In this document: one piece after another, positions 1 to 64,000 of the stretch
Layout of the letters: every line of letters begins with the position of its first letter
How positions within the stretch are numbered: position 1 is the first letter of the stretch
Source of the DNA: an uncultured Acidobacteriota bacterium
Lineage (GTDB): Bacteria > Acidobacteriota > Vicinamibacteria > Vicinamibacterales > CAVVIG01
Direction: 5' to 3'
Assembly: GCA_963711765.1 (NCBI GenBank)
Contig: CAVQFC010000002.1
Span: 777,644 to 841,643, forward strand
Length of the DNA: 64,000 nt
Notes under the pieces: generated by a model
Databases searched by the model: none
What the model saw: the letters and a program-made list of their open reading frames with translations, nothing else
What the model was told of the DNA's origin: nothing
Program-made: the position numbers and the translations under genes

Positions 1-1
1 A

Positions 2-862
2 ACGGCATCTGGGGATCGCTCAATCAACGCGCCACCGAACCAAAAGCCCGAAATGCGCAACTGCATCGTCATCGTCGACGGCGAGGGCAAGCTGGTGGAG
101 TCGTGGACGCAGTGGGACAAGCTGTTCGAAGGCGGCGGCGGTCCTCACAAGATCCGGATCAACCCGCACGATCCCGAAAAGCACGTCTGGGTGGTGAACG
201 ACGCGCGTCACCAGATCTACGAGTTCACGAACGACGGTAAGCAGCTCGTGCTGACGCTTGGTGTCGCAGACGTGGCCGGCGAAGACGCGACGCATTTCGG
301 CCGGCCGCAGGACATCGCGTGGCTGCCGGACGGCAGCCTCCTCGTCGCTGACGGATTGCAGAATGCGCGCATCGCCAAGTTCGACAAGAGCGGTAAATTC
401 CTGATGGCGTGGGGATCGAAAGGTACCGCGCCCGGGCAGTTCAGCGGCGTGCACGGCATCGCGGTGGACCGGAATCGTCGTGTCTACGTCGCCGATCGCA
501 CCAACCACCGCATCCAGATCTTCGACGAGAACGGCAAGCTGCTCGATCTGTGGCCGGGATTCCGCCAGGCGAACGACATCCTGATCGCGCCGGATCAGCA
601 GCACGTGTGGGTCGCCGACGGCACCAACTCGAAGGTGCTCGAGTACGACATGAACGGCAAGCTGCTCTATTCGTGGGGTACATACGGCACCTTCCCTGGG
701 CAGTTCTGGGAGCTGCACCAGATGTCGATCGACTCCGAAGGCAATCTCTACGGCGCGGACAGCTTCGGCGGGCGGACGCAGAAATTCACGCCGCGTGCAG
801 GTGTGGAGAAGGCGAAGCTGATCGGCGCCGCGGTCGCTTCGACAACATCAGCCATGCGCTAG
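2..862 (+). CDS. NHL-repeat beta-propeller protein, 5' end probably outside window
   Basis: ORF 53..862 stays open upstream to base 2. It has tandem NHL-type units, e.g. 'GQFSGVHGIAVDRNRRVYVADRTNHRIQIFDENGK' and 'GQFWELHQMSIDSEGNLYGADSFGGRTQKF'. Confidence 0.7.
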   Translation, partial: TASGDRSINAPPNQKPEMRNCIVIVDGEGKLVESWTQWDKLFEGGGGPHKIRINPHDPEKHVWVVNDARHQIYEFTNDGKQLVLTLGVADVAGEDATHFGRPQDIAWLPDGSLLVADGLQNARIAKFDKSGKFLMAWGSKGTAPGQFSGVHGIAVDRNRRVYVADRTNHRIQIFDENGKLLDLWPGFRQANDILIAPDQQHVWVADGTNSKVLEYDMNGKLLYSWGTYGTFPGQFWELHQMSIDSEGNLYGADSFGGRTQKFTPRAGVEKAKLIGAAVASTTSAMR

Positions 863-977
863 ACAGCGTTCGCAGCGCGGGCCTGGCCGCTTCGGAAAGG
901 GCGCGCTACGCCGCTCTGGAAGGCGCGGTGTCGGTGAAAGATTCGCCGGTGTCACATATCTGCGCTACGCTACCGCC

Positions 978-1430
978 ATGAGCATCCATCACGCTCTGGC
1001 GATCGCGATTCTCTTCGGTGGAACCGTCTCGATGGCGCAAGCGCAAACGCCATCGCCGGACAAGGACACGCCCAAGGGCGCTGACGACAAGCCCATCACG
1101 CTGAGCGGATGCGTCGGTCGGAGCGGCGTGACACCGAGTCAGTTCTCGCTGTCGGACGATGCCGGTCAGCCGGTCTATCACCTGACCGGAAGCGACGTGA
1201 AGAAGTACTTCGGACAGCGCGTGCAGATCGTTGGCGGCGTGCCCGCATCGAAGAAGCTCGTGATCGTTGGAGGTTTGCGGCCGTCGCCGAACGTCGCTGC
1301 CCAGGCGGGTGACATGGACCCGTCGCGTGCGATTGTCGCCGGCGCGGTGGACAACTCCGGACCGGGTGTGGTGCAGCTGCCTGAATTTCGGGTGAAGACG
1401 ATCCGGCCGCTCAGCGGGTCTTGCCCGTGA
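978..1430 (+). CDS. secreted hypothetical protein
   Basis: 150-aa ORF with a signal-like N-terminus 'AIAILFGGTVSMAQAQ'. No family recognised. Confidence 0.55.
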   Translation: MSIHHALAIAILFGGTVSMAQAQTPSPDKDTPKGADDKPITLSGCVGRSGVTPSQFSLSDDAGQPVYHLTGSDVKKYFGQRVQIVGGVPASKKLVIVGGLRPSPNVAAQAGDMDPSRAIVAGAVDNSGPGVVQLPEFRVKTIRPLSGSCP

Positions 1431-1457
1431 CGCGGCCGGTTGAAAGAAAATGACGGG

Positions 1458-1598
1458 TTATTCGGGGGAGACGGAAGTGCGCCCGCAGTCGTCGCAGCGG
1501 AGGTAGAGCACCGGCAGCGCTTCCGATCGTCCGATGACACGTGCGCTCGGCACGCCGCAGCGGGGACAAACAATACCCGAGGTCGAACGCTTAGCCAT
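1458..1598 (-). CDS. small zinc-ribbon protein (46 aa)
   Basis: Below the ORF-track size cutoff. ATG at 1598, TAA at 1458-1460, GGAG 8 nt upstream. The translation MAKRSTSGIVCPRCGVPSARVIGRSEALPVLYLRCDDCGRTSVSPE has two CxxC pairs. Confidence 0.4.
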   Translation of the reverse strand: MAKRSTSGIVCPRCGVPSARVIGRSEALPVLYLRCDDCGRTSVSPE

Positions 1599-1709
1599 AG
1601 AGGTCACTCCTTACTTCTACTTAGACCCCTATGATCGCACGAAAGGTACAGGAATAGGGCGACCGCCTGCCGATCTGTCACTTTTTCAGCCGATTGCCTG
1701 CTGCCAGTC

Positions 1710-2600
1710 CTAAGACGCCGTCCCCTTCACCATGATCGAGATGGCCTTGCGGTATTTCACCGGCGCGCCATCCAGCATCGCCGGACGGTAGCGCCACGAT
1801 TTCGCGGCCGAAAGCGCCTGGTTGTCATACGACGGCGTGACCCCCTGGCGCATCACGGCGCTCTCCACCGCCCCAGTCTCGTCGATCACGATCTCCATCA
1901 CGCCCTGGCGGCTCAGCACGGGGATGCCCTGGAATGGCGGCAACTGCTGAGTCAGGATGCCTGGCGGGATGACGTTGGCGTCCACCGTCGTGTAGATGTG
2001 CGGCGGCATCGGTACAGGCGGCGGCGGTGGCGGTGCGGAGACAGCCGGCGCCATGGCGACGGCGGGCGGCAGCGGCGGCGGCGTGGCGGCGGCAATGCTC
2101 AGATCGCGGAAGCCGGCGGCCAGCGTCCGCAGATCGGCCAGCGGCGGCTGGCTGACGGCGGCAGCCGCGGCCGGGTCCGCCATCACGTCGAGCACGCGGG
2201 AGAATCCGGCGGCGGATGCGGCGAACTCGTGGCGATCGTACGCCCCCTTGGCCAGCACGTACTCCTGCTGGATGATCGACGGCAGCATCCGCTTGCGCAC
2301 GTCGCTGAACGCGGCGCGGACGCGGGGCGACACTTCGTTGGCCGGCTGGTAGGTCGGCTCGCCGTTGACGACGGCTTCGATCGCCCGTTCGGCCTCGGTG
2401 TTGCGGCCGAGCGCGAGCAGACAGAACGCGCGGTACTGCTCGATGGCGCGGACTTCCTCGGCGGCGCGGTTATTGGGTCCCATGCGGTTCAGCATGTCGA
2501 GCGCGTCTTCGTACGCCGCCGATGCGTAGAGATCGCGCGCCGAGGCCAGCGACTGCTGGCCCATCATGAACATGGACAGCGCTAAAACTGCGACGGTCAT
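1710..2600 (-). CDS. TonB C-terminal domain protein with TPR-like region
   Basis: Signal-like N-terminus, helical TPR-like part and Pro-rich linker 'PPPPPPVPMPP'. C-terminal TonB_C-like 'GVMEIVIDETGAVESAVMRQG...AAKSWRYRPAMLDGAPVKYRKAISI'. The ATG overlaps the upstream stop (ATGA at 2597-2600). Confidence 0.75.
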   Translation of the reverse strand: MTVAVLALSMFMMGQQSLASARDLYASAAYEDALDMLNRMGPNNRAAEEVRAIEQYRAFCLLALGRNTEAERAIEAVVNGEPTYQPANEVSPRVRAAFSDVRKRMLPSIIQQEYVLAKGAYDRHEFAASAAGFSRVLDVMADPAAAAAVSQPPLADLRTLAAGFRDLSIAAATPPPLPPAVAMAPAVSAPPPPPPVPMPPHIYTTVDANVIPPGILTQQLPPFQGIPVLSRQGVMEIVIDETGAVESAVMRQGVTPSYDNQALSAAKSWRYRPAMLDGAPVKYRKAISIMVKGTAS

Positions 2601-5365
2601 GGCTTCCTCCTCAAATCGACGGACAGACGGGCGGGCGTGGTCGCGGAAACAGTCGTGACGTGACGCTGCTCACCAAGGTCAGGGTGACGGAACACGACTT
2701 CGTGCGGTCCAATCGGCAGCGACAGGTTGCCGATCGGTGTCTCGCCGACCTTGTTGCCGTCAATCCACACCTCGGCCCACGGCACCGCGTTCAATGCGAC
2801 CGTGCCGTTCGGCCACTCGAGTTTGATCGGCGCAACCTTGCCCGGCGCAACCTGGATCGTGCGGACCACCCGATAGCCGAGCGGCTCGTTCACGATCTCG
2901 ATGTCATGACGGCCCGCGGCCACCATGATGCGATCGCTCTGGCTGGTGCCGAGCAGCCGCTTGTTTTCGAAGATCTGCAGGTCGACCGGCGCGGCCACCG
3001 CAATCCATCCCGACACCGGCGCTCCACCTTCGGGGACTCCAAGCGGCACGACCAGCGCGGCCGTCGAGCCCGCTTCGACCGCGACGGTCTGACGCACGGT
3101 ACCGAGGTCGCTCTCGACGATGACGTTGTGCTGACCAGGCGCGAGATCGCCCACCAGCACCGGCGAGCGCCCACGGGCGACGCCGTCGACGGTCACCTGG
3201 GCGCCGGCGGGCTCGGTTCGCACCTGCAGTTGGCCAAGCTTCGGCACCGCGCCGCCTGACAGTTCGACGTATTGCGACATCTGCGCGCCGGCGGTCATCG
3301 TGATTGGCAGCGTGCGCGGCTCGCCTGCGCCGCGCAGTTCGACGAGGTGAGCCCCCGGCGTCAGCGTGAGCACGACCGGTGTCACGCCTTTCGAGGTCCC
3401 GTCCACGGCGACGGCAGCACCTGACGGCGTGCTGGAAATGCTCAACTGGCCCGTGGCGGCGGGTGCGGCCGCCGCCGAGAAATAGCGGCGCGCACCGAAT
3501 ACGGCGCCTAAGGAGACCACGAGTACACCGATAGCCACCGTGGCGAAAAAGCCCGTGCGGCGAGTCGCGACTTGTGACATAGCCATGGGACGCTCCGGCT
3601 CCGCCTTGAACTCGAACGGTTCGATGGCGGGCAGTGACGGCGGCAATGGCACGCGGGGCGACGGCGTCGCCGGTGCGGCCGAGGCAACCGTTGGCAACGA
3701 GACGATCGGCGGTGCTGGCGTGAATATCTGAGCCGTGACAGGCGCCGGCGTCACAAGCGTCGGCGTGGTCACAGGCGTCGCCGTGACTGGGGTCGGCGCG
3801 ACCGGCGTGATTGGCGTCGGCGTGATCGGTGTCGCCAAGATCGGCGTTGGCGTGATCGGCGTAAATGCTGCCGGTGTCACCGTCGCAGCCGCGGGTGCGG
3901 TGACACTGGCCGCCGTCTGCCATTTGACGGACGAAGGTGTCAGTTCGGCCGCGACGAATCCCGGGAACGGCGAACTGTGATGGGGCGCGACGTCGCTCGC
4001 GGGTTTCGAAGAAATGCCCGGTGACGGCGCCAGCACCTCCTCCGCAAGGCTCGAAAACGAGGTCTGGTACGCCGGGGAGGCCTGATGGCCGCTCACCGGC
4101 GGCGGCGCCTGTTCCCCGATCGTAGACAGATCGAGATCGTCGTCCGGTGAGGCCTCCAGGTGAGCTGTCGGCTCGATCGAATCGTCTGCGGCGGTCTCTC
4201 GGTGGAGGCTGGTCGTGATGCGGTCCTCTTCGTCGTGCTCATCGCGATAGTGGGCGAACGAGACTTCGGGCCGGCGCGGCTCCTCTTCGACCTGCGGCTC
4301 GGGGGCCGCGTCGGGATGAATTGGCTGAGCGATGCTGGCGGTCGGCGGCACGCTCTGCGGCGCCTCGACCGCGGCGTCCGCCTCGGCCTGAGCATCGGCG
4401 TCGGCGTCGGCGTCCGCTTCCTCGGCCTCGCCCGAGAGGACCCGATCCAGTTCGGCGCGCGCTTCGAGCGCGGTCGCGAACGAATGGCGCGGGTCGAGTT
4501 GCAGAGCGCGTCCAAGCCACGAGCGCAACCCCGGCGGCAGCGGTTCGAGTCCGCCTCGCGACGAGATCGCCCAGGCGGACGAGAGTGCACCATGCATCGC
4601 GGAGGGATATTCGTTCTCGGTGAGCAGGCGCCCCAGGATCAGCGACAGGCCGACGACGCCGATCTGCGTGACGTCGGTCCGCTGATCGAAACGAGGCGCC
4701 TGGTCCGAGGGCGGCAGCGCGATGCGCAGCTCCCGCCAGTAACGTTCGGGAGACCAGCGCAGCTGCTCGACAGCGGCGCCCAGCACGTATTCGGCGATGA
4801 CGACCCTGGCGTTCGGCGTCACGATGATGCGTTCCGGTCCAATCGCGCCGTGCGCGAGATCGCCGCCGCTTTCGTGCAGCATGGCGACGGCGGACACGAG
4901 TTGGCGGATGAGGTGCAGCGAGGCGTTGATATCTACTGCGACCGGCCGCTGCGGCGTCGGCGTCAGCAGATTCGACAGCCGGATGCCGCGGGTGGACTCG
5001 GACGCGATCGCCAGCGTCGCGGTGGCATCGCTCAACCGCTCTACGCTCTTGACCCGGGCGAAGTAGGTATGACGGAAATTCGCCAGCCGGCTGGCGCGTT
5101 CGCGCAGCGCGAACTCGAACGACGGAATCGATGTCAGTTCGCGGCGCAGACACAGGAGTTCGAGCGTGTCGCTGACCGTTGTATCGCTGACTCGACGCCG
5201 TTCGCCGAGACCGTCGTGGAAGACGACCGCCGTAGGCTGGGGACTTGTGGCGCGCGCTGGTTCCATGAGTGACCCTCGATTGAAACGGACGACCTGCTGA
5301 AATGCGCGAACCGTGCCGTTGGTGCCATTCCTGTCAGGGGACGGCAACTCGTTCACAGCGCTCAC
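2597..5365 (-). CDS. membrane pseudokinase with four PEGA domains
   Basis: 922-aa ORF. The N-terminal kinase-like fold has degenerate catalytic motifs: 'LAHGAIGPERIIV' where HRDxKxxN is expected, and 'IAEY' where DFG is expected. Acidic and Thr/Pro-rich linkers follow, then one TM segment 'FFATVAIGVLVVSLGAVFGA'. There are four PEGA-like repeats, e.g. 'LSISSTPSGAAVAVDGTSKGVTPV', 'LQVRTEPAGAQVTVDGVARGRSPV' and 'LNAVPWAEVWIDGNKVGETPIG'. Confidence 0.8.
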   Translation of the reverse strand: MSAVNELPSPDRNGTNGTVRAFQQVVRFNRGSLMEPARATSPQPTAVVFHDGLGERRRVSDTTVSDTLELLCLRRELTSIPSFEFALRERASRLANFRHTYFARVKSVERLSDATATLAIASESTRGIRLSNLLTPTPQRPVAVDINASLHLIRQLVSAVAMLHESGGDLAHGAIGPERIIVTPNARVVIAEYVLGAAVEQLRWSPERYWRELRIALPPSDQAPRFDQRTDVTQIGVVGLSLILGRLLTENEYPSAMHGALSSAWAISSRGGLEPLPPGLRSWLGRALQLDPRHSFATALEARAELDRVLSGEAEEADADADADAQAEADAAVEAPQSVPPTASIAQPIHPDAAPEPQVEEEPRRPEVSFAHYRDEHDEEDRITTSLHRETAADDSIEPTAHLEASPDDDLDLSTIGEQAPPPVSGHQASPAYQTSFSSLAEEVLAPSPGISSKPASDVAPHHSSPFPGFVAAELTPSSVKWQTAASVTAPAAATVTPAAFTPITPTPILATPITPTPITPVAPTPVTATPVTTPTLVTPAPVTAQIFTPAPPIVSLPTVASAAPATPSPRVPLPPSLPAIEPFEFKAEPERPMAMSQVATRRTGFFATVAIGVLVVSLGAVFGARRYFSAAAAPAATGQLSISSTPSGAAVAVDGTSKGVTPVVLTLTPGAHLVELRGAGEPRTLPITMTAGAQMSQYVELSGGAVPKLGQLQVRTEPAGAQVTVDGVARGRSPVLVGDLAPGQHNVIVESDLGTVRQTVAVEAGSTAALVVPLGVPEGGAPVSGWIAVAAPVDLQIFENKRLLGTSQSDRIMVAAGRHDIEIVNEPLGYRVVRTIQVAPGKVAPIKLEWPNGTVALNAVPWAEVWIDGNKVGETPIGNLSLPIGPHEVVFRHPDLGEQRHVTTVSATTPARLSVDLRRKP
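3730..3890 (-). repeat. imperfect in-frame tandem repeat encoding a Thr/Pro/Val linker
   Basis: Plus-strand units such as ggcgtcggcgtgatc recur. They encode 'TPITPTPILATPITPTPITPVAPTPVTATPVTTPTLVTPAPVT' inside the pseudokinase. Confidence 0.6.
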
Positions 5366-5491
5366 GTTAGAGCGGCGTAATCGACTAATGAAGGTGTATG
5401 GAGACGGGCCCGGCTTACAAGTCCGTACGGTGGACGACGAATCCGTAAGGCTGAGGCACCGTTCCTTGCATCGTCGAACGTGCGGAGGTTG

Positions 5492-5647
5492 ATGATGCTT
5501 TACACACTTGCGGTGGTGCTACTGATTGCGTGGCTGCTTGGGATGGTCGGCACGTACACGATCGGCGCGTTTGTGCACGTATTGCTCGTGGCTGCAATCG
5601 TGCTGTTTCTCGTCGGCCTGATTTCCGGCCGGGAAACCGTCGTATAG
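5492..5647 (+). CDS. small two-helix membrane protein (lmo0937-like, 51 aa)
   Basis: Below the ORF-track cutoff. GGAGG at 5484-5488, ATG at 5492 (or 5495), TAG at 5645-5647. The translation MMLYTLAVVLLIAWLLGMVGTYTIGAFVHVLLVAAIVLFLVGLISGRETVV resembles the lmo0937 family as I remember it. Confidence 0.55.
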   Translation: MMLYTLAVVLLIAWLLGMVGTYTIGAFVHVLLVAAIVLFLVGLISGRETVV

Positions 5648-5662
5648 ACGTTGAAGCGCACC

Positions 5663-5750
5663 GCGACCCTTTGAGGGTCGCGCGAGACGGAGCGTGGAGT
5701 GTAGCGCGACCCTCTCAGGGTCGCGTTAGACGCGGGCCTGAACGGCCCGC
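5663..5750. repeat. REP-like hairpin cluster (3 hairpins)
   Basis: gcgaccctttgagggtcgc (5663-5681), gcgcgaccctctcagggtcgcg (5704-5725) and gcgggcctgaacggcccgc (5732-5750). The composite 5701-5752 is near-identical to 49349-49400. Confidence 0.7.
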
Positions 5751-5783
5751 GCCACGGAGAGGGCCCGCACGCCCTTTTGGAGT

Positions 5784-8016
5784 TCAGTTCGCGGACGGGG
5801 TGCGCGTTTCTGCCGGCGCGTGCATTTGGTACTCGTGCGGCGGCTCGGCGCCGAGCAGATAGCGGACGAAGTAATCCCAGCGCCGACGAACCATGTAAGG
5901 TTCGTTGCCGAAACCGTGATTGCGATTCGGCAGCATCAGCAGATCGAAATCCTTGTTCGCCTTGATCAGTTCGTTAACGACCAGCAGCGTGTTGTACGGC
6001 GGCACGTTGTTGTCCATGGTGCCGTGCGCCAGCAGCAGCTTGCCTTTCAGATTCTTCGCGACCAGCTGGTTCGCCTGATTGTCGTAGTTCGTGCTGCCGT
6101 CCGCTTTGGTCGTCAGCAGGCCCTGCCACTTCTCGGCCCAGTCGTCTTCGTAGTCGCGGTTGTCGTGGTTGCCGGCCTCCGAGATTCCCACCTTGAAGAA
6201 ATCGGGATAGCGGAACATCGCGTCCGCGGTCGCATAGCCGCCGCCCGAATGTCCGTAGATGCCGGCGCGATCGAGATCGATCTACGGGTAGTTCTCCGCC
6301 AGCTGCTTCATGCCGGTCACCTGATCGGGCAGCGTGTTGTCGCCCATGTCGCCGTAGTAGGCCTCGTGAAACTTCTTGGAGCGCCACGGCGTGCCCATGC
6401 CGTCGATTTCGACGACGATGAAGCCGAGCTCGGCGAGCGCCTGGGCATCGCCGCGCGACGCCGCGAAGGTGCGGCCGCCGACGCTGCCGGTCTGCGGACC
6501 GGGATAGATGTGGTTGACGATCGGGTATTTCTTCGACGGATCGAGGTTGGTCGGCTTGTACATCAGACCGTAGAGATCGGTGACGCCGTCGCGCGCCTTC
6601 ACGGTGATCGGCACCGGCGGCTTCCATCCCGCCGCGAGCAGCCGCGAGATGTCGGCCTTTTCGAGGGTCACAATCAGGCTGCCGTCGGAGTCGCGCAGCT
6701 CGGTGACCGGCGGCACGTCAGGCTTCGAGTAGCTGTCCACGAAAAACTTGCCCGACGGCGAGAGCGAGACTTCGTGATTCGCGTCCTCCGGCGTCAGCAG
6801 CTGAAGGTTCCTGCCGTCCATGCCGATGCGGTAGAAGTGACGGAAGTAGGGGTCGCGCCCTTTCTCGCGACCCACGGCCGTGAAATAGAGCACGCGATTT
6901 TTCTCGTCCACGCGAAGCAGCTGCGTGACGTTCCCCTCGCCGGTCGTGATCTGATGCTTCTCGCGGCCGGTCTGCAGATCGTAGAGGTAGAGCTGGCCCC
7001 AGTTGTCGCGCTCGGAGAACCAGATCACTTCGTTCGAGGCGGGCAGGAACTGCCAGTTGACCCGGCCGTTACCAGATTCGAGAAAGGTCTCGCCCTTTTC
7101 CTCGAGCACGTCGCGGACTGCGCCCGAGTTCGGGTCGGCCTGCCGCAGCTGCTCGTGCTTGTGGTCGCGCGAGGTCGATACGAACGCCAGCTTCGACCCG
7201 TCCGGCCCCCACTGCACGTCGTCCCACTCGCCCCGGCACGCCACGTCGTCGCACAGGGTCGAGCGGTGCTGATCCGGCGGCAGCTGCAGGCGGACGATCT
7301 TTCCACTGTCCACGTCGATGACGACGCGCTGAATCATCGTGATCACCGGGTCGCCGGGCAGCGGATACTTCCAGGCCTTGAGCGTCGGGTGACCGACTTT
7401 CGTGTCCACCAGGTACATCTCGCCCACGCCGCGCTGGTCCTGCTGGAAGGTCGCGATTTTCTTCGAGTCGGGCGACCACAAGAGGATCGCGCGATCGCTG
7501 CGTCGTCCAGCCGGCGTTGTCGGTGGCGTAGCCGAAATCCTTCACGCCGTCCTTGGTCAGCTGCGTTTCCTTGCCGCTGGCGACGTCGCGCACCCACAGA
7601 TTCCAGTTGCGAACGAACGCGGTACGTTTGCCGTCAGGCGACTTCACGTCCGTTGGTCGCGCGGGTGCGCCACCGCGGCCGCCGCCGCCGTTGCGCAGCG
7701 CCTCCGTGCACGCGGGCAGGTCGCATGGCGCCTGCGTGCCGGTCGCGGCGTTCACCACGAACGCTTCGGGACCACGTTCCGTCGTGACCCGGTACCAGAA
7801 GCGCTCCGTTGGCTCGGCTGCGGTCGTCGGAATCCAGACCGGCCGCACTCCGCCCCGCAGCACCAGAGGAGCGGTGTTGTAGGGCATGAACGTTTCGGCG
7901 TGCGCGTAGTCGTCGGCTGTGACGACGCGCACAGGATCCGCGGCCTGCTGGGCTGCCAGAGGGAGCGAGGTGAGTGCGGCCAGCCCGGCGGCACGAGCGA
8001 TGTTCTTCAGAATCAC
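5784..8016 (-). pseudogene. dipeptidyl-peptidase IV / S9B prolyl oligopeptidase family, interrupted
   Basis: Three ORF pieces (8016-~7508, 7481-6282, 6218-5784) read as one S9B peptidase. It has signal peptide 'AAGLAALTSLPLAAQ', a DPP-IV N-terminal propeller, 'GIYGHSGGGY' (GxSxG) and a C-terminal 'LLAHGTMDNNV...NRNHG'. There is one frame break near 7508 and one in-frame TAG at 6282-6284. Confidence 0.8.
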
Positions 8017-8185
8017 GGCAGGATTCCTTTCAAGCGAAATTATAGAAGACCTGGATGGATCGATCGATCGTCCTCAAAATGCTGCACTCACCAGCTCAGC
8101 GATCCGATCAGTCGACCAAACGTCAAAAACATGGGCGAAATTGCCATCTTGGGATGGCAAGGCAAATGCACTTAACGCAAACATT

Positions 8186-8989
8186 ATGAGGTCCCGACAC
8201 ATCGTCCCAGCAGCAGTGCTCGCCGCCGCCACGCTGGTCGCCGTTCCAGCTTTTGCTGGTCAGCAGCATGGCCGTCCCGAAGGCCACCGCGCGGCCGCCG
8301 CTCCGCAAGCCCGACCGCAGGCGCAAGCGCAGCCACACGCCCAGGCTGCTCCGGCACCGCGTCCGCAGAGTGCAGCGCCCGGCGCCGTCCGGGCGCAGGG
8401 ATCCGCGCCGCACTACAACGCCAGTAACAACGCGTATGTAGGCCAAGCGGTTCCGCGCGGCACCGCCGCGCAGCACTATGCACCGAACTACGCGACGAAC
8501 TATCACGGTGCGCCGAACTATCACTACGCGCCGAATTACCACTACGCGCCATACGCGCCGCGCTACTACGCGCCGCATGCGTACGGCTACGGCTACTACG
8601 CGCCACGATACTACGGCGCCGGATACGCGTTCAGGCCGTGGTTCTCGGTCGGCTTCGGATTCTCCGCAGGCTATCCGGTGCCGTACAGCTATGCGTATCC
8701 CTATCCGGTGCCGGTCTACGGCTACGCACAGCCACAGAGTGTGGTGGTCAACCCCGGATCGAGCTACGGCGGCATCAGCTTCCAGGTGACACCGTACGAA
8801 GCTGACGTCTACATTGACGGCAACTTCGCGGGCCATGCCAGCGACTTCGACGGCAGCAAGCAGCCGATGACGCTGGCGGCGGGCACGCACCACATCGAGA
8901 TCGTCGCGAACGGCTACCAGACCTCGAGCTTCGAGGTGAACGTGCAGGCCGGCCAGATCATCCCGTATCGCGGCGACCTGCAGCGATAG
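8186..8989 (+). CDS. secreted Tyr/Pro/Ala-rich protein with C-terminal PEGA domain
   Basis: ATG 8186 precedes signal-like 'AAVLAAATLVAVPAFAG'. The low-complexity stretch 'YHGAPNYHYAPNYHYAPYAPRYYAPHAYGYGYYAPRYYGAGY' follows, then PEGA-like 'ISFQVTPYEADVYIDGNFAGH...GTHHIEIVANGYQ'. The upstream part of ORF 7919.. was rejected as antisense to the peptidase. Confidence 0.7.
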   Translation: MRSRHIVPAAVLAAATLVAVPAFAGQQHGRPEGHRAAAAPQARPQAQAQPHAQAAPAPRPQSAAPGAVRAQGSAPHYNASNNAYVGQAVPRGTAAQHYAPNYATNYHGAPNYHYAPNYHYAPYAPRYYAPHAYGYGYYAPRYYGAGYAFRPWFSVGFGFSAGYPVPYSYAYPYPVPVYGYAQPQSVVVNPGSSYGGISFQVTPYEADVYIDGNFAGHASDFDGSKQPMTLAAGTHHIEIVANGYQTSSFEVNVQAGQIIPYRGDLQR

Positions 8990-8990
8990 A

Positions 8991-9081
8991 CAGTCTCCAG
9001 TCGTCAGTCAGTCGCCGGTCGGGCGGGTGGCTGACGACTATCGAGTGACTGGAGACTGACGATTGACGACTGACGACTGGA
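8991..9081. repeat. inverted heptanucleotide arrays (CAGTCnn x3 / GACTGnn x5) forming a long hairpin
   Basis: cagtctc cagtcgt cagtcag lies at 8991-9011. gactgga gactgac gattgac gactgac gactgga lies at 9047-9081. The arms 8991-9002 and 9047-9058 are perfectly complementary (12 bp), with an inner 8-bp pair at 9002-9009/9031-9038. The element sits between convergent genes. Confidence 0.7.
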
Positions 9082-9156
9082 CGTGTTCCGGTCGCACTCC
9101 GACCCCGACCAGCCGCGCCGGTATACGGCGGAGCATCGGGAACCGCCGCAGCAGCT

Positions 9157-10266
9157 TCAGGACGAACGGGAGTTGCTGCGGCCCTTTTCTTTCAGGGCAG
9201 GACCAAGAAACCGGTTCTGCACCATCAGCTGGGCGCCCTGAGTCCAGCGCGTCGGCAGCTCGCGCCTCTTCTGAACCCTCGCCAGATCCTCTTCCGAGCA
9301 GCGTCCGCGTCTGAGCGGCTCAGCGAGCGCGTTGGCGGCGGCCACCGCATCCTGAATCGCCAGGTTGATGCCGACGCCGCCGATCGGCGACATCGCGTGC
9401 GCCGCGTCGCCGATGCAGAGCAGTCCGGGCCGATGCCACGATCGCAGACGATCGACGACCACCGTGAGCAGTTTGATGTCGTCCCAATCCTTCAGTTCGT
9501 CGACGCGGTCACGCATGAACGGCGCGATCGAGATCAGCGTCGCGCGGAACGCCTCGAGACCGCGCGCCTTGACGTCCTCGATTCCACCTTTGGGGATGAC
9601 ATACGCGCATTGCCAGTAATCGCCGCGATCGAGCATCACCAGGATGTGACCGCTGGCGATGTTGCCGAGTGCCTGAGGCGGATCGCCCGGGCGTCTGGAC
9701 ACGCGCATCCAGAGCACGTCCAGGGGCGCACCGAAGTCCTCGCGCTGAAATCCGGCACGCTCCCGAACAATCGAATGGCGGCCGTCCGCTCCGATCACCA
9801 GGTCCGCGCGAATCTCCTCTCGAGCGCTCGGCGTCTGGACGACGACGCCAGCGATGCGACCGCCATCCTGAATCAGGTCAACGACCTCAGTTCGTCGACG
9901 CAGTTCGAAGGCTGGTAAGGCGCGGGCCTGCTCGGCGAGAAAGTCGAGGAAGTCCCACTGCGGCATCAGCGCGATGAACTTGCAGTGGGTCGGGACGTGG
10001 CTGAAATCGGCAATCGTCACCGTTTCGCCGGCGAGATTGCCGCGCAGTTCGCGTACTTCCGTGTGCGGACGCTTCAGGAACTCGTCCACGATGCCAAGCT
10101 CGTAGAGCACTTCCAGCGTGGACGGATGGACGGTGTCGCCGCGGAAATCGCGCAGGAAGTCGGCGTGTTTCTCGAGCACCAGCGTCTGCACGCCGGCGCG
10201 AGCGAGGAGAAATCCGAGCATCATCCCGGCCGGACCGCCGCCGGCGATGACGCATTGCGTTTTCAT
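9157..10266 (-). CDS. FAD-dependent monooxygenase (UbiH/PheA-type)
   Basis: Start chosen at 'MKTQCVIAGGGPAGMMLGFLLARAG' (GxGxxG). 'CIGDAAHAMSPIGGVGINLAIQDA' is an FAD/substrate motif. Confidence 0.85.
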   Translation of the reverse strand: MKTQCVIAGGGPAGMMLGFLLARAGVQTLVLEKHADFLRDFRGDTVHPSTLEVLYELGIVDEFLKRPHTEVRELRGNLAGETVTIADFSHVPTHCKFIALMPQWDFLDFLAEQARALPAFELRRRTEVVDLIQDGGRIAGVVVQTPSAREEIRADLVIGADGRHSIVRERAGFQREDFGAPLDVLWMRVSRRPGDPPQALGNIASGHILVMLDRGDYWQCAYVIPKGGIEDVKARGLEAFRATLISIAPFMRDRVDELKDWDDIKLLTVVVDRLRSWHRPGLLCIGDAAHAMSPIGGVGINLAIQDAVAAANALAEPLRRGRCSEEDLARVQKRRELPTRWTQGAQLMVQNRFLGPALKEKGRSNSRSS

Positions 10267-10369
10267 CCGCCCATGATAGGCCGCGGAAGTCGTGAGCGAC
10301 ACACGCAGGTGCGCGTGCACCGCTGTGGCGGAGCCGAGCAGGGTCGGCTCCGCCGCAAGGATCGGGGGG

Positions 10370-10891
10370 TTACTGCACCTTCACCAGCTGCCCGCGCATC
10401 ACCCCGCCCGGGTTCTGAGACGTGTGAATGTTGAAATAGTAGTTGGAGGGGTTGTTGATGATGGTCTGGGCGAGCGCAGGGTCGACGCCCGATTGAGTCG
10501 CCGTGAAGGTGCCGGAGCCATTGGTGAGCGAAATCGTCCCCGCCTTTGCCACGGCGGGCACCACCACCGGACCCGGCCCGACGCCGAAAGCGCCCTGGTG
10601 AATGTGCGCGATCGTCACCACGGTGGTCGACGGAAATCCGAACATGCTCGCGGTGAAGTCCACGCTCGCGGTCGAAATGTTCCCGGAGGCATCCTTCGTC
10701 ACGTTGAAGACGATGGTCGCGGTGCCGGAACCCACCGACTCGGAGTTGGTGATCGGCGGGGTTTCGTTCGCCGGCGAGAGCGTCGCCGTGAAGGTTGGCG
10801 CACCGTTGGTCGGACTGGTGGATGAGGAAGACGAACCGCAGCCGGCGGCGCACAACGCGAGGACAACGGCGAGGATGGTTGAAGCTTTCAT
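10370..10891 (-). CDS. CHRD domain lipoprotein
   Basis: Lipobox 'LALCAAGCGSS'. CHRD-like 'ANETPPITNSESVGSGTATIVFN', 'AHIHQGAFGVGPGPVVV' and 'YFNIHTSQNPGGVMRGQL'. Confidence 0.75.
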   Translation of the reverse strand: MKASTILAVVLALCAAGCGSSSSSTSPTNGAPTFTATLSPANETPPITNSESVGSGTATIVFNVTKDASGNISTASVDFTASMFGFPSTTVVTIAHIHQGAFGVGPGPVVVPAVAKAGTISLTNGSGTFTATQSGVDPALAQTIINNPSNYYFNIHTSQNPGGVMRGQLVKVQ

Positions 10892-10909
10892 CGGCAGACT
10901 CCTTCGAAA

Positions 10910-11860
10910 TCAGAAAAACTTGCGGGACAGGTTGAAGCCGAGATACAGGCTGTCGGGGTTTCCGCCGCGTGCGAGCTGCCCATAGGTCACCGCGGACGAA
11001 TTGGCGAACGTAATCGCGAAGACGTGGGCGCCCACACGCGTCTCGAGCGAGAACGCGAACTCGGCGTTACGGGGCGTGTAGCCGGCCGCGCGCGGCGAAC
11101 CTTCCACCACGATGTAGAGGGTCGGCGTGAGACGGACGCGCGTGCCCAGTCCCACGTAGAAAGTGTTCCGCACCTCCTCCCCTACGTCCGGCAGCGTGTT
11201 GTGGACGAACATCGGCGTCGCGTACAACGCCAGCCTCGACGCGACCGTCCTCGAGATGACCGCGCCGAACGCCGGCGCCCAGCGCTCGCTGAAATTGTCG
11301 CCGCCCTCGATGTTCACGATTGCGGAGATGCCGAGCGGCATCGAATCGGTCTGATGGAACGCGTCGATCTTCGTGCCGAGCGAGATCGTTCGATCGACGT
11401 TGGTCCGCGATGCGATCAGCTCGACGTGCTTGAACAGGCCGAACCGGTATTCGAAGTCGATCGTGGCGCCCTCGTCGAGCCCGAACAAGTTCGACAACTG
11501 CGTCTCGAAGCTGTCCTCGACCAGGTTCTCGTTGAAGCGGTGCGTCAGATGGAAGTTGCCGGCGTGCCGCGGCAGCGGCAGCGTGGTCGGCAGATTGACC
11601 AGGCTGTAGTCCGGTTCCAACGGACGCAGCCTGGCGTCATCGTCATCGTCGGCCAGCGACGCCATGTCGTCGCCCGCTGACGGTGTGGCGGCGGCCTCGG
11701 CGGTCGGTGGCTGCGCCGGTTCGGGAGGCTGCGCCTGCGTGACTTTCGCGCCGGCGAGCATGAATATCAGGAACAGAGCGGTAGCGGTCGCGCATGAGTG
11801 TCGGATCACGATGTGCCTCCCTGAGCAAGGTCCGGACCAGCCGTAACCTGCTGAGAACAA
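10910..11860 (-). CDS. outer-membrane beta-barrel protein (DUF5777-like)
   Basis: Hydrophobic leader 'ATALFLIFMLAGAKVTQA', alternating beta pattern and C-terminal '...LYLGFNLSRKFF'. 'LVNLPTTLPLPRHAGNFHLTHRF' resembles DUF5777 as I remember it. The true start may be internal. Confidence 0.6.
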   Translation of the reverse strand: MFSAGYGWSGPCSGRHIVIRHSCATATALFLIFMLAGAKVTQAQPPEPAQPPTAEAAATPSAGDDMASLADDDDDARLRPLEPDYSLVNLPTTLPLPRHAGNFHLTHRFNENLVEDSFETQLSNLFGLDEGATIDFEYRFGLFKHVELIASRTNVDRTISLGTKIDAFHQTDSMPLGISAIVNIEGGDNFSERWAPAFGAVISRTVASRLALYATPMFVHNTLPDVGEEVRNTFYVGLGTRVRLTPTLYIVVEGSPRAAGYTPRNAEFAFSLETRVGAHVFAITFANSSAVTYGQLARGGNPDSLYLGFNLSRKFF

Positions 11861-11900
11861 TAGAGCGCTGACGGTTCGACGTTACTGCGAACGTAAGGCT

Positions 11901-11993
11901 TTACGGTCTGCGATAGACGACACGGCCGCCGACCATCGTCATCGCGACAACCATCTGTTCGATCTGTTTGGCGGGAACCGTGAGTAGATCGCC
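11901..11993 (-). pseudogene. 3' relic of an amidohydrolase gene (last ~30 codons)
   Basis: The minus-strand translation 'GDLLTVPAKQIEQMVVAMTMVGGRVVYRRP*' matches the typical amidohydrolase C-terminus pattern. There is no start codon or upstream body, and it abuts a heptamer repeat. Confidence 0.3.
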
Positions 11994-11994
11994 T

Positions 11995-12014
11995 GACTGC
12001 CGACTGCCGACTGA
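11995..12014. repeat. heptanucleotide tandem repeat (GACTGCC x3)
   Basis: gactgcc gactgcc gactga read directly. Confidence 0.6.
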
Positions 12015-12077
12015 TGTTACCGTCCAGCCGCCCGTTTGGGTGATTCATGCCGTCCATGGTTCTGTCACGATTGCCGC

Positions 12078-12977
12078 ATGTCCAACGACCTTCTGACAAG
12101 CTTTTCGAATCAACTCGCGGATGCCGTGTCCGCCGCTTCACCGTCCGTCGTCCAGGTGCAGGGACGCCGACGGCCTGCCAGCGGCCTCGTCTACGCTGAA
12201 AATGTGGTACTGACGACCGTCCGCGCGCTGGGCCGCGAGGATGGCCTGCACGTCAGGCGCGGTGATGGCCAGACGCTGGAGGCCGAGCTCGCGGGATGGG
12301 ATCCCACCACCAGTCTTGCGGTGCTGCGGGTGCCGGACCTTGGCACGCCCGCAATTGCTCCCTCCGCAGTCGCACCCCGGGTCGGCCATCTCGCGATCGC
12401 CGTCGCCCGCTCATGGAGCAACGTCGTCACCGCGAGCGCCGGGTTGGTGTCGGTGATCGGCGGACCGCTGCCGACCGGACGGCGCCGCGCCATCGATCAG
12501 GTGATCCGGACGACCGCGCCGATGCACGATGGCTTCGCTGGCGGCGCCTTTCTCGATACCGACGGCGGACTGATCGGCATCGCCACGTCCACGACCATTC
12601 GGGGGACCGGCGTCGTCATTCCTGCGTCAATCGCGTGGAAGACCGCGGCGACCGTCCTCGAGCACGGCAGTCTCAAGCGTGGCTACCTCGGCATCGCCGG
12701 CCAGCCGGTGGCGTTGCCCGAGAACCAGCAGTCGCCCGGCGGACGCGAGCAGGCGCTGCTGGTGGTCGGCGTGACCAGCGCGAGCCCGGCCGCGACGGCC
12801 GGCGTGCTGGTCGGTGACGTACTCCTCGAATTCGACGGTCATCCGATCGAGTCGCCCGAAGAACTGCTCGACCTGCTGCTCGGCGACCGGGTCGGACGCC
12901 CTGTACCGTTGAAGGTCCTGCGGGGCGGCAACGTCACCGATCTGCAGGTCACCATTGGTGAGCGACCGGTCCACTGA
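12078..12977 (+). CDS. HtrA/S1C-like protein with PDZ domain, catalytic triad absent (pseudoprotease)
   Basis: It aligns by eye to the neighbouring HtrA at 13446-14372. 'LTTVRAL' corresponds to 'LTNSHVV' (His->Arg). 'TTSLAVLRV' corresponds to 'HTDLAVVRI' (Asp->Ser). 'HDGFAGGAFL' corresponds to 'NPGNSGGPLV' (Ser->Ala). The PDZ-like 'RGYLGIAGQPV...VVGVTSASPAATAGVLVGDVLLEFDG' is retained. No signal peptide. Confidence 0.8.
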   Translation: MSNDLLTSFSNQLADAVSAASPSVVQVQGRRRPASGLVYAENVVLTTVRALGREDGLHVRRGDGQTLEAELAGWDPTTSLAVLRVPDLGTPAIAPSAVAPRVGHLAIAVARSWSNVVTASAGLVSVIGGPLPTGRRRAIDQVIRTTAPMHDGFAGGAFLDTDGGLIGIATSTTIRGTGVVIPASIAWKTAATVLEHGSLKRGYLGIAGQPVALPENQQSPGGREQALLVVGVTSASPAATAGVLVGDVLLEFDGHPIESPEELLDLLLGDRVGRPVPLKVLRGGNVTDLQVTIGERPVH

Positions 12978-12981
12978 GCGT

Positions 12982-13359
12982 ATGCGGGTATTGCTGGTCG
13001 GTACGGTGTCGGAAAGGGCGCGCCTTCGCTCACAGGTGAACGGCGCGATGGAAGTCGCCGGCGAGTTCGACTCGCTGGCGGCCGCGCGCCTGGCCGAGCG
13101 CGACCACGACGCGATTCTGGTCGCGCCCGACGCGCCGGATGGCGATGACGAAGGCATTGACGAGCCGCTGACGCCGAGAGAAGTGCAGGTGCTGGAGCTG
13201 CTCGCGGAAGGCCTGACGAACAAAGCGATTGCCGCACGGTTGCAGATCAGCGACCAGACGGTGAAGTTCCACGTCTCGTCGATTTCCGGAAAGCTCGGCG
13301 CCGTCAACCGCACCGACGCCGTTCGACGAGCGGTCCGGCGGGGGCTCATTACGCTATAG
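12982..13359 (+). CDS. LuxR-family HTH regulator with truncated, degenerate receiver
   Basis: ATG lies 4 nt after the upstream stop. The ~60-aa N-terminus 'MRVLLVGTVSE...HDAILVAPD' stops after the beta3-equivalent and lacks the acidic DD pair. The C-terminal 'LTPREVQVLELLAEGLTNKAIAARLQISDQTVKFHVSSI' is a LuxR/GerE HTH. Confidence 0.8.
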   Translation: MRVLLVGTVSERARLRSQVNGAMEVAGEFDSLAAARLAERDHDAILVAPDAPDGDDEGIDEPLTPREVQVLELLAEGLTNKAIAARLQISDQTVKFHVSSISGKLGAVNRTDAVRRAVRRGLITL

Positions 13360-13363
13360 CGAT

Positions 13364-13442
13364 TTCAGACTTAAGAGTTCAGATTTGAGATTGATTTCGG
13401 ATTTCTGAATTCCAATCTGAATTCTGAAATCTTAAATCTGAA
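13364..13442. terminator. AT-rich 29-bp imperfect inverted repeat built from TTCAGAN heptamers (candidate bidirectional terminator)
   Basis: The left arm (13364-13392, ttcagacttaagagttcagatttgagatt) matches the reverse complement of the right arm (13414-13442) at 25 of 29 positions. It lies between convergent stops at 13359 and 13446. Confidence 0.5.
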
Positions 13443-13445
13443 TTT

Positions 13446-14372
13446 CTAAGCGCTCTCGATGGGAACCACCGTGAGCTGACGACGTTCGGCCGAGCGCAGA
13501 ATCCTGAGTACCTGCGGCACGCCGATGCGATCGGCGGTCAGCAGACGGTGCAGATCATCGACGCCGGTCACGGCTTCGCCGGCGAACGCCAGCACCACAT
13601 CACCGTCCTTCAGACCGGCGATCGCGGCCGGGCTCTTTTCCTCCACCGAGACCACGAACACGCCGGAGGTGACCACCAGCTGGTTGACGCGCGCGACCGC
13701 CCGCGGAATCGGGACCGTCTGACCGCCGAGCCCGATGTAGCTCCGGCGAATCCGGCCGTCACGGATCAGCCGCGCCACGACGAACCGCACCGTATTGCTC
13801 GCGATCGCGAAGCACAGACCCTGCGCCGGGAGGATCGTCGCGGTGTTGATTCCAATGACCTCACCGCGGGTCGTGACCAGCGGCCCGCCGGAATTGCCGG
13901 GGTTGAGCGCGGCATCGGTCTGGATGATGTCGTCCATCAGGCGGCCCGATCGCGCGCGCAGCGACCGTCCGAGCGCGCTGACGACGCCGGCCGTCACCGA
14001 GTGATCGAACCCGTAGGGATTGCCAATCGCGACCGCGATCTGGCCGACGCGAATGGCGCGCGAGTCACCGAGCGTCGCCCACGGCAGCGCCGACCCGTCG
14101 ATGCGGACCACGGCCAGATCGGTGTGCGCGTCCTGCCCGATCAGGTCGGCGCGCGCCGAGCGTCCGTCGGTCATGACCACCGTCAGCGCGCCAGCGCCCT
14201 CGACAACGTGGCTGTTGGTGAGAATCAGGCCGTCCGGCGTGAACAGGACGCCCGAGCCGCCGCCACGTTCCGCTTGAATCTTGACGACCGCCGGACCGAC
14301 CGTCTCAACGGCATGAACGACTGACGAGGAATAAGCGTCGAGCAGCGCGCTCTCGTCTGGCTGGGCGAGCAT
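13446..14372 (-). CDS. HtrA/DegP-type S1C serine protease with PDZ domain (triad intact)
   Basis: 'LTNSHVV', 'TDLAVVRI' and 'TDAALNPGNSGGPLV' are present, with PDZ-like 'RSYIGLGGQ...VEEKSPAAIAGLKDGDVVLAFAG'. No obvious signal peptide. Confidence 0.85.
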   Translation of the reverse strand: MLAQPDESALLDAYSSSVVHAVETVGPAVVKIQAERGGGSGVLFTPDGLILTNSHVVEGAGALTVVMTDGRSARADLIGQDAHTDLAVVRIDGSALPWATLGDSRAIRVGQIAVAIGNPYGFDHSVTAGVVSALGRSLRARSGRLMDDIIQTDAALNPGNSGGPLVTTRGEVIGINTATILPAQGLCFAIASNTVRFVVARLIRDGRIRRSYIGLGGQTVPIPRAVARVNQLVVTSGVFVVSVEEKSPAAIAGLKDGDVVLAFAGEAVTGVDDLHRLLTADRIGVPQVLRILRSAERRQLTVVPIESA

Positions 14373-14431
14373 GCCTCGATCATAGGAATTGCGGAGGGAT
14401 GGTGCACCACCCGAACGGGCAGGTCCTTTTA

Positions 14432-14476
14432 CACTTCAGATTTCAGACTTCAGATTCTAACTGCTAATTTCTAACC
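14432..14476. repeat. AT-rich heptamer array (TTCAGAN x3, TCTAAC-type x3)
   Basis: The array is cac ttcagat ttcagac ttcagat tctaact gctaatt tctaacc. It overlaps the last codons and stop of the D-aminoacylase gene. Confidence 0.6.
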
Positions 14477-16155
14477 TTAGAGTGCCACCCTGGTCCGCGC
14501 ACGACCCGCCCAGGCGTACTGGCCGGTGTGCTCGTCCGTCTTTCAGCACCTGACCACCATTGACCCACACATCCCTCACACCGACAGCGTACTGGTGTGG
14601 CCGCTCGTAGGTCGAACGGTCGGCGATCGTCTTTGGATCGAAGACGACCACGTCGGCGAAGTAGCCGGGCTCGAGACGGCCGCGCTGCTTGATCCGCAGC
14701 GTCGATGCCGGGAACGATGTCAGCCTGCGGATCGCCTCGGCCATCGGGATCACCTGGTCGTCGCGAACGTACTTGCCGAGCAGCCGCGCGAAGTTGCCGT
14801 AGGCGCGTGGATGGGTGCTGGTCTTGATGAATACACCTTCCGGCGCCATCGACGAAGCATCGGAGCCGAAGCTGACCCACGGCAGCGCGATCTGTTTTTT
14901 GACGTTGTCCTCGGACATCAGGAAGTAGACCACCTGCACGCGGCTGCCGTCCTCGACGACGAGATCCATCGCGGTGTCCTGAATGGACGTGCCGCGAATT
15001 TTCGCGACGTCCGCGAGGGTCTTGCCCGCGTAGCTCCGCAACGCTTCGTTCTTGAACCCGACCAGCAGCGTGCCCTGGCCGCCGGCGGCCAGCATCAGGT
15101 TCTCCCAGGTGTCGCTCGGTGTCGATCATCTCCCGGCGCACTCGGGCGCGAGTCTTCGGATCCTGAAGCCGCGCCGCCCACGCCTTGTAGCCGCCCTCCT
15201 GAACCCAGGGCGGCATCGCCGCGTCGAGTCCGGTCGAGCCGGCGGTGTAGGTGTACATGTCGGCGGTGACGTCGAGGCCGTCATGCCGCGCCGTCTCGAT
15301 CTTCGCGATCGCAGCATCGAGCTTCGGCCAGTTCGACTCGCCGCTGGCCTTCAGGTGATAGATCTCGGCGCGGATGTTCGCCTCGCGGGCGATCGTCAAC
15401 GTTTCGTCGATCGCCTCGAGCAGACGGTTGCCTTCGCTGCGCATGTGAGAGATGTACATGCCGCCCGACTGCGAGGCGACCTTGGCGAGTTCGACGAGTT
15501 CGTCGGTCTTTGCGAACACACCGGGGATGTAGATGAGCGCAGTCGTCAGGCCCATGGCGCCCTCGTCCATCGCCCGGCGCACGTGGCCGCGCATCCGCTC
15601 GAGCTCCTCGGCCGTGGGCGGACGATTGTTCAGGCCGACCTCGTTGGCGCGAATGGTCGCGGCGCTGACGAACGACGCAACGTTGGTCGAAATACCGCGC
15701 GCCTCGAGAAAATCGAGATAGCCGCCAAGCGTATTCCAGGGAATGTCGAACGTGATGTCGCCCTGCCGCTCCATCTGCTCGCGCTTCATCTGGTCGGTGA
15801 TCGGCCCCATCGAGCTCTCACCGAACACTTCGAGCGTCACGCCTTGCCTGACGGTGCCCTGCGCGTGCCCGTCGGCAATCAGCGAGGTCTCGGAGTGGCT
15901 CAGCATGTTGATGAAGCCGGGAGCAACCGCCAGACCGGACGCGTCCACTTCTTCGCGTCCGCGCTCGCTCCCGAGATCGCCAATGGCCGCGATGCGATCG
16001 CCCTGAATCGCCACATCGGCGGTCCTGCCGTCGGCGCCGGTGCCGTCGTAGACGGTGCCGTGCCGGATCACGACGTCGTACTTCGGCGCCTGCATTCTGG
16101 CGCAGCCGGCGATCATAGAAACGATTCCGACAAATGAAAGGACTACTGGCTTCAA
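14464..16155 (-). pseudogene. N-acyl-D-amino-acid deacylase (D-aminoacylase) family amidohydrolase, interrupted
   Basis: 'KYDVVIRHGTVYDGTG...APGFINMLSHSE', 'GMYISHMRSEG' and the C-terminal 'PGRVVRGPGW' are spread over three frames. Breaks lie near 15110, 14545 and 14520. Putative TTG start at 16155 with a lipobox-like 'MIAGC'. Confidence 0.8.
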
Positions 16156-16159
16156 TGAC

Positions 16160-16910
16160 TCACTCCCAGCGAAACACTTTCGCGGACAGCGCGACGCAGG
16201 CGACGCCAATCACCCCGAGCGCAGCGATGTCGCCGGCATGCGAGGACCAGCTCTCGCCGGTCCAGATCCCCTGGAGCAGCGATACAGCATAGGTCATCGG
16301 CAACAGACGAGTCGCAATGCGTAGAACCGGCGGGAATGCCGCGACCGGAAAGAACAGGCCTGACAGCGCCAGCATCGGGTAGAGGAGGACAGCACCAACC
16401 GGCTGGGCAAATCGCGCCGTGGGAACGAGGCTCGCGATCACGAAGCCGAACGACAGGATGCTCGCCGTGCTGATCAGCAGCGCCACCGTGAAGGCGCCGA
16501 GCGGCACCTGCTGCGCCCACCGGGTAATAACGCCGGCCGGCGAGCATCGTCAATGCCAGCGTCGCGGCGGTCAACAGCAGCTTGACCAGGACCTGCGCCA
16601 GCAGAATCGTCGGCGGACGCAGCGGCGTGGCGCGCAGACGCTTGAGGATCCCGCCTTCGCGGTAAACGGCAATGATGGTCACCAGCGACAGCACGGCGCT
16701 GATCGCAATCAGCATCGAGACCAGGACCGGCATCGCGACCACGAGAAACCTGGTGTCCACAGCCGGAGCCGCCGACCCGCGATTGCCGCCGAGACGTCCG
16801 AGGACGACGAAGATCACCACCGGCACGACCACGGTGCCGACCGCGCCGAGCGGCTCGCGCAGGAAGATTTTCAGCTCGAGCCAGGTCAGTTTGAGGAGTC
16901 CACGCCACAT
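16160..16910 (-). pseudogene. ABC-2 type transporter permease, one frame break
   Basis: The N-terminal part is in ORF 16152..16910 and the C-terminal part in ORF 16160..16507. The switch is near 16520. Confidence 0.75.
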
Positions 16911-16920
16911 CGGCTGCCGC

Positions 16921-17844
16921 CTAGTCCCGAATCGAGTGACCGGTCACGGTGAGAAACACATCCTCGAGCGTCGGAACGATGGTCCGGAAGTCGGTCACGC
17001 GAATGCGGTGCTCGGACAGACACTGGATGACGTCGCTGACGAGATCGTCGCCGCATCCCCGAATCGTGTAGCGGACGCCCTGACGCTCGACCGCGTCCAC
17101 GCCAGGAATCGTCCGGAAGCGATCGCCGGCAGTCTCCTCGTCCGCGGCGAGCTCGACCGACCGCTGCGGACAATGCCGAGCCACCAGCCGCGCCGGCGTG
17201 CCGATGTCGACAATCCGACCGTGATCGATGATCGCGACCCGGTCGCACAGGCGCTCGGCTTCCTCCATCAGATGCGTGGTGAGGAACACCGTCCTGCCCC
17301 GCTCGCGGATGTCGCGCACCAGATCCCAGATCGCCCGCCGCGACTGCGGATCGAGGCCGGTCGTCAGTTCGTCGAGAAAGACCACGTCGGGATCGTTGAT
17401 CAGCGCGAGCGCGATGAACAGGCGCTGCTTCTGGCCGCCAGACAACGTCATGAACCAGGCGTTGCGCTTGTCGCCCAGACCGAGTTGCTCGAGCAGCCGG
17501 TCGCCGTCGATCGTCTTCCTGCGATAGAGCGACGCCCAGAGATCGACCGCTTCCCACACCTTGACGCGTTTCTGCAGTTGCGCCTGCTGCAGCTGCACGC
17601 CGATTCGCTCCTGCAGCTTGTAGACGTCGCGGACCGGGTTGAGGCCGAGGACGGTGATCGTCCCGCGATCCGGCGCCCGTACACCCTCGATGCACTCCAT
17701 CGTGGTCGTCTTGCCGGCGCCGTTTGGACCGATCAGGCCGAAGATCTCGCCGTCGTTCACGTCAAACGACACATTGTCGACGGCAACGGTGGAACCGTAG
17801 CTCTTACCGAAGCCGGCGACCTGAATGATGGGAGCAGTCGTCAA
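16921..17844 (-). CDS. ABC transporter ATP-binding protein
   Basis: Walker A 'GPNGAGKTTT', signature 'LSGGQKQRL', Walker B 'VVFLDELTTGLD'. Confidence 0.9.
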   Translation of the reverse strand: MTTAPIIQVAGFGKSYGSTVAVDNVSFDVNDGEIFGLIGPNGAGKTTTMECIEGVRAPDRGTITVLGLNPVRDVYKLQERIGVQLQQAQLQKRVKVWEAVDLWASLYRRKTIDGDRLLEQLGLGDKRNAWFMTLSGGQKQRLFIALALINDPDVVFLDELTTGLDPQSRRAIWDLVRDIRERGRTVFLTTHLMEEAERLCDRVAIIDHGRIVDIGTPARLVARHCPQRSVELAADEETAGDRFRTIPGVDAVERQGVRYTIRGCGDDLVSDVIQCLSEHRIRVTDFRTIVPTLEDVFLTVTGHSIRD

Positions 17845-17888
17845 TCGCGCACGCCGCCTTCAACCCGACATCTGCATACCGCTGACAC

Positions 17889-17943
17889 GTAGTGTCCGGC
17901 TTCAGCCGGCTCGCGTGGGTCCGCCTGAAGGCGGACACTACAC
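17889..17943. repeat. REP-like hairpin pair inside a larger palindrome
   Basis: The sequence is gtagtgtccggcttcagccggctcgcgtgggtccgcctgaaggcggacactac. The outer arms gtagtgtcc/ggacactac are complementary. Confidence 0.7.
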
Positions 17944-17948
17944 CCGCG

Positions 17949-18743
17949 TCATTCCTCGCCGAGGATCCGCGACGAGCGCAGCCATAAGCCGCCATCGACC
18001 ACCAGCGTCACGCCGTTGACGTACGACGCGGCGTCCGACACCAGATACAGCGTCGCGTTGGCGATGTCGTCGATGGTGCCCAGTCGTCCAACCGGCGATT
18101 GCTTCAACACGCTCTCCAGCGACTTGCCGGTCGTCAGGCGACGCACGCCTTCGGTGTCGGCGATTGGTCCTGGCGCGATGCCGTTGACGCGGATGCGGTG
18201 CGGTCCCCACTCCACCGCCAGCGTCCGCGTCATCGAATCGATGCCCGCTTTTGCGGCCGACGCATGCACCTGGCCGATGGTGCCCAGATACGGAAGCGTC
18301 GCGCTGATGTTGACGACCGATCCCCCCTGCGCTTTCAGGTGCGGAAACGCCGCTCTCGAGACGTTGAAAGTACCCTTGAGATCGATATCGACGACCGTGC
18401 CGAAGCCGTTCGGCGACAGGTTCTCCGCCAGACAAATGAAATTGCCCGCGGCGCCGTTGACCAGGATATCGAGGCGTCCGAGTTCTTTGACGACGCCCGC
18501 GAGAACCGCATCCACGGCCGCAGGATCGCGCACGTCGCCAGCGACTGCGACCGCGCGTACGCCGAACCCCCGCAGTTCGGTCGCGGTCGGATCCAGATGT
18601 TCCTGTTTTCGGCTGGTGATGGCGACGTCGCATCCGTGCGCGGCCAGCGCCAGCGCGATGCCGCGGCAGATGCCGGTCCCGCCGCCGGTGACGAGGGCGA
18701 CGCGCCCCTTGAGGAGGTTGGAATCGAACACGGGCGCCATCAT
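17949..18743 (-). CDS. SDR family oxidoreductase (2,4-dienoyl-CoA reductase-like)
   Basis: 'VALVTGGGTGICRGIA' Rossmann motif and 'HASAAKAGIDSMT'. The ATG overlaps the upstream stop. Confidence 0.85.
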   Translation of the reverse strand: MMAPVFDSNLLKGRVALVTGGGTGICRGIALALAAHGCDVAITSRKQEHLDPTATELRGFGVRAVAVAGDVRDPAAVDAVLAGVVKELGRLDILVNGAAGNFICLAENLSPNGFGTVVDIDLKGTFNVSRAAFPHLKAQGGSVVNISATLPYLGTIGQVHASAAKAGIDSMTRTLAVEWGPHRIRVNGIAPGPIADTEGVRRLTTGKSLESVLKQSPVGRLGTIDDIANATLYLVSDAASYVNGVTLVVDGGLWLRSSRILGEE

Positions 18744-19886
18744 ACCCGCGACTTGAGCGTCTTCAGCACTTCCTCGGTGTGCTCGCCGAGCACGGGAGGC
18801 GGCAGCCGGACGTCGGCGGGAGTCCGCGACAGCCTCACCACCGGCGCGAGCCCATCGATGCGCCCGGTCTCCGGGTGCTGCTGGGTGACGACGAGATCCC
18901 GTCCTGCGACTTGTGGGTGTTCCATCGCTTCCCGCACCGAACGGACGCGACCGCAGGGAACGGTGTGGGCTTCGAGAAGCCGGGTCAACTCGTCCACGGT
19001 GTACGCCTGGAACGACGCTTCGAGCTCGCGCTTCAACGCGATCCGGTTGGCCACCCGATCGGTGTTGGTGCGAAACCGCTCATCGTCTCGCAAGTCGAGG
19101 CGGCCGATCGCCACGCACAACTTCGTCCACAGGCGTGGATTGGCCGCGGCGACGATGATCAGGCCGTCCCGGGCACGCAGGGGTTCGTAAGGCGCAATGG
19201 TCAGGTGGTCGTTGCCCGAGCGAACCGGATCCTTGCCGGTCGCGAACAATACCGATAGTGGCAGGCGCATCACCGACAGCATCGAGTCGAACAGCGCGAT
19301 GTCCACGTGCTGGCCAAGCCCGCTGGTGTGCCGCTCGTGCAGCGCCAGCAGAATGCCCTGCATCGCATTGAGGCCGGCGAGGTAGTCAGTGATGGCGACG
19401 CCGACGCGGGTCGGCTCGCCGTCAGGAAAGCCGGTCATGTCCATGATGCCGGCTTCGCCCTGGATGACGGCATCGTAGCCGGGTAGTTGCGCGCTCGGGT
19501 CCGGTCTGACCGTAGCCGGCGATCGAGCAGTAGATCAGGCGCGGATTCAACGCCGACATCGACGCGTAGTCGAAGCCGAGCTCGGCGAGGCTGCCGGGAC
19601 GGAAGTTTTCGATCAGCACGTCGGCGGTCTCGACCAGGCGGCGCAGCGCCGCCGCGCCTTCGGCGGTCTTGAGATCCAGGGCGACGCTCTTCTTGCTGCG
19701 GTTCAGGGCCAGGAAGAAGCTGCCGGTGCCGCCGATGAACGGCGCCCAGCCCCGCGCATCGTCGCCGTGCTTCGGCTCTTCGATCTTCAGGACCTCGGCG
19801 CCCATGTCGCCGAGCATCATCGTGCAGAACGGTCCGGCCACGACCCGCGTGAGGTCGACGACCCGCAATCCGGTGAGTGGCGCCAT
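18740..19886 (-). pseudogene. family III CoA-transferase (CaiB/BaiF), one frame break
   Basis: The N-terminal 'LTGLRVVDLTRVVAGPFCTMMLGDMGAEVLKIE' is in ORF 19422..19886. 'PGYDAVIQGEAGIMDMTG...' continues in the frame of ORF 18740..19444. The break is near 19485. Confidence 0.8.
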
Positions 19887-19895
19887 GGCGCCAGT

Positions 19896-20534
19896 CTAAC
19901 TGATGGGAACGCGATCGATGGCGGCGTGGACCCCGGCGATCGAGAATGTCGCGATGTGGTCCGCGACCTCTTCGAGATTGGCGCGGGTCGGCGTCATCAC
20001 CAGTCCGAGGCGTTCGGCGATCGGATTCGGGCGGAACGCCAGCGACTGCGCCTGGATGCTGGCGACGCAGCGCAGCACCCGCTGGTCGGATGGCTGGCAG
20101 CCGGTGATCTCGGCGACCAGTCCGGAGAGGTACTCGATGCGCGGCCGCACGCCCTGCTCGACGATGGCGTCGAGCGCGGGCGTCGGTTCGTTCATTTCCC
20201 GCGACACCAGGCGGTGCACGGTGTCGTCCTTCGAGCCGAGCAGGCGCTGCACGAAGATGGTGATGTAGCGCCGCAGTTGTTCTTCCGCGTTCTGGCCCTG
20301 CCCCGCTTCGCGAGCCGCGTCGTTGGTCTCGCGCATGGCGTCGATCGCCGTTTGCAGCACTTCCCGATAGAGTCCGAGCTTGTCGCCGAAGTGATAGTTC
20401 ACGGCGGCGACGTTGGCGCGCGCCTCGTGACAGATCTCGCGCACGGTGACGTCCTTGAAGCCGCGCGCCGCGAACAGCCTCGCCCCGGCCTCGAGCAACC
20501 GCGATCGTGTTTCGAGATCGCGCGACTCGGTCAT
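19896..20534 (-). CDS. TetR/AcrR family transcriptional regulator
   Basis: HTH 'FKDVTVREICHEARANVAAVNYHFGDKLGLY'. It is the last gene of the HlyD-ABC operon. Confidence 0.85.
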   Translation of the reverse strand: MTESRDLETRSRLLEAGARLFAARGFKDVTVREICHEARANVAAVNYHFGDKLGLYREVLQTAIDAMRETNDAAREAGQGQNAEEQLRRYITIFVQRLLGSKDDTVHRLVSREMNEPTPALDAIVEQGVRPRIEYLSGLVAEITGCQPSDQRVLRCVASIQAQSLAFRPNPIAERLGLVMTPTRANLEEVADHIATFSIAGVHAAIDRVPIS

Positions 20535-21640
20535 AGCGTCCGCTTGAACAGGAAGGTCGCGGCGGTCATCGCGACCATCGAGAACAACGTCAGAAACATC
20601 AGGTCGTAGGAGATGGCGCCGAACCCGGTATTCTTCAGCAGCAGGCTCTTGAAGGCGTGGACCGCGTAGGTGAAGGGATCGGCGACCGCGATCACCTGCA
20701 TCCAGCCCGGGAATCCCTGCTGCGGATAGACCGCGCCGCTCGGGAAATAGAGCACGGTATTGAGCACGCCGAACATCGCGCGCGGCAGCAGCGGATCGGT
20801 CACCCGCACCATCAGCAGGAACATCAGGCTGATCAGGGCAAAGGCGGTGACGGTCACCACCACCAGCATCCGCATCAGGCGGAACGGATCGAGCGGATGC
20901 GGGATGCCGGCGATGAACGAGCCGATGATGGTCAGGAACATGCCGGCGATCACCGCCTTGATCGTCCCGGAGATGTTGAAGCCGGCGATCAGCTCGAGCT
21001 TCTTGATCGGCGTCACCAGGTAGCCTTCGTGCAGCCCGCGCGCCTTGTCGTCGATGAAGATGATGCCGCCGCCGATCATCACCATCATGAAGATGGACAT
21101 CACGACCGATCCCGGCAGCAGGTACTGCATGTACGGCACGTAGGGGTAGACCTCGACGACGTCGAGCGTGGCCTGCCCGGGCACGCGAGGTGTACGCGCC
21201 GGATTGAAGCCGGTCAGCATCGAGCCCAGCGTCGCCGCCAGCGCGCTCGAGACGAAGCTGTCGGTGTTGTCTTCGATCAGCGCGATCTTCGGTTCGTTCT
21301 TGGCCAGCACGCGCCGGGAGAAATCCGGCGGAATGGTCAGGATGCCGTTGACCCGGCCGTTGCGCAGATCGGTCAGCGCCGCGCCCTGATCCACGTACTC
21401 GAACGTGTCGATGGTGCGGGCGCCCGACGAGATCGCCGATGCCAGCTCGCGGATCTTCACCGCCGGCACGCTGTGGTCCTGATCGACCACTGCCAGCTTG
21501 AGGTGCTTGACGTTGCCGCCGAAGGCGTAGCCGAGCACGACCAGCTGCATGATCGGCATGACCATCGTCATCACGATCAGGATCGGGCTGCGGCGGAAAC
21601 GGCGCAGTTCGCGTTCGATGATTGCCCAGGTGCGTCCCAT
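20531..21640 (-). CDS. ABC-2 type transporter permease
   Basis: 369 aa, with an N-terminal TM, a large loop and five C-terminal TMs. It overlaps both neighbours. Confidence 0.85.
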   Translation of the reverse strand: MGRTWAIIERELRRFRRSPILIVMTMVMPIMQLVVLGYAFGGNVKHLKLAVVDQDHSVPAVKIRELASAISSGARTIDTFEYVDQGAALTDLRNGRVNGILTIPPDFSRRVLAKNEPKIALIEDNTDSFVSSALAATLGSMLTGFNPARTPRVPGQATLDVVEVYPYVPYMQYLLPGSVVMSIFMMVMIGGGIIFIDDKARGLHEGYLVTPIKKLELIAGFNISGTIKAVIAGMFLTIIGSFIAGIPHPLDPFRLMRMLVVVTVTAFALISLMFLLMVRVTDPLLPRAMFGVLNTVLYFPSGAVYPQQGFPGWMQVIAVADPFTYAVHAFKSLLLKNTGFGAISYDLMFLTLFSMVAMTAATFLFKRTL

Positions 21641-21641
21641 G

Positions 21642-22634
21642 TCAGGCTCGCCTCATGACCGGCCCGGTTTCGAGCGGGTTGGCCGCCTGCAGCGCGTCGC
21701 GCAGCGCGCGGCCGGTGTAGTGAACGAACACGTCGTCGAGCGTCGTGCTCTGAACCGACAGCGCAATGACGGTGACGTCGGCGGCGGCCGCCATTTCCAT
21801 CAGCGCCAGCGTCGTCTTCGGGCCGTTGCCGGTTGCGATCGCGGAAGATGTTCTCGTGCGCCGACACCGATTCGACCTCGGGCAGTCGGCGCAGCCGCTC
21901 TTCCCAGTCGGCCGGCGTCGTCGGCGAAAGCGACTTCGAGCGAGTTCTTGCCGGGGATCGACGCCTTCAGTTTGAGCGGCGAATCGAGCGCCTTCAACTC
22001 GCCGTGATCGACGATCGCGATGCGGTCGCACAGCTTGTCGGCTTCGTCCATGTAGTGCGTCGTGATCAGAATCGTCAGGTCGCGTTCGCGCTTGATCTTC
22101 TCGAGCATTTCCCAGACGTTGACGCGCGACACGGGATCGAGACCGGTGGTCGGCTCGTCGAGGAAGAAAATGCGCGGCTCGTGCACCAGCCCGCGCGCGA
22201 TCTCGACGCGGCGGCGCATGCCGCCGGAGAGATTCTTGACCTGCGCGTCGCGCCACTGCGTCAACTCGACCGATTCGAGCAGGTCGTTGATGAGGCGCAT
22301 CGCGCTTCTGACGCGGCACACCGTAGAGCTTGGCGAAGATGATCAGGTTCTCCTCGACGCTCAGCTCGAGATCGCTGGTCATCGCCTGCGGAATCACGCC
22401 GATCGAGTGGCGCACCCCGTCCGATTCCTTCACGACGTCGAAGCCGTTGATGAGCGCCGTGCCGGTGGTCGGCGCCAGCAGCGTGACGAGCATCCGGATC
22501 AGCGTCGACTTGCCGGCGCCATTAGGGCCGAGCAGGCCGAAGATCTCCCCTTCGTCAACCTGGAAGGTGATTCCCTTGACGGCGGTGAAGTCGCCGAATT
22601 TCTTGACGATGTTGCGGACGTCGATGGCGTACAT
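21642..22634 (-). pseudogene. ABC transporter ATP-binding protein, three frame breaks
   Basis: Walker A 'GPNGAGKSTL' is in one frame. '[15 protein letters not shown]...[12 protein letters not shown]' is in a second. '[24 protein letters not shown]' is in a third. The tail '[15 protein letters not shown]...' returns to the first. Breaks lie near 22308, 21920 and 21845. Confidence 0.8.
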
Positions 22635-22649
22635 CAGCTGGGGTCTGCG

Positions 22650-23696
22650 CTAGGAAGCGGGCATCATGACGTAGGCGGTCATGCCGACCGCGAGTTTGCG
22701 ATCCGAGTTGTCCACTCTGAGGCGAATCTCGAAGGTCTTGATGTCGCGCTTGGTGCGGCTGACGTCGCGCTGGGTCGCGAACCCGGCATCGGCGCCGCGA
22801 TAGAAAATCGTGCCCTGACGCTCGACCCCTGACGGCAGGCGGACGGTCAGCTTGTCGCCCATGCGAAGGCGATCGATGTAGCTCTCTTCGACGTCAGCCC
22901 GCACCCACAGATCGTCTTCGTTGATCAGCGTCACGACCGGCTGGCCCGAGACGACGACCTCGCCGACGCGGGCGGCCCGCACGTCCACGATGCCGGCGAT
23001 CGGCGCGTGGAGCTCGGTGTACTTCAGCCGGACGTCGGCCTTCGTCTGCTGGGCCGATGCCGCGGCCTGCATGTGCTCGTTGGTCTGCACCTGGCTGCGC
23101 TTGACCGCCGTCTGCTCCGCCGTAGAGCGCGCGAGCGCGACGGCAGCCCGCTGGGCTTCCACCTGGCGCTTCAGTCCGTCCAGCTTGGCCTGAGCGGAAC
23201 TGGCCGCCGTCCGTGCCTGATCCAGCTCCTGCTGCGAGACGACCTTCTGCTGCGACAGATTCTGCGTGCGGGCGTACTGGAGCTTCAGGTTCTCGAGATC
23301 CGACGTCGCCGCCTCGACCTGGGCTTCCGTCGACGCCAGCATCGATTCCGCCTGGCGAATCTGGTCACGCGTCTGCTGCTCCTGGAATCGGAGCGCGGCT
23401 TCCGACTCCCGAACCTGCGACGACAGACCCTGCACGTTCTGCGCGAAATACGTGGTGTCGGCGCGCAACTCGTCAGGCGTGAGGACGGCGATCAGCTGAT
23501 CCTTCTTCACTTGGTCGCCCTCGGCGACGAGCAGCTGGCTGATCTGCCCGGCAATCTGGGGGCTGACGATGACGTCGTTGGTGGTGACGATACCGGTCAG
23601 CATCACCGGCGCGGTCGGCAAATGGAGATAGACGTAGGTTCCGCCACCAATGGCGAGGGCAAGAACCAGCAGAAAAATGGCGCGTTTAGGCTTCAT
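22650..23696 (-). CDS. HlyD-family membrane fusion protein
   Basis: N-terminal TM, long coiled-coil and a beta-barrel/lipoyl-type C-terminus, placed upstream of the ABC genes. Confidence 0.85.
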   Translation of the reverse strand: MKPKRAIFLLVLALAIGGGTYVYLHLPTAPVMLTGIVTTNDVIVSPQIAGQISQLLVAEGDQVKKDQLIAVLTPDELRADTTYFAQNVQGLSSQVRESEAALRFQEQQTRDQIRQAESMLASTEAQVEAATSDLENLKLQYARTQNLSQQKVVSQQELDQARTAASSAQAKLDGLKRQVEAQRAAVALARSTAEQTAVKRSQVQTNEHMQAAASAQQTKADVRLKYTELHAPIAGIVDVRAARVGEVVVSGQPVVTLINEDDLWVRADVEESYIDRLRMGDKLTVRLPSGVERQGTIFYRGADAGFATQRDVSRTKRDIKTFEIRLRVDNSDRKLAVGMTAYVMMPAS

Positions 23697-23719
23697 AGCG
23701 TAGGCTCAGTCGCGGAACA

Positions 23720-23759
23720 GTCAAACATATGTATAAAACACTTGTTTGACCCCTGTCAA
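23720..23759 (-). promoter_or_regulatory. candidate promoter plus palindromic operator of the hlyD-ABC-tetR operon
   Basis: Read on the minus strand: TTGACA (23754-23759), an 18-nt spacer, then TATACA (23730-23735). An inverted repeat GTCAAACA-N15-TGTTTGAC (23720-23727 / 23743-23750) overlaps it. The hlyD ATG is at 23696. Confidence 0.4.
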
Positions 23760-23776
23760 CGTGGCTTTGCCACATA

Positions 23777-23830
23777 GGCGGCCCTGAAAGGGCCGCCCTA
23801 CATGTGTGGGGCGGGCCTTTCAGGCCCGCC
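23777..23830. repeat. REP-like hairpin pair
   Basis: ggcggccctgaaagggccgcc (23777-23797) and ggcgggcctttcaggcccgcc (23810-23830), immediately downstream of the SGNH gene stop. Confidence 0.7.
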
Positions 23831-23835
23831 AATGC

Positions 23836-24993
23836 TCACCGTCGCCAGACCGGCGAAAAGGTCTGCAGAATCTCCTGAGCCGCCCGCCGGTTGGCCATGG
23901 CGTTCGGGTGCGCGTCGAACTGACTCACCCACATCGTCCGCGGATCCTTGATTTTCGAGAACGCCGGCAGGAGATCGACGCAGGGAATCGATTCGTCGGT
24001 GCAAATCGTCCGGACTCGATCGTGGAGGTAGCCGAACGGGTACGAGCCATCAGGTCCCATCGCATCGGCGGCGGGAAACAAGACGATGCCGCACGGCACG
24101 CCGGCGTGACGCACGGCGTTCACGAACGCGTGAATCGCCGCGACCGACTGCTGCGCGTTCGGCGAGGCCGGATCCTTCAGGTTGCGCGACAAATATTGCT
24201 CGTAGCTGTCGACGATCCCGAGTTGCGACTGCAGCAGGGAAAACTGCAGGTTGAGCAGGTCGTAGAAGAGCGACGACTCTTCGAGGTCGCGGTGCAGTGA
24301 CGGCGGCAGCAGCGGATACGGGCGCGGGCGCTCCATTTGCGGCGTTTCGAAGTCATTGACATAGAGCTGCAGCAGGATGAAATCGGGCGCGGTCGGCAAC
24401 ACCTGCTTGAGCTGCTCGAGGTGGTCGGGCGTTCCGGGCTGACCGAAGTTGAAGACCTCGTAGCGCTGACCGAGCAGCCCGCCGACGACGTCGGAGAATC
24501 GCTCGCTCGCCTCGATGCCCTGTCCCCAGGAGAACGAATCGCCGACCACGGCGATGCGGTAGCGCTCGGGATTCTTCGGCGGAATTTCGCGGTCGCGAAA
24601 ACCGAGCCTGTTGTTGACGACCGGAGGCCCGCCGCCGTGGCGCGCGACAAAATCTCCGGCATTGCCGCTCGAGTGCTGCTGGCGATACACGAAACGAAGC
24701 ACGTACTCCGCGCCGATCACCGCGAGGATGATCACCAGCGCGCGAAAGGCGACCCGAAGCGCCAGTTCCGGCGCCGCGGAGGCCGGACGCCTGGAAACGA
24801 TCCTGCCGGCGATCACGCCGAGGACCGCGAGCAGAAACGCGGCATCGAGGGCCAGGTCGTGTGGCTGCAGCCAGGCGACGCCGTACTGATCGCGAAGCAC
24901 CAGCAGCGCCCAGGCGACGACCGCCAGGGCTTCACAGACGCGGGCGAACAGGCGTGCCGCCGGCCACGGGACCGCTGGCGTTTCAGGCGCCAA
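23836..24993 (-). CDS. membrane-anchored SGNH/GDSL-type hydrolase or acyltransferase
   Basis: Three N-terminal hydrophobic helices. Block I is 'RIAVVGDSFSWGQG', block III 'LQLYVNDFE' and block V 'SQFDAHPN'. Confidence 0.75.
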   Translation of the reverse strand: MAPETPAVPWPAARLFARVCEALAVVAWALLVLRDQYGVAWLQPHDLALDAAFLLAVLGVIAGRIVSRRPASAAPELALRVAFRALVIILAVIGAEYVLRFVYRQQHSSGNAGDFVARHGGGPPVVNNRLGFRDREIPPKNPERYRIAVVGDSFSWGQGIEASERFSDVVGGLLGQRYEVFNFGQPGTPDHLEQLKQVLPTAPDFILLQLYVNDFETPQMERPRPYPLLPPSLHRDLEESSLFYDLLNLQFSLLQSQLGIVDSYEQYLSRNLKDPASPNAQQSVAAIHAFVNAVRHAGVPCGIVLFPAADAMGPDGSYPFGYLHDRVRTICTDESIPCVDLLPAFSKIKDPRTMWVSQFDAHPNAMANRRAAQEILQTFSPVWRR

Positions 24994-25903
24994 GCTTCTT
25001 GACCGCTTCGGAGAGGCAAATCAGTTCGCCGTCCTCGTCGCGACGCATCTCGTAGCGCAACGCCACGCGCGAGGCATCGTCCTGCCGCTGGAACACGAAC
25101 ACGCGCGTCCGAATGCTGTCGCTGGTCGAGACATTGCCGAAGTAGGCGATGCGGCGGTGCTCCACGCCGCGGCCGGCGATCGCCTGGTTCGCAAACAGTC
25201 CCGCGGCGACCATCGCCGCGCGCTCCGCCCGATCCATGACGGTGACGTAGTTGGCAAAGTAGAACAGCCCGGCGCCGTTGGTGTCGCGATCGATGTCGAT
25301 GGCGTAGACGCTTTCGTGTCCATCGAGTGGAGTGACCGCGATCCACGGGTCGCTGGTCAGCCCCAGGGTGCCCATCTCGCGTGCGAGCCGGGTCAACTGG
25401 TAGGGGTTGTCGTCGTTGGGGAGCGCAGCGATCCGGGAGAAGTCGATCCCCGCCGGACTCGCGACCTTCAGCCGGCTGTTGCCGGTCTCCGGAGTGATGA
25501 AGATGGTCGCCATGCGCACAAACGGATGCGCTCGCGCAGCCTCGTCCGACAGTGACGTCGGCTCGGTCGAGAGCCAGCCGGCGAGCCGGTCCTCGCGATC
25601 GAAGAGGATCTTGGTTTCGACCGAGATGCCCTTGTAAGCACGCAGGAACGCCGCGAACGTGAGCCGATCGTCGAGCTGAAACGCGTCGGGCCTGGCGTGG
25701 TCGGGGAAGCGCTCTTCGACGAAGTAGAACGTGGCGTACACCTCATGGCCACTGGCCGTGCGAAGAGCCGAGAGCGGCGTGCCGATAGCGCGCGCGAGCG
25801 AGGTCCAGTGGTAATGGCCGACCCACTGCAGCAGCAGGTGCTCTGCCAGGCCGAGGTGGTTGGTATGCGGCAGGCCGAGGACGAGCTCGTACTGATTCAT
25901 CAT
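24983..25903 (-). CDS. LnmK-like double-hotdog protein (putative acyltransferase/decarboxylase, Pnap_2097-like)
   Basis: 306 aa. The N-terminus 'LGLPHTNHLGLAEHLLLQWVGHYHWTSLARAIG' resembles the LnmK / TIGR04099 family signature as I remember it. The size fits two hotdog halves. Assignment is from memory only. Confidence 0.55.
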   Translation of the reverse strand: MMNQYELVLGLPHTNHLGLAEHLLLQWVGHYHWTSLARAIGTPLSALRTASGHEVYATFYFVEERFPDHARPDAFQLDDRLTFAAFLRAYKGISVETKILFDREDRLAGWLSTEPTSLSDEAARAHPFVRMATIFITPETGNSRLKVASPAGIDFSRIAALPNDDNPYQLTRLAREMGTLGLTSDPWIAVTPLDGHESVYAIDIDRDTNGAGLFYFANYVTVMDRAERAAMVAAGLFANQAIAGRGVEHRRIAYFGNVSTSDSIRTRVFVFQRQDDASRVALRYEMRRDEDGELICLSEAVKKLGA

Positions 25904-26160
25904 CCCTCGCCCGAACTGCCGGAGACGCTCTGCACCAGGCCCGCGATCTTGCGCACGGTGTCGAAGTCACGCACTTCGTGGGCGTTGGTATCGATCTCGA
26001 TCCCGAACGTGTCTTCCAGAAAGGCGATCAGTTCGAGCACCCCGAACGAATCCACGATGCCGCTCGAAAACAACGGTGTGTCATCGTCGAAGGCCCGACC
26101 GCTGCGGCGGGGACGAAACTTGGTCTCGACGAACTCGCGGACTTTTTCATCGATGGGCAT
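25900..26160 (-). CDS. acyl/peptidyl carrier protein (DltC-like)
   Basis: 86 aa with the phosphopantetheine-site motif 'SSGIVDSFGVLELIAFLE'. GAGGGAG RBS upstream. Its stop overlaps the downstream ATG (ATGA at 25900-25903). Confidence 0.8.
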   Translation of the reverse strand: MPIDEKVREFVETKFRPRRSGRAFDDDTPLFSSGIVDSFGVLELIAFLEDTFGIEIDTNAHEVRDFDTVRKIAGLVQSVSGSSGEG

Positions 26161-26174
26161 GGCGCTCCCTCATT

Positions 26175-27333
26175 CTAGTTGACGAGCATCAGCCGCAGCA
26201 CTCGCTCCGCATCGCGAAGGTCGAGCCGGAAGAACACCCAGCCGATCGTGACGAGGATGAACGTGAAGCCCATTCCGGCGATCGAGACCACCCGCGACTG
26301 ATAGAAGCGGCTCGATGCAATTCGATCCGGCAGCGCCAGCTTGTAAAAGTGAAATGCGGTCACACAGCAGGCCGTGATAGACGCCCCACACCAGGAAATT
26401 CAGCGACAGCCCATGCCAGGCGCCGACCACCAGGAAGGTCGCGAGGTAACTCGTCGCCGCGATGGCGCCGGGGTTGGCCTTGAGCCTGGTCTTGAACAGC
26501 TGCCTGCCCGTGTTCGTAAACACGTAGTCGCGCACCCAGAACGAGAGGCTCATGTGCCAGCGGTTCCAGAAATCCTGGATGTTCGAGCTGAAGTACGGCC
26601 AGTTGAAATTCTCGGGGACTCGAATGCCCATCAGGCGTGATACACCGATCGCGAAGTCGGAATACGCGCTGAAATCGAGGTAGAGCGACAGTGAGTACGC
26701 GAACATCGCTTCCCACGCCTGGCCGGTTGTCGTCGCCGCCGTAACGCCTGCCGACGCCCGGGCCAGCGGGTCGGCGAACAAGCCCTTCTTGATCAGACCG
26801 GACAGAATGCGGAAACAGCCGTGATAGACGTCGACCGACGAGCAGCCAGCGTCTGCAACCGACGCGGTGAACTCGTTGAAGCGCTTGATCGGGCCGGCGA
26901 CGCGGCACGGAAAGAACAGCGCGAACGCCGCGAAATCAACGAACGACGCCTGACGAATCCGGCCGCGACTGCTCTCGACGGCATAGTGAATCAACTCGAG
27001 CGCCAGGTACGAGAAACCGAGCGGTACCAGGACGCTGCCGCCCTGAAGATCGACCGCGGCGGCGGAGGCTGTCGCGGCGAGGCCGGCCGGGCGTTTGAAG
27101 TAGGCGAGCAGGGCGCCGATGACGAGAATCACGATCCACTTGCGTCGTCCGGCCGCGGCCAGGTACGTGAAAAGGATGGCGGCGGCGACGAAGATGAGCG
27201 CCAGCGGCGCATAGAGCAGGTAGAAGACGATGCTCCAGCCCACGAGCGCGTGCGCGCGCAGTCTCGCCGGCGTCACCGCGAACGTGATCCAGCAGAGCAC
27301 GGTGACGAGCACGAATCGCGGCTCGATGAACAC
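26175..27333 (-). pseudogene. MBOAT family O-acyltransferase (AlgI/DltB-like), one frame break near the 3' end
   Basis: 'DFWNRWHMSLSFWVRDYVF' and 'VVGAWHGLS' carry the conserved His motifs. The frame switches near 26365, from 'VYHGLL' to 'VTAFHFYKLALPD...RLMLVN*' (ORF 26175..26363). GTG start at 27333. Confidence 0.8.
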
Positions 27334-27341
27334 TTTGGGAG

Positions 27342-27425
27342 GTTAGAACTCTGAAGTTAGAACTTTGAAGTTAGAAGTCTGAAATTTGAAGTCTGAAATC
27401 CGAAGTGCGAAATCTGAACTCTGAA
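27342..27425. repeat. six tandem 14-bp units (two heptamers each), AT-rich
   Basis: The six units are gttagaactctgaa, gttagaactttgaa, gttagaagtctgaa, atttgaagtctgaa, atccgaagtgcgaa and atctgaactctgaa. On the minus strand they read (TTCAGAN TTCTAAC)-type heptamers. Confidence 0.8.
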
Positions 27426-27427
27426 AT

Positions 27428-27559
27428 TCAAAAGCCCGCGTACACGAATGGAGCAAAGCCTCGTCCGGTAAACGAGACGAGCAATAGCCCGAGCACCACC
27501 AGCACGACCGCAATCGAAGCCAGCGTGAAATCCTTCTCGGATTTCAGAAATGCTTTCAC
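27428..27559 (-). CDS. small membrane protein (DUF5989-like, 43 aa)
   Basis: Below the ORF-track cutoff. GGGAGG RBS, GTG at 27559, TGA at 27428-27430. The translation VKAFLKSEKDFTLASIAVVLVVLGLLLVSFTGRGFAPFVYAGF has a C-terminal 'APFVYxxF' like DUF5989 as I remember it. Confidence 0.5.
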   Translation of the reverse strand: MKAFLKSEKDFTLASIAVVLVVLGLLLVSFTGRGFAPFVYAGF

Positions 27560-27599
27560 GGTGCCTCCCTTTTCGTGTCGCGATCTTACCGCAGGAATT

Positions 27600-28271
27600 T
27601 CAGAACCGCACCCCGATCCCCACGCCTGCCCGCGTCAGGTTGATGCCGGCCGGGTCGGCGAAGATGCGGTCGTATCGCACCTGCAGATCGATGACGAGAC
27701 GCGTGAACACAGGCACGGCGATGCCGCCGCCGATCTCGAACAACGCCTTGTTGGAGCTTCCCGACAGGTCGGATCCGAGGACGATGTTGCCGTACTGATC
27801 CTGACTCAGGTTGGCCGTCACGTCGGCGCCGGCGACCGTGAAGGCCGCGTCGCGCTCGAGGTGCGCGAGACCGAAGCCAGTCTTCACGTAGGGTTGCGCC
27901 TTGCTGCCGGCGACCTGGAAGCCGTATCGGATACCGACGACCCCGAAGGTCACGGGTTCCTTCGCCGTGTAGCCGACGTTCGACTGGACCTGCGAGAGGC
28001 CTCCGGCAATGGTCTGGGCCGCGGCCGCAAACGACGCCGGTGCGACATCACGCGTCAACCCGATGTCGGCGTAGACCTGCAGGTGCGGCCGAACAGAAAA
28101 GCCGGCCTCGATACCGTAGGACTGGCTCGTGACATCGCTGAAGGCAGCCTGCCCCACCGCTTCCACGTAGCCCGCGTCGGCAGGCTGCGGACGCGGCGGA
28201 GCGGGCGTCTGCGCTCCGGCCACGCCCGCGAACGCGAGCGTCACCATCAGCGGCCCGACAAATAATTTCAT
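27600..28271 (-). CDS. small outer-membrane beta-barrel protein (OmpW/OmpA-barrel-like)
   Basis: Start at 'MKLFVGPLMVTLAFAGVAGAQ' (signal peptide). Alternating beta pattern with terminal '...AGVGIGVRF'. Confidence 0.7.
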   Translation of the reverse strand: MKLFVGPLMVTLAFAGVAGAQTPAPPRPQPADAGYVEAVGQAAFSDVTSQSYGIEAGFSVRPHLQVYADIGLTRDVAPASFAAAAQTIAGGLSQVQSNVGYTAKEPVTFGVVGIRYGFQVAGSKAQPYVKTGFGLAHLERDAAFTVAGADVTANLSQDQYGNIVLGSDLSGSSNKALFEIGGGIAVPVFTRLVIDLQVRYDRIFADPAGINLTRAGVGIGVRF

Positions 28272-28303
28272 CCAGTTCTGCTCCTCCGCCCGACGCGCCT
28301 TGG

Positions 28304-29353
28304 CTAGGCGCCGCTCCGAATGACCAGTTCCCACGCCCCGTTGATCAGCGCCATGTAGGTATAGGGGAATCCGATGACCTGCGGCCCGGCATAGTAGACG
28401 CCGACAGTCGGATAGCCATTGCCGTTCATCCAGTTGAGGGCGCCCTGCGGATCGAATCCTCTGTCGAGCAGGTCGAACACCCGCTGTTCGTCGATCGGCG
28501 GGCTGTCGAAGACATGCCCGTCGAAGGCGACGATCGTCTGCGGCGCCCAGCCCGGGCCCAGGCGCGCGTGACCCGGCGTACCGGGCGGCACTGCGCCAGG
28601 CCAGAGCGGGTTGACCGGCGTGAAGCTTTGCGTCGAACTGGGAAGGCTGGAAATCCCGTTGGCGATGTCGAGCGCGAAGGCGTGCCAGAAGTACAACGTG
28701 CCGTTGGTCAGATCGCTGGACAGGATGAACCCGGTTTCGTTGACGCCCTCAGCGACAATCCCGGTGACCGCAACCGTCGAGAACGACGAGGAGGTCGAGA
28801 TCTCGAACTTGTAGCTGATCGCGCCGGCCTGACCGGTGCGGGTGACGTTGGTGACGCGCAGCGCCGGACGCGATCCGGTTTGCGCGTTCGTGAGCGGAGA
28901 AATGGGCGTCGGCGTGCCCAAGGTGATTGCCGGGCCCACGGTGAATTTGTAGGTCGGCCCGAAAGCGCCGAGGGTGCCGCCGCTGGTGGCGCGCGCGCGC
29001 CAGTAGTAATCCTTCGCGGCCGCGAGCGAGTCGAGCTTGACGCTGGTCTGACCGCCGCTGCCTTCGACGACGCCGTCCCTGCTCTGCACCTTCGTCGCGA
29101 ACGAGGCGTCTCCGCTGACCTCGAAGCCGTAGGTGGTGCCGGTACCGGTGCTGACCGCGTTCTGGACGACGAGCGACACCGGCTGGTCGCCGTTCTTGAT
29201 TTGCGCGCCGGTCGCCGGCGCGGTCGGCCGCGGCGCGACCACCGATGCGGTCACTGAACCGCTGCTCCCGCTCGGCGCCGTGGAACCGCTCGAGCAGGCG
29301 ACCATCGCGCTGAGGGCGATCGTGATCGCCGAACAAACAACTCGTCGCATCAT
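28304..29353 (-). CDS. lipoprotein with tandem Ig/FN3-like repeats
   Basis: Start at 'MMRRVVCSAITIALSAMVACSS' (lipobox), with GGAG 8 nt upstream. Two similar modules are present ('...TYGFEVSGDASFATKV' / '...ISYKFEISTSSSFSTVA'). The upstream 180 codons of ORF 28304..29902 were rejected. Confidence 0.7.
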   Translation of the reverse strand: MMRRVVCSAITIALSAMVACSSGSTAPSGSSGSVTASVVAPRPTAPATGAQIKNGDQPVSLVVQNAVSTGTGTTYGFEVSGDASFATKVQSRDGVVEGSGGQTSVKLDSLAAAKDYYWRARATSGGTLGAFGPTYKFTVGPAITLGTPTPISPLTNAQTGSRPALRVTNVTRTGQAGAISYKFEISTSSSFSTVAVTGIVAEGVNETGFILSSDLTNGTLYFWHAFALDIANGISSLPSSTQSFTPVNPLWPGAVPPGTPGHARLGPGWAPQTIVAFDGHVFDSPPIDEQRVFDLLDRGFDPQGALNWMNGNGYPTVGVYYAGPQVIGFPYTYMALINGAWELVIRSGA

Positions 29354-29453
29354 GGTTGGTTCTCCGCCTCGGTGACGCGCGTACACACGACGCACGGACA
29401 CGCAACCATGGCGTCGAAAACTCAGGGAATGTCTCCAGTATACTTGAAGTGTT

Positions 29454-31266
29454 TTGCTTCGGGATCTCCCACCCCGCGCCCGGTGGTACATCGTCGCCGT
29501 CATCGCGCTCGGCGCGCTGACGTTTGGTGTGCTGCTGCCGCGCGCCGCAATTTCGCCGCTGCTCCCGCTCGTGCTGCTGGTCCTGCTGTCGTCGCTGACC
29601 TCGGCGTTCAAGGTGCAGTTTCCGATCGCCAGCGGCTCGAACATGTCGGTCTCGTACGTCGTGGACATCGCGGCGCTGATCCTGCGCGGCCCGCACGCGG
29701 CGATGCTCGTCGGCGCCGCCAGCGGCTGGAGCCAGACGACGCTGAACTCGCGGGCGCCGAACCCGCTGTTCCGCACGCTGTTCAACATCGCCATCCTGGT
29801 GCTGACCGTCCAGGCCGCAGGCCAGGTCTTCCAGCGCCTGGGCGGCACGCCGGACGCCGATCCGTCGCATCTGATCATGCCGCTCGCCGGCATGGCGCTC
29901 ACCTACTTCTTCGCCAACACCGTGCCGATCGCCGTCGCGATCGCGCTGACCACGAGTCAAAGCGCGTGGCGGATCTGGAAGATCCGACTTCGCGTCGAGC
30001 GCGCCGAACTATCTGCTCGGAGCCGTGGCGGCCGCGGTCGTGATTAAGGTGACGCAGACCGCCGGCTACGGGCTGACGCTGCTCCTGACCGCCGCGCCGC
30101 TCTACCTGACCTACAAGATGTATCGCGCCGGCCGCGAAAGCGACGCGCGCCAGGGCGCCATTCTCGAAGCCGCGCACGACGCCATCTTCACGCTGGATCA
30201 GCAGCTGAACATCCGCGAGTTCAATCCGGCGGCGGAGCGGATGTTCGGCCACGCGCGGCTGGACATCCTGGGTCGCAGCGTCGAGGTGCTGCTGCCGGAG
30301 GCCGATCGGGTCAGGCCACCTGAATGCGCTCAACCAGTATCTGAATACCGGCGGCGGTCCGCTCGCGCGCGGCCAGTTCGAGCTGCGCGGGCCTGAAGTC
30401 CGACGACACCGATTTCCCGCTCGAACTGACGCTGGCCCGGATCGGCGCCGACAGCCGCGCGGTGATGACCGGATTCGTCCGCGACATCACCGAGCGGCGC
30501 GCGCTCGAAGAGCAGCTGCGCCAGTCGCAGAAGCTCGAGGCGATCGGCCGGCTCGCCGGCGGCGTCGCGCACGACTTCAACAACATCCTGATGAGCATCA
30601 TGGGTGCGGCGGACCTGCTGCTGATGCAGCTGTCGCCCAGGACGATTTCGGCGGCGCGAAGAGGCGTCCGAGATCAAGCAGGCGGTCGATCGCGGCGCCG
30701 GACTGACCCGTCAGCTGCTCGCGTTCAGCCGCCGCCAGGCGACGCGACCACGGCACTTCGCGCTCGGCGACGTCGTGCTCGGCATGGACACGATGCTGCG
30801 CCGGCTGATCGGACCGGAAATCGACTTCGAGATCATTTCTTCGCCAGAACCGCTGATGGTCCGCGCCGACTCGGGTCAGATCGAGCAGGTCGTGCTGAAC
30901 CTGGTCGTCAACGCGCGCGACGCGATGCCGGAAGGCGGCGACCTGACCATCCGGATCGACGAGCTCGAGCTGGACGAAGCGGCGGCCGCCACACTGGCCG
31001 AGGGCATGCCGGGCCACTACGCGCGGCTCAGCGTCACGGACACCGGCACGGGCATCGACGAGAAGACGCGGGCGAAGCTCTTCGAGCCGTTCTTCACGAC
31101 CAAGGAACAAGGCAAGGGCACCGGCCTCGGACTCTCGATCGTCTACGGCATCGTGAAGCAGAGCGGCGGCTACATCACGGTCACCAGCGAGCCGGGTCGC
31201 GGCGCAACCTTTCAGATTTACCTGCCCATCGCCGCAGCGCCGACGCTCGTTCCCGTCACCTCCTGA
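29454..31266 (+). pseudogene. membrane sensor histidine kinase (multi-TM sensor, PAS, HisKA, HATPase_c), about five frame breaks
   Basis: The pieces are ORF 29454.., ORF 30025.. (PAS 'ILEAAHDAIFTLDQQLNIREFNPAAERMFG'), an unlisted frame ('[25 protein letters not shown]'), ORF 30462.. (H-box '[11 protein letters not shown]') and ORF 30775.. ('[10 protein letters not shown]', 'DTGTGI', '[11 protein letters not shown]'). Breaks lie near 29988, 30318, 30392, 30637 and 30660. Confidence 0.8.
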
Positions 31267-31320
31267 CGCGGTGTGGCGCGGGCCGTTCCTACAGCGGTCC
31301 AGTTAACCCTATGGCTGTGT

Positions 31321-31350
31321 TTGTTTCTACCAACAACCTGTTTATATAAT
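31321..31350 (+). promoter_or_regulatory. candidate sigma70-type promoter
   Basis: TTGTTT (31321-31326), 18-nt spacer, TATAAT (31345-31350), 22 nt upstream of ATG 31372. Confidence 0.3.
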
Positions 31351-31371
31351 CCCCGCCTTGGCAACTCGGCG

Positions 31372-31689
31372 ATGGTGAAGCAGCAAAGCAAAGCCGAACG
31401 ACGGCGTTCATCGACGCGCTCGCCTTCACGACAGGGCCCGGGCCGGCCCGCCGTTCATAGCGAAAAGTGGTCGAAGGTTTCGGTGGTGCTGTTCGATCGG
31501 CAGATTCACCACCTCGATCGCCTGGGTGCGGACATCCGTGACCGGAACGGCAAGCCCTTCAACCGCACCGAGATCATCCGCGCCTTGATCGATGGCCTCA
31601 TCGACAGCGGAATGGACGTGACGCCTTCCAGTTCTGAAGCCGATCTGCGCGGACGCGTCGCGCGCCGGCTCGGTACGCCGTACCGATAG
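31372..31689 (+). CDS. ribbon-helix-helix-like small DNA-binding protein
   Basis: Basic N-terminal tail, then a strand-helix-helix pattern 'KVSVVLFDRQIHHLDRLGADIR...NRTEIIRALIDGL'. Confidence 0.5.
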   Translation: MVKQQSKAERRRSSTRSPSRQGPGRPAVHSEKWSKVSVVLFDRQIHHLDRLGADIRDRNGKPFNRTEIIRALIDGLIDSGMDVTPSSSEADLRGRVARRLGTPYR

Positions 31690-31712
31690 AGCGGAGATCG
31701 GATCACCGTAGC

Positions 31713-31731
31713 GCGACCCTTTCAGGGTCGC
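31713..31731. repeat. REP-like hairpin
   Basis: gcgaccctttcagggtcgc, between convergent genes. Confidence 0.65.
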
Positions 31732-31814
31732 TTGGGATCACGACCTTTGAACGCCGAGCGCGCAGAGCACTAAAACAATCCCTGCGGTCTCGGTGGTCTC
31801 TGCGTCGACCGTGA

Positions 31815-32998
31815 TCACGCAGGTTCGATCGGCAGGTCGGTCGTCACTTCGTGCTTCGGCACGTGGAATCCGGCGGTAATCGCCAGCGCCAGCAGCAGGC
31901 AGGCCGCGGCTGACACGTATGGCGTCGAGTCTCCGAGGCGCTCGAGCGATGCGTTGCCCCACACCGGTCCCATCGTCCGACCCAGACTCTCGATCGCGCT
32001 GGCTGCGCCCTGCACGCGCCCTTGCTCGTCGCCGCTGCCGACGAGGCTGACCAGGCTCGACATGGTCGGATGGCCAAAGCCGATCCCGAGCGCGAGCGGC
32101 ACCATCGAGATCGCGAACATCGTGACGGTGTGTGAAAATCGCCGCGGCCAGCAGGCCGACGATGCCGCATGCGAGCCCGAGGATGAAGGTCGGCTTGTCG
32201 CCGATGCGCTTCACGATCGGCCGGATGAACCCGCCCTGTACGACGACGCCGAGCACGCCGAAGGCGGCGAAAAAGTAGCCGGTCTTCGGTGCGTCGAAGC
32301 CGAATCGTCTCGCCGCGAACAGCGCGAACGTCGTCTGAAACATCGAGAACGCGAACCAGTAGACGAAGTCGATCGCGAGGACGCGGCGCACGAGCGGACG
32401 CCGCAGCAGCTCGGGCAGGTAGCTGAACGGATTGCCGGTGCCGGCTCGCGCGCGATGCACCGTCTCGGGAAGCCACAGCCACGCCATGACGGTCGGCCAC
32501 GAGCGTCACCGCCGCCGCCGCCCAGATCGGCGCGGTGTAGCTGATGTGCGCGAGGATGCCGCTGAGCGCGGGTCCGAAAATGAAACCGAGCCCGAACGCG
32601 GCGCCGATGAGCCCGTAAGCGCGCGCGCGATCCTTCGGCGCCGTGATGTCGGCGACGTAGGCGCGAGCGGTCGAAATGTTGCCGCCCGACAGCCCGTCCA
32701 CGATCCGCGCGAGGAACAGCATCGTGATGCTGTGCGCCATCGCCAGCATCACGAAGCTGACGACGGTGCCGGCCAGGCTGAAGATCAGGATCGGCCGGCG
32801 GCCGTAACGGTCCGACAGGTCGCCGAGCGCGGGCGCCGCAGCCAGCTGGCACAGCGAGAACACGGCGAACAGCAGGCCGACGACGAGCGGAGACGCGCCG
32901 AACGTCTCGGCGTAGAACGGCAGGAGCGGGATGATGATCCCGAACCCGACGAGATTCACGAAGATCGTAAGGAAAATGATGAGAAGCGGGCGCGTCAC
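31815..32998 (-). pseudogene. MFS transporter (DHA1/TCR-like), two frame breaks
   Basis: The N-terminal 'GDLSDRYGRRPIL' motif is in ORF 31844..32998, the middle in ORF 31738..32487 and the C-terminus in ORF 31815..32120. Breaks lie near 32480 and 32115. Confidence 0.8.
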
Positions 32999-33028
32999 GA
33001 GTCAGAACATTCTATACAATCGGCGGCC

Positions 33029-34888
33029 ATGACACTGCGGTCCACGCTCATCGCCCTGCTCGCCAGCACGGCCGTCACCGCCTCCGGCGCTCGAGACGGA
33101 GCGGCGCTCCAGCCTCAGAGCCGCGCGCAGGAGCCGACAGCGGTTACCGGCCCCAAACCGGAGCCGATGCGGCCGGAAATCCTCGGCACCCACGGCATCG
33201 TCGCCGCCGGGCGCCACTATTCGGTCGCTGCCGGCGTGCGCATCCTGCAGCAGGGCGGCAACGCGGTGGACGCCGGCGTCGCGTCGGTGCTGGCGGCGTC
33301 GGTCTGCGAAATCTCGCACTTCGGTTTCGGCGGCGAAGCGCCGACGATGATCTACGACCCGAAGACGCGCGAGGTCATCGTCATCAACGGCCAGGGTCCG
33401 GCGCCGAAGGCGGCGACGCCCGAGCTGTTCAAGGTGCGCGGCTCGGTGCCCGGCAACGGCCCGCTCGGCGCGACGATTCCCGCCATGCTCGACGCGATGT
33501 CGATCGCGCTCGAAGCGAAGGGGACGCTGCGGCTCGAGCAGGTGCTTCAGCCGGCGATCGAACTGGCCGACGGCTTCCCGATGTACGAGTTCCTGCGCAA
33601 CTTCTTCGTCAGCGAGCGCAAGGCGACCGAACAGTACGAGTGGTCGGCGAAAACCTACTATCCCAACGGTCACGTGCCCGCAGTCGGCGAGATCTTCCGC
33701 CAGCCGAACCTGGCGAAGACGCTGCGGGCGATCGCCGCCGCCGACCATGCCGCGTTCGAGCGCACGCACGATCGCGCGCAGGCGATTCACGCCGGGCGCG
33801 ACGCCTTCTACAAAGGCGACATCGCGCGCCGCATCGCCGACGCCGACAAGGCTGCCGGCGGCGTGTTCTCGTACGACGATCTCGCGTCGTACCACGGCGG
33901 AATCGAAAAGCCGACCACCACGAGTTTCCACGGCTACGACGTCTACAAGGCCGGGTCGTGGAACCAGGGTCCGGTGCTGCTGCAGACGCTGAACATCCTC
34001 GAAGGCGTGGATCTGAAGGGTTACGGCGTGAACACCGCCGACTACATTCATCAGGTTCACGAAGCCATCAAGCTGGCGTACGACGATCGCAACGCCTATT
34101 ACGGCGATCCCGCGTTTGCGGCGGTGCCGCTGACGGGCCTGTTGTCGAAGCCCTACGCCGCCGAGCGTCGAAAGCAGATCGGTCCGCAGGCGTCGCTCGA
34201 ACATCGCGTCGGCGATCCGTTTCCGTTCGATCCGTCGGTGAAGGCGCCGGCGGTGCGTTACACGCCGCACTCGCAGGGAGTGAAGACACCGGCCGCGCCC
34301 GGCGACACGACCTGCGTTGACGTCGTCGACAAGGACGGGATGCTGTTCAGCGCGACGCCGAGTTCAGGATGGCTGCTCGGTGGAGCCTTCATCGCCGGCG
34401 ACACCGGCGTGCCGCTGTCGAACCGGATGACCGTCTTCGATCTCGATCCGGTAAGCCCGAACGTGCTGGTCGGCGGCAAGCGGCCGCGCACGACGCTGAC
34501 GCCGACCATCGTACTGAAGGACGGCAAGCCGTTCCTGGCGATCAGCACGCCGGGAGGCGACAGCCAGGATCAGCAGATCCTGAACGTGCTGCTCGAGATG
34601 ATCGTGTTCGGCAAGGACATCCAGGAAGCGATCGAGGCGCCGCGGGTCAACTCCGATCATCCGTTCAGCTCGTTCGACAACCACGAGAGCCAGCCGGGTG
34701 TGCTGCAGGTCGAAAATCGCATCCCGTCGGCGGTCCGCGACGCGCTGACCGCACGCGGCCACAAGCTGAAAGTGATCGGACCCTACGCCATGAGCACCGG
34801 CGTCGTCGCGGTCGGTGTCGATCCGGTCAGCGGCACGCTGCGCGGCGGCGCGGATGTCCGCCGCGAACGCTATATCTTCGGGTGGTAA
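33029..34888 (+). CDS. ggt: gamma-glutamyltransferase family protein
   Basis: Start at 'MTLRSTLIALLASTAVTASG' (signal). Nucleophile region 'GDTTCVDVVDKDG', plus 'GGKRPRTTLTPTIV' and 'STPGGDSQ'. The upstream 199 codons of ORF 32432.. are antisense to the MFS gene. Confidence 0.85.
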   Translation: MTLRSTLIALLASTAVTASGARDGAALQPQSRAQEPTAVTGPKPEPMRPEILGTHGIVAAGRHYSVAAGVRILQQGGNAVDAGVASVLAASVCEISHFGFGGEAPTMIYDPKTREVIVINGQGPAPKAATPELFKVRGSVPGNGPLGATIPAMLDAMSIALEAKGTLRLEQVLQPAIELADGFPMYEFLRNFFVSERKATEQYEWSAKTYYPNGHVPAVGEIFRQPNLAKTLRAIAAADHAAFERTHDRAQAIHAGRDAFYKGDIARRIADADKAAGGVFSYDDLASYHGGIEKPTTTSFHGYDVYKAGSWNQGPVLLQTLNILEGVDLKGYGVNTADYIHQVHEAIKLAYDDRNAYYGDPAFAAVPLTGLLSKPYAAERRKQIGPQASLEHRVGDPFPFDPSVKAPAVRYTPHSQGVKTPAAPGDTTCVDVVDKDGMLFSATPSSGWLLGGAFIAGDTGVPLSNRMTVFDLDPVSPNVLVGGKRPRTTLTPTIVLKDGKPFLAISTPGGDSQDQQILNVLLEMIVFGKDIQEAIEAPRVNSDHPFSSFDNHESQPGVLQVENRIPSAVRDALTARGHKLKVIGPYAMSTGVVAVGVDPVSGTLRGGADVRRERYIFGW

Positions 34889-34920
34889 CGTGGCGCGACG
34901 GAAAAATCGGGTACTTGGAT

Positions 34921-34967
34921 TTGCCAATCAATTACCCGATTGCCCAATCACCCAATTCCGCCAATTG
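34921..34967. repeat. low-complexity CCAAT-word stutter
   Basis: The sequence is ttgccaatcaattacccgattgcccaatcacccaattccgccaattg, with four CCAAT cores, between convergent stops. Confidence 0.4.
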
Positions 34968-37427
34968 TCAGAGGTGCGACTGCAGCGGCTCGTGCATCCG
35001 CCGTCCGTTCTCGAGTGACGTCAGGATGACGTCGGCGGTGACCGGGGCGCGGCGGAAGACGTCTTCTCCGACGGCGTTGGCGATCGCGTTCATCAGCGCA
35101 CCGTAGCCGGCGCCGACCGGCGGCTCTCCCACGCCGCGCGCGCCGACCGGAGTTTCCGGATCGGCCATCTCCAGCACCTCGGTCGGCATCTCGGACGGGA
35201 TGTCGAGGATCGTGAGCGGCTTGGTGTGATAGAAGCGCTTGGCGAGCACGACGCCGTAGTGCGGATCGTAGACCCACTTCTGCTGCAGCGCGTGACCGAT
35301 GCCGAGGTTGATGCCGCCGAGCAGCTGACCGTGCAGGCTGCGCGGGTTGATGGTGATGCCGACATCACCGACGGTCAGGAAGTCCACGATGCGGATCTTT
35401 CCGGTCTCGACATCGGCTTCGACCTCAGCGAAGCCGATCACGAACGAGTAGGTGTCGCCGTCGTGCGGATACGTGTCCTTGGCGACGCCCATCAGTCCGA
35501 GGCCCGCGAGTGCGGTCGCGGATTTCGCCGTCATCACGTGGATGTCCGCCGGAAGCTCGTGACCGTCGAACTTGCCGGCGAGCGCGATCGCGCGCGTGGC
35601 CGCCTGCGCGTAGGTCAGCCCGCGTGACGGGTTGTCGCGGCGATACACGCGCTCGTTGCCGAGGGTGTAGTCCGCCGGCGCGCCGCCGAGATCCTTCGCC
35701 GCAATCTCCTGCAGTTTGAGCCGCGCGTCAGTCGCACCCGCCAGATTCGCGCGCGTCATCGCGTGCGTCGTCTGGCTGCCGACCGACATCGCCGACCACG
35801 GAATGTTCTTCGCGGTGCTGCCCCAGTTGACGACGACCTGCTCCCAGGGCATCTGCAGCGTCTGCGCCGCAACGCGGGCCAGGTCGATGCAGGAATGCGT
35901 GCCGAGATTCCCGACGCCGGACTGGACGTACAGCTTGCCGTCCGGCCGAATCGTCATCAGTCCGTCGTAGCCGATCGATCCGGCGCCATGCGGTCCGACT
36001 GCAACGCCGATGCCGCGAACTTTCGACCCCTGGCGTTTCCCGGCACGCGCCTTTCGCTCGTCCCAGTTGAACAGTTCGGCGCCGCGGTCCAGTCCGGGCT
36101 TCACGAACGCGCTGGTGATGTGAGCGCGCGATCCGTTCGGCCTCGGCGGACCGTACAGCGCCTTGCCTTCCGGCGAGTTGATGCGGCGGATCGCGACCTG
36201 ATCGAGTCCCAGTTTGATCGCGGCCTTGGTCACCACCGGTTCCATGATGGCGTTTGCCTGCATCGGACCGGGCGAGCGCTGCTGCGACCGTGGCGGGGTG
36301 TTGGTGAGCACGGCGACGCCGCGCCACCGCATCGCCTGCGGCTGCCAGATGAGCGATGCCGCGTTGGCCGCCGATCGGTAATCGCCCATCGGCCCGTACG
36401 ATCCGTTGTCTTCGACGATGAAGAGATCGAGCGCGGTGATGCGGCCGTCCTTGCTGAATCCCGCTCTGGCGCGGCCGATCATTCCGGTGCGGGCGCGGCC
36501 GATGTACTGCTCTTCCTCGCGGCTGATGCGCATCATCACCGGCGCGCCGGCTTTTTTCGAAAGGAGAGCCGGGACGACCATCGAGATGGCGCCAGCACCC
36601 TTGCTGCCGAACCCGCCGCCGCAGTATTCGCTGACCAGCACGATGTTGGCGGCGTCCATGTTCAGCCAGCTGGCGAGCGGATCGATCGTCCGCGCGACGC
36701 TCTGCGTGGAGCCGTGCAGATAGAGCGTGCCGTTCTGCCAGTAGGCCATCGCGCTGCGCGTCTCCATCGGCTGGTGACCGGTGGATTGCACGACGAAGGT
36801 CTCGTCGATGATGACCGCGGCGCTCTTGAAGCCGGCGTCGAGATCGCCGTACGACCACTCATCCGGCACCGAGCCCATCGGCAGCGCGCCGTCCGGCGCG
36901 TCGGCGAAGTCGCGCTCGGTCCACTTCAGCGTCTGGATTTTGGGGCGGTTCTGCTGCGGGGGTCGTCCCGCAGCCGGCGGCGTCGGCGGTGGAGTCACCC
37001 ACACATTGCCGTCGAGGCGCGCGTTGGCGCCGGTCGGACGGAGGCTCTCGATCGGATCGACGACGAACGGCAACGGTTCCAGATCGAGTTCGATGCGCTC
37101 GATCGCTTCCGCCGCGGTCCGCTCGTCCACGGCCGCCAGCGCCAGAATCGGCTCGCCCTGGTAGAACGGCTCGTTGGTGAGCGCGCGTTCGGCGCCTTTC
37201 AGATCCGGAAGGTCGTCCGCGGTGAGGATCGCCTTGACGCCCGGCATGGCGAGCGCGGCGCCGGCTTCGATATGCCTGACACGGGCGTGCGGCATCGGGC
37301 TGAGCAGCAGCTTCGTGAAGAGCATGCCGTCCGCGCGGTAGTCCTCGGCGTACTTGGCTCGACCGGTGACCTTGGCCACCAGATCGGGCGTCGTGTAGTT
37401 CCGACCGATCAGCGTCTGGTCTGACAT
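34968..37427 (-). CDS. xanthine dehydrogenase/aldehyde oxidase family molybdopterin-binding subunit (no adjacent small subunits)
   Basis: 819-aa intact ORF with typical CoxL/XdhB-family blocks ('GGGFGSKG', 'GVGEPPVGAGYGALMNAI'). Confidence 0.85.
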   Translation of the reverse strand: MSDQTLIGRNYTTPDLVAKVTGRAKYAEDYRADGMLFTKLLLSPMPHARVRHIEAGAALAMPGVKAILTADDLPDLKGAERALTNEPFYQGEPILALAAVDERTAAEAIERIELDLEPLPFVVDPIESLRPTGANARLDGNVWVTPPPTPPAAGRPPQQNRPKIQTLKWTERDFADAPDGALPMGSVPDEWSYGDLDAGFKSAAVIIDETFVVQSTGHQPMETRSAMAYWQNGTLYLHGSTQSVARTIDPLASWLNMDAANIVLVSEYCGGGFGSKGAGAISMVVPALLSKKAGAPVMMRISREEEQYIGRARTGMIGRARAGFSKDGRITALDLFIVEDNGSYGPMGDYRSAANAASLIWQPQAMRWRGVAVLTNTPPRSQQRSPGPMQANAIMEPVVTKAAIKLGLDQVAIRRINSPEGKALYGPPRPNGSRAHITSAFVKPGLDRGAELFNWDERKARAGKRQGSKVRGIGVAVGPHGAGSIGYDGLMTIRPDGKLYVQSGVGNLGTHSCIDLARVAAQTLQMPWEQVVVNWGSTAKNIPWSAMSVGSQTTHAMTRANLAGATDARLKLQEIAAKDLGGAPADYTLGNERVYRRDNPSRGLTYAQAATRAIALAGKFDGHELPADIHVMTAKSATALAGLGLMGVAKDTYPHDGDTYSFVIGFAEVEADVETGKIRIVDFLTVGDVGITINPRSLHGQLLGGINLGIGHALQQKWVYDPHYGVVLAKRFYHTKPLTILDIPSEMPTEVLEMADPETPVGARGVGEPPVGAGYGALMNAIANAVGEDVFRRAPVTADVILTSLENGRRMHEPLQSHL

Positions 37428-37469
37428 GCAGTGCTCCTCGCTGAGCGAATTATGGCGCAGAATGCGAGG

Positions 37470-37568
37470 GTCCGGCTAAAGCCGGACACTACCCCGTGCG
37501 CGTGGACTATCCGTAGTGTCCGGCTTCAGCCGGACCGCGATGACCGTGGTGTCCGGCTTCAGCCGGAC
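37470..37568. repeat. REP-like hairpin cluster (3 copies)
   Basis: gtccggctaaagccggac (37470-37487) and gtccggcttcagccggac (37518-37535 and 37551-37568), with gtagtgtcc/ggacactac flanks as at 17889-17943. Confidence 0.75.
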
Positions 37569-37572
37569 CGGG

Positions 37573-37902
37573 TCAGGATGCGGCGCGAATCAGGTCTTTG
37601 TCCAGGAGCCACGGATACGCGCGGAAGATCGTGTCGCACTCGGCGTCCGGCATCACCGCACGCGCCGCCGCCATCTGATGCATCCAGAACACCGTCGTCG
37701 CGCGCGAGTATTTCTCCGGCTGGCCGACCGCCGCAGTGAACCGGAGCAGCGTCGCCTCGATCCGGGCGATCGCCTCGTGCACGGTCGGCGACTCGACCAG
37801 GTAGACCCACGCCACCCGCAGATGGTGGTCGTGATGAAAACCGCCCGGCGGCAGCTCGCCGCGCTCGAAGGCCCGGGCCAGTTCGACGTCGGCGTCTCGC
37901 AT
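37573..37902 (-). CDS. hypothetical helical protein
   Basis: 109-aa ORF with coding-like composition, 4 nt from the downstream M28 gene. No family recognised. Confidence 0.5.
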   Translation of the reverse strand: MRDADVELARAFERGELPPGGFHHDHHLRVAWVYLVESPTVHEAIARIEATLLRFTAAVGQPEKYSRATTVFWMHQMAAARAVMPDAECDTIFRAYPWLLDKDLIRAAS

Positions 37903-37906
37903 GGCG

Positions 37907-39628
37907 CTACTGGGTCAGCCTGCCGGCGCGGGGGCCCTGATTGTCGCGGGCCGGCGGATGATCCAGGTTCGCGAGACGCAAGCCCGTTTCGAGAATCATC
38001 CGGGTGATGCGCGCCATCTTGTCGAATTCGATCTTCGACACTTCGTCAGTGTTCGCGTGGTAGTCGGCGTGGAGGCCGGTCGTGAAGAAGATGATCGGGA
38101 CGCCTTTCGCGGCGTAGCTGTAGTGATCGCTGCGGTAGTACAGCTGCTCGAGGTCGTTGGGATCGTTGAATTCGTAATTGAGCGTCAGCGGTTTGGCGAT
38201 CGCGGCGTTGGCGGCGCGATTCAGGTTGTGCAGCTCGGTGCTGATGCGATCGGAGCCGACCAGATAGACCGTGTCGGCTTCGCTGGCCTTGTCGTCGCGG
38301 TTGCGGCCGATCATGTCGATGTTCAGCTGCGCGACGATTTCGGACATCGGCACCGTCGGGTAGTCCGCGAAGTATCGCGACCCCCACAGGCCTCGCTCCT
38401 CTCCGGCATGCCAGACGAAGATCAGCGACCGTTTCGGCTTCGGGCCTTCGGCAAATGCCTTGGCAATCGCCATCACCGCCACGGTCCCGGAACCGTCATC
38501 GTCGGCGCCGTTCCAGATGCGATCCTCTTCCTTGCCGGGGGTGACGCGGCCGGGCGCTCCGAGCAGCCTGACGTTGCCGTCCGTGTGCGTGATTTCGCCT
38601 TCGGCATAGCCGACGTGATCGAGGTGTGCGCCGAACGCAACGTAGGTATTTTTCAGCCGCGAGTCGCTGCCTTCGACGATCCCGACGACGTTCTGCGCGA
38701 ATTGGGTGCGGACGATTTCGTAGTCGGCGTCCACGTTGAAGGCGATGGTCACGCCCGAGAGGGTGAACGACGGCAGCGGTTCCTGAGCAGCGGCCTGGCG
38801 CTTGAGTTCCTCGTAGCTGTCAGGCGCGGCGCTGAAGAGGAACTCGAAGAAGGCGTCCTTCCCCGAGACCATCGGGGCGACCGGCACGTCCAGCCGCTGC
38901 ACGGTGGTGAAATCGGGCGCCGGGGCGGGCGCGCCGCGTCCGGCAGGCGCTGCGGCCGGGGCCTCGTTGCCGCGGCCGCCGCGGCCGGCGCCGGCTTCAG
39001 CCGCAGGACCAATGCTGGCGGCGGCGCCGAGCTGCTCGGTCGCATACCGGCTGCGGCCGGTGAGCGCGCGGCGATACAAAGCCGGGTCGAGATTTTTCGG
39101 CCCGGTCGTACCGAGCCACACCACCGCGGCGCCCTTCACATCGTTGCCCTTGAAGTCCGTGTGCCCGGCGCCCGGCGCGTCGAGGCCATAGCCGGCAAAG
39201 ACGACGCGGTCGGCCGTGACTTTGTGCTTGCCGCCCATGTTCCGCGGAAATGTGATGGCGTCACCATCGGCGAACGTGCGGCTTTGGCCGTTGACGGTGA
39301 CCGTGACCGTCGAATGGCTGTTGGTCTTGACGCCCAGGACACGAACGGTCTGGATGTAGGACCCGTTGTCGCCGGCCGGTTTGACGCCCCACGAGTGCAG
39401 GTGATCGGCCACGTAACCAACCGCAAGGCCATATCCGGCGGTGAATACGGCTCGCCCTTGCAGCTCATCCGAGGAAATGTAAGTCAGCCACTGACGCAGG
39501 TCCTGGGTCTTGATCTCCGGGCTGCCAGCCGCGCTGACGGTGAGGACAGCCCCCAACAGCAGGACCGGCAACCACCCGCCAACCGCGCCCGGACCTTCCA
39601 CCCGACGACCGACCCGACGACCGACCAT
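37907..39628 (-). CDS. M28 family metallopeptidase with PA domain
   Basis: Metal ligand blocks 'AHLDHVGY', 'NGADDDGSGTVAVMAIAKAF', 'HAGEERGLWGSRYF' and 'NIDMIG'. Signal-like N-terminus. Confidence 0.85.
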   Translation of the reverse strand: MVGRRVGRRVEGPGAVGGWLPVLLLGAVLTVSAAGSPEIKTQDLRQWLTYISSDELQGRAVFTAGYGLAVGYVADHLHSWGVKPAGDNGSYIQTVRVLGVKTNSHSTVTVTVNGQSRTFADGDAITFPRNMGGKHKVTADRVVFAGYGLDAPGAGHTDFKGNDVKGAAVVWLGTTGPKNLDPALYRRALTGRSRYATEQLGAAASIGPAAEAGAGRGGRGNEAPAAAPAGRGAPAPAPDFTTVQRLDVPVAPMVSGKDAFFEFLFSAAPDSYEELKRQAAAQEPLPSFTLSGVTIAFNVDADYEIVRTQFAQNVVGIVEGSDSRLKNTYVAFGAHLDHVGYAEGEITHTDGNVRLLGAPGRVTPGKEEDRIWNGADDDGSGTVAVMAIAKAFAEGPKPKRSLIFVWHAGEERGLWGSRYFADYPTVPMSEIVAQLNIDMIGRNRDDKASEADTVYLVGSDRISTELHNLNRAANAAIAKPLTLNYEFNDPNDLEQLYYRSDHYSYAAKGVPIIFFTTGLHADYHANTDEVSKIEFDKMARITRMILETGLRLANLDHPPARDNQGPRAGRLTQ

Positions 39629-39637
39629 GCATCCCCC

Positions 39638-39666
39638 TTGGACTAAGATGCCAAAGGCCTTACTAT
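39638..39666 (+). promoter_or_regulatory. candidate sigma70-type promoter for the RRM gene
   Basis: TTGGAC (39638-39643), 17-nt spacer, TACTAT (39661-39666). This would give a pyrimidine-rich leader of about 120 nt. Confidence 0.35.
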
Positions 39667-39793
39667 AGCCTCCGCTTGCACCATGACGGGAGTTCAGGTA
39701 ACGTTTTTCCCACTGATACCGGCTGCCAGCGTGTGTGTCCCTTCCATCTCGCGCTTCCCTGCCCCCTTTTCCAACATTTTAGGAGAGAGTTGA

Positions 39794-40408
39794 TTGGCCG
39801 TCCGTCTGTTCGTTGGTAATCTCGCCTACACCACCACTGAAGCCGATTTGCGTACCTACTTCGGTGGCGTCGCACCGCCGTCTCAAGTCGTCCTTCCGGT
39901 CGACCGGGAAACCGGACGGCCGCGCGGCTTCGCCTTCGTCGAGTTCATGGACCGGGCGCACGCGGAGCAAGCGATCCAGCGCTTCAACGGACAGCCGTTC
40001 AACGGACGTCCCCTCGCTGTCAGCGAGGCACGCGCACGAGAAGATCGCGGACCTGGCGGTCCGCCGCGTCCCGGCGGCTATTCGTCCGGTCCACGACCTG
40101 GCGGCGGCTTCGCGCCGCGACCGCCGGGCTCGTTCGGTGGTTCGCGTCCCTTCGACGGCGGCGGCGGCTCGGCGCCAGGCAGCGTGCCGGGACGCAGCAG
40201 GAACTTTGGTCCCGATGCCAAGCCTCAACGGGGCGGCAGCGCCAAAGGCAAAGGCAAGAAGGGCGAGGACAAGCCGCGTGGTCCGATTCCGATGAAGAAC
40301 ACCGGCCGCTCCTTCAGTCTCGACGATGTCGATGCGCCGGACGAGGCGCTGCCGGAAATGGACGACGTCGCAACCAGCAAGCCGGCCGACGAGGTCGACG
40401 AAGAGTAG
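39794..40408 (+). CDS. RRM-type RNA-binding protein with long Gly/Arg/Pro-rich tail
   Basis: TTG start after AGGAGAG. RNP-2 'LFVGNL', RNP-1 'RGFAFVEF'. The ~120-aa tail is 'GGPPRPGGYSSGPRPGGGFAPRPPGSFGG...' with an acidic end. Confidence 0.8.
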   Translation: MAVRLFVGNLAYTTTEADLRTYFGGVAPPSQVVLPVDRETGRPRGFAFVEFMDRAHAEQAIQRFNGQPFNGRPLAVSEARAREDRGPGGPPRPGGYSSGPRPGGGFAPRPPGSFGGSRPFDGGGGSAPGSVPGRSRNFGPDAKPQRGGSAKGKGKKGEDKPRGPIPMKNTGRSFSLDDVDAPDEALPEMDDVATSKPADEVDEE

Positions 40409-40540
40409 TCGCGAAGAGTGATCGCCCGAACGTCCAGTAATCGGCCGCGTGGTGCACCACCGTGCGGCTGGTTACCGTCCCCACCGCCGCCAACCAGGAC
40501 GATGTACAGATTCGGCAGCGATGGAAGGTGGGTGATGGCG

Positions 40541-40563
40541 GCGCGGGCCTGAAAGGCCGGCGC
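40541..40563. repeat. REP-like hairpin (imperfect)
   Basis: gcgcgggcctgaaaggccggcgc, between convergent genes. Confidence 0.5.
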
Positions 40564-40572
40564 TACTCTTCG

Positions 40573-41211
40573 CTAACGTGTGAGCGCGTCGAAGTCGTAC
40601 ACGTGCGTGATGGTGCGTGGCTGACCGTTGCCGTTGTCCATCACGACGGTGATAAGGAGCTGGTGGGTCTCGGGATCGACGAAGAACGACTGTGTGGCTT
40701 TGCCCTTGCCGATGCCGTTGATCTCGGAGACGAGCTTGTCGCCGTCCCATTTGGTCTTGCGTTCGATCTTGGTGTTGTCGTCCTTGATCTTCTTGCCATC
40801 GGGCGACAGACGCGTCGTCCGCCCATCTGCACCAGTGATCAACACCAGCGAATCGGTCTTCGTGATCGTCAGGTGCTGTGACGACCCCGTCAGGTCGTGC
40901 ATCGCATCACGCATGCGCGCCGCCTGATCCGGATCCATGGCCTGGACGCTGTTGCCACCGCCACCGCCGCGGCTCCCGCCGCCATGGCGGCCGCCTCCGC
41001 CACCACCGCCCCGGCCGTATCCGCCGCCCGAGCCGCTGCCGCGATTGGAACCACCGCCACCACTGCTGCCCTGATCGCCGTTGCCGACCTGATCGCTGAG
41101 ATCCTTGTTCAACGTCCACGCACCGACGATCGAGTTCTTGCTCTCGGCGGTCTGCGCGTGTCCCTCGAGCGCCGGCCAGCACGCGAGCAGCGCGGCCAGC
41201 GCAACCACCAT
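40573..41211 (-). CDS. secreted protein with poly-Gly linker
   Basis: Start chosen at 'MVVALAALLACWPALEGHAQ' (alternative ATG at 41277). It contains 'GGGGSNRGSGSGGGYGRGGGGGGGRHGGGSRGGGGG' followed by a beta-rich C-terminal domain. Confidence 0.6.
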   Translation of the reverse strand: MVVALAALLACWPALEGHAQTAESKNSIVGAWTLNKDLSDQVGNGDQGSSGGGGSNRGSGSGGGYGRGGGGGGGRHGGGSRGGGGGNSVQAMDPDQAARMRDAMHDLTGSSQHLTITKTDSLVLITGADGRTTRLSPDGKKIKDDNTKIERKTKWDGDKLVSEINGIGKGKATQSFFVDPETHQLLITVVMDNGNGQPRTITHVYDFDALTR

Positions 41212-41385
41212 TCCGAACGAAGACAGGCGCCTGCCGTTGCCGGCCGCTAATCTCGCGTCGCTGAGCGCTCGGTCCATCGACTCGATTATGGCCAAACCCG
41301 ATCGGCAGCGCCCTATGAAAAGACTGTGACACCCCGCCCATGTCGAGCGCGCCTCGCGAATGAGGACTAGCATTCCTTTATCGCG

Positions 41386-43116
41386 ATGGAATTGCGCTGG
41401 TACCGGAGCCTGTATTGGCGGATCGCGCTGGGAGTGGTGGGCTTCCTGGCGGCGATGCTGTTCGTGCAGGCCATGGTGTTCGTCTTCGCCGTTTCCAAAA
41501 CCGGACGCACCCTTCCCGGTCAGTCGCCTGGGCGTCTCGGGATGAACGTCGCGCTCGATCTGACGAATCAGCTCGAACGCGATCCGCAGGTCGATCTCAC
41601 CAGGTACATCCACGAGCAGTACGCGCAATACACCCACCCCTTCTTCGTGATGCTCGCCGACGGCAAGGTGATCACCAGCGGCAGCGGGACGTTTCCAGAC
41701 TCGTTGATGCAGATCGCGCGCGCACGAATCGAGCATCCCCTCGATCGGCCGTTCGATCGACCATTCGATCGACCGCGCCGGCCCGACGGGAGTCCGCGCT
41801 TCAGCGGTGGCCCGCGACCTGACGGCACGCGGACAGAAGGAGCGCGCCCGGACGCGCCACGGGCCGACGGATCGCGGGAAGACGGCCCGCCCGAACCGCC
41901 GACGGACGGCGCGTTTCAGGAGCGTCCGCGATTCGAAGGTGCCCGGCCCGATCGTCCACGCAACTTCCGGCCTCCGTCCGACATGGCCGATCGTCTCGAT
42001 CGCGATCTCAACGGCGGTTTCGCCATCCCCCGCCCGATCTTCGTCTCCGGCAAACTCGTCGGCGTCGTCGTCGTGCCGCCGGAGGCGCCGTTCGGATTCC
42101 TGCTGGGACGGTTTGCGCCGATGCTCGGCCTGATCGCCGGCGGCGTGCTGATTCTCGGAGCCGTGCTGACGTCGGTGATGATCTTCGGACCGGCGCGGCG
42201 ACGGCTGCGCGCCCTCGAGTCCGCGGCGTACAAGCTTGGCGCCGGCGATCTGTCGGTGCGCGCGCCGAGCAAAGGCGGCGACGAGATCGCCGCAGTTGCC
42301 AGTGCCTTCAACGCGATGGCCGGCGACCTGAGCGCCCGCGCCGAGGCGTTGTCTGAGTCGGACCGGGTTCGTCGTCAGCTGCTGGCCGACGTGTCACACG
42401 AGCTGACCACCCCGGTCACCGCCATGCGCGGCTATCTCGAGACGCTGACGATGCCGGAGCTGACGCTGGATGCGTCGACGCGGGCGCGCTACCTGAACAT
42501 CATCAGCGACGAAACCAATCGGCTCGAGCGGCTGATCGGCGATCTGCTGGATCTGGCGCGCCTCGAAGGCGGCGGTGGCACGCTGCGCATCGACGAGGTG
42601 CCGGTCGCCGAGCTGTTCGATCGGGTGGTCGCCCGCCACGGGCCGGCCTGCCAGCAGGCCGGCATCACCATGGAGACGGTCATCGCGGCCGGCGCGGCGA
42701 GCGTGCCTGGCGATCGCGATCGCCTCGAGCAGGCGCTGCAGAACCTGGCCGCCAACGCGATTCGCTACGCTCCGCGCGGCACCAGCGTGCGTCTGTCGGC
42801 CCGGCCGGTGGACGGCAACGTCGCGCTGGCGGTCGAGGACGCCGGCGAAACCGGCATCACCGCGGAGCATCTCCCGCACGTCTTCGATCGCTTCTACAAG
42901 GCGGATGCGTCGCGTCCATTCGACCGCGCGAAGGGCGGGTCGAACGACACCGCGGGCGCAGCCGTCCCGTCAGGAGGCAGCGGACTCGGACTGTCGATTG
43001 TGAAGGCGATTGTCGAACGACATGGCGGGACGATTTCGATCGCCAGTCGTCCGGGCCGGACGGTCTTCGAGATGGTGCTGCCGGGGCGGACGGCGCCGCC
43101 GCCGGAACGTTCTTAG
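41386..43116 (+). CDS. sensor histidine kinase (HAMP, HisKA, HATPase_c), no adjacent response regulator
   Basis: Two TMs flank a Pro/Arg/Asp-rich periplasmic segment ('DRPFDRPFDRPRRPDG...'). H-box 'LLADVSHELTTPV', plus 'NLAANAIRYA' and 'GSGLGLSIVKAIV'. Confidence 0.85.
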   Translation: MELRWYRSLYWRIALGVVGFLAAMLFVQAMVFVFAVSKTGRTLPGQSPGRLGMNVALDLTNQLERDPQVDLTRYIHEQYAQYTHPFFVMLADGKVITSGSGTFPDSLMQIARARIEHPLDRPFDRPFDRPRRPDGSPRFSGGPRPDGTRTEGARPDAPRADGSREDGPPEPPTDGAFQERPRFEGARPDRPRNFRPPSDMADRLDRDLNGGFAIPRPIFVSGKLVGVVVVPPEAPFGFLLGRFAPMLGLIAGGVLILGAVLTSVMIFGPARRRLRALESAAYKLGAGDLSVRAPSKGGDEIAAVASAFNAMAGDLSARAEALSESDRVRRQLLADVSHELTTPVTAMRGYLETLTMPELTLDASTRARYLNIISDETNRLERLIGDLLDLARLEGGGGTLRIDEVPVAELFDRVVARHGPACQQAGITMETVIAAGAASVPGDRDRLEQALQNLAANAIRYAPRGTSVRLSARPVDGNVALAVEDAGETGITAEHLPHVFDRFYKADASRPFDRAKGGSNDTAGAAVPSGGSGLGLSIVKAIVERHGGTISIASRPGRTVFEMVLPGRTAPPPERS

Positions 43117-43334
43117 GCGGCCGACTGTGTCTGCTCGTCGGCCGCGGGGGCCTGAGCCTCATCCCGGATCCGCTCGCGCAGCCACTGGACCGGCTGCGGC
43201 TGGCGGGCGATAAACGCCTGCCATTCGGATTCCGAGAGCGTGATGGAGATGACGCGATCGCGTTCGGTTCCCATGCGGATAAGCATACGCACCGCGGACG
43301 TACCCAAAAAATAGAATGATCTGATAGAACCCAT
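43113..43334 (-). CDS. small hypothetical protein (possible RHH-like)
   Basis: 73-aa ORF. 'RDRVISITLSESEWQAFIA' resembles a ribbon-helix-helix start. The start codon is uncertain. Confidence 0.3.
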   Translation of the reverse strand: MGSIRSFYFLGTSAVRMLIRMGTERDRVISITLSESEWQAFIARQPQPVQWLRERIRDEAQAPAADEQTQSAA

Positions 43335-43355
43335 CTGATTTGATGATGGTTCCCG

Positions 43356-44290
43356 TCAGCTGACCGGCCCTTGTCCGCGCCGCTTCGGCGCCAGCCGCAG
43401 CCGCGGACTGATGGTCGAGAAGGCCGTCAGCAGCTCCTCGATCATGCGCGGCACCCGGTTGGCGCGCGGCGTAGACCCAGCCGGTCTCGCGAACCAGCTC
43501 GTGCCCTTCGACGCGCGTGCAGAAGAACTGGCCCGGCCCGCACTTCGCGCGCGACCGCCTGGTACGGCACGATGCCGATGCCCAGGCCGGTCTTGCACCA
43601 TCGCCTTGATGATCTCGACGTTCTCGGTGTCCATCACGATGGTCGGCTCGATATGCTCGCTGGCAGAAGAACCGGTCGATCACTGCCGCGTGCCGAGCCG
43701 ACCTCGAACAGCACGAACGGCTGGCCGTCGAGATCCTTCGGCGACGACGCGCTTCCGACGCGCGAGCGGATGCGTCGGCGTCGTAATCAGCAGCAGTTCT
43801 TCGCGCAGCACCGGCACGGTGACGAGATCGGATTCCTCGACCGGCAGCGTGAGCAGGCCGGCGTCCACGCGGCCGGCGCGAATCTCCTGCGACCGACCGG
43901 CCGGCGGTGGCGACAGTCAGCCGCACGTCGAGCTGCGGATGGACGCGGCGCAGGTGTTTCAGCAGCGGCGGGAACACGTACAGGCACACCGTCATGCCGC
44001 CCGACAGCCGCAGCGTGCCGCGCAAGCTCGCGCGTGCGATCGGTGATCGCCCCGACCGTTTCGCGCACGTCCTGAAAGACGCGCTGGCCGAGCTGCACCA
44101 GGCTCTCGGCCGCCGGCGTCATCCGCACCTGACGGCCGACGCGCAGAAACAGCGGTTCGCCGAGCTCTTCTTCGAGCAGCAGAATCTGCCGGCTGATCGC
44201 CGACTGCGAGACGTGCAGCTTGCGGCCGGACGCGGTGAACGATCCGGTCTCGGCGATGGCCTGAAGGATTTCGAGCTGGCGCAGGTCCAT
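43356..44290 (-). pseudogene. LysR family transcriptional regulator, about seven frame breaks
   Basis: The HTH 'MDLRQLEILQAIAETGSFTASGRKLHVSQSAISRQILLLEEELG' is intact. The effector domain is recoverable only by hopping frames ('RGTLRLSGGMTVCLYVFPPLL', 'DAGLLTLPVEESDLVTVPVLREELLLI', 'DLDGQPFVLFEVGS', 'MDTENVEIIKAMV', 'GLGIGIVPYQAVAREV'). Confidence 0.75.
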
Positions 44291-44294
44291 GAGA

Positions 44295-45554
44295 TCAGGC
44301 GCCGCTCTCTTCGGAACGACACCCCGTGCGCCTCCGGCCCGAGCCACGTCACCACGAAGCGCGACGACGAACACGAGCGAGACGAGCCCGCCCATCGCCT
44401 GCGTGTAGGTGAACCGCTCGCCGAGCGCCGACTCGACGTAGGGAATGCTGGCCGCGAACATCACGCCGAGCTGATACGCGAAGCCCGGGAAAGAACCCGC
44501 GCAGATGGTTCGGCGACAGCTCGTTGATGTGCGCCGGAATCACGCCCCAGGCGCCCTGCACGAAGAACTGCATCAGGAATACGCCGATGAGAATCGCGCC
44601 ACGGGCTGTGGCCCGGCGATCCAGAACGGCACGACGCACGAGTGCCGAAGACCATCGGCGATCATCATCGCGCGCCGCCGGCCGGCGCGGTCCGAGTAGT
44701 AACCGAAGACCAGGCCGCCGAGAATCGCGCCGACGCCGGCGAGCATCGTGATGTCGGCGATCTGCGTCTTGGCGTAGCCGACCGTGCCGAGCAGCGTCGG
44801 GTACATGTCCTGCGTGCCGTGCGACATGAAGTTCATCATCGTCATCAGCAGCACGAGGTAGACGAAGCGCTGCCAGTACACCGGCAGCGAACTGCAGATA
44901 GCTGTTCCAGTCGGTCCGGTGCTCGTGCCACGCCTCCGACTCCTTCACGTTGCGCGCGGATGAACAGCGACAGCAGCGCCGGCAGCCCGCCGAGGAAGAA
45001 CATCAGGCGCCAGCCGTTGCCCGGGATAGCAGCGCGTTGAAGGTACGGGTAGACCAGCCGGAACGCGAGCGCGGCGAGCAGGTTGCCGAGCGCGTAGCCT
45101 TCCTGCAGCAGGCCCGAGAGCAGGCCGCGCAGCCGCGGCGACGCCGACTCGAGCGCCAGCGACGCGCCGACGCCCCACTCGCCGCCCATGCCGATGCCGA
45201 ACAGCATGCGCAGCGAGCAGGAACGCCTGATAGCTCGGCGCCAGACCCGGAGAGCACCGAGATGACGGCGTAGAAGATCACGTTGATCATCAGCGGCAGC
45301 CGGCGCCCGAGCCGGTCGGCCATGATGCCGAAGATGATCGCGCCGAGCGGACGCGTGGCCAGCGCGACGGTCAGCGTGAACGCGATGTCCGGACGCGAGC
45401 GGCCGAACGACTTCGCGATGTCGTCGATGACGAGCGTGAGGATGAAGAAGTCGAACGCGTCGAGCGTCCAGCCGAGAAAACCGGCGAGGACGGCGTTGCG
45501 CTGATTCTTGCGCTGCTCCTTCGTCATCGGCGCCGCGACGCTGCTGTTGTTCAT
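44295..45554 (-). pseudogene. MFS transporter (metabolite:H+ symporter-like), about eight frame breaks
   Basis: The segments 'FGIMADRLGRRLPL', 'RMLFGIGMGGEWG', 'GWRLMFFLGGLPALL', 'VYWQRFVYLVLLMTMMNF', 'FLMQFFVQGAWGVIPAHINEL' and 'FAASIPYVESALG' each lie in a different frame from their neighbour. Confidence 0.7.
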
Positions 45555-45570
45555 CGAGAGTGAGGATACC

Positions 45571-47041
45571 TCAGGACCTTGGTGCCAGAGCGAGATGCGC
45601 GGCGCCGGCGACGAAGAAGCCGACGAACCACGCGTAGTCGAAGAGCGGCTTGAGCGCCGGAATCACCAGACCGCCCCACGCGAAGAAGCAGCCGATCGCG
45701 GTGGCGGCGATGGCGCGCGGTGTTCCAGCCGCCGATATTCGCCGGCGGCGAGGTAGAGATCTTCCAGATCGCAGCGTCCGGCGCCGGACGATCCAGTAGT
45801 CGACCACCAGCACGCCGGCAATCGAGCCGAGGCCGCCGGAGTACCCGAGCAGCCAGGTGTAGATGTAGCCGGATGGATCGGCGAGCAGCCGCCACGGCTG
45901 AATCGCGATGCCGAGCAGGCCGGTGATCAGGCCGCCGGTCTTGAAGCTGATCAGACGCGGAAACGCGTTGGCGAAATCGTTGGCCGGCGACACCACGTTC
46001 GCCGCGATGTTGACCGCGATGGTCGCGACCACGACCGTGAACATCGAGATCGCCACCACCACCGGCGAGCTGAATCGTCCGACCAGCTGCACCGGATCCC
46101 AGATCGATTCGCCGTAGATGATCGCGGTCGCGCTGGTGATCATCACGCCCATCGCCGCGAACAGCGACATCGTCGTCGGCAGCGCGACCACCTGGCCGAT
46201 GATCTGCTCGCGCTGGCTCTTGCCGAAGCGGGTGAAGTCCGGCATGTTCAGCGACAGCGTCGCCCAGTAGCCGATCATCGCCGTCAGCGACGGCACGAAG
46301 ACCGGCATGAATTCGGCGAGCGTGTGAAACTTGCCCGGCTGCGCCAGCAGCGGACCGAGACCGTTGGCGCGCGACACCGCCCACCACAACAAGCGCCGCC
46401 GTCATCACCAGCACGAACGGCGCGGCCCAGTTCTCGACCGCGCGCAGCAGATCCATGCCGCGATAGATGATGAAGACGTTGAGGCTCCAGAACAGCAGGA
46501 ACGACAGCCATTCGGTGGTGGTGTGTCCGGCGACACCCGCGCCGAGCAGCAGCGGCCACGCCGGCATCACGGTCCGGAAAAACGTCTGCAGCGCTTCACC
46601 GCCGATCCAGGCCTGGATCCCGAACCATCCGCAGGCGACCAGCGCCCGCATCAACGCCGGCACGTTCGACCCGAGCGTGCCGTAGGCCGCTCGCGCGAAC
46701 ACCGGAAACGGAATCCCGTACTTGGTGCCGGGATGCGAATTCAACAGGATCGGAATCAGGACGATGGTGTTGCCAAGCAGGATGGTGAAGAGCGCCTGCG
46801 ACCAGTTCATGCCGGACGCCATCAGCCCGGACGCCAGCATGTAGGTGGGAATACAATGCGCCATGCTGACCCACAGCGCGGCGTAGTTGTAGGTCGACCA
46901 GGTGCGCCGGGACAGCGGAACCGGCGCCAGATCCTCGTTGTAGAGCGGGCTGGCCTCGATACGGCGGGTGTCGATCAACTCGACCCGTCCGTCAGCCAGC
47001 CGTCTTTCGTTCGCCATCGTCTGAACAGGAGTTCCGGTCAT
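45571..47041 (-). pseudogene. NCS1 family nucleobase/allantoin:cation symporter, about three frame breaks
   Basis: The N-terminal 230 aa are in ORF 45551..47041 ('NEDLAPVP...RTWSTYNYAALWVSMAHCIPTY'). The remainder is in ORF 45571..46392, with an out-of-frame patch around 45740-45790. The first break is near 46390. Confidence 0.8.
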
Positions 47042-47076
47042 CGGGGCTCATTGTGCCACCGTGCAGGAGGTTTTTG

Positions 47077-47985
47077 ATGACGCCGTTTCCTCGTGCGCTG
47101 TCGCTTGCTGCCCTCGTGTCGATGGTCCTCCCTCTCCATGCAGCGCCACAATCAAAGAACAACAAGAAGCCACAGACGCGCCAGATCTTCCTGACCGTCA
47201 CCGGCAGCTCGGGCGAGCCAGTGCTCGACCTCACCACCAGTAACTTCGAAATTTCGGAAGGCGGGACCAAACGCACGGTATTGCGGGCGGGCCTGGCGAC
47301 TAATCCGATGCGCATCGCGTTGATGGTGGACACCAGTGACGCCGCGAACGCCGCCATCGCGCATATCCGAACCGGGGTGGTTGCCTTTCTCGAAACGCTG
47401 GCGCCTGAACAGGAAGTCATGTTGGTGACGACGGGCCGCCAGATGCGCGTTCGCGTGCCGTTCACGACGGACCGGAAGAAGCTGGTCTCGGCTGCCGGCG
47501 GGCTGTTCGGCGACGGCGCGGGTACGCCGTTGATGGACGCTCTGGTGGAGATCGACCAGCGCTTCATGAGCAAGGCCGACGATCGCTGGCCGGTATTCGT
47601 GATCGTGACCACTGACGGCACCGAGAGCAGCACGGGAGTCCAGGACAAGGAATTCAATCGATGGGTCGAGAGCCTGCGCTATCGTGCAGCGACGGTCGAG
47701 GCGATCACGATCAAGACCAAGGGAAACGGCGGACTCCCGGAAGTGATCGCGATGAACGCGTCCACCAACACCGGCGGTCACTACGACTCCATCCTGGTCA
47801 GCAACGCGCTGCCCGACAAGCTCAAGACTCTGGCGACGCAGATGAACGTCGATTTCGAGAAGATGCGAACGCGCTATCAGGTCGACTTCGAGACGGAGAC
47901 GGCTGGACCGCTCTCGAATGTCGAAGCCGGCGTCAATCGCGAAGGCGTGAAGATGCAGGTGTCGTATCAGCGTCGCTTTCAGTGA
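47077..47985 (+). CDS. secreted VWA-domain protein (acidobacterial VWFA-related type)
   Basis: AGGAGG RBS, ATG 47077, signal 'LSLAALVSMVLPLHAAP'. 'IALMVDTSDAANAAI' and 'VFVIVTTDGTESS' are MIDAS-like. Confidence 0.75.
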   Translation: MTPFPRALSLAALVSMVLPLHAAPQSKNNKKPQTRQIFLTVTGSSGEPVLDLTTSNFEISEGGTKRTVLRAGLATNPMRIALMVDTSDAANAAIAHIRTGVVAFLETLAPEQEVMLVTTGRQMRVRVPFTTDRKKLVSAAGGLFGDGAGTPLMDALVEIDQRFMSKADDRWPVFVIVTTDGTESSTGVQDKEFNRWVESLRYRAATVEAITIKTKGNGGLPEVIAMNASTNTGGHYDSILVSNALPDKLKTLATQMNVDFEKMRTRYQVDFETETAGPLSNVEAGVNREGVKMQVSYQRRFQ

Positions 47986-48021
47986 CCGCCGGCGCCGGCG
48001 CGCGGACTATACTTTTCGCGC

Positions 48022-49326
48022 ATGAGCGACACGTCGATTCCCGACGCCGCGAGGGCCTCGCTGCTCGACGCACTGGACAAGGCCAACGCCCGCGGCGCCG
48101 CGGTTTTCCCTGGAGAATCGCCGGCGCGTCAGCCGGTCCACACCGTTTATGGTGGCGCGCACCTCTTCGCCGCGGACGCGGCACAGAAGCTGGGCGGCGT
48201 GGCGCTGCGCGCATTGCGGGAGCACGCGCCTGACCCGGCGACGCTTGCCGCTGCGCTCGATCTCGACGTCACCCTCGCCGCCCGCATCTACCCCCGCCTC
48301 GTCGAAAAACTGACGCGGGAGCCGGTCGAGGACTTCCGGATCGACTTCGAGGACGGCTTCGGCACCCGTCCCGACGTCGAAGAAGATGGCTTCGCGCAGT
48401 CCACCGCCGACGCGGTCGCGGCGGCGCTCGAGGCGGGCACGCTGCCACCGGCGATCGGTATCCGGATCAAGACGTTCAGCGAAGAGATGAAGCGTCGCAG
48501 CCTGCGGACCTTCGATCTCTTCCTGACGCGACTGCTCGACCGCACCGGCGGCGCGCTGCCGCCGAACTTCGTCGTCACACTGCCGAAAATCACGTCGCCC
48601 GAACAGGTCGCGGCCATGGCGTCGGCCTGCGACGTGTTCGAGTTCCGCCGGGACATGACCGCGGGACTGCTGCGCTTCGAGTTGATGATCGAAACGACGC
48701 AGTCGGTGTTCGCTGCCGACGGCACCGTGGCGCTGCCGCGTCTGGTCGCCGAAGGCCGCGGACGAATCGTCGCCGCGCATTTCGGCACCTACGATTACAC
48801 CGCTGCCTGCGGCATCACGGCGGCGCACCAGCACATGCTGCACCCGGCGTGCGACTTCGCAAAGAATGTCATGCAGGTCGCGCTCGCCGGCACCGGCATC
48901 TGGCTGTCGGACGGCGCTACCAACATCATGCCGGTCGGATCGCGGGGGTCGGTCCACGCCGCGTGGCGGCTGCACGCCGCGCACATCCGGCATTCGCTCG
49001 AAACCGGCTTCTATCAGGGATGGGACCTGCATCCGGCGCAGCTGGTGAGCCGCTACGCGACCGTCTTCGCGTTTTTTCTCGAGGGCCTGGACGCCGCATC
49101 CGGGCGGCTGAAGAACTTCGTCGAGAAGGCGGCGCAGGCGACGCTGGTCGGCGACGTGTTCGATGACGCAGCGACCGGACAGGGCCTGCTCAACTATTTC
49201 CTGCGCGCCACCAACTGCGGCGCCATCGACGAGAACGAAGCGATCGCGATGAGCGGGCTCACGCTCGACGAACTTCGCGGCCGCTCGTTCGTGAAGATCC
49301 TGGCGTCGCGACGCGCGGCGTCATAG
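48022..49326 (+). CDS. HpcH/CitE-like TIM-barrel protein (DUF6986-like), function unknown
   Basis: 434 aa. 'FRIDFEDGFG', 'VTLPKITSPEQV', 'ELMIETTQSVF' and 'AAHFGTYDYTAACG' resemble the CitE/HpcH/malyl-CoA-lyase metal and substrate motifs. Confidence 0.55.
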   Translation: MSDTSIPDAARASLLDALDKANARGAAVFPGESPARQPVHTVYGGAHLFAADAAQKLGGVALRALREHAPDPATLAAALDLDVTLAARIYPRLVEKLTREPVEDFRIDFEDGFGTRPDVEEDGFAQSTADAVAAALEAGTLPPAIGIRIKTFSEEMKRRSLRTFDLFLTRLLDRTGGALPPNFVVTLPKITSPEQVAAMASACDVFEFRRDMTAGLLRFELMIETTQSVFAADGTVALPRLVAEGRGRIVAAHFGTYDYTAACGITAAHQHMLHPACDFAKNVMQVALAGTGIWLSDGATNIMPVGSRGSVHAAWRLHAAHIRHSLETGFYQGWDLHPAQLVSRYATVFAFFLEGLDAASGRLKNFVEKAAQATLVGDVFDDAATGQGLLNYFLRATNCGAIDENEAIAMSGLTLDELRGRSFVKILASRRAAS

Positions 49327-49348
49327 CGTGTAGCGCGGCCTTCCTGTG

Positions 49349-49400
49349 GCGCGACCCTTTCAGGGTCGCGTGAGACGCGGGCCTGAAAGGCCCGCGCTAC
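49349..49400. repeat. REP-like composite (2 hairpins)
   Basis: ggcgcgaccctttcagggtcgcgtgagacgcgggcctgaaaggcccgcgctac, near-identical to 5701-5752. Confidence 0.7.
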
Positions 49401-50507
49401 GAAGAATAGCCCTCGGCTTCGTATCCGCCGCGGTAGTCCTTTTCGGTCGGCCGTCGAATCTTCGACTGCGCGACGACACGATCGCGGCGCAGGCCGACGA
49501 TGTCCTTCAGACTGGTCCAGCCGCTGTCGGCGTGTTGTTCGAGGAAGCTCGCAAGCCCGTGTTCAGCTCCTTGATCACGTTCGGGCCCATCGCGTGATCG
49601 AGCATCGCAGCGGTGCACACCTGCACCGTGCCGCATCCGAGCAGGAAGTAGTTCAGCGCGTGCTCGAACGTCGAGATGCCGCCGATGCCGGAAAAGCTGC
49701 GGTCAGGGAACGCCTGCGTCAGCTGCGACATCTTGGCGAGCGACAGCGGCAGGATCGCCGGACCGCCGAGACCGCCGGTCGACACCAGGCCGTCGACGTT
49801 GACCTCGAAATCCAGCGTCTCGGGATCGATCAGCGGCAGCGACGTGAACGTGTTGGACGACACGATCGCGTCGGCGCCGCCCAGAAAGGCGCCGCGCGCC
49901 TCGACGACGATGTCGGTCGTTGACGGCGTGAGCTTGGCCCAGACCGGAATCCGCGCGACCTCCTTCACGACTTTCGTCACGATCGACACCAGCTCCTGGT
50001 CCTTGCCGACGTTGGAGCCCATGTCCGGCCGGTCCATGTGCGGACAGGACAGGTTCAATTCGAGCGCGTCGCAGCCTTCGTCCTGGCACGCCGTCGCCAG
50101 CGTCTGCCAGTGCCTCAGCTCCGTGTCGTTGCCGGAGCCGGCCATGATCGACGCGACCAGCACGTGATCCGGGAAGCGCCTTCTTGATGCGGCCGAGCCG
50201 CGGCACCCACCAGTCGAGCGTCTTGTCCGAGATCAGCTCCCAGTTCCACGACGAGTGCAGCGCGGCGCCGGGTCGCTTCTTCATCGACAGCCGCGGCGAG
50301 TCGGCGTCCGCGCGCAGGAACTTCGTCTTCGGGCCGAAGACGTTGACCACCGGGTGCAGGCCGATCGTCTTGGTGACCACACCGCCCCACCCGGCTTCGA
50401 ACGCGCGGACGATGTTCGACTCCGATTCGGTCGGCGGCGCCGACGACAGGAGGAACGGATTCGGACATCGCACGCCGGTGAACGTGCGTCGAAAGGTCGA
50501 CGGCCAT
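49397..50507 (-). pseudogene. dihydropyrimidine dehydrogenase PreA-like / DHODH-family FMN enzyme, about three frame breaks
   Basis: 'MAVDLST', 'FTGVRCPNPFLLSSAPPT...', 'ELNLSCPHM...GGADAIVSSNT...GGLGGPAILP' and the tail '...GLASFLEQHADSGW' lie in different frames. Breaks are near 50483, 50172 and 49560. Confidence 0.7.
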
Positions 50508-50512
50508 CGGGA

Positions 50513-51346
50513 CTATCTCCTGATCGTGGCTTCGATCAACCCGAACGGCTGATCGGTTGCGACGAACACGTCGTTCGGGTTGTCGAGGCCGAACGGCTTC
50601 AGATCGACCAGCAGGTGATGCCGGTTCGGCAACGTGAGCGTCGTCTCGGTGACGTCGGCGCAGGCCGCGAGCGCCGCTTCGCCCATCGCGTAGAGCGTGT
50701 GCTGGACCGACCGGCTGTGGTGCGCGGCGAAGGTGTCAACCAGGGCCGCCCGGACGCGTTCGCGCGCCGTGAAGTCGCTGGTGCCGGCCCGATACGTCCA
50801 GGTCGCCGTCAGCGACGTGGCGAGGATGCGATCGTCGGTGTCGGGCAGCGTTGTGTAGCGATCGCGCGGAAATCCAGAAAATCCCGAGTCCGACGTTTTC
50901 AACAGGACCAGGTTGGTGACGCCGGATGTGATCGTGTCTGCCTGCTCGTCCCGGGTCACGACGGCGGTCCACTGCTCGCCGCCGGCCTGGACAAACGCGT
51001 GCGGATGTGGACGTCCGCCCGCGGCAAGCCTCGTCCACGGGCTCTCGACCGCGGTGATGCGCGCGCGCGACACCGCAGGCACGGCGAGAAAGTGGTTCGC
51101 CAGCCGCTGCGCGAATGTCTCGACGTGAGCGATCGGATCCTGGCGCGCCAGCGCATAGACCGTATTCTTCATCGTGTCGGTCGCCAGGCACGACTCGTTG
51201 TTGCCGTCGGTGTACACCGGATCGAACGCGCCCTCCAGCTGCACGTCGAGGGTCAGATCGACGATGTGGTGTGATTCGGGCGAGCGGTGCACCTTCACCA
51301 GCCGGATGCGCGATTTTCCGTAACGATTCCAAATCAGTTCGGCCAT
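50513..51346 (-). CDS. urate oxidase (factor-independent urate hydroxylase)
   Basis: 'YGKSRIRLVKV', 'VYTDGNNESCLATDTMKNTVYALA' and a tandem T-fold architecture. Confidence 0.85.
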   Translation of the reverse strand: MAELIWNRYGKSRIRLVKVHRSPESHHIVDLTLDVQLEGAFDPVYTDGNNESCLATDTMKNTVYALARQDPIAHVETFAQRLANHFLAVPAVSRARITAVESPWTRLAAGGRPHPHAFVQAGGEQWTAVVTRDEQADTITSGVTNLVLLKTSDSGFSGFPRDRYTTLPDTDDRILATSLTATWTYRAGTSDFTARERVRAALVDTFAAHHSRSVQHTLYAMGEAALAACADVTETTLTLPNRHHLLVDLKPFGLDNPNDVFVATDQPFGLIEATIRR

Positions 51347-51356
51347 CGTGGTGTCT

Positions 51357-51692
51357 CTAGGCGCCGCGATACGTGCTATACCCGAACGGGCTGAGCAGCA
51401 GCGGGATGTGGTAGTGGTCGTCGGGATCGCGGACGTTGAAGGTGATGGTCATTTCCGGAAAGAACGGCACGGAGATGCCGTGCTGCCGCTGGTAGCTGCC
51501 GATGTCGAACATCAGCCGATAGGTGCCGGGCGCCACCGGTCCACTTGGCGCCAGTGACGACAACCGCCCGGTCATGTCCGTTTCGCCGCGACCAACCGGC
51601 GCCCACTGGCTCGCCTGCCGGATTTCGAGAATCACCGTGACACCGGCCGCGGGCAGACCCGAGGCGATGTCGATTACGTGGGTCGTGATCAT
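51357..51692 (-). CDS. uraH: 5-hydroxyisourate hydrolase (transthyretin-like)
   Basis: 'THVIDIASGLPAAG' and the C-terminal 'YHIPLLLSPFGYSTYRGA'. Confidence 0.85.
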   Translation of the reverse strand: MITTHVIDIASGLPAAGVTVILEIRQASQWAPVGRGETDMTGRLSSLAPSGPVAPGTYRLMFDIGSYQRQHGISVPFFPEMTITFNVRDPDDHYHIPLLLSPFGYSTYRGA

Positions 51693-52240
51693 GTTGTCGT
51701 CACCTGCTCCGTCGCCACCAGCTTCGCCAGCCGCAGCGCGAGGATTCGCCGCTGCTCGTCTGCGGCCACACTCAGCTCCGCGGCGGGATCGTTCTGCATC
51801 CGCCGCTCGAGCGCCTCGAGCATCTCTCCGGCCGTCCTGCCGGTCGCGCAGATGATGAAAATGTAACCGAACCTGGCCGCGTACGCGGCATTTGCCTCGG
51901 CCAGCCGACGCCGCGTCATGTCGGCGGCGTCAGCCATGCCTGCCTGTTCCTGGCCGGACCAGGACCGTGGATCCTTTCGGTCGTCAGGCCCCGCCGCGCC
52001 AGTCGGTGCCGAGCCCGCTCCGGTGCTGGCGCCAATCTTCGGGTGCGAGGCAAACGCTTCGAGCCAGTCAGCGGCGTCAAGCGCATCCCAGATTGCTTCG
52101 CCTCGCGCGATCATCGTCTTCACGTCAGCGAACGGCCTCGCCTCGGACATCAATCGTGCCCAGCGCGACGAGCCGCAGCACATGAGGAAATCACGCCTGG
52201 CCGAGTCGACGTCGATGGCATTCAGCTCCGCCAGCCGCAT
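51689..52240 (-). CDS. uraD: OHCU decarboxylase
   Basis: Start at 'MRLAELN'. 'CCGSSRWARLM' and 'FASHPKIGA' are present. It overlaps the uraH start. Confidence 0.8.
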   Translation of the reverse strand: MRLAELNAIDVDSARRDFLMCCGSSRWARLMSEARPFADVKTMIARGEAIWDALDAADWLEAFASHPKIGASTGAGSAPTGAAGPDDRKDPRSWSGQEQAGMADAADMTRRRLAEANAAYAARFGYIFIICATGRTAGEMLEALERRMQNDPAAELSVAADEQRRILALRLAKLVATEQVTTT

Positions 52241-52286
52241 CGCCGAACCTTCCCTGGTGCAGTTTTCACCGCCGCGAACCATTGGT

Positions 52287-52328
52287 GTCCGCCTTCAGGC
52301 GGACCTCAACGGCCGGCTGAAGCCGGCC
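52287..52328. repeat. REP-like hairpin pair
   Basis: gtccgccttcaggcggac (52287-52304) and ggccggctgaagccggcc (52311-52328), between allantoicase and uraD. Confidence 0.7.
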
Positions 52329-52360
52329 ACCACGTCGAGAGTTGCCAACCGCGCACGCGG

Positions 52361-53359
52361 TCATCGAGGCCGCCCGAACAGACGTAGCCGGCCAACGCCA
52401 CCGTCCGGAAAAATATTCAGCCTGACATGCGTGACGTCACCGATCGAGAAGAGCTGATCCTCGAATTCGTTGCGCGCATCGGGCTGCAGCGGCGAGCGCG
52501 GCAGCAACTCGGACCAGGCGAGCGCCGGATCGTCATGGCTCTGGGACGCCGCAAGGACAGCCGCGTCCAGGCTGCACGCGCCGGGCGCATTCCCCTTGAA
52601 GTGGCGCGTGTCCACCTCGACGCGCCGGATCGCGCCGTGGGCACCAAGCCGGACGATCGTCCAGTCATGGCCGGGCCCGCGCCGCCGCCTGGTTTCCCAG
52701 CCCTCGCCCATATGCGCGGCATCGCCCGGCATGATCAGGTTGTGCCGGGAGCCGTAGAACATGTCGCTGCAGGCCACGACGGTGCCGCCGTACTCGGCGG
52801 CGGCCAGATCGACGTCGCCGCGGCGCTTGAGCCGATCCCAGTCGGCCGCGACATCGCCGTGGACGCGCAGTCGCGCCACGCCGCCGTCCGGATAAATCCG
52901 CAGACGCAGGTGTGTCGCCCGCGATCCGTCAGCGACAGTGATGAAATTGTGCCCATTGCCAACCAGCGCCGTGCGCGGCACCAGGGTGCGCCAGGCCGCC
53001 TGCGTCAGTGCGACGGCCGTCGGCAGGCCCGGAAGATCGCAGGCATCGATGGCGCACGCGGACGGATAGTTACCCGTGAAGTGCGCGGTGTCCACGTCGA
53101 TGCCCCGTACGATGCCCGGAACTCCGAGCCGGACGATGCACCAGTCGTAGTCGTCGGCGCGCGACTCGCGCAGGCGGCGGCTCTCCCAGCCGTCCATCCA
53201 CTTGCCACGCTCGGTGTACACGCCCTCGCGCCATTCCGGCGCCGACGCTTTGATCAGGTTCTCCTTGGCCGCGAAGAACTCGTCGTTGGCGGAGACGACG
53301 GCGCCACCCAGTCGCTCCGACGCGAGATCCACCAGATCGAGAAAAGAGTTCGAAGTCAT
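52361..53359 (-). CDS. alc: allantoicase
   Basis: Start at 'MTSNSFLDLVDLAS', with ATGA overlap with allantoinase. Two allantoicase repeats ('DGWESRR', 'EGWETRRRR'). Confidence 0.85.
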   Translation of the reverse strand: MTSNSFLDLVDLASERLGGAVVSANDEFFAAKENLIKASAPEWREGVYTERGKWMDGWESRRLRESRADDYDWCIVRLGVPGIVRGIDVDTAHFTGNYPSACAIDACDLPGLPTAVALTQAAWRTLVPRTALVGNGHNFITVADGSRATHLRLRIYPDGGVARLRVHGDVAADWDRLKRRGDVDLAAAEYGGTVVACSDMFYGSRHNLIMPGDAAHMGEGWETRRRRGPGHDWTIVRLGAHGAIRRVEVDTRHFKGNAPGACSLDAAVLAASQSHDDPALAWSELLPRSPLQPDARNEFEDQLFSIGDVTHVRLNIFPDGGVGRLRLFGRPR

Positions 53360-54732
53360 AGAAGCTGTCCGCCGTACGCCCGCACCAGCCGATTTCCGTC
53401 CCACACCCGCTCGCCACGCACGAACGTCGTCAGGACGGTACCAGACAGCGAGCGCCCCGCATAGGGGGTCAGCTTGTGACGCTGCTGCAGCCGCGCCGGA
53501 TCGACGACGAAGCGAGCCGCCGGGTCCCAGACGACGAGGTCAGCGTCCATGCCCGGCGCGATCCGTCCTTTCCGACCGCTCAGGCCGGCAAGCGCCGCCG
53601 GCGCTGCGCTCATCCACTGCGCGAGTTGCATCAACTCCGAATTCCCGAGGCTCAGCGGCGGAGCGCCCGGAGCGGCCCATTCAGCCATCAGACCCGTGGC
53701 GACCACCGGCAGCGACAACTCCAGCGACGCGATTCCGCCCCACGCCCTGGCAAAATCGCCGTGCGTCTTGAGCGGAGGTGGCGCGGGCGAGTGGTCGGTG
53801 ACAACCAGATCGAGCGCACCGCTCGCTAATCCGGCCCACAAGGCGCGGCGATGCGAGGCCTCGCGGATCGGCGGCGCACACTTGAATTCGGTCGCGCCGT
53901 TCGGAATCTCTTCGGCAGCGAACGTCAGGTAGTGCGGACACGTCTCCGCGGTGATCGGGACATGCTCCGCCCTGGCGGCCGCGATCAGATCGACGGCCTC
54001 GGCCGACGACACGTGAACGATGTGCGTGCGCACACGAAGCGCAGCCGACAGGCGAATCATCATGCGGACGGCCTCGACTTCCGAGGCGACGGGTCGCGAG
54101 GCCAGATAGGGTCCGTAGGGCGAATGGTCGGCATCGGCGGCGCCGCCCGGATACGTCGGGTTGACGATTCGCGCCGGGTTCTCTGCGTGGACCAGCAGCG
54201 GCACGGCGCGGCGCGCGAGCAGCGGCATGGCGCGCCGCAGGTCGGCCTCAGTGACCGCCGGGAACTCGTCAACGCCCGACGGGACCAGGAAGCACTTGAA
54301 GCCGAGAACGCCGGCGTCCACGAGGTCGTCGAGATCGCCGATGTTGCCGGGCACGACGCCGCCCCAGAAGCCGACGTCCACGTGACACTGCGTCTGCGCG
54401 ACGTCAACCTTTGCTTGATACGCCGCCGCGGTCGTCGTCGCAGGAACGCTGTTCAGCGGCATGTCCACGAGCGTCGTGACCCCGCCGGCCGCCGCCGCAC
54501 GCGTCGCGGTGTCGAACCCTTCCCACGCCGTGCGGCCCGGTTCGTTGATGTGGACGTGCGTGTCCACGAGACCCGGTGACACGACCATGTCACCGGCGTC
54601 GAAGACGTCCGCGCCGGTGGGGTCGTCGCCGGGATAGTCGACGATGCGCTGAACGACACCGTCCTCGATCTGCAGCGTCGCCGGTCGGACGCCGTGTGGC
54701 AGAACGACGCGGGTGCCGCGGACGATCAGCAT
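53356..54732 (-). CDS. allB: allantoinase
   Basis: 'PGLVDTHVHINEPGRTAWEGF' and 'GFKCFL' are cyclic amidohydrolase blocks. Confidence 0.85.
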   Translation of the reverse strand: MLIVRGTRVVLPHGVRPATLQIEDGVVQRIVDYPGDDPTGADVFDAGDMVVSPGLVDTHVHINEPGRTAWEGFDTATRAAAAGGVTTLVDMPLNSVPATTTAAAYQAKVDVAQTQCHVDVGFWGGVVPGNIGDLDDLVDAGVLGFKCFLVPSGVDEFPAVTEADLRRAMPLLARRAVPLLVHAENPARIVNPTYPGGAADADHSPYGPYLASRPVASEVEAVRMMIRLSAALRVRTHIVHVSSAEAVDLIAAARAEHVPITAETCPHYLTFAAEEIPNGATEFKCAPPIREASHRRALWAGLASGALDLVVTDHSPAPPPLKTHGDFARAWGGIASLELSLPVVATGLMAEWAAPGAPPLSLGNSELMQLAQWMSAAPAALAGLSGRKGRIAPGMDADLVVWDPAARFVVDPARLQQRHKLTPYAGRSLSGTVLTTFVRGERVWDGNRLVRAYGGQLL

Positions 54733-54735
54733 TCG

Positions 54736-56112
54736 CTAGCTTCGGCTGGCTCGCTTCAGAAACGAACCGCTGCCTGGCCGGCCGACGAACACGCCGTTCT
54801 CGATGACCAGACGACCGCGCGACAACACCGTGTCGGTCGCGCCGGTGACCTGCCGGCCCTCGTACGGGTTGTAGTCCACGTTCATGTGCAGCGTCTTCGC
54901 GGCCAGCGTGATCGTGCGGTTGGGATCGAAGATGACGATGTCGGCGTCGGAACCCGGCGCGATCGTGCCCTTGCGCGGGAACATGCCGAAGATCTTCGCC
55001 GGCGAGGTGGACGTCAACTCGACGAAGCGGTTGAGCGAGATGCGGCCCGGGCGCACGCCGCCGTCGTAGACCAGGCTCATCCGGGTTTCGACGCCGGGCG
55101 CGCCGTTCGGGATCTTCGAAAAATCGTCCTTGCCGAGTTCCTTCTGCTCCTTCATGCAGAACGGGCAGTGGTCGGTCGAGATCACCTGCAGGTCGTTGAA
55201 CGCCAGGCCGCGCCACAGCTGGTTCTGCTTGGCCTTGTCGCGCAGCGGCGGGCTCATCACGTACTTGGCGCCGGCGAATTCGGGCTCCTCGTAGTTGTCG
55301 TACGAGAGGAACAGATACTGCGGACACGTTTCCGCATGCGCCGGCAGGCCGCGATCGCGCGCCTCGGTCACCATCTCGAGCGCTTCGGCCGCCGACAGGT
55401 GGACGATGTAGACCGGCACGTCGGCGATTTCGGCGAGCGCAATCGCCCGATGCGTCGCTTCGGCCTCGGCCCGGGCCGGGCGCGTCAGCGCGTGATATTT
55501 CGGCGCGGTCTTGCCTTCGGCGAGCGCGCGCTGCACCAGCACGTCGATCACGCCGCCGTTTTCCGCGTGCATGCAGATGGTGCCGCCGTTCTTTCCGGTC
55601 CGCAGCAGCGCCTTGAAAATGCTGGCATCGTCCAGCATGAAGACGCCGGGATAGGCCATGAACAGCTTGAAGGAGGTGATGCCCTGCCGGACCAGGGCGT
55701 CCATCTCGCCTTCGACCTGATCGTTCAGCTCGGTGATGATCATGTGGAAGCCGTAGTCGATGACCGCCTTGCTCTCGGCTTTCCTGGCCCACGTCTCCAT
55801 CGCGTGATGCAGCGTCTGGCCGCGATACTGAATCGCGAAGTCGACGATCGTCGTCGTCCCGCCGAAGGCGGCGGCGCGGGTGCCGGTCTCGAAGTCGTCG
55901 GCGGAGGTGGAACCGCCGAACGGCATGTCCATGTGGGTGTGGACGTCGATGCCGCCCGGCAGCACGTACTTGCCCGCCGCGTCGATGACCTTGTCGGCGA
56001 CGATGTCGAGCGACATGCCGATCACCGAGATCTTCTCGTCCTCGATCAGGACGTCGCCCTGGTATTGATCGACCGCGGTGACAATGGTGCCGTTCTTGAT
56101 CAGCGTTTTCAT
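54736..56112 (-). CDS. dihydropyrimidinase / D-hydantoinase
   Basis: 'PGGIDVHTHMDMPFGG', 'TSFKLFMAY' and 'ISTDHCPF'. Confidence 0.85.
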   Translation of the reverse strand: MKTLIKNGTIVTAVDQYQGDVLIEDEKISVIGMSLDIVADKVIDAAGKYVLPGGIDVHTHMDMPFGGSTSADDFETGTRAAAFGGTTTIVDFAIQYRGQTLHHAMETWARKAESKAVIDYGFHMIITELNDQVEGEMDALVRQGITSFKLFMAYPGVFMLDDASIFKALLRTGKNGGTICMHAENGGVIDVLVQRALAEGKTAPKYHALTRPARAEAEATHRAIALAEIADVPVYIVHLSAAEALEMVTEARDRGLPAHAETCPQYLFLSYDNYEEPEFAGAKYVMSPPLRDKAKQNQLWRGLAFNDLQVISTDHCPFCMKEQKELGKDDFSKIPNGAPGVETRMSLVYDGGVRPGRISLNRFVELTSTSPAKIFGMFPRKGTIAPGSDADIVIFDPNRTITLAAKTLHMNVDYNPYEGRQVTGATDTVLSRGRLVIENGVFVGRPGSGSFLKRASRS

Positions 56113-56150
56113 AGGCGTCCAGGAGGCACGGACTCAGTCACGAAGACCCA

Positions 56151-57626
56151 TCAGAACCAGCGCGAGATGGTGACTTTCTTGTCCGTATAGAACTCGATCC
56201 CGTCGCGGCCGTGCGCTTTCAGGTCGCCGAAGAAGCTGTCCCTGGCGCCGCCGAACGGGAAATAGGCCATCGGCGCCGCCACGCCGATGTTGACGCCGAC
56301 CATCGACGCGGTCGCGTGCTTCGAAAACTCCCGAGCGGCCTTGCCGCTCGACGTAAAGATCGACGTGGCGTTGGCGTTGGGATGCTGCTTCATCATCGCG
56401 ATCGCCTCGTCCAGCGTCTTGACCGGACAGATCGACGCCACCGGTCCAAAAATCTCTTCCCGCCCAATCGCCATCTTCATCGACACATCGTCGAATACCG
56501 TGGGGCCGACGAAGTATCCGTTCGGACGATCCTCGACGCGCGTCCTGCGGCCGTCCACCAGAAGATTCGCACCCTCGCTGACGCCCTTATCGATGTAGCC
56601 GAGCACTCGATCGCGGTGCCCCGCACTGATCACCGGTCCCATCGTGACGCCAGGCAGCGAACCGTCGCCGACCCTCAACGCCTTCGCCGCTTCGACCATG
56701 CGGTCGCGCGCCTCGCGGTGGGCGTCGCCGACCGGGATCAGCATGCTGCCGGCAAGGCAGCGCTCCCCTGCGCATCCATAAAACGACTCGGAAATGATCG
56801 CCATCGACCGATCGAAGTCAGCGTCGGGCATCACCACGACGAAGTTCTTGGCGCCGCCGAGCGCCTGGGCGCGCTTTCCTGCGTGGGTCGCACGCTGATA
56901 CACGTGACGCGCGACCGCGGTCGAGCCCACGAACGACACCGCGCGAATGCCCGGGTGATCGCAGATTGCGTTGACGACGTCGCGGCCGCCGTTCACCAGG
57001 TTGACGACGCCAGGCGGCAGGCCGCACTGCTGCAGCAAATCGACCATCAGGCGCTGCGATAGCGGCACCTGCTCGGACGGCTTCAGGATGAACGTATTGC
57101 CGGTCGCAATCGCGAACGGCAGAAACCACATCGGCACCATCGCCGGAAAATTGAAGGGCGCGATCGCCGCCACGACACCGAGTGGCTGACGGACGACGTG
57201 GCAGTCGACGCCGGCGGAAATATCCTCGAGCCCGACACCCTGCATCAGCGACGGCATGCCGCACGCCACCTCGACGCATTCGATGCCGCGCCGGACACTG
57301 CCCCGCGCCTCGTCGAGCGTCTTGCCATGCTCGGTCGTGACTGTTCGGGCCAGCTCCTCGAATCGCTCTTCGCAGAGTGCCTTGAACCGGTACAACACCT
57401 GCGTGCGCGCGTTCACCGGGGTATCGCGCCAGGCGGGAAAGGCCTCGGTAGCCGCCGCGACGGCGGCGTCCACGTCGGCGGCTGTGGACAGCGGCGTCCG
57501 CCCGATGATGTCGCCCACAGCGGGATTGTGGACGTCGAAGAACTCGGTGGCGCGAGCCGCAACCCAACGGCCACCGACGAAGTTGTCGAGCGTTCGGACG
57601 TTGGTGTGGCTGGCGACTTCCGGCAT
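56151..57626 (-). CDS. mmsA: CoA-acylating (methyl)malonate-semialdehyde dehydrogenase
   Basis: Start at 'MPEVASHTNVRTLDNFVGGRWV'. ALDH blocks are 'FPAMVPMWF', 'GGAKNF' and 'GCAGERC'. The upstream 100 codons of ORF 56151..57926 were rejected. Confidence 0.85.
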   Translation of the reverse strand: MPEVASHTNVRTLDNFVGGRWVAARATEFFDVHNPAVGDIIGRTPLSTAADVDAAVAAATEAFPAWRDTPVNARTQVLYRFKALCEERFEELARTVTTEHGKTLDEARGSVRRGIECVEVACGMPSLMQGVGLEDISAGVDCHVVRQPLGVVAAIAPFNFPAMVPMWFLPFAIATGNTFILKPSEQVPLSQRLMVDLLQQCGLPPGVVNLVNGGRDVVNAICDHPGIRAVSFVGSTAVARHVYQRATHAGKRAQALGGAKNFVVVMPDADFDRSMAIISESFYGCAGERCLAGSMLIPVGDAHREARDRMVEAAKALRVGDGSLPGVTMGPVISAGHRDRVLGYIDKGVSEGANLLVDGRRTRVEDRPNGYFVGPTVFDDVSMKMAIGREEIFGPVASICPVKTLDEAIAMMKQHPNANATSIFTSSGKAAREFSKHATASMVGVNIGVAAPMAYFPFGGARDSFFGDLKAHGRDGIEFYTDKKVTISRWF

Positions 57627-57672
57627 GTGCGCTCCTGTCGCGGACCTCCGGGTCCGCTTCATCAAAACGCGA

Positions 57673-58926
57673 TTATACGTTCGGGACCAGGACCGATCGG
57701 GCCTCGCGCTTCCAGCCTTCGTCCCACGTCGGCCGCGCGGACCGGCGGGCGCCGAGCCGCAGCCGGTCGAGTTGTTTCTGGTCGCCCGGGAACGTCTCGA
57801 ACAGGTCGAACAGTACGCTCGCAAGCTGCGTCGCGGTCGAAAACAGCAGGCCGTTGTCGCCGTGCCTGACCCGTTCGGCGAGGCAGGCGCCGTAGTCGAG
57901 CGCGCAGACCGGGACGCCGGCGCCAAACAGGTCGGCGACCTTCATCGGGATGTCGAGACCGGACGAGGATCGGTGCAGGCACAGGCCAAGGTCGGCGCTG
58001 CCGACGACTCGCGGGTAGTCGTCCGGCTCGAGCCAACGGGCGCGGAGCTGGACCCGGCGGGCCGGCAGCCCCGCGAATCGCCGTTCGAACTCGGATCGCC
58101 GGGCGCCGTCGCCGGTAACCAGCAGCACGATGTCCGGAAACCGTCGTCCGACCGAAGCGGCTTCCCATCCGCGGATCCGCTCTTCGAGCCGAGGCAGCAT
58201 CTCGATCACCAGATCGAAATCCTCGTCCTCAGTCCAGCTGGTCGGACAAACGATGAAACCGACCGCGCCGCTGTGGACGCCGAGGCGCGAGAACAGCGCC
58301 TGGCGGAACTGGACGCGCTCGGCGCGCTCCATCGACGCGAACGCCGACGCCGGACGGTCGTAGAACACGCTGGCGTTGGACACGCCGAATCGGCTTTCGA
58401 GAAACGCCGCCAGCCCGCGCGATACACAGAGGTTGGCGTCGACGCGCCGGGCATCGCGGCGTTCGTACCAGCGCCCCAGACGCACCGCGGGATGCCAGCG
58501 GCCGAGCCGTAACGCCAGCAAGGTGTAGCCGAGGTTGTGCCAGTCGGTCACGAAACGCACGCCCTTCGCTCGCAGCGAAAACCAGGTCACGGCGAGCGTC
58601 GGAAACGCCGGCGGGTTCTGGACGAGCACCAGGTTCGGGCGCTTCAGCCTTCTGAGAATCCGCCACAGGCGAATACTGATTCGTGCGGCGTCGAACAGTC
58701 CGGCGGCCGCATATGTCGATCCTGACAGGCTCGGACCGTGGCGAAGCGTGACCGGCGTAAAGCGGTGCAGCGTGATCCGCGGGTTGTTGGCGATCGCGTT
58801 CGGAACGGATGTACCCTCGTAACCGACGAGGTCGACGTCCACGCCGTCGGCCGCCAGCGCGTGCGCGTGATAAAGCATGCGGGCGCTGCGTCCGAGATCG
58901 GCGAGGGCGACGACGACGGCTCTCAT
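57673..58926 (-). CDS. ALG1-like (GT33-type) beta-mannosyltransferase homologue
   Basis: Blocks that I recognise from eukaryotic ALG1: 'LGRSARMLYHAHALA', 'VQNPPAFPTLAVTWF', 'TDWHNLGYT', 'PTSWTEDEDF' and 'WLEPDDYPRVVGSADLGLCLHRSSSGLDIPMKVADLFGAGVPVCA'. No N-terminal TM. Confidence 0.8.
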   Translation of the reverse strand: MRAVVVALADLGRSARMLYHAHALAADGVDVDLVGYEGTSVPNAIANNPRITLHRFTPVTLRHGPSLSGSTYAAAGLFDAARISIRLWRILRRLKRPNLVLVQNPPAFPTLAVTWFSLRAKGVRFVTDWHNLGYTLLALRLGRWHPAVRLGRWYERRDARRVDANLCVSRGLAAFLESRFGVSNASVFYDRPASAFASMERAERVQFRQALFSRLGVHSGAVGFIVCPTSWTEDEDFDLVIEMLPRLEERIRGWEAASVGRRFPDIVLLVTGDGARRSEFERRFAGLPARRVQLRARWLEPDDYPRVVGSADLGLCLHRSSSGLDIPMKVADLFGAGVPVCALDYGACLAERVRHGDNGLLFSTATQLASVLFDLFETFPGDQKQLDRLRLGARRSARPTWDEGWKREARSVLVPNV

Positions 58927-58975
58927 GTGGGAAGAAACGCGATCAGGGGGTTGTCGCGAGTTATACCACGGACGG

Positions 58976-59795
58976 TCAGCGCGGCGTCAGCATCCGCGCA
59001 AGCAGGTTGGCGGCCACCCGTCGCCGGTACGTTGCAGTCGAGCGGATGTCGTCGATCGGAACGATCTCGTCCATGAGCAGCCGCTGAGCCTCTTCGACCG
59101 AAGCTCCTGCTGCGAGCGCCGCCTCGGTGCGCCCCGCGCGCACGACGGTCGGCGCGACGCTGCCGAGCGCGATGCGCGGCCGGTCGCCGGTCACGACCGC
59201 CATCACGACTTTCGAGATTGCCTGCGCGGCACGCGTGCCGACCTTCCGAAACCACTGACGGCCGCGCACGGCGGGAATTTCGAGCGCCACGATCAGCTCG
59301 TCCGGGCGGCGAACGCTCCGGCGGTAGCCGGTGTAAAACGCCATGAACGGCACGCGCCGCGTGTCCGACGCGCTGCGCAGTACCACGACCGCCTCGGCAG
59401 CGGCAAGCACCGGCAGTGTGTCGCCGGCCGGCGAGGCGTTGGCTACGTTGCCGCCGATCGTGCCGCGGTTCTGAATCTGAACGCCGCCGACTTCACGCGA
59501 GGCCGCGGCCAAGCATCGGCAGCCGCTGATTGACGAGGGTCGAGCGGATGATCGCGGCATGGGTCGCCATCGCGCCAATCGACAACAAGGCACCGCGCGG
59601 TTCGATCGCTCGAAGCCGCTCGAGCCGCCACAGGTTCAGAAAACGCGTCTGCTCGAGCGTGCCGAAGTTGAGCGCGACATACAGGTCCGTGCATCCGGCC
59701 ATCGGGACCAGCGGCCCTTCGTCGCGTAGCATCTTCAGCGCGTCGGTCAGCGACCTGGGCTCGAGGAGTGTTTTATTCGAAACCGATCCGAGCAT
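58976..59795 (-). pseudogene. xanthine dehydrogenase FAD-binding subunit (CoxM/XdhA-type), one frame break
   Basis: 'PMAGCTDLYV' is in ORF 59493..59795. 'AASREVGGVQIQNRGTIGGNVANASPAGD' continues in the ORF 58976..59593 frame. The break is near 59510. Confidence 0.8.
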
Positions 59796-59810
59796 CGAGA
59801 TTCGTGCCTC

Positions 59811-60271
59811 TCATCGGACATTCCGGCCATTGCGGCCTGCCGCCTTACGAATCGACCGGTAGATGGCCGAGTATCCGGTGCAGCGGCACAGGTTTCCCGC
59901 GAGGCCGGTCTTCATCTGATCGAGGCTCGGATGTCTTTCCGAGCGCGACCGCCGCGAGGATCATGCCGGGCGTGCAGATGCCGCACTGCGCGCCGCCATG
60001 CTCGACGAAGGTCCGCTGCAGCGGATGGTGTCCACCGAGGCCCTCGATCGTCGTCAACGCGCGTGCCGGCGGCGTGCGCGACGGGCACGAGGCACGAATT
60101 GACCGGCGCGCCGTCAACGAGCACGGTACAGGCGCCGCACTCGCCTTCGCCGCACCCTTCCTTCGTGCCGGTGAGGCCAAGGTCCTCGCGAAGCACATCG
60201 AGCAGGCGCCTCATGGGATTGACGGCGAGTTTCGTCCGCCGCCCATTCAACAGGAAGGACACAGAGGTCAC
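59811..60271 (-). pseudogene. (2Fe-2S)-binding subunit of xanthine dehydrogenase, two frame breaks
   Basis: GTG start overlaps the Mo-subunit stop (GTGA). 'GCGEGECGACTVLVDG', 'QCGICTPGMI' and 'NLCRCTGY' each fall in a different frame. Breaks are near 60060 and 59935. Confidence 0.75.
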
Positions 60272-62406
60272 TTCGGTGTCCTTTGGGGTGAGATCGTCGG
60301 CGCGAGCATGATCCGTTCGGGCGTGGCCGGGATCGCACGGAGGTCGTAACCGGCGTGCCGCAGCGCGTTGATCACGGCCGGCGCCGGGCCGTCGATCGGC
60401 ATCTCGCCGACGCCTTTCGCGCCGAACGGCCCGTGCTGGTACGGATTCTCGAGCATCGTCACCTTCAGCGGCGGCGTGTCGAGCGTCGTCGGAATGATGT
60501 AGTTGGTCAGCGTCGCGTTGGCCATCCGGCCGTCGCGCATCACGACGTCCTCGAGCAACGCGTAGCCGAGCCCCTGCGCGCTGCCGCCTTCGATCTGGCC
60601 GGTCGCCAGCATCGGGTGAATGGCCCGGCCGATTTCGTGAACGGTGGTGAACGCAATCGGCTTCACTTCCCAGGTGTCGCGATCGACTTCGACTTCGACG
60701 ACGTCGCACCCCCAGCCGTAGCTGCCGTAGGCATCGCCGCGATAGCTGTCGTCGTCCCAGATCATTTCGGACGGTCGCTCGTAGGCCTTCGTGACGACGA
60801 GCGCACCGTGTCGGCGCAGGTACTCACGGGGCGTCAGCGGACCGAGTCGCTGGCGCATGTCCTGGGCGCAGCGCTCCAGAATCCTCCCGACGACCATGCA
60901 CGTCCGCGACGCGACGGTCGGGCCGCTGTCGGGCACGACGTCGGTATCGGCGTCGTTGACGTCAACGCAGTCGTACGACACGCCCAGCGTGTCGGCAACA
61001 ATCTGCGCCAGCATCGTCCGGGTCCCCTGACCGATCTCGGTGCTGCCGACCAGGACGTTGACCCCGCGATCGGTCAGCTCCAGCGAGGCCTTCGACGCGA
61101 GCTTGATCTCTCCGCCGCCGGTGAAGCCCGACCCGTGGAAAAAGAGCGACAGACCGATGCCGCGGTTGCTACCGGCCAGCGCACGGCGACGAGCGGAGAA
61201 GTTCGTCCGCTTGACCGCTTCGCGCAACACCTGACGGGCGCTGCAGTCGCGGCCGAGCCGCTGGCCGGTCGCGGTGGTGTCGCCCGGCCTGAGCGCGTTG
61301 ATGTCGCGGAGCCGCACCGGATCCATTGCCAGCGCGTCGGCGATGCGATCCATGTGCACTTCGGCCGCGAACTGTGTCTGCGGCGCGCCGAAGCCGCGAA
61401 ACGCGCCGTTCGGCGGCGTGTTGGTCATCGTGGCGCGGCCGCGGATGCGAATGTGGTCGCAGCGGTACGGCCCGCTGGCGTGGATCAGGCCGCGCGACAA
61501 CACGACCGCGCTGAGCGTGGCGTACGCACCGCCGTCGAGTACTGCGTCGACATCCATCGCCGTGATGCGCCCGGCCCGGGTCACGCCGGTCCGATGGCGG
61601 ACGATGGACGGGTGGCGCTTGGTGGTCGCGATCATGTCCTCGACGCGGTCGTAAATCAGCTTGACCGCACGGCCGGACTTTCTGGCGAGCAGCGCCGCGT
61701 GGCCGGCGATCATCGACGGGTATTCCTCCTTGCCGCCAAACCCGCCACCCGTTTCTGTCTGGACGACGCGTACCTTGTCGCCGGGGAGACCGAGCAGCAC
61801 CGTGAGCGCGCGGTGCACATAGTACGGGCACTGCATCGAACCATAGACGGTGATACCGCCGCGCTCCGAAAGCGCGACGACGCCATTGGGCTCGATGTAC
61901 AGCTGCTCCTGGTGGCCGGTCCGGTACTCGCCTTCGACGATCAGATCCGCGGCGGCAAAGCCGTCGGCGAGCGTGCCTTTCTCGATGGTGATTTCCTTGA
62001 ACACAATCGGCGATGACTCGGGATCGTAGTGCGGCGTGGTCTGGCGGTACTCGATCGCGACGTCGGCCGCGAGCAGCGCTTCGCGATCCGCGTGCGCGAG
62101 CAGCACGATCGGCTCGGCGACATGACGAATCTCGCGTTCGGCCAGGCAGGGCTGATCCTCGTCGATCAGCGCCACGACATTGCGGCCCGGGATGTCGCGG
62201 TGGTCGACGATCGTGAATCCGCTGGTGTCGAAGTTGAAGCGAATCGCGGCGATCTCGCCGCGAGGAATCGAAGACCGGATCGTCCGCCCGTACAGCAGAT
62301 CGGGGAAGGCGATGTCGTCGATGTAGCGCGCGGCGCCGGAGGTTTTCGCCGCGCCCTCCTTTCGGAGCACACTGCGACCGACCGCCGCTTTCGATCGCCC
62401 CGGCAT
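60268..62406 (-). CDS. xanthine dehydrogenase molybdopterin-binding subunit
   Basis: 712-aa intact ORF with 'GGGFGGKE', 'AFRGFGAPQ' and 'GVGEMPIDGPAPAVINAL', first in a three-subunit order Mo-FeS-FAD. Confidence 0.85.
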   Translation of the reverse strand: MPGRSKAAVGRSVLRKEGAAKTSGAARYIDDIAFPDLLYGRTIRSSIPRGEIAAIRFNFDTSGFTIVDHRDIPGRNVVALIDEDQPCLAEREIRHVAEPIVLLAHADREALLAADVAIEYRQTTPHYDPESSPIVFKEITIEKGTLADGFAAADLIVEGEYRTGHQEQLYIEPNGVVALSERGGITVYGSMQCPYYVHRALTVLLGLPGDKVRVVQTETGGGFGGKEEYPSMIAGHAALLARKSGRAVKLIYDRVEDMIATTKRHPSIVRHRTGVTRAGRITAMDVDAVLDGGAYATLSAVVLSRGLIHASGPYRCDHIRIRGRATMTNTPPNGAFRGFGAPQTQFAAEVHMDRIADALAMDPVRLRDINALRPGDTTATGQRLGRDCSARQVLREAVKRTNFSARRRALAGSNRGIGLSLFFHGSGFTGGGEIKLASKASLELTDRGVNVLVGSTEIGQGTRTMLAQIVADTLGVSYDCVDVNDADTDVVPDSGPTVASRTCMVVGRILERCAQDMRQRLGPLTPREYLRRHGALVVTKAYERPSEMIWDDDSYRGDAYGSYGWGCDVVEVEVDRDTWEVKPIAFTTVHEIGRAIHPMLATGQIEGGSAQGLGYALLEDVVMRDGRMANATLTNYIIPTTLDTPPLKVTMLENPYQHGPFGAKGVGEMPIDGPAPAVINALRHAGYDLRAIPATPERIMLAPTISPQRTPK

Positions 62407-62428
62407 CGCGGCGATTATACGTCGGCCT

Positions 62429-63490
62429 TCATGCCGTCTTCCGGAGCCGCTCCTGCGCTCGAATCAACCGGACCACCGCGCGCTCGCACGCGCTCAGCGC
62501 ATGGCGCGCCGGCGCCCGGTTCGATGTCACCGCGATGGTGATGCCTGACAGATAGGCGTCAACGACCACGGGATGGATGTAGCACTTGCGGCAGACCGCC
62601 TTGGTGTTGCCCAACTTCTTCGCGACCGACTCGATCGCCGCGACGATGCGACGCCTGGCGTCGGCGTTCGAGCGGGGCCCGGCGACTTCCGACAGCGCCT
62701 TTGCGGCCAGCACCGTGCCCGCCCACGTGCGGAAGTCCTTGGCCGTGAAGTCTTCACCGCTGACCTCGCGCAGGTAATCATTGACGTCAGCGGAATCGAT
62801 CGTGTGCCTGCTCCCTTCGTCGTCCACGTACTGGAACAGCTCGTGGCCCGGCAGGTCGCGGCAGGCCTTCACGATTCTCGCAAGGCGAACGTCGTGGAGA
62901 TCGACGGCATGAGCGACGCCGCTCTTCCCCCTGAACTCGAAATGGACGTGGGTTCCCTTCACCGCGGCATGGCGATCGCGCATCGTGGTCAGGCCGATCG
63001 ATCCGTTGTCGCGCGCGTACTCCTCGTTGCCGATGCGGATCAGCGTTTTCTCGAGCAGCTGAACCGCGGCGGCCAGCACTTTCCGGCGGGGCAACCCCGC
63101 CTGCCTGATGTCGGCGCCGGTGCGCCGGCGGATCGCCGGCAGCGACTTCGCAAAGGCGATCAGCCGCCCGTACTTCGCCTCGTCCCGGACCTCGCGCCAG
63201 CGCGGGTGGTAGCGGTACTGTTTGCGGCCGCGCGCATCGCGGCCGGTCGCCTGCACGTGCCCGCGCGGGTCGGGACAAATCCAGACGTGGGTCCAGGCCG
63301 GCGGGATGACCAGTGCTTTGATCCGTTGGAGTTCGCCGTGGTTGCCGATCGTGGCCCCGTCGGGTGCCACATATCGCACCCGCGTTTTCGGGCCAATGCG
63401 GCGAATGCCCGGGATTCGGGCGTCGTCGACGTGACGCAGCCCTGCTGCTCTGGCGGAATCGGTTGCGGGCGGCGTGGAACGGATCGCCAT
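62429..63490 (-). CDS. DNA topoisomerase IB (poxvirus-like bacterial type)
   Basis: 'IPPAWTHVWICP', 'ATGRDARGRKQYRYH', 'FEFRGKSG', 'DFRTWAGT' and the catalytic Tyr context 'CRKCYIHP'. Confidence 0.85.
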   Translation of the reverse strand: MAIRSTPPATDSARAAGLRHVDDARIPGIRRIGPKTRVRYVAPDGATIGNHGELQRIKALVIPPAWTHVWICPDPRGHVQATGRDARGRKQYRYHPRWREVRDEAKYGRLIAFAKSLPAIRRRTGADIRQAGLPRRKVLAAAVQLLEKTLIRIGNEEYARDNGSIGLTTMRDRHAAVKGTHVHFEFRGKSGVAHAVDLHDVRLARIVKACRDLPGHELFQYVDDEGSRHTIDSADVNDYLREVSGEDFTAKDFRTWAGTVLAAKALSEVAGPRSNADARRRIVAAIESVAKKLGNTKAVCRKCYIHPVVVDAYLSGITIAVTSNRAPARHALSACERAVVRLIRAQERLRKTA

Positions 63491-63519
63491 TGCGGTCGTG
63501 TTTGAGCAAGAATGACGCC

Positions 63520-64000
63520 GTGCGGGCCACCCTCGTGATCCTCGTCGCCATCCTACTCGCGTTCACCGCCACGTCCTTCACACAGACGCCCGGCCGCTAC
63601 GACATCCTGATCCGCCATGGACGGGTCATGGACGGCAGCGGCAATCCGTGGCGATCGGCGGACATCGGCATCCGCGATGGACGGATCGTCGACATGGGGC
63701 GGCTCGGAAACGCCACGGCGGCGCGCGAGATCGACGCCTCCGGCCTCATCGTCTCGCCGGGCTTCATCGACGTGCACTCGCACGCGGACGAGGGGCTCGC
63801 CGGCCGATTGATTCAAGCGCGTCAGCTCATCGCCCAGGGCATCACAACGGTCGGGCTCAACCCGGACGGTGGCGGGACCACCGACCTGCGCACCCAGCGC
63901 GCCGGATTCGAGCAACGTGGCGATCGGCGTCAACGTCGCCTTGTACGTGCCGCACGGCGCGATTCGCCAACGGGTGCTCGGCATGGCCGATCGCGCGCCG
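63520..64000 (+). pseudogene. D-aminoacylase-family amidohydrolase, 3'-partial, one frame break
   Basis: Not in the ORF track because there is no stop in the window. GTG 63520, signal-like 'LVILVAILLAFTA', then 'YDILIRHGRVMDGSG...SPGFIDVHSHAD'. The frame shifts near 63910, where 'NVAIGVNVALYVPHG' continues in another frame. Confidence 0.65.

Follow-up and report, generated by a model that had tools for sequence, protein, structure and literature searches.

The pgl system of Campylobacter (PglC/A/J/H/I, PglK, and PglB) is a known bacterial pathway that combines a lipid-linked glycan with an ABC flippase and an STT3-family transferase. It contains no GT33 enzyme, and its product is a bacillosamine-based heptasaccharide. 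GT33 enzymes are inverting, and GT4 enzymes are retaining. The GT33 family includes eukaryotic ALG1 (EC 2.4.1.142; yeast Alg1p and human ALG1), which attaches the first mannose of the eukaryotic N-glycan. For a long time, ALG1 was regarded as an innovation of eukaryotes whose source was not known (Lombard 2016, PMC4973528). The case for a bacterial origin of ALG1 has since been made in a 2025 preprint, in which some bacterial homologues produced Man-GlcNAc2-PP-phytanyl and were able to complement yeast alg1 (10.1101/2025.10.15.682550). The active homologues, GaALG1, PoALG1, and BiALG1, came from Gammaproteobacteria, Polyangia, and Binatia and gave a Man-beta1,4-GlcNAc2-PP-phytanyl product, while homologues from Methylomirabilota (Rokubacteria) and Deltaproteobacteria were inactive on GlcNAc2-PP-phytanyl (10.1101/2025.10.15.682550). 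Given these inactive homologues, membership of the family does not by itself imply ALG1 activity in a bacterial protein. Acidobacteriota, gene clusters, and oligosaccharyltransferases (OSTs) go unmentioned in that study (10.1101/2025.10.15.682550).

We examined an ALG1-like protein, P0001, encoded in a 64,000-nucleotide stretch of DNA (here called the window; contig C2, positions 777644 to 841643) from the genome of a soil acidobacterium (Acidobacteriota; 5.44 Mb in 4 contigs). The 417-aa open reading frame proposed from the letters alone proved to be real; it lies on the minus strand at 57673..58926, with an ATG start and a TAA stop. By their description, GaALG1, PoALG1, and BiALG1 are likewise bacterial, ALG1-like members of the same family. 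With eukaryotic ALG1, P0001 shares its motifs, a predicted GT-B fold, and, by prediction, a cytosolic-face topology. It differs in having no N-terminal transmembrane anchor and in its setting, namely, a bacterial host with undecaprenol-type carriers instead of dolichol and a genome without ALG7, ALG13/14, ALG2/11, and STT3 partners. Compared with the Campylobacter system, the genome is also without any PglB/STT3.

The similarity of P0001 to ALG1 was evident over its whole length. In a BLASTP search, residues 5 to 413 aligned to residues 46 to 454 of a Penicillium "chitobiosyldiphosphodolichol beta-mannosyltransferase" (38% identity, E 6e-89), and a scan of 1.84 billion proteins gave fungal matches at about 1e-69. 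Fungal ALG1 members were 37 to 41% identical to P0001 and collinear at full length, and a reciprocal search from the fungal match returned only proteins named GT33/ALG1. Every motif listed in the original prediction was found: GRSARMLYHAHALA, QNPPAFPT, DWHNLGY, TSWTEDEDF, and WLEPDDYPRVVGSADLGLCLHRSSSGLDIPMKVADLFGAGVPVCA. They are laid out as an N-terminal GRSxRMxYHA loop, QNPP, DWHN, DRP, and TSWTxDEDF, with a C-terminal donor-site block (HxSSSGLDxPMKVxDxFGxGxPV), and all of the family motifs tested (GxxGRSPRMxYH, QNPP, DWHN, DRP, TSWTxDEDF, and HxSSSGxDLPMKVxDxFG) were present. Bacterial (including Rokubacteria) and fungal sequences had 62 invariant alignment columns. At the 52 positions invariant in cluster-type ALG1, as defined from 15 OST-cluster-type bacterial and 9 fungal sequences, P0001 retained 46; all six changes were conservative, and the arginines of the GRSxR loop were kept. 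The lack of an N-terminal membrane anchor, as had been noted, was upheld by alignment to the fungal proteins. These start with a hydrophobic stretch, about 45 residues long or more, that P0001 does not have; P0001 begins at the first beta-strand, with only 20 open codons 5' of its ATG.

Pfam searches matched P0001 only to generic GT-B (GT4-type) domains at 1e-13, and sequence searches of NCBIfam and of a PDB copy that holds no GT33 structure gave nothing useful. In phmmer, P0001 had no PDB GT4 match at an E of <1; the GT4 enzyme of a related cluster gave 23 matches at an E of <1e-5 in the same search. An AF2 model of P0001 (pLDDT 89.1, pTM 0.89) contained two Rossmann-like domains, and its top PDB fold matches in Foldseek were all GT-B enzymes, so that a GT-B fold is predicted. 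The closest solved structures were the GT4 enzymes MshA, BshA, and PimB' (TM 0.65 to 0.73), although these share only 13 to 17% identity with P0001. BLASTP, the reciprocal search, and a tree in which a long branch (100% support) parted the GT4 outgroups from GT33 all placed P0001 on the GT33 side. Judged by sequence, P0001 was confirmed as a true full-length GT33/ALG1-family protein and not an ordinary GT4 enzyme.

The original prediction had described GT33 as overwhelmingly eukaryotic or archaeal and the gene as rare and possibly horizontally acquired. Neither description agreed with the data. The reliable prokaryotic homologues are bacterial (10.1101/2025.10.15.682550), 933 clusters at 50% identity matched P0001 at an E of <=1e-30, and the gene was found in 57 of the 61 genomes of the window's GTDB family, mostly at 65 to 95% identity. 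Eukaryotic GT33 formed a separate clade with 97% support, five of its rows being labeled eukaryotic solely from an N-terminal hydrophobic anchor. The window's GT33 clade was monophyletic (100%) and nested among bacterial OST-cluster-type sequences, and the branch leading to the window's sub-clade was short (0.28 substitutions per site); the deep branches of the GT33 tree were poorly supported. The sequence groupings place P0001 within a large bacterial GT33 radiation rather than among recent imports from eukaryotes. The original prediction was to be doubted if the protein fell into an ordinary bacterial clade that was large and had a known function, and this applies in part. The clade is indeed large, and ALG1 activity has been shown for some bacterial members, but the window's sub-clade has lost the pathway context.

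That context was found in relatives. In four other families of Vicinamibacterales, as well as in Rokubacteria, the GT33 genes are clustered with genes for PF00953, GT-B, GT4, ABC, and AglB/STT3 proteins. In these ALG-type lipid-linked oligosaccharide (LLO) and AglB/STT3 clusters (loci L080 to L096; hosts are Vicinamibacterales, Rokubacteria/Methylomirabilota, and other bacteria), the GT33 protein is homologous to P0001 at 41 to 49% identity, the PF00953 enzyme is an ALG7-like GlcNAc-1-P transferase, and the STT3 protein matches Archaeoglobus fulgidus AglB at an E of 8e-53 with WWDYG present. The logic is that of the Campylobacter pgl system: a lipid-linked glycan, an ABC flippase, and an STT3-family transferase. 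A gene of the Rokubacteria clusters that seemed to encode an unknown 372-aa protein was a wrong-strand shadow of the 404-aa GT-B gene (GT-B 404). In this comparison, the nearest outgroup (P0124, with STT3 17 nt further on) and the more distant relatives adjoin STT3/AglB genes. Another candidate for the closest outgroup, P0132 (52% identity), was rejected because it proved to be an orthologue with many frameshifts, located on a noisy contig and sharing the purine context of the window. Within the window's own family, one genome (G464) carries a 74%-identical orthologue in the order NDH2-GT33-x-ABC-STT3-MFS-LysR, on the same backbone as that of the window.

P0001 might, then, still feed STT3/AglB-dependent N-glycosylation, with the other genes located elsewhere or missed by the assembly. 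Cluster-type GT33 co-occurred with STT3 in 25 of 25 surveyed genomes, G464 joins the orthologue to an ABC exporter and STT3, and the window's own assembly is frameshift-rich with a completeness score of 55.8%. However, neither the Pfam STT3 model nor two bacterial STT3 queries detected STT3 in the 4 contigs. The low completeness score is probably an artifact of frameshifts, although it leaves a small doubt about an absence judged from this genome alone. STT3 was also absent from both same-genus genomes searched, and it was found in only 2 of the 37 family genomes that were at least 85% complete. No orthologue of the cluster PF00953 enzyme, GT-B 404, or GT4 was detected in the window's genome, and GT-B 404 was present in only 2 of 61 family genomes (missing from 59). 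Compared with loci L080 to L096, the PF00953 enzyme, GT-B 404, GT4, the exporter, and STT3 are missing from the window's genome and from nearly all of the family. As had been said of the window itself, tblastn with STT3, cluster PF00953, and other GT-B queries found no other glycan-assembly genes there; matches to cluster-enzyme queries on contig C2 lay outside the window at 30 to 127 kb. By gene content, P0001 does not appear to belong to an ALG-type LLO/STT3 N-glycosylation pathway in its own genome. A continuing STT3 pathway is largely refuted by these data, and we consider it very unlikely.

An ABC exporter on contig C1, 69% identical to the cluster exporter, was considered as a conserved partner of P0001 and rejected because not even genomes of the same genus have it. 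It adjoins genes for two GT4 enzymes, a PMT_2 GT-C enzyme, an acyltransferase, and a methyltransferase.

With its partners lost, the gene could be a functionless, decaying relic of the lost glycosylation operon, and in one family genome (G586) it was indeed in pieces with in-frame stops. However, dN/dS values against relatives 94 to 97% identical were 0.03 to 0.06, and GT33 is under strong purifying selection. Moreover, the gene is intact in a frameshift-rich assembly, its matches are spread over nearly the whole family, and its catalytic motifs are unbroken. Decay is thus already contradicted by the selection data and is hardly credible.

The immediate neighbors of the gene belong to nucleobase catabolism in the original prediction. 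Upstream lies a gene for an XDH-type FAD subunit (58976..59795, minus strand), broken across two frames (59493 to 59795 and 58976 to 59593), with PF00941 in both pieces and PF03450; its orthologue in locus L001 is a single intact gene of 272 aa. Downstream is mmsA (56151..57626, minus strand; ATG at 57626), for a methylmalonate-semialdehyde dehydrogenase-type aldehyde dehydrogenase (PF00171, E 1e-141). The gaps, given earlier as about 46 and 50 nt, measured 46 nt from the GT33 stop to the mmsA start (57627..57672) and 49 nt from the FAD-subunit stop to the GT33 start (58927..58975), all on the minus strand. A scan of the GT33 flanks found no promoter-like or terminator-like sites, which is weak evidence because the consensus used may not suit Acidobacteriota. 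It is possible that the three genes are cotranscribed.

Such an arrangement fits the possibility that GT33 was recruited to nucleobase catabolism as a member of an XDH-ureide operon, where it would glycosylate either a pathway protein or a small molecule derived from purines, ureides, or pyrimidines. Among 75 orthologous GT33 loci, 44 had at least one gene of nucleobase catabolism no more than 4 kb away; some of these carry divergent orthologues (67 to 68% identity) with the same XDH-GT-mmsA order. Furthermore, all 22 uricase-bearing family genomes had GT33; contiguity was sufficient to judge the spacing in 14 of them, and in 13 the two genes were separated by 3.3 to 6.7 kb. Against this, GT33 was kept without uricase in 34 family genomes, and no nucleobase gene was near it at the other 31 loci, where the neighbors were unrelated (MFS, LysR, N-acetyltransferase, GYD, and others). 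Residues invariant in ALG1 enzymes with lipid-linked acceptors are kept in P0001, and the sister lineages are OST linked. Purine genes flanking GT33 were lost on both sides while GT33 remained. GT33 did not behave as a purine/ureide operon member that co-occurs and is co-lost with its neighbors. The purine and pyrimidine catabolic genes are a variable cargo of the GT33 locus and do not define GT33 function; the location of GT33 inside a purine-breakdown cluster is due to chance, and the FAD-subunit gene and mmsA are mere neighbors outside its function. The suggestion that the acceptor is a small molecule from the pathway encoded around the gene, weakened by the count of loci, the genomes without uricase, and the STT3 linkage in relatives, is quite unlikely.

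A change of acceptor class or of donor after the loss of the pathway was also considered; the product could then be a mannosyl or other glycosyl glycolipid, or the acceptor a peptidoglycan precursor or a soluble chito-oligosaccharide. GlcNAc-MurNAc-PP-undecaprenol resembles chitobiose-PP-lipid, the usual acceptor-making genes are absent, and the two bacterial homologues assayed without success on GlcNAc2-PP-phytanyl fit this explanation too. In addition, the N-terminal loop of P0001 departs from the family consensus by G9A and P15A, and L326I is fixed in 8 of 8 aligned members of the window's sub-clade; these three substitutions are sub-clade specific. However, the branch to the sub-clade is short, the changes at the invariant positions are few and conservative, and no partner gene indicating a new substrate was found. 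On balance, a changed substrate seems unlikely, though less so than the explanations above.

The best explanation, which we hold with moderate confidence, is that P0001 is an active inverting GT33 enzyme left from an ancestral glycosylation operon and serves an STT3-independent glycoconjugate. In the ancestor of this Vicinamibacterales family, the ALG1-like gene would have shared an operon with genes for AglB/STT3 and an ABC exporter, an arrangement that persists in G464 and in sister lineages. The window's lineage would then have lost the oligosaccharyltransferase, the exporter, and the acceptor-making enzymes and kept GT33 at the same chromosomal position. Since the STT3 pathway was lost and GT33 is under selection, the enzyme would therefore now contribute to a glycoconjugate made without STT3.

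Of the roles suggested by the original prediction, that of a lipid-linked beta-mannosyltransferase is the most plausible from the sequence data. The data show the family membership of P0001, its fold and conserved residues, selection, phyletic pattern, and synteny; the donor, acceptor, and present pathway are inferred. By homology, mannose would most likely be transferred from GDP-mannose, in beta-1,4 linkage, onto the non-reducing GlcNAc of a GlcNAc-GlcNAc-type polyprenyl-diphosphate acceptor. Having no anchor, the enzyme would be peripheral to the inner membrane and act on its cytoplasmic side. Genes for GDP-mannose synthesis are probably present, as a phosphomannomutase gene (manB) lies beside a fragment of an Rv3264c-type mannose-1-phosphate guanylyltransferase gene (C4:1178477-1180654), the latter a 268-aa partial open reading frame that scored below the curated cutoff; the bifunctional ManC type (TIGR01479) was absent from the genome. 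A GlcNAc2-PP-lipid acceptor is not assured because acceptor-making enzymes of the cluster kind were undetected. Candidate products are an O-antigen/LPS-type or O-linked glycan; on contig C3, genes for a PF00953 initiating transferase and a Wzy_C-type ligase, through which such a glycan could be made, adjoin each other. It is possible, although we regard it as doubtful, that a Man-beta1,4-GlcNAc-type core is still assembled by the enzyme on polyprenyl diphosphate and that a non-STT3 enzyme transfers this core. Candidates for the transfer in the window's genome would be the Wzy_C/PglL-like ligase or a PMT_2-type GT-C enzyme, and the eukaryote-like core would end on LPS or O-linked glycoproteins.

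For annotation, a KEGG-style label of "beta-1,4-mannosyltransferase (ALG1)" is justified here at the family level; it implies neither an N-glycosylation pathway nor membership in a purine operon. In this large, well-sampled bacterial lineage, the ALG1 gene can be traced from its place in an operon linked to an oligosaccharyltransferase to a solitary state, and G464 preserves an arrangement intermediate between the two. The strong conservation of the solitary GT33 gene implies a second bacterial ALG1 role, independent of oligosaccharyltransferase. If a non-STT3 enzyme does transfer the core, this would be an OST-independent ALG1 reaction, with a bearing on the role of ALG1 in bacteria before its recruitment by eukaryotes. 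Such a second role would turn the function of ALG1 before, or apart from, N-glycosylation into a testable question.

The original prediction placed a 417-aa ORF at 57673-58926. This ORF exists, running from an ATG start codon to a TAA stop codon, but it lies on the minus strand; all of the motifs quoted for it were found in its translation. Its placement between mmsA and an XDH FAD subunit gene also held. The XDH-type molybdenum hydroxylase FAD subunit gene, upstream on the same strand, has its stop at 58976, 49 nt away, and the mmsA-type aldehyde dehydrogenase gene, downstream on that strand, starts with an ATG at 57626 after a gap of 46 nt. No promoter-like or terminator-like site was found when both gaps were scanned. 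Just upstream of the XDH genes is a gene for a bacterial topoisomerase IB (62429-63490, minus strand; PF01028 and PF21338), which is a conserved backbone member in many related loci. The glycosyltransferase (GT) reading frame is unbroken in the window, unlike those of several neighbours, which are split over at least two frames: an NCS1 permease (45551-47041), a DHO_dh-type dehydrogenase (49507-50473) and the XDH FeS and FAD subunits (58976-60709). Because the orthologues of these genes are intact on a 97%-identical contig (L001), the frame breaks are most likely long-read indel or assembly errors, not pseudogenes. The assembly consists of 5.44 Mb in 4 contigs, with the window on contig C2, and has a completeness score of only 55.8%. 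Soil MAGs carrying an Acidobacteriota or Vicinamibacterales label are the source of all close relatives of the protein, which share 66-97% identity with it.

Pfam models recognized only generic GT-B domains in the protein (PF13439 at 1e-13, PF13579 and PF13692), an NCBIfam search gave no useful match, and phmmer against all PDB sequences gave none. For comparison, 23 PDB GT4 chains were matched at E<1e-5 when an ordinary GT4 enzyme of a related cluster was the query. An exhaustive phmmer search of 1.84 billion representatives returned 933 clusters at E<=1e-30; these include full-length fungal proteins with 37-41% identity (E about 1e-69). The reverse search from one of these, a Geopyxis protein, recovered solely proteins named chitobiosyldiphosphodolichol beta-mannosyltransferase or GT33. 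In a pairwise comparison, residues 5-413 aligned with residues 46-454 of a named Penicillium ALG1 (38% identity, E 6e-89). An alignment of 29 sequences contained 62 invariant columns, spanning GRSxRMxYHA, QNPP, DWHN, DRP, TSWTxDEDF and the C-terminal SSSGxDxPMK block. A hydrophobic N-terminal extension was confined to the fungal proteins, in agreement with the anchor having been described as absent here. The AlphaFold model has a GT-B fold (pLDDT 89, pTM 0.89); the closest solved structures were GT4 enzymes with 13-17% identity, from a structure library that holds no GT33. The predicted likeness to ALG1 is confirmed by the fungal matches, the reverse search, the shared motifs and the GT-B model, and each sequence and fold comparison made points to membership in GT33.

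In a phylogenetic tree, a node with 100% support split the GT33 sequences from the GT4 and GT-B enzymes of the clusters, used as outgroups, which speaks against a placement in GT4. The window sub-clade was monophyletic (100% support), and its sister was a metagenomic protein (P0124) whose gene is followed after 17 nt by STT3. The window group fell among bacterial sequences linked to an STT3/AglB oligosaccharyltransferase (OST), and the fungal and anchored sequences formed one separate clade (97% support). Deep GT33 nodes were weakly supported, and nothing was concluded from them. On this topology, the gene is no recent horizontal acquisition from a eukaryote but has been inherited vertically within Vicinamibacterales from an OST-linked ancestor.

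Homologues from Rokubacteria/Methylomirabilota are 49% identical to the window GT, and their neighbours are a PF00953 gene (GlcNAc-1-P-transferase family), STT3/AglB directly downstream, a GT4, an ABC exporter and a giant repeat protein. From other Vicinamibacterales families, 12 loci were fetched, with homologues 39-46% identical to the window GT by tblastn; the PF00953 gene was present in 12/12, a 404-aa GT-B enzyme and the ABC exporter in most, and STT3 on the fetched stretch in 5/12. One cluster, L086 (G440:C12 119-10963), has the order GT4, ABC exporter, 404-aa GT-B enzyme, FkbM methyltransferase, STT3/AglB, PF00953 and GT33; its STT3/AglB contains WWDYG, and comparison with A. fulgidus AglB gives E 8e-53. 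Compact GT33/STT3 clusters were also found at L080-L082, L085-L096 and L100, in other Vicinamibacterales families and in Rokubacteria/Methylomirabilota. By gene content, these clusters look like a eukaryote- or archaea-style N-glycosylation pathway in bacteria.

When 301 genomes of the order were sampled, STT3 was present in all 25 genomes with the cluster-type GT33 alone, and in only 2 of the 37 genomes of the window family, G487 and G464, the former of which has a cluster-type GT33. The same two genomes were the only ones of 61 from the family with orthologues of the 404-aa GT-B enzyme. In the window's own genome, no STT3 was detected with the Pfam model or two bacterial STT3 queries, and no orthologue of the cluster PF00953, 404-aa GT-B or GT4 genes was found. 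The G464 locus (L097; G464:C4:458000-477900, 4288-13080) carries, on one strand, genes for an NDH2-like protein, GT33, a 213-aa ORF, an ABC exporter, STT3, MFS and LysR. Its GT33 is 74% identical to the window GT, and its STT3 has WWDHG in place of WWDYG. This arrangement is the backbone of the window locus with the exporter and STT3 still present, and it is likely an intermediate or ancestral state. Besides this GT33, G464 carries another copy, which is divergent (L098).

Synteny was compared over 83 related loci, with genes called by a GC3-based heuristic and then clustered. The constant backbone runs through a molybdopterin oxidoreductase, an NDH2-like oxidoreductase, sometimes topoisomerase IB, and the GT, and beyond it MFS, LysR, a histidine kinase and an RRM protein. 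Many loci have XDH genes upstream of the GT and mmsA, hydantoinase, allantoinase and allantoicase genes downstream; in others the GT lies beside MFS, DUF6986, N-acetyltransferase, GYD and other genes. At least one nucleobase-catabolism gene occurred within 4 kb of the GT in 44/75 loci: 34/40 of those whose protein shares 76% identity or more with the window GT and 10/35 of the rest. Among 61 sampled genomes of the family, 57 had a GT match and 22 had uricase, and all 22 of the latter had the GT. The two genes were 3.3-6.7 kb apart on one contig in 13 of the 14 genomes with sufficient contiguity, the exception being G599. Purine genes, where present, reside at the GT locus, and the GT persists when both flanks are empty of them. 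The locus behaves as a hot spot: the GT is fixed, and to either side of it genes of nucleobase catabolism come and go. The 34 family genomes that carry the GT without uricase argue against the proposal that the enzyme glycosylates a small molecule of the surrounding pathway. Since the GT is kept when purine genes are absent from both sides, it would have an independent selected function. Its purine-operon setting is most likely incidental. In one family genome, the GT33 (G586:C6:421781-422991; 51-58% identity) is broken into three pieces that overlap and contain TGA stops in frame; this is either a true pseudogene or a product of the assembly.

The dN/dS ratio of the GT was 0.03-0.06 against relatives 94-97% identical and 0.14-0.24 against more distant ones, for which dS was saturating. 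The protein retains 46 of the 52 positions invariant among 15 cluster-type and 9 fungal sequences, and the other six carry conservative substitutions (V7A, G9A, P15A, R121K, A162V and L326I). As to the donor, a phosphomannomutase gene adjoins a partial Rv3264c-type mannose-1-phosphate guanylyltransferase gene at C4:1178477-1180654 of the same genome (L104 8477-10654). The guanylyltransferase ORF, of 268 aa, best matches the Rv3264c type over profile positions 98-334 of 352; its N terminus is missing, probably from a frame break. The bifunctional ManC type (TIGR01479) is absent from this genome. Given the adjoining pair, GDP-mannose is probably available.

As the acceptor, we favour polyprenyl-PP-linked GlcNAc, because the arginine-rich N-terminal loop is kept and other bacterial ALG1 homologues act on GlcNAc2-PP-phytanyl (preprint 10.1101/2025.10.15.682550). 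Two bacterial homologues were inactive in that preprint, one of them from Methylomirabilota, which calls for caution in this assignment. On contig C3, a PF00953 initiating transferase gene lies beside genes for a Wzy_C ligase and an epimerase. An accessory glycan cluster at C1:16220-26004 (L101 6220-16004) encodes a methyltransferase, Acyl_transf_3, two GT4 enzymes, a GT-C membrane protein of PMT_2 type and an ABC exporter, which shares 69% identity with the OST-cluster exporter. This exporter is absent from same-genus genomes and not conserved in the family, so we regard the cluster as strain-specific cargo. No conserved partner of the GT was identified.

Lombard 2016 (PMC4973528) was unable to find any relatives of Alg1 in prokaryotes. 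Xu et al. 2025 (preprint 10.1101/2025.10.15.682550) reported 204 bacterial ALG1 homologues, three of them active, with no mention of Acidobacteriota, gene clusters or oligosaccharyltransferases. Bacterial ALG1 homologues are therefore already known; what is new here is that the gene stands as an orphan, that the loss of its pathway can be traced and that it has stayed under selection. The original prediction was right about an ALG1/GT33 relative, and its interpretation was borne out only partly. The window protein is well suited to the assays established on bacterial ALG1 homologues, and its sub-clade raises the question of what job ALG1 does without an oligosaccharyltransferase.
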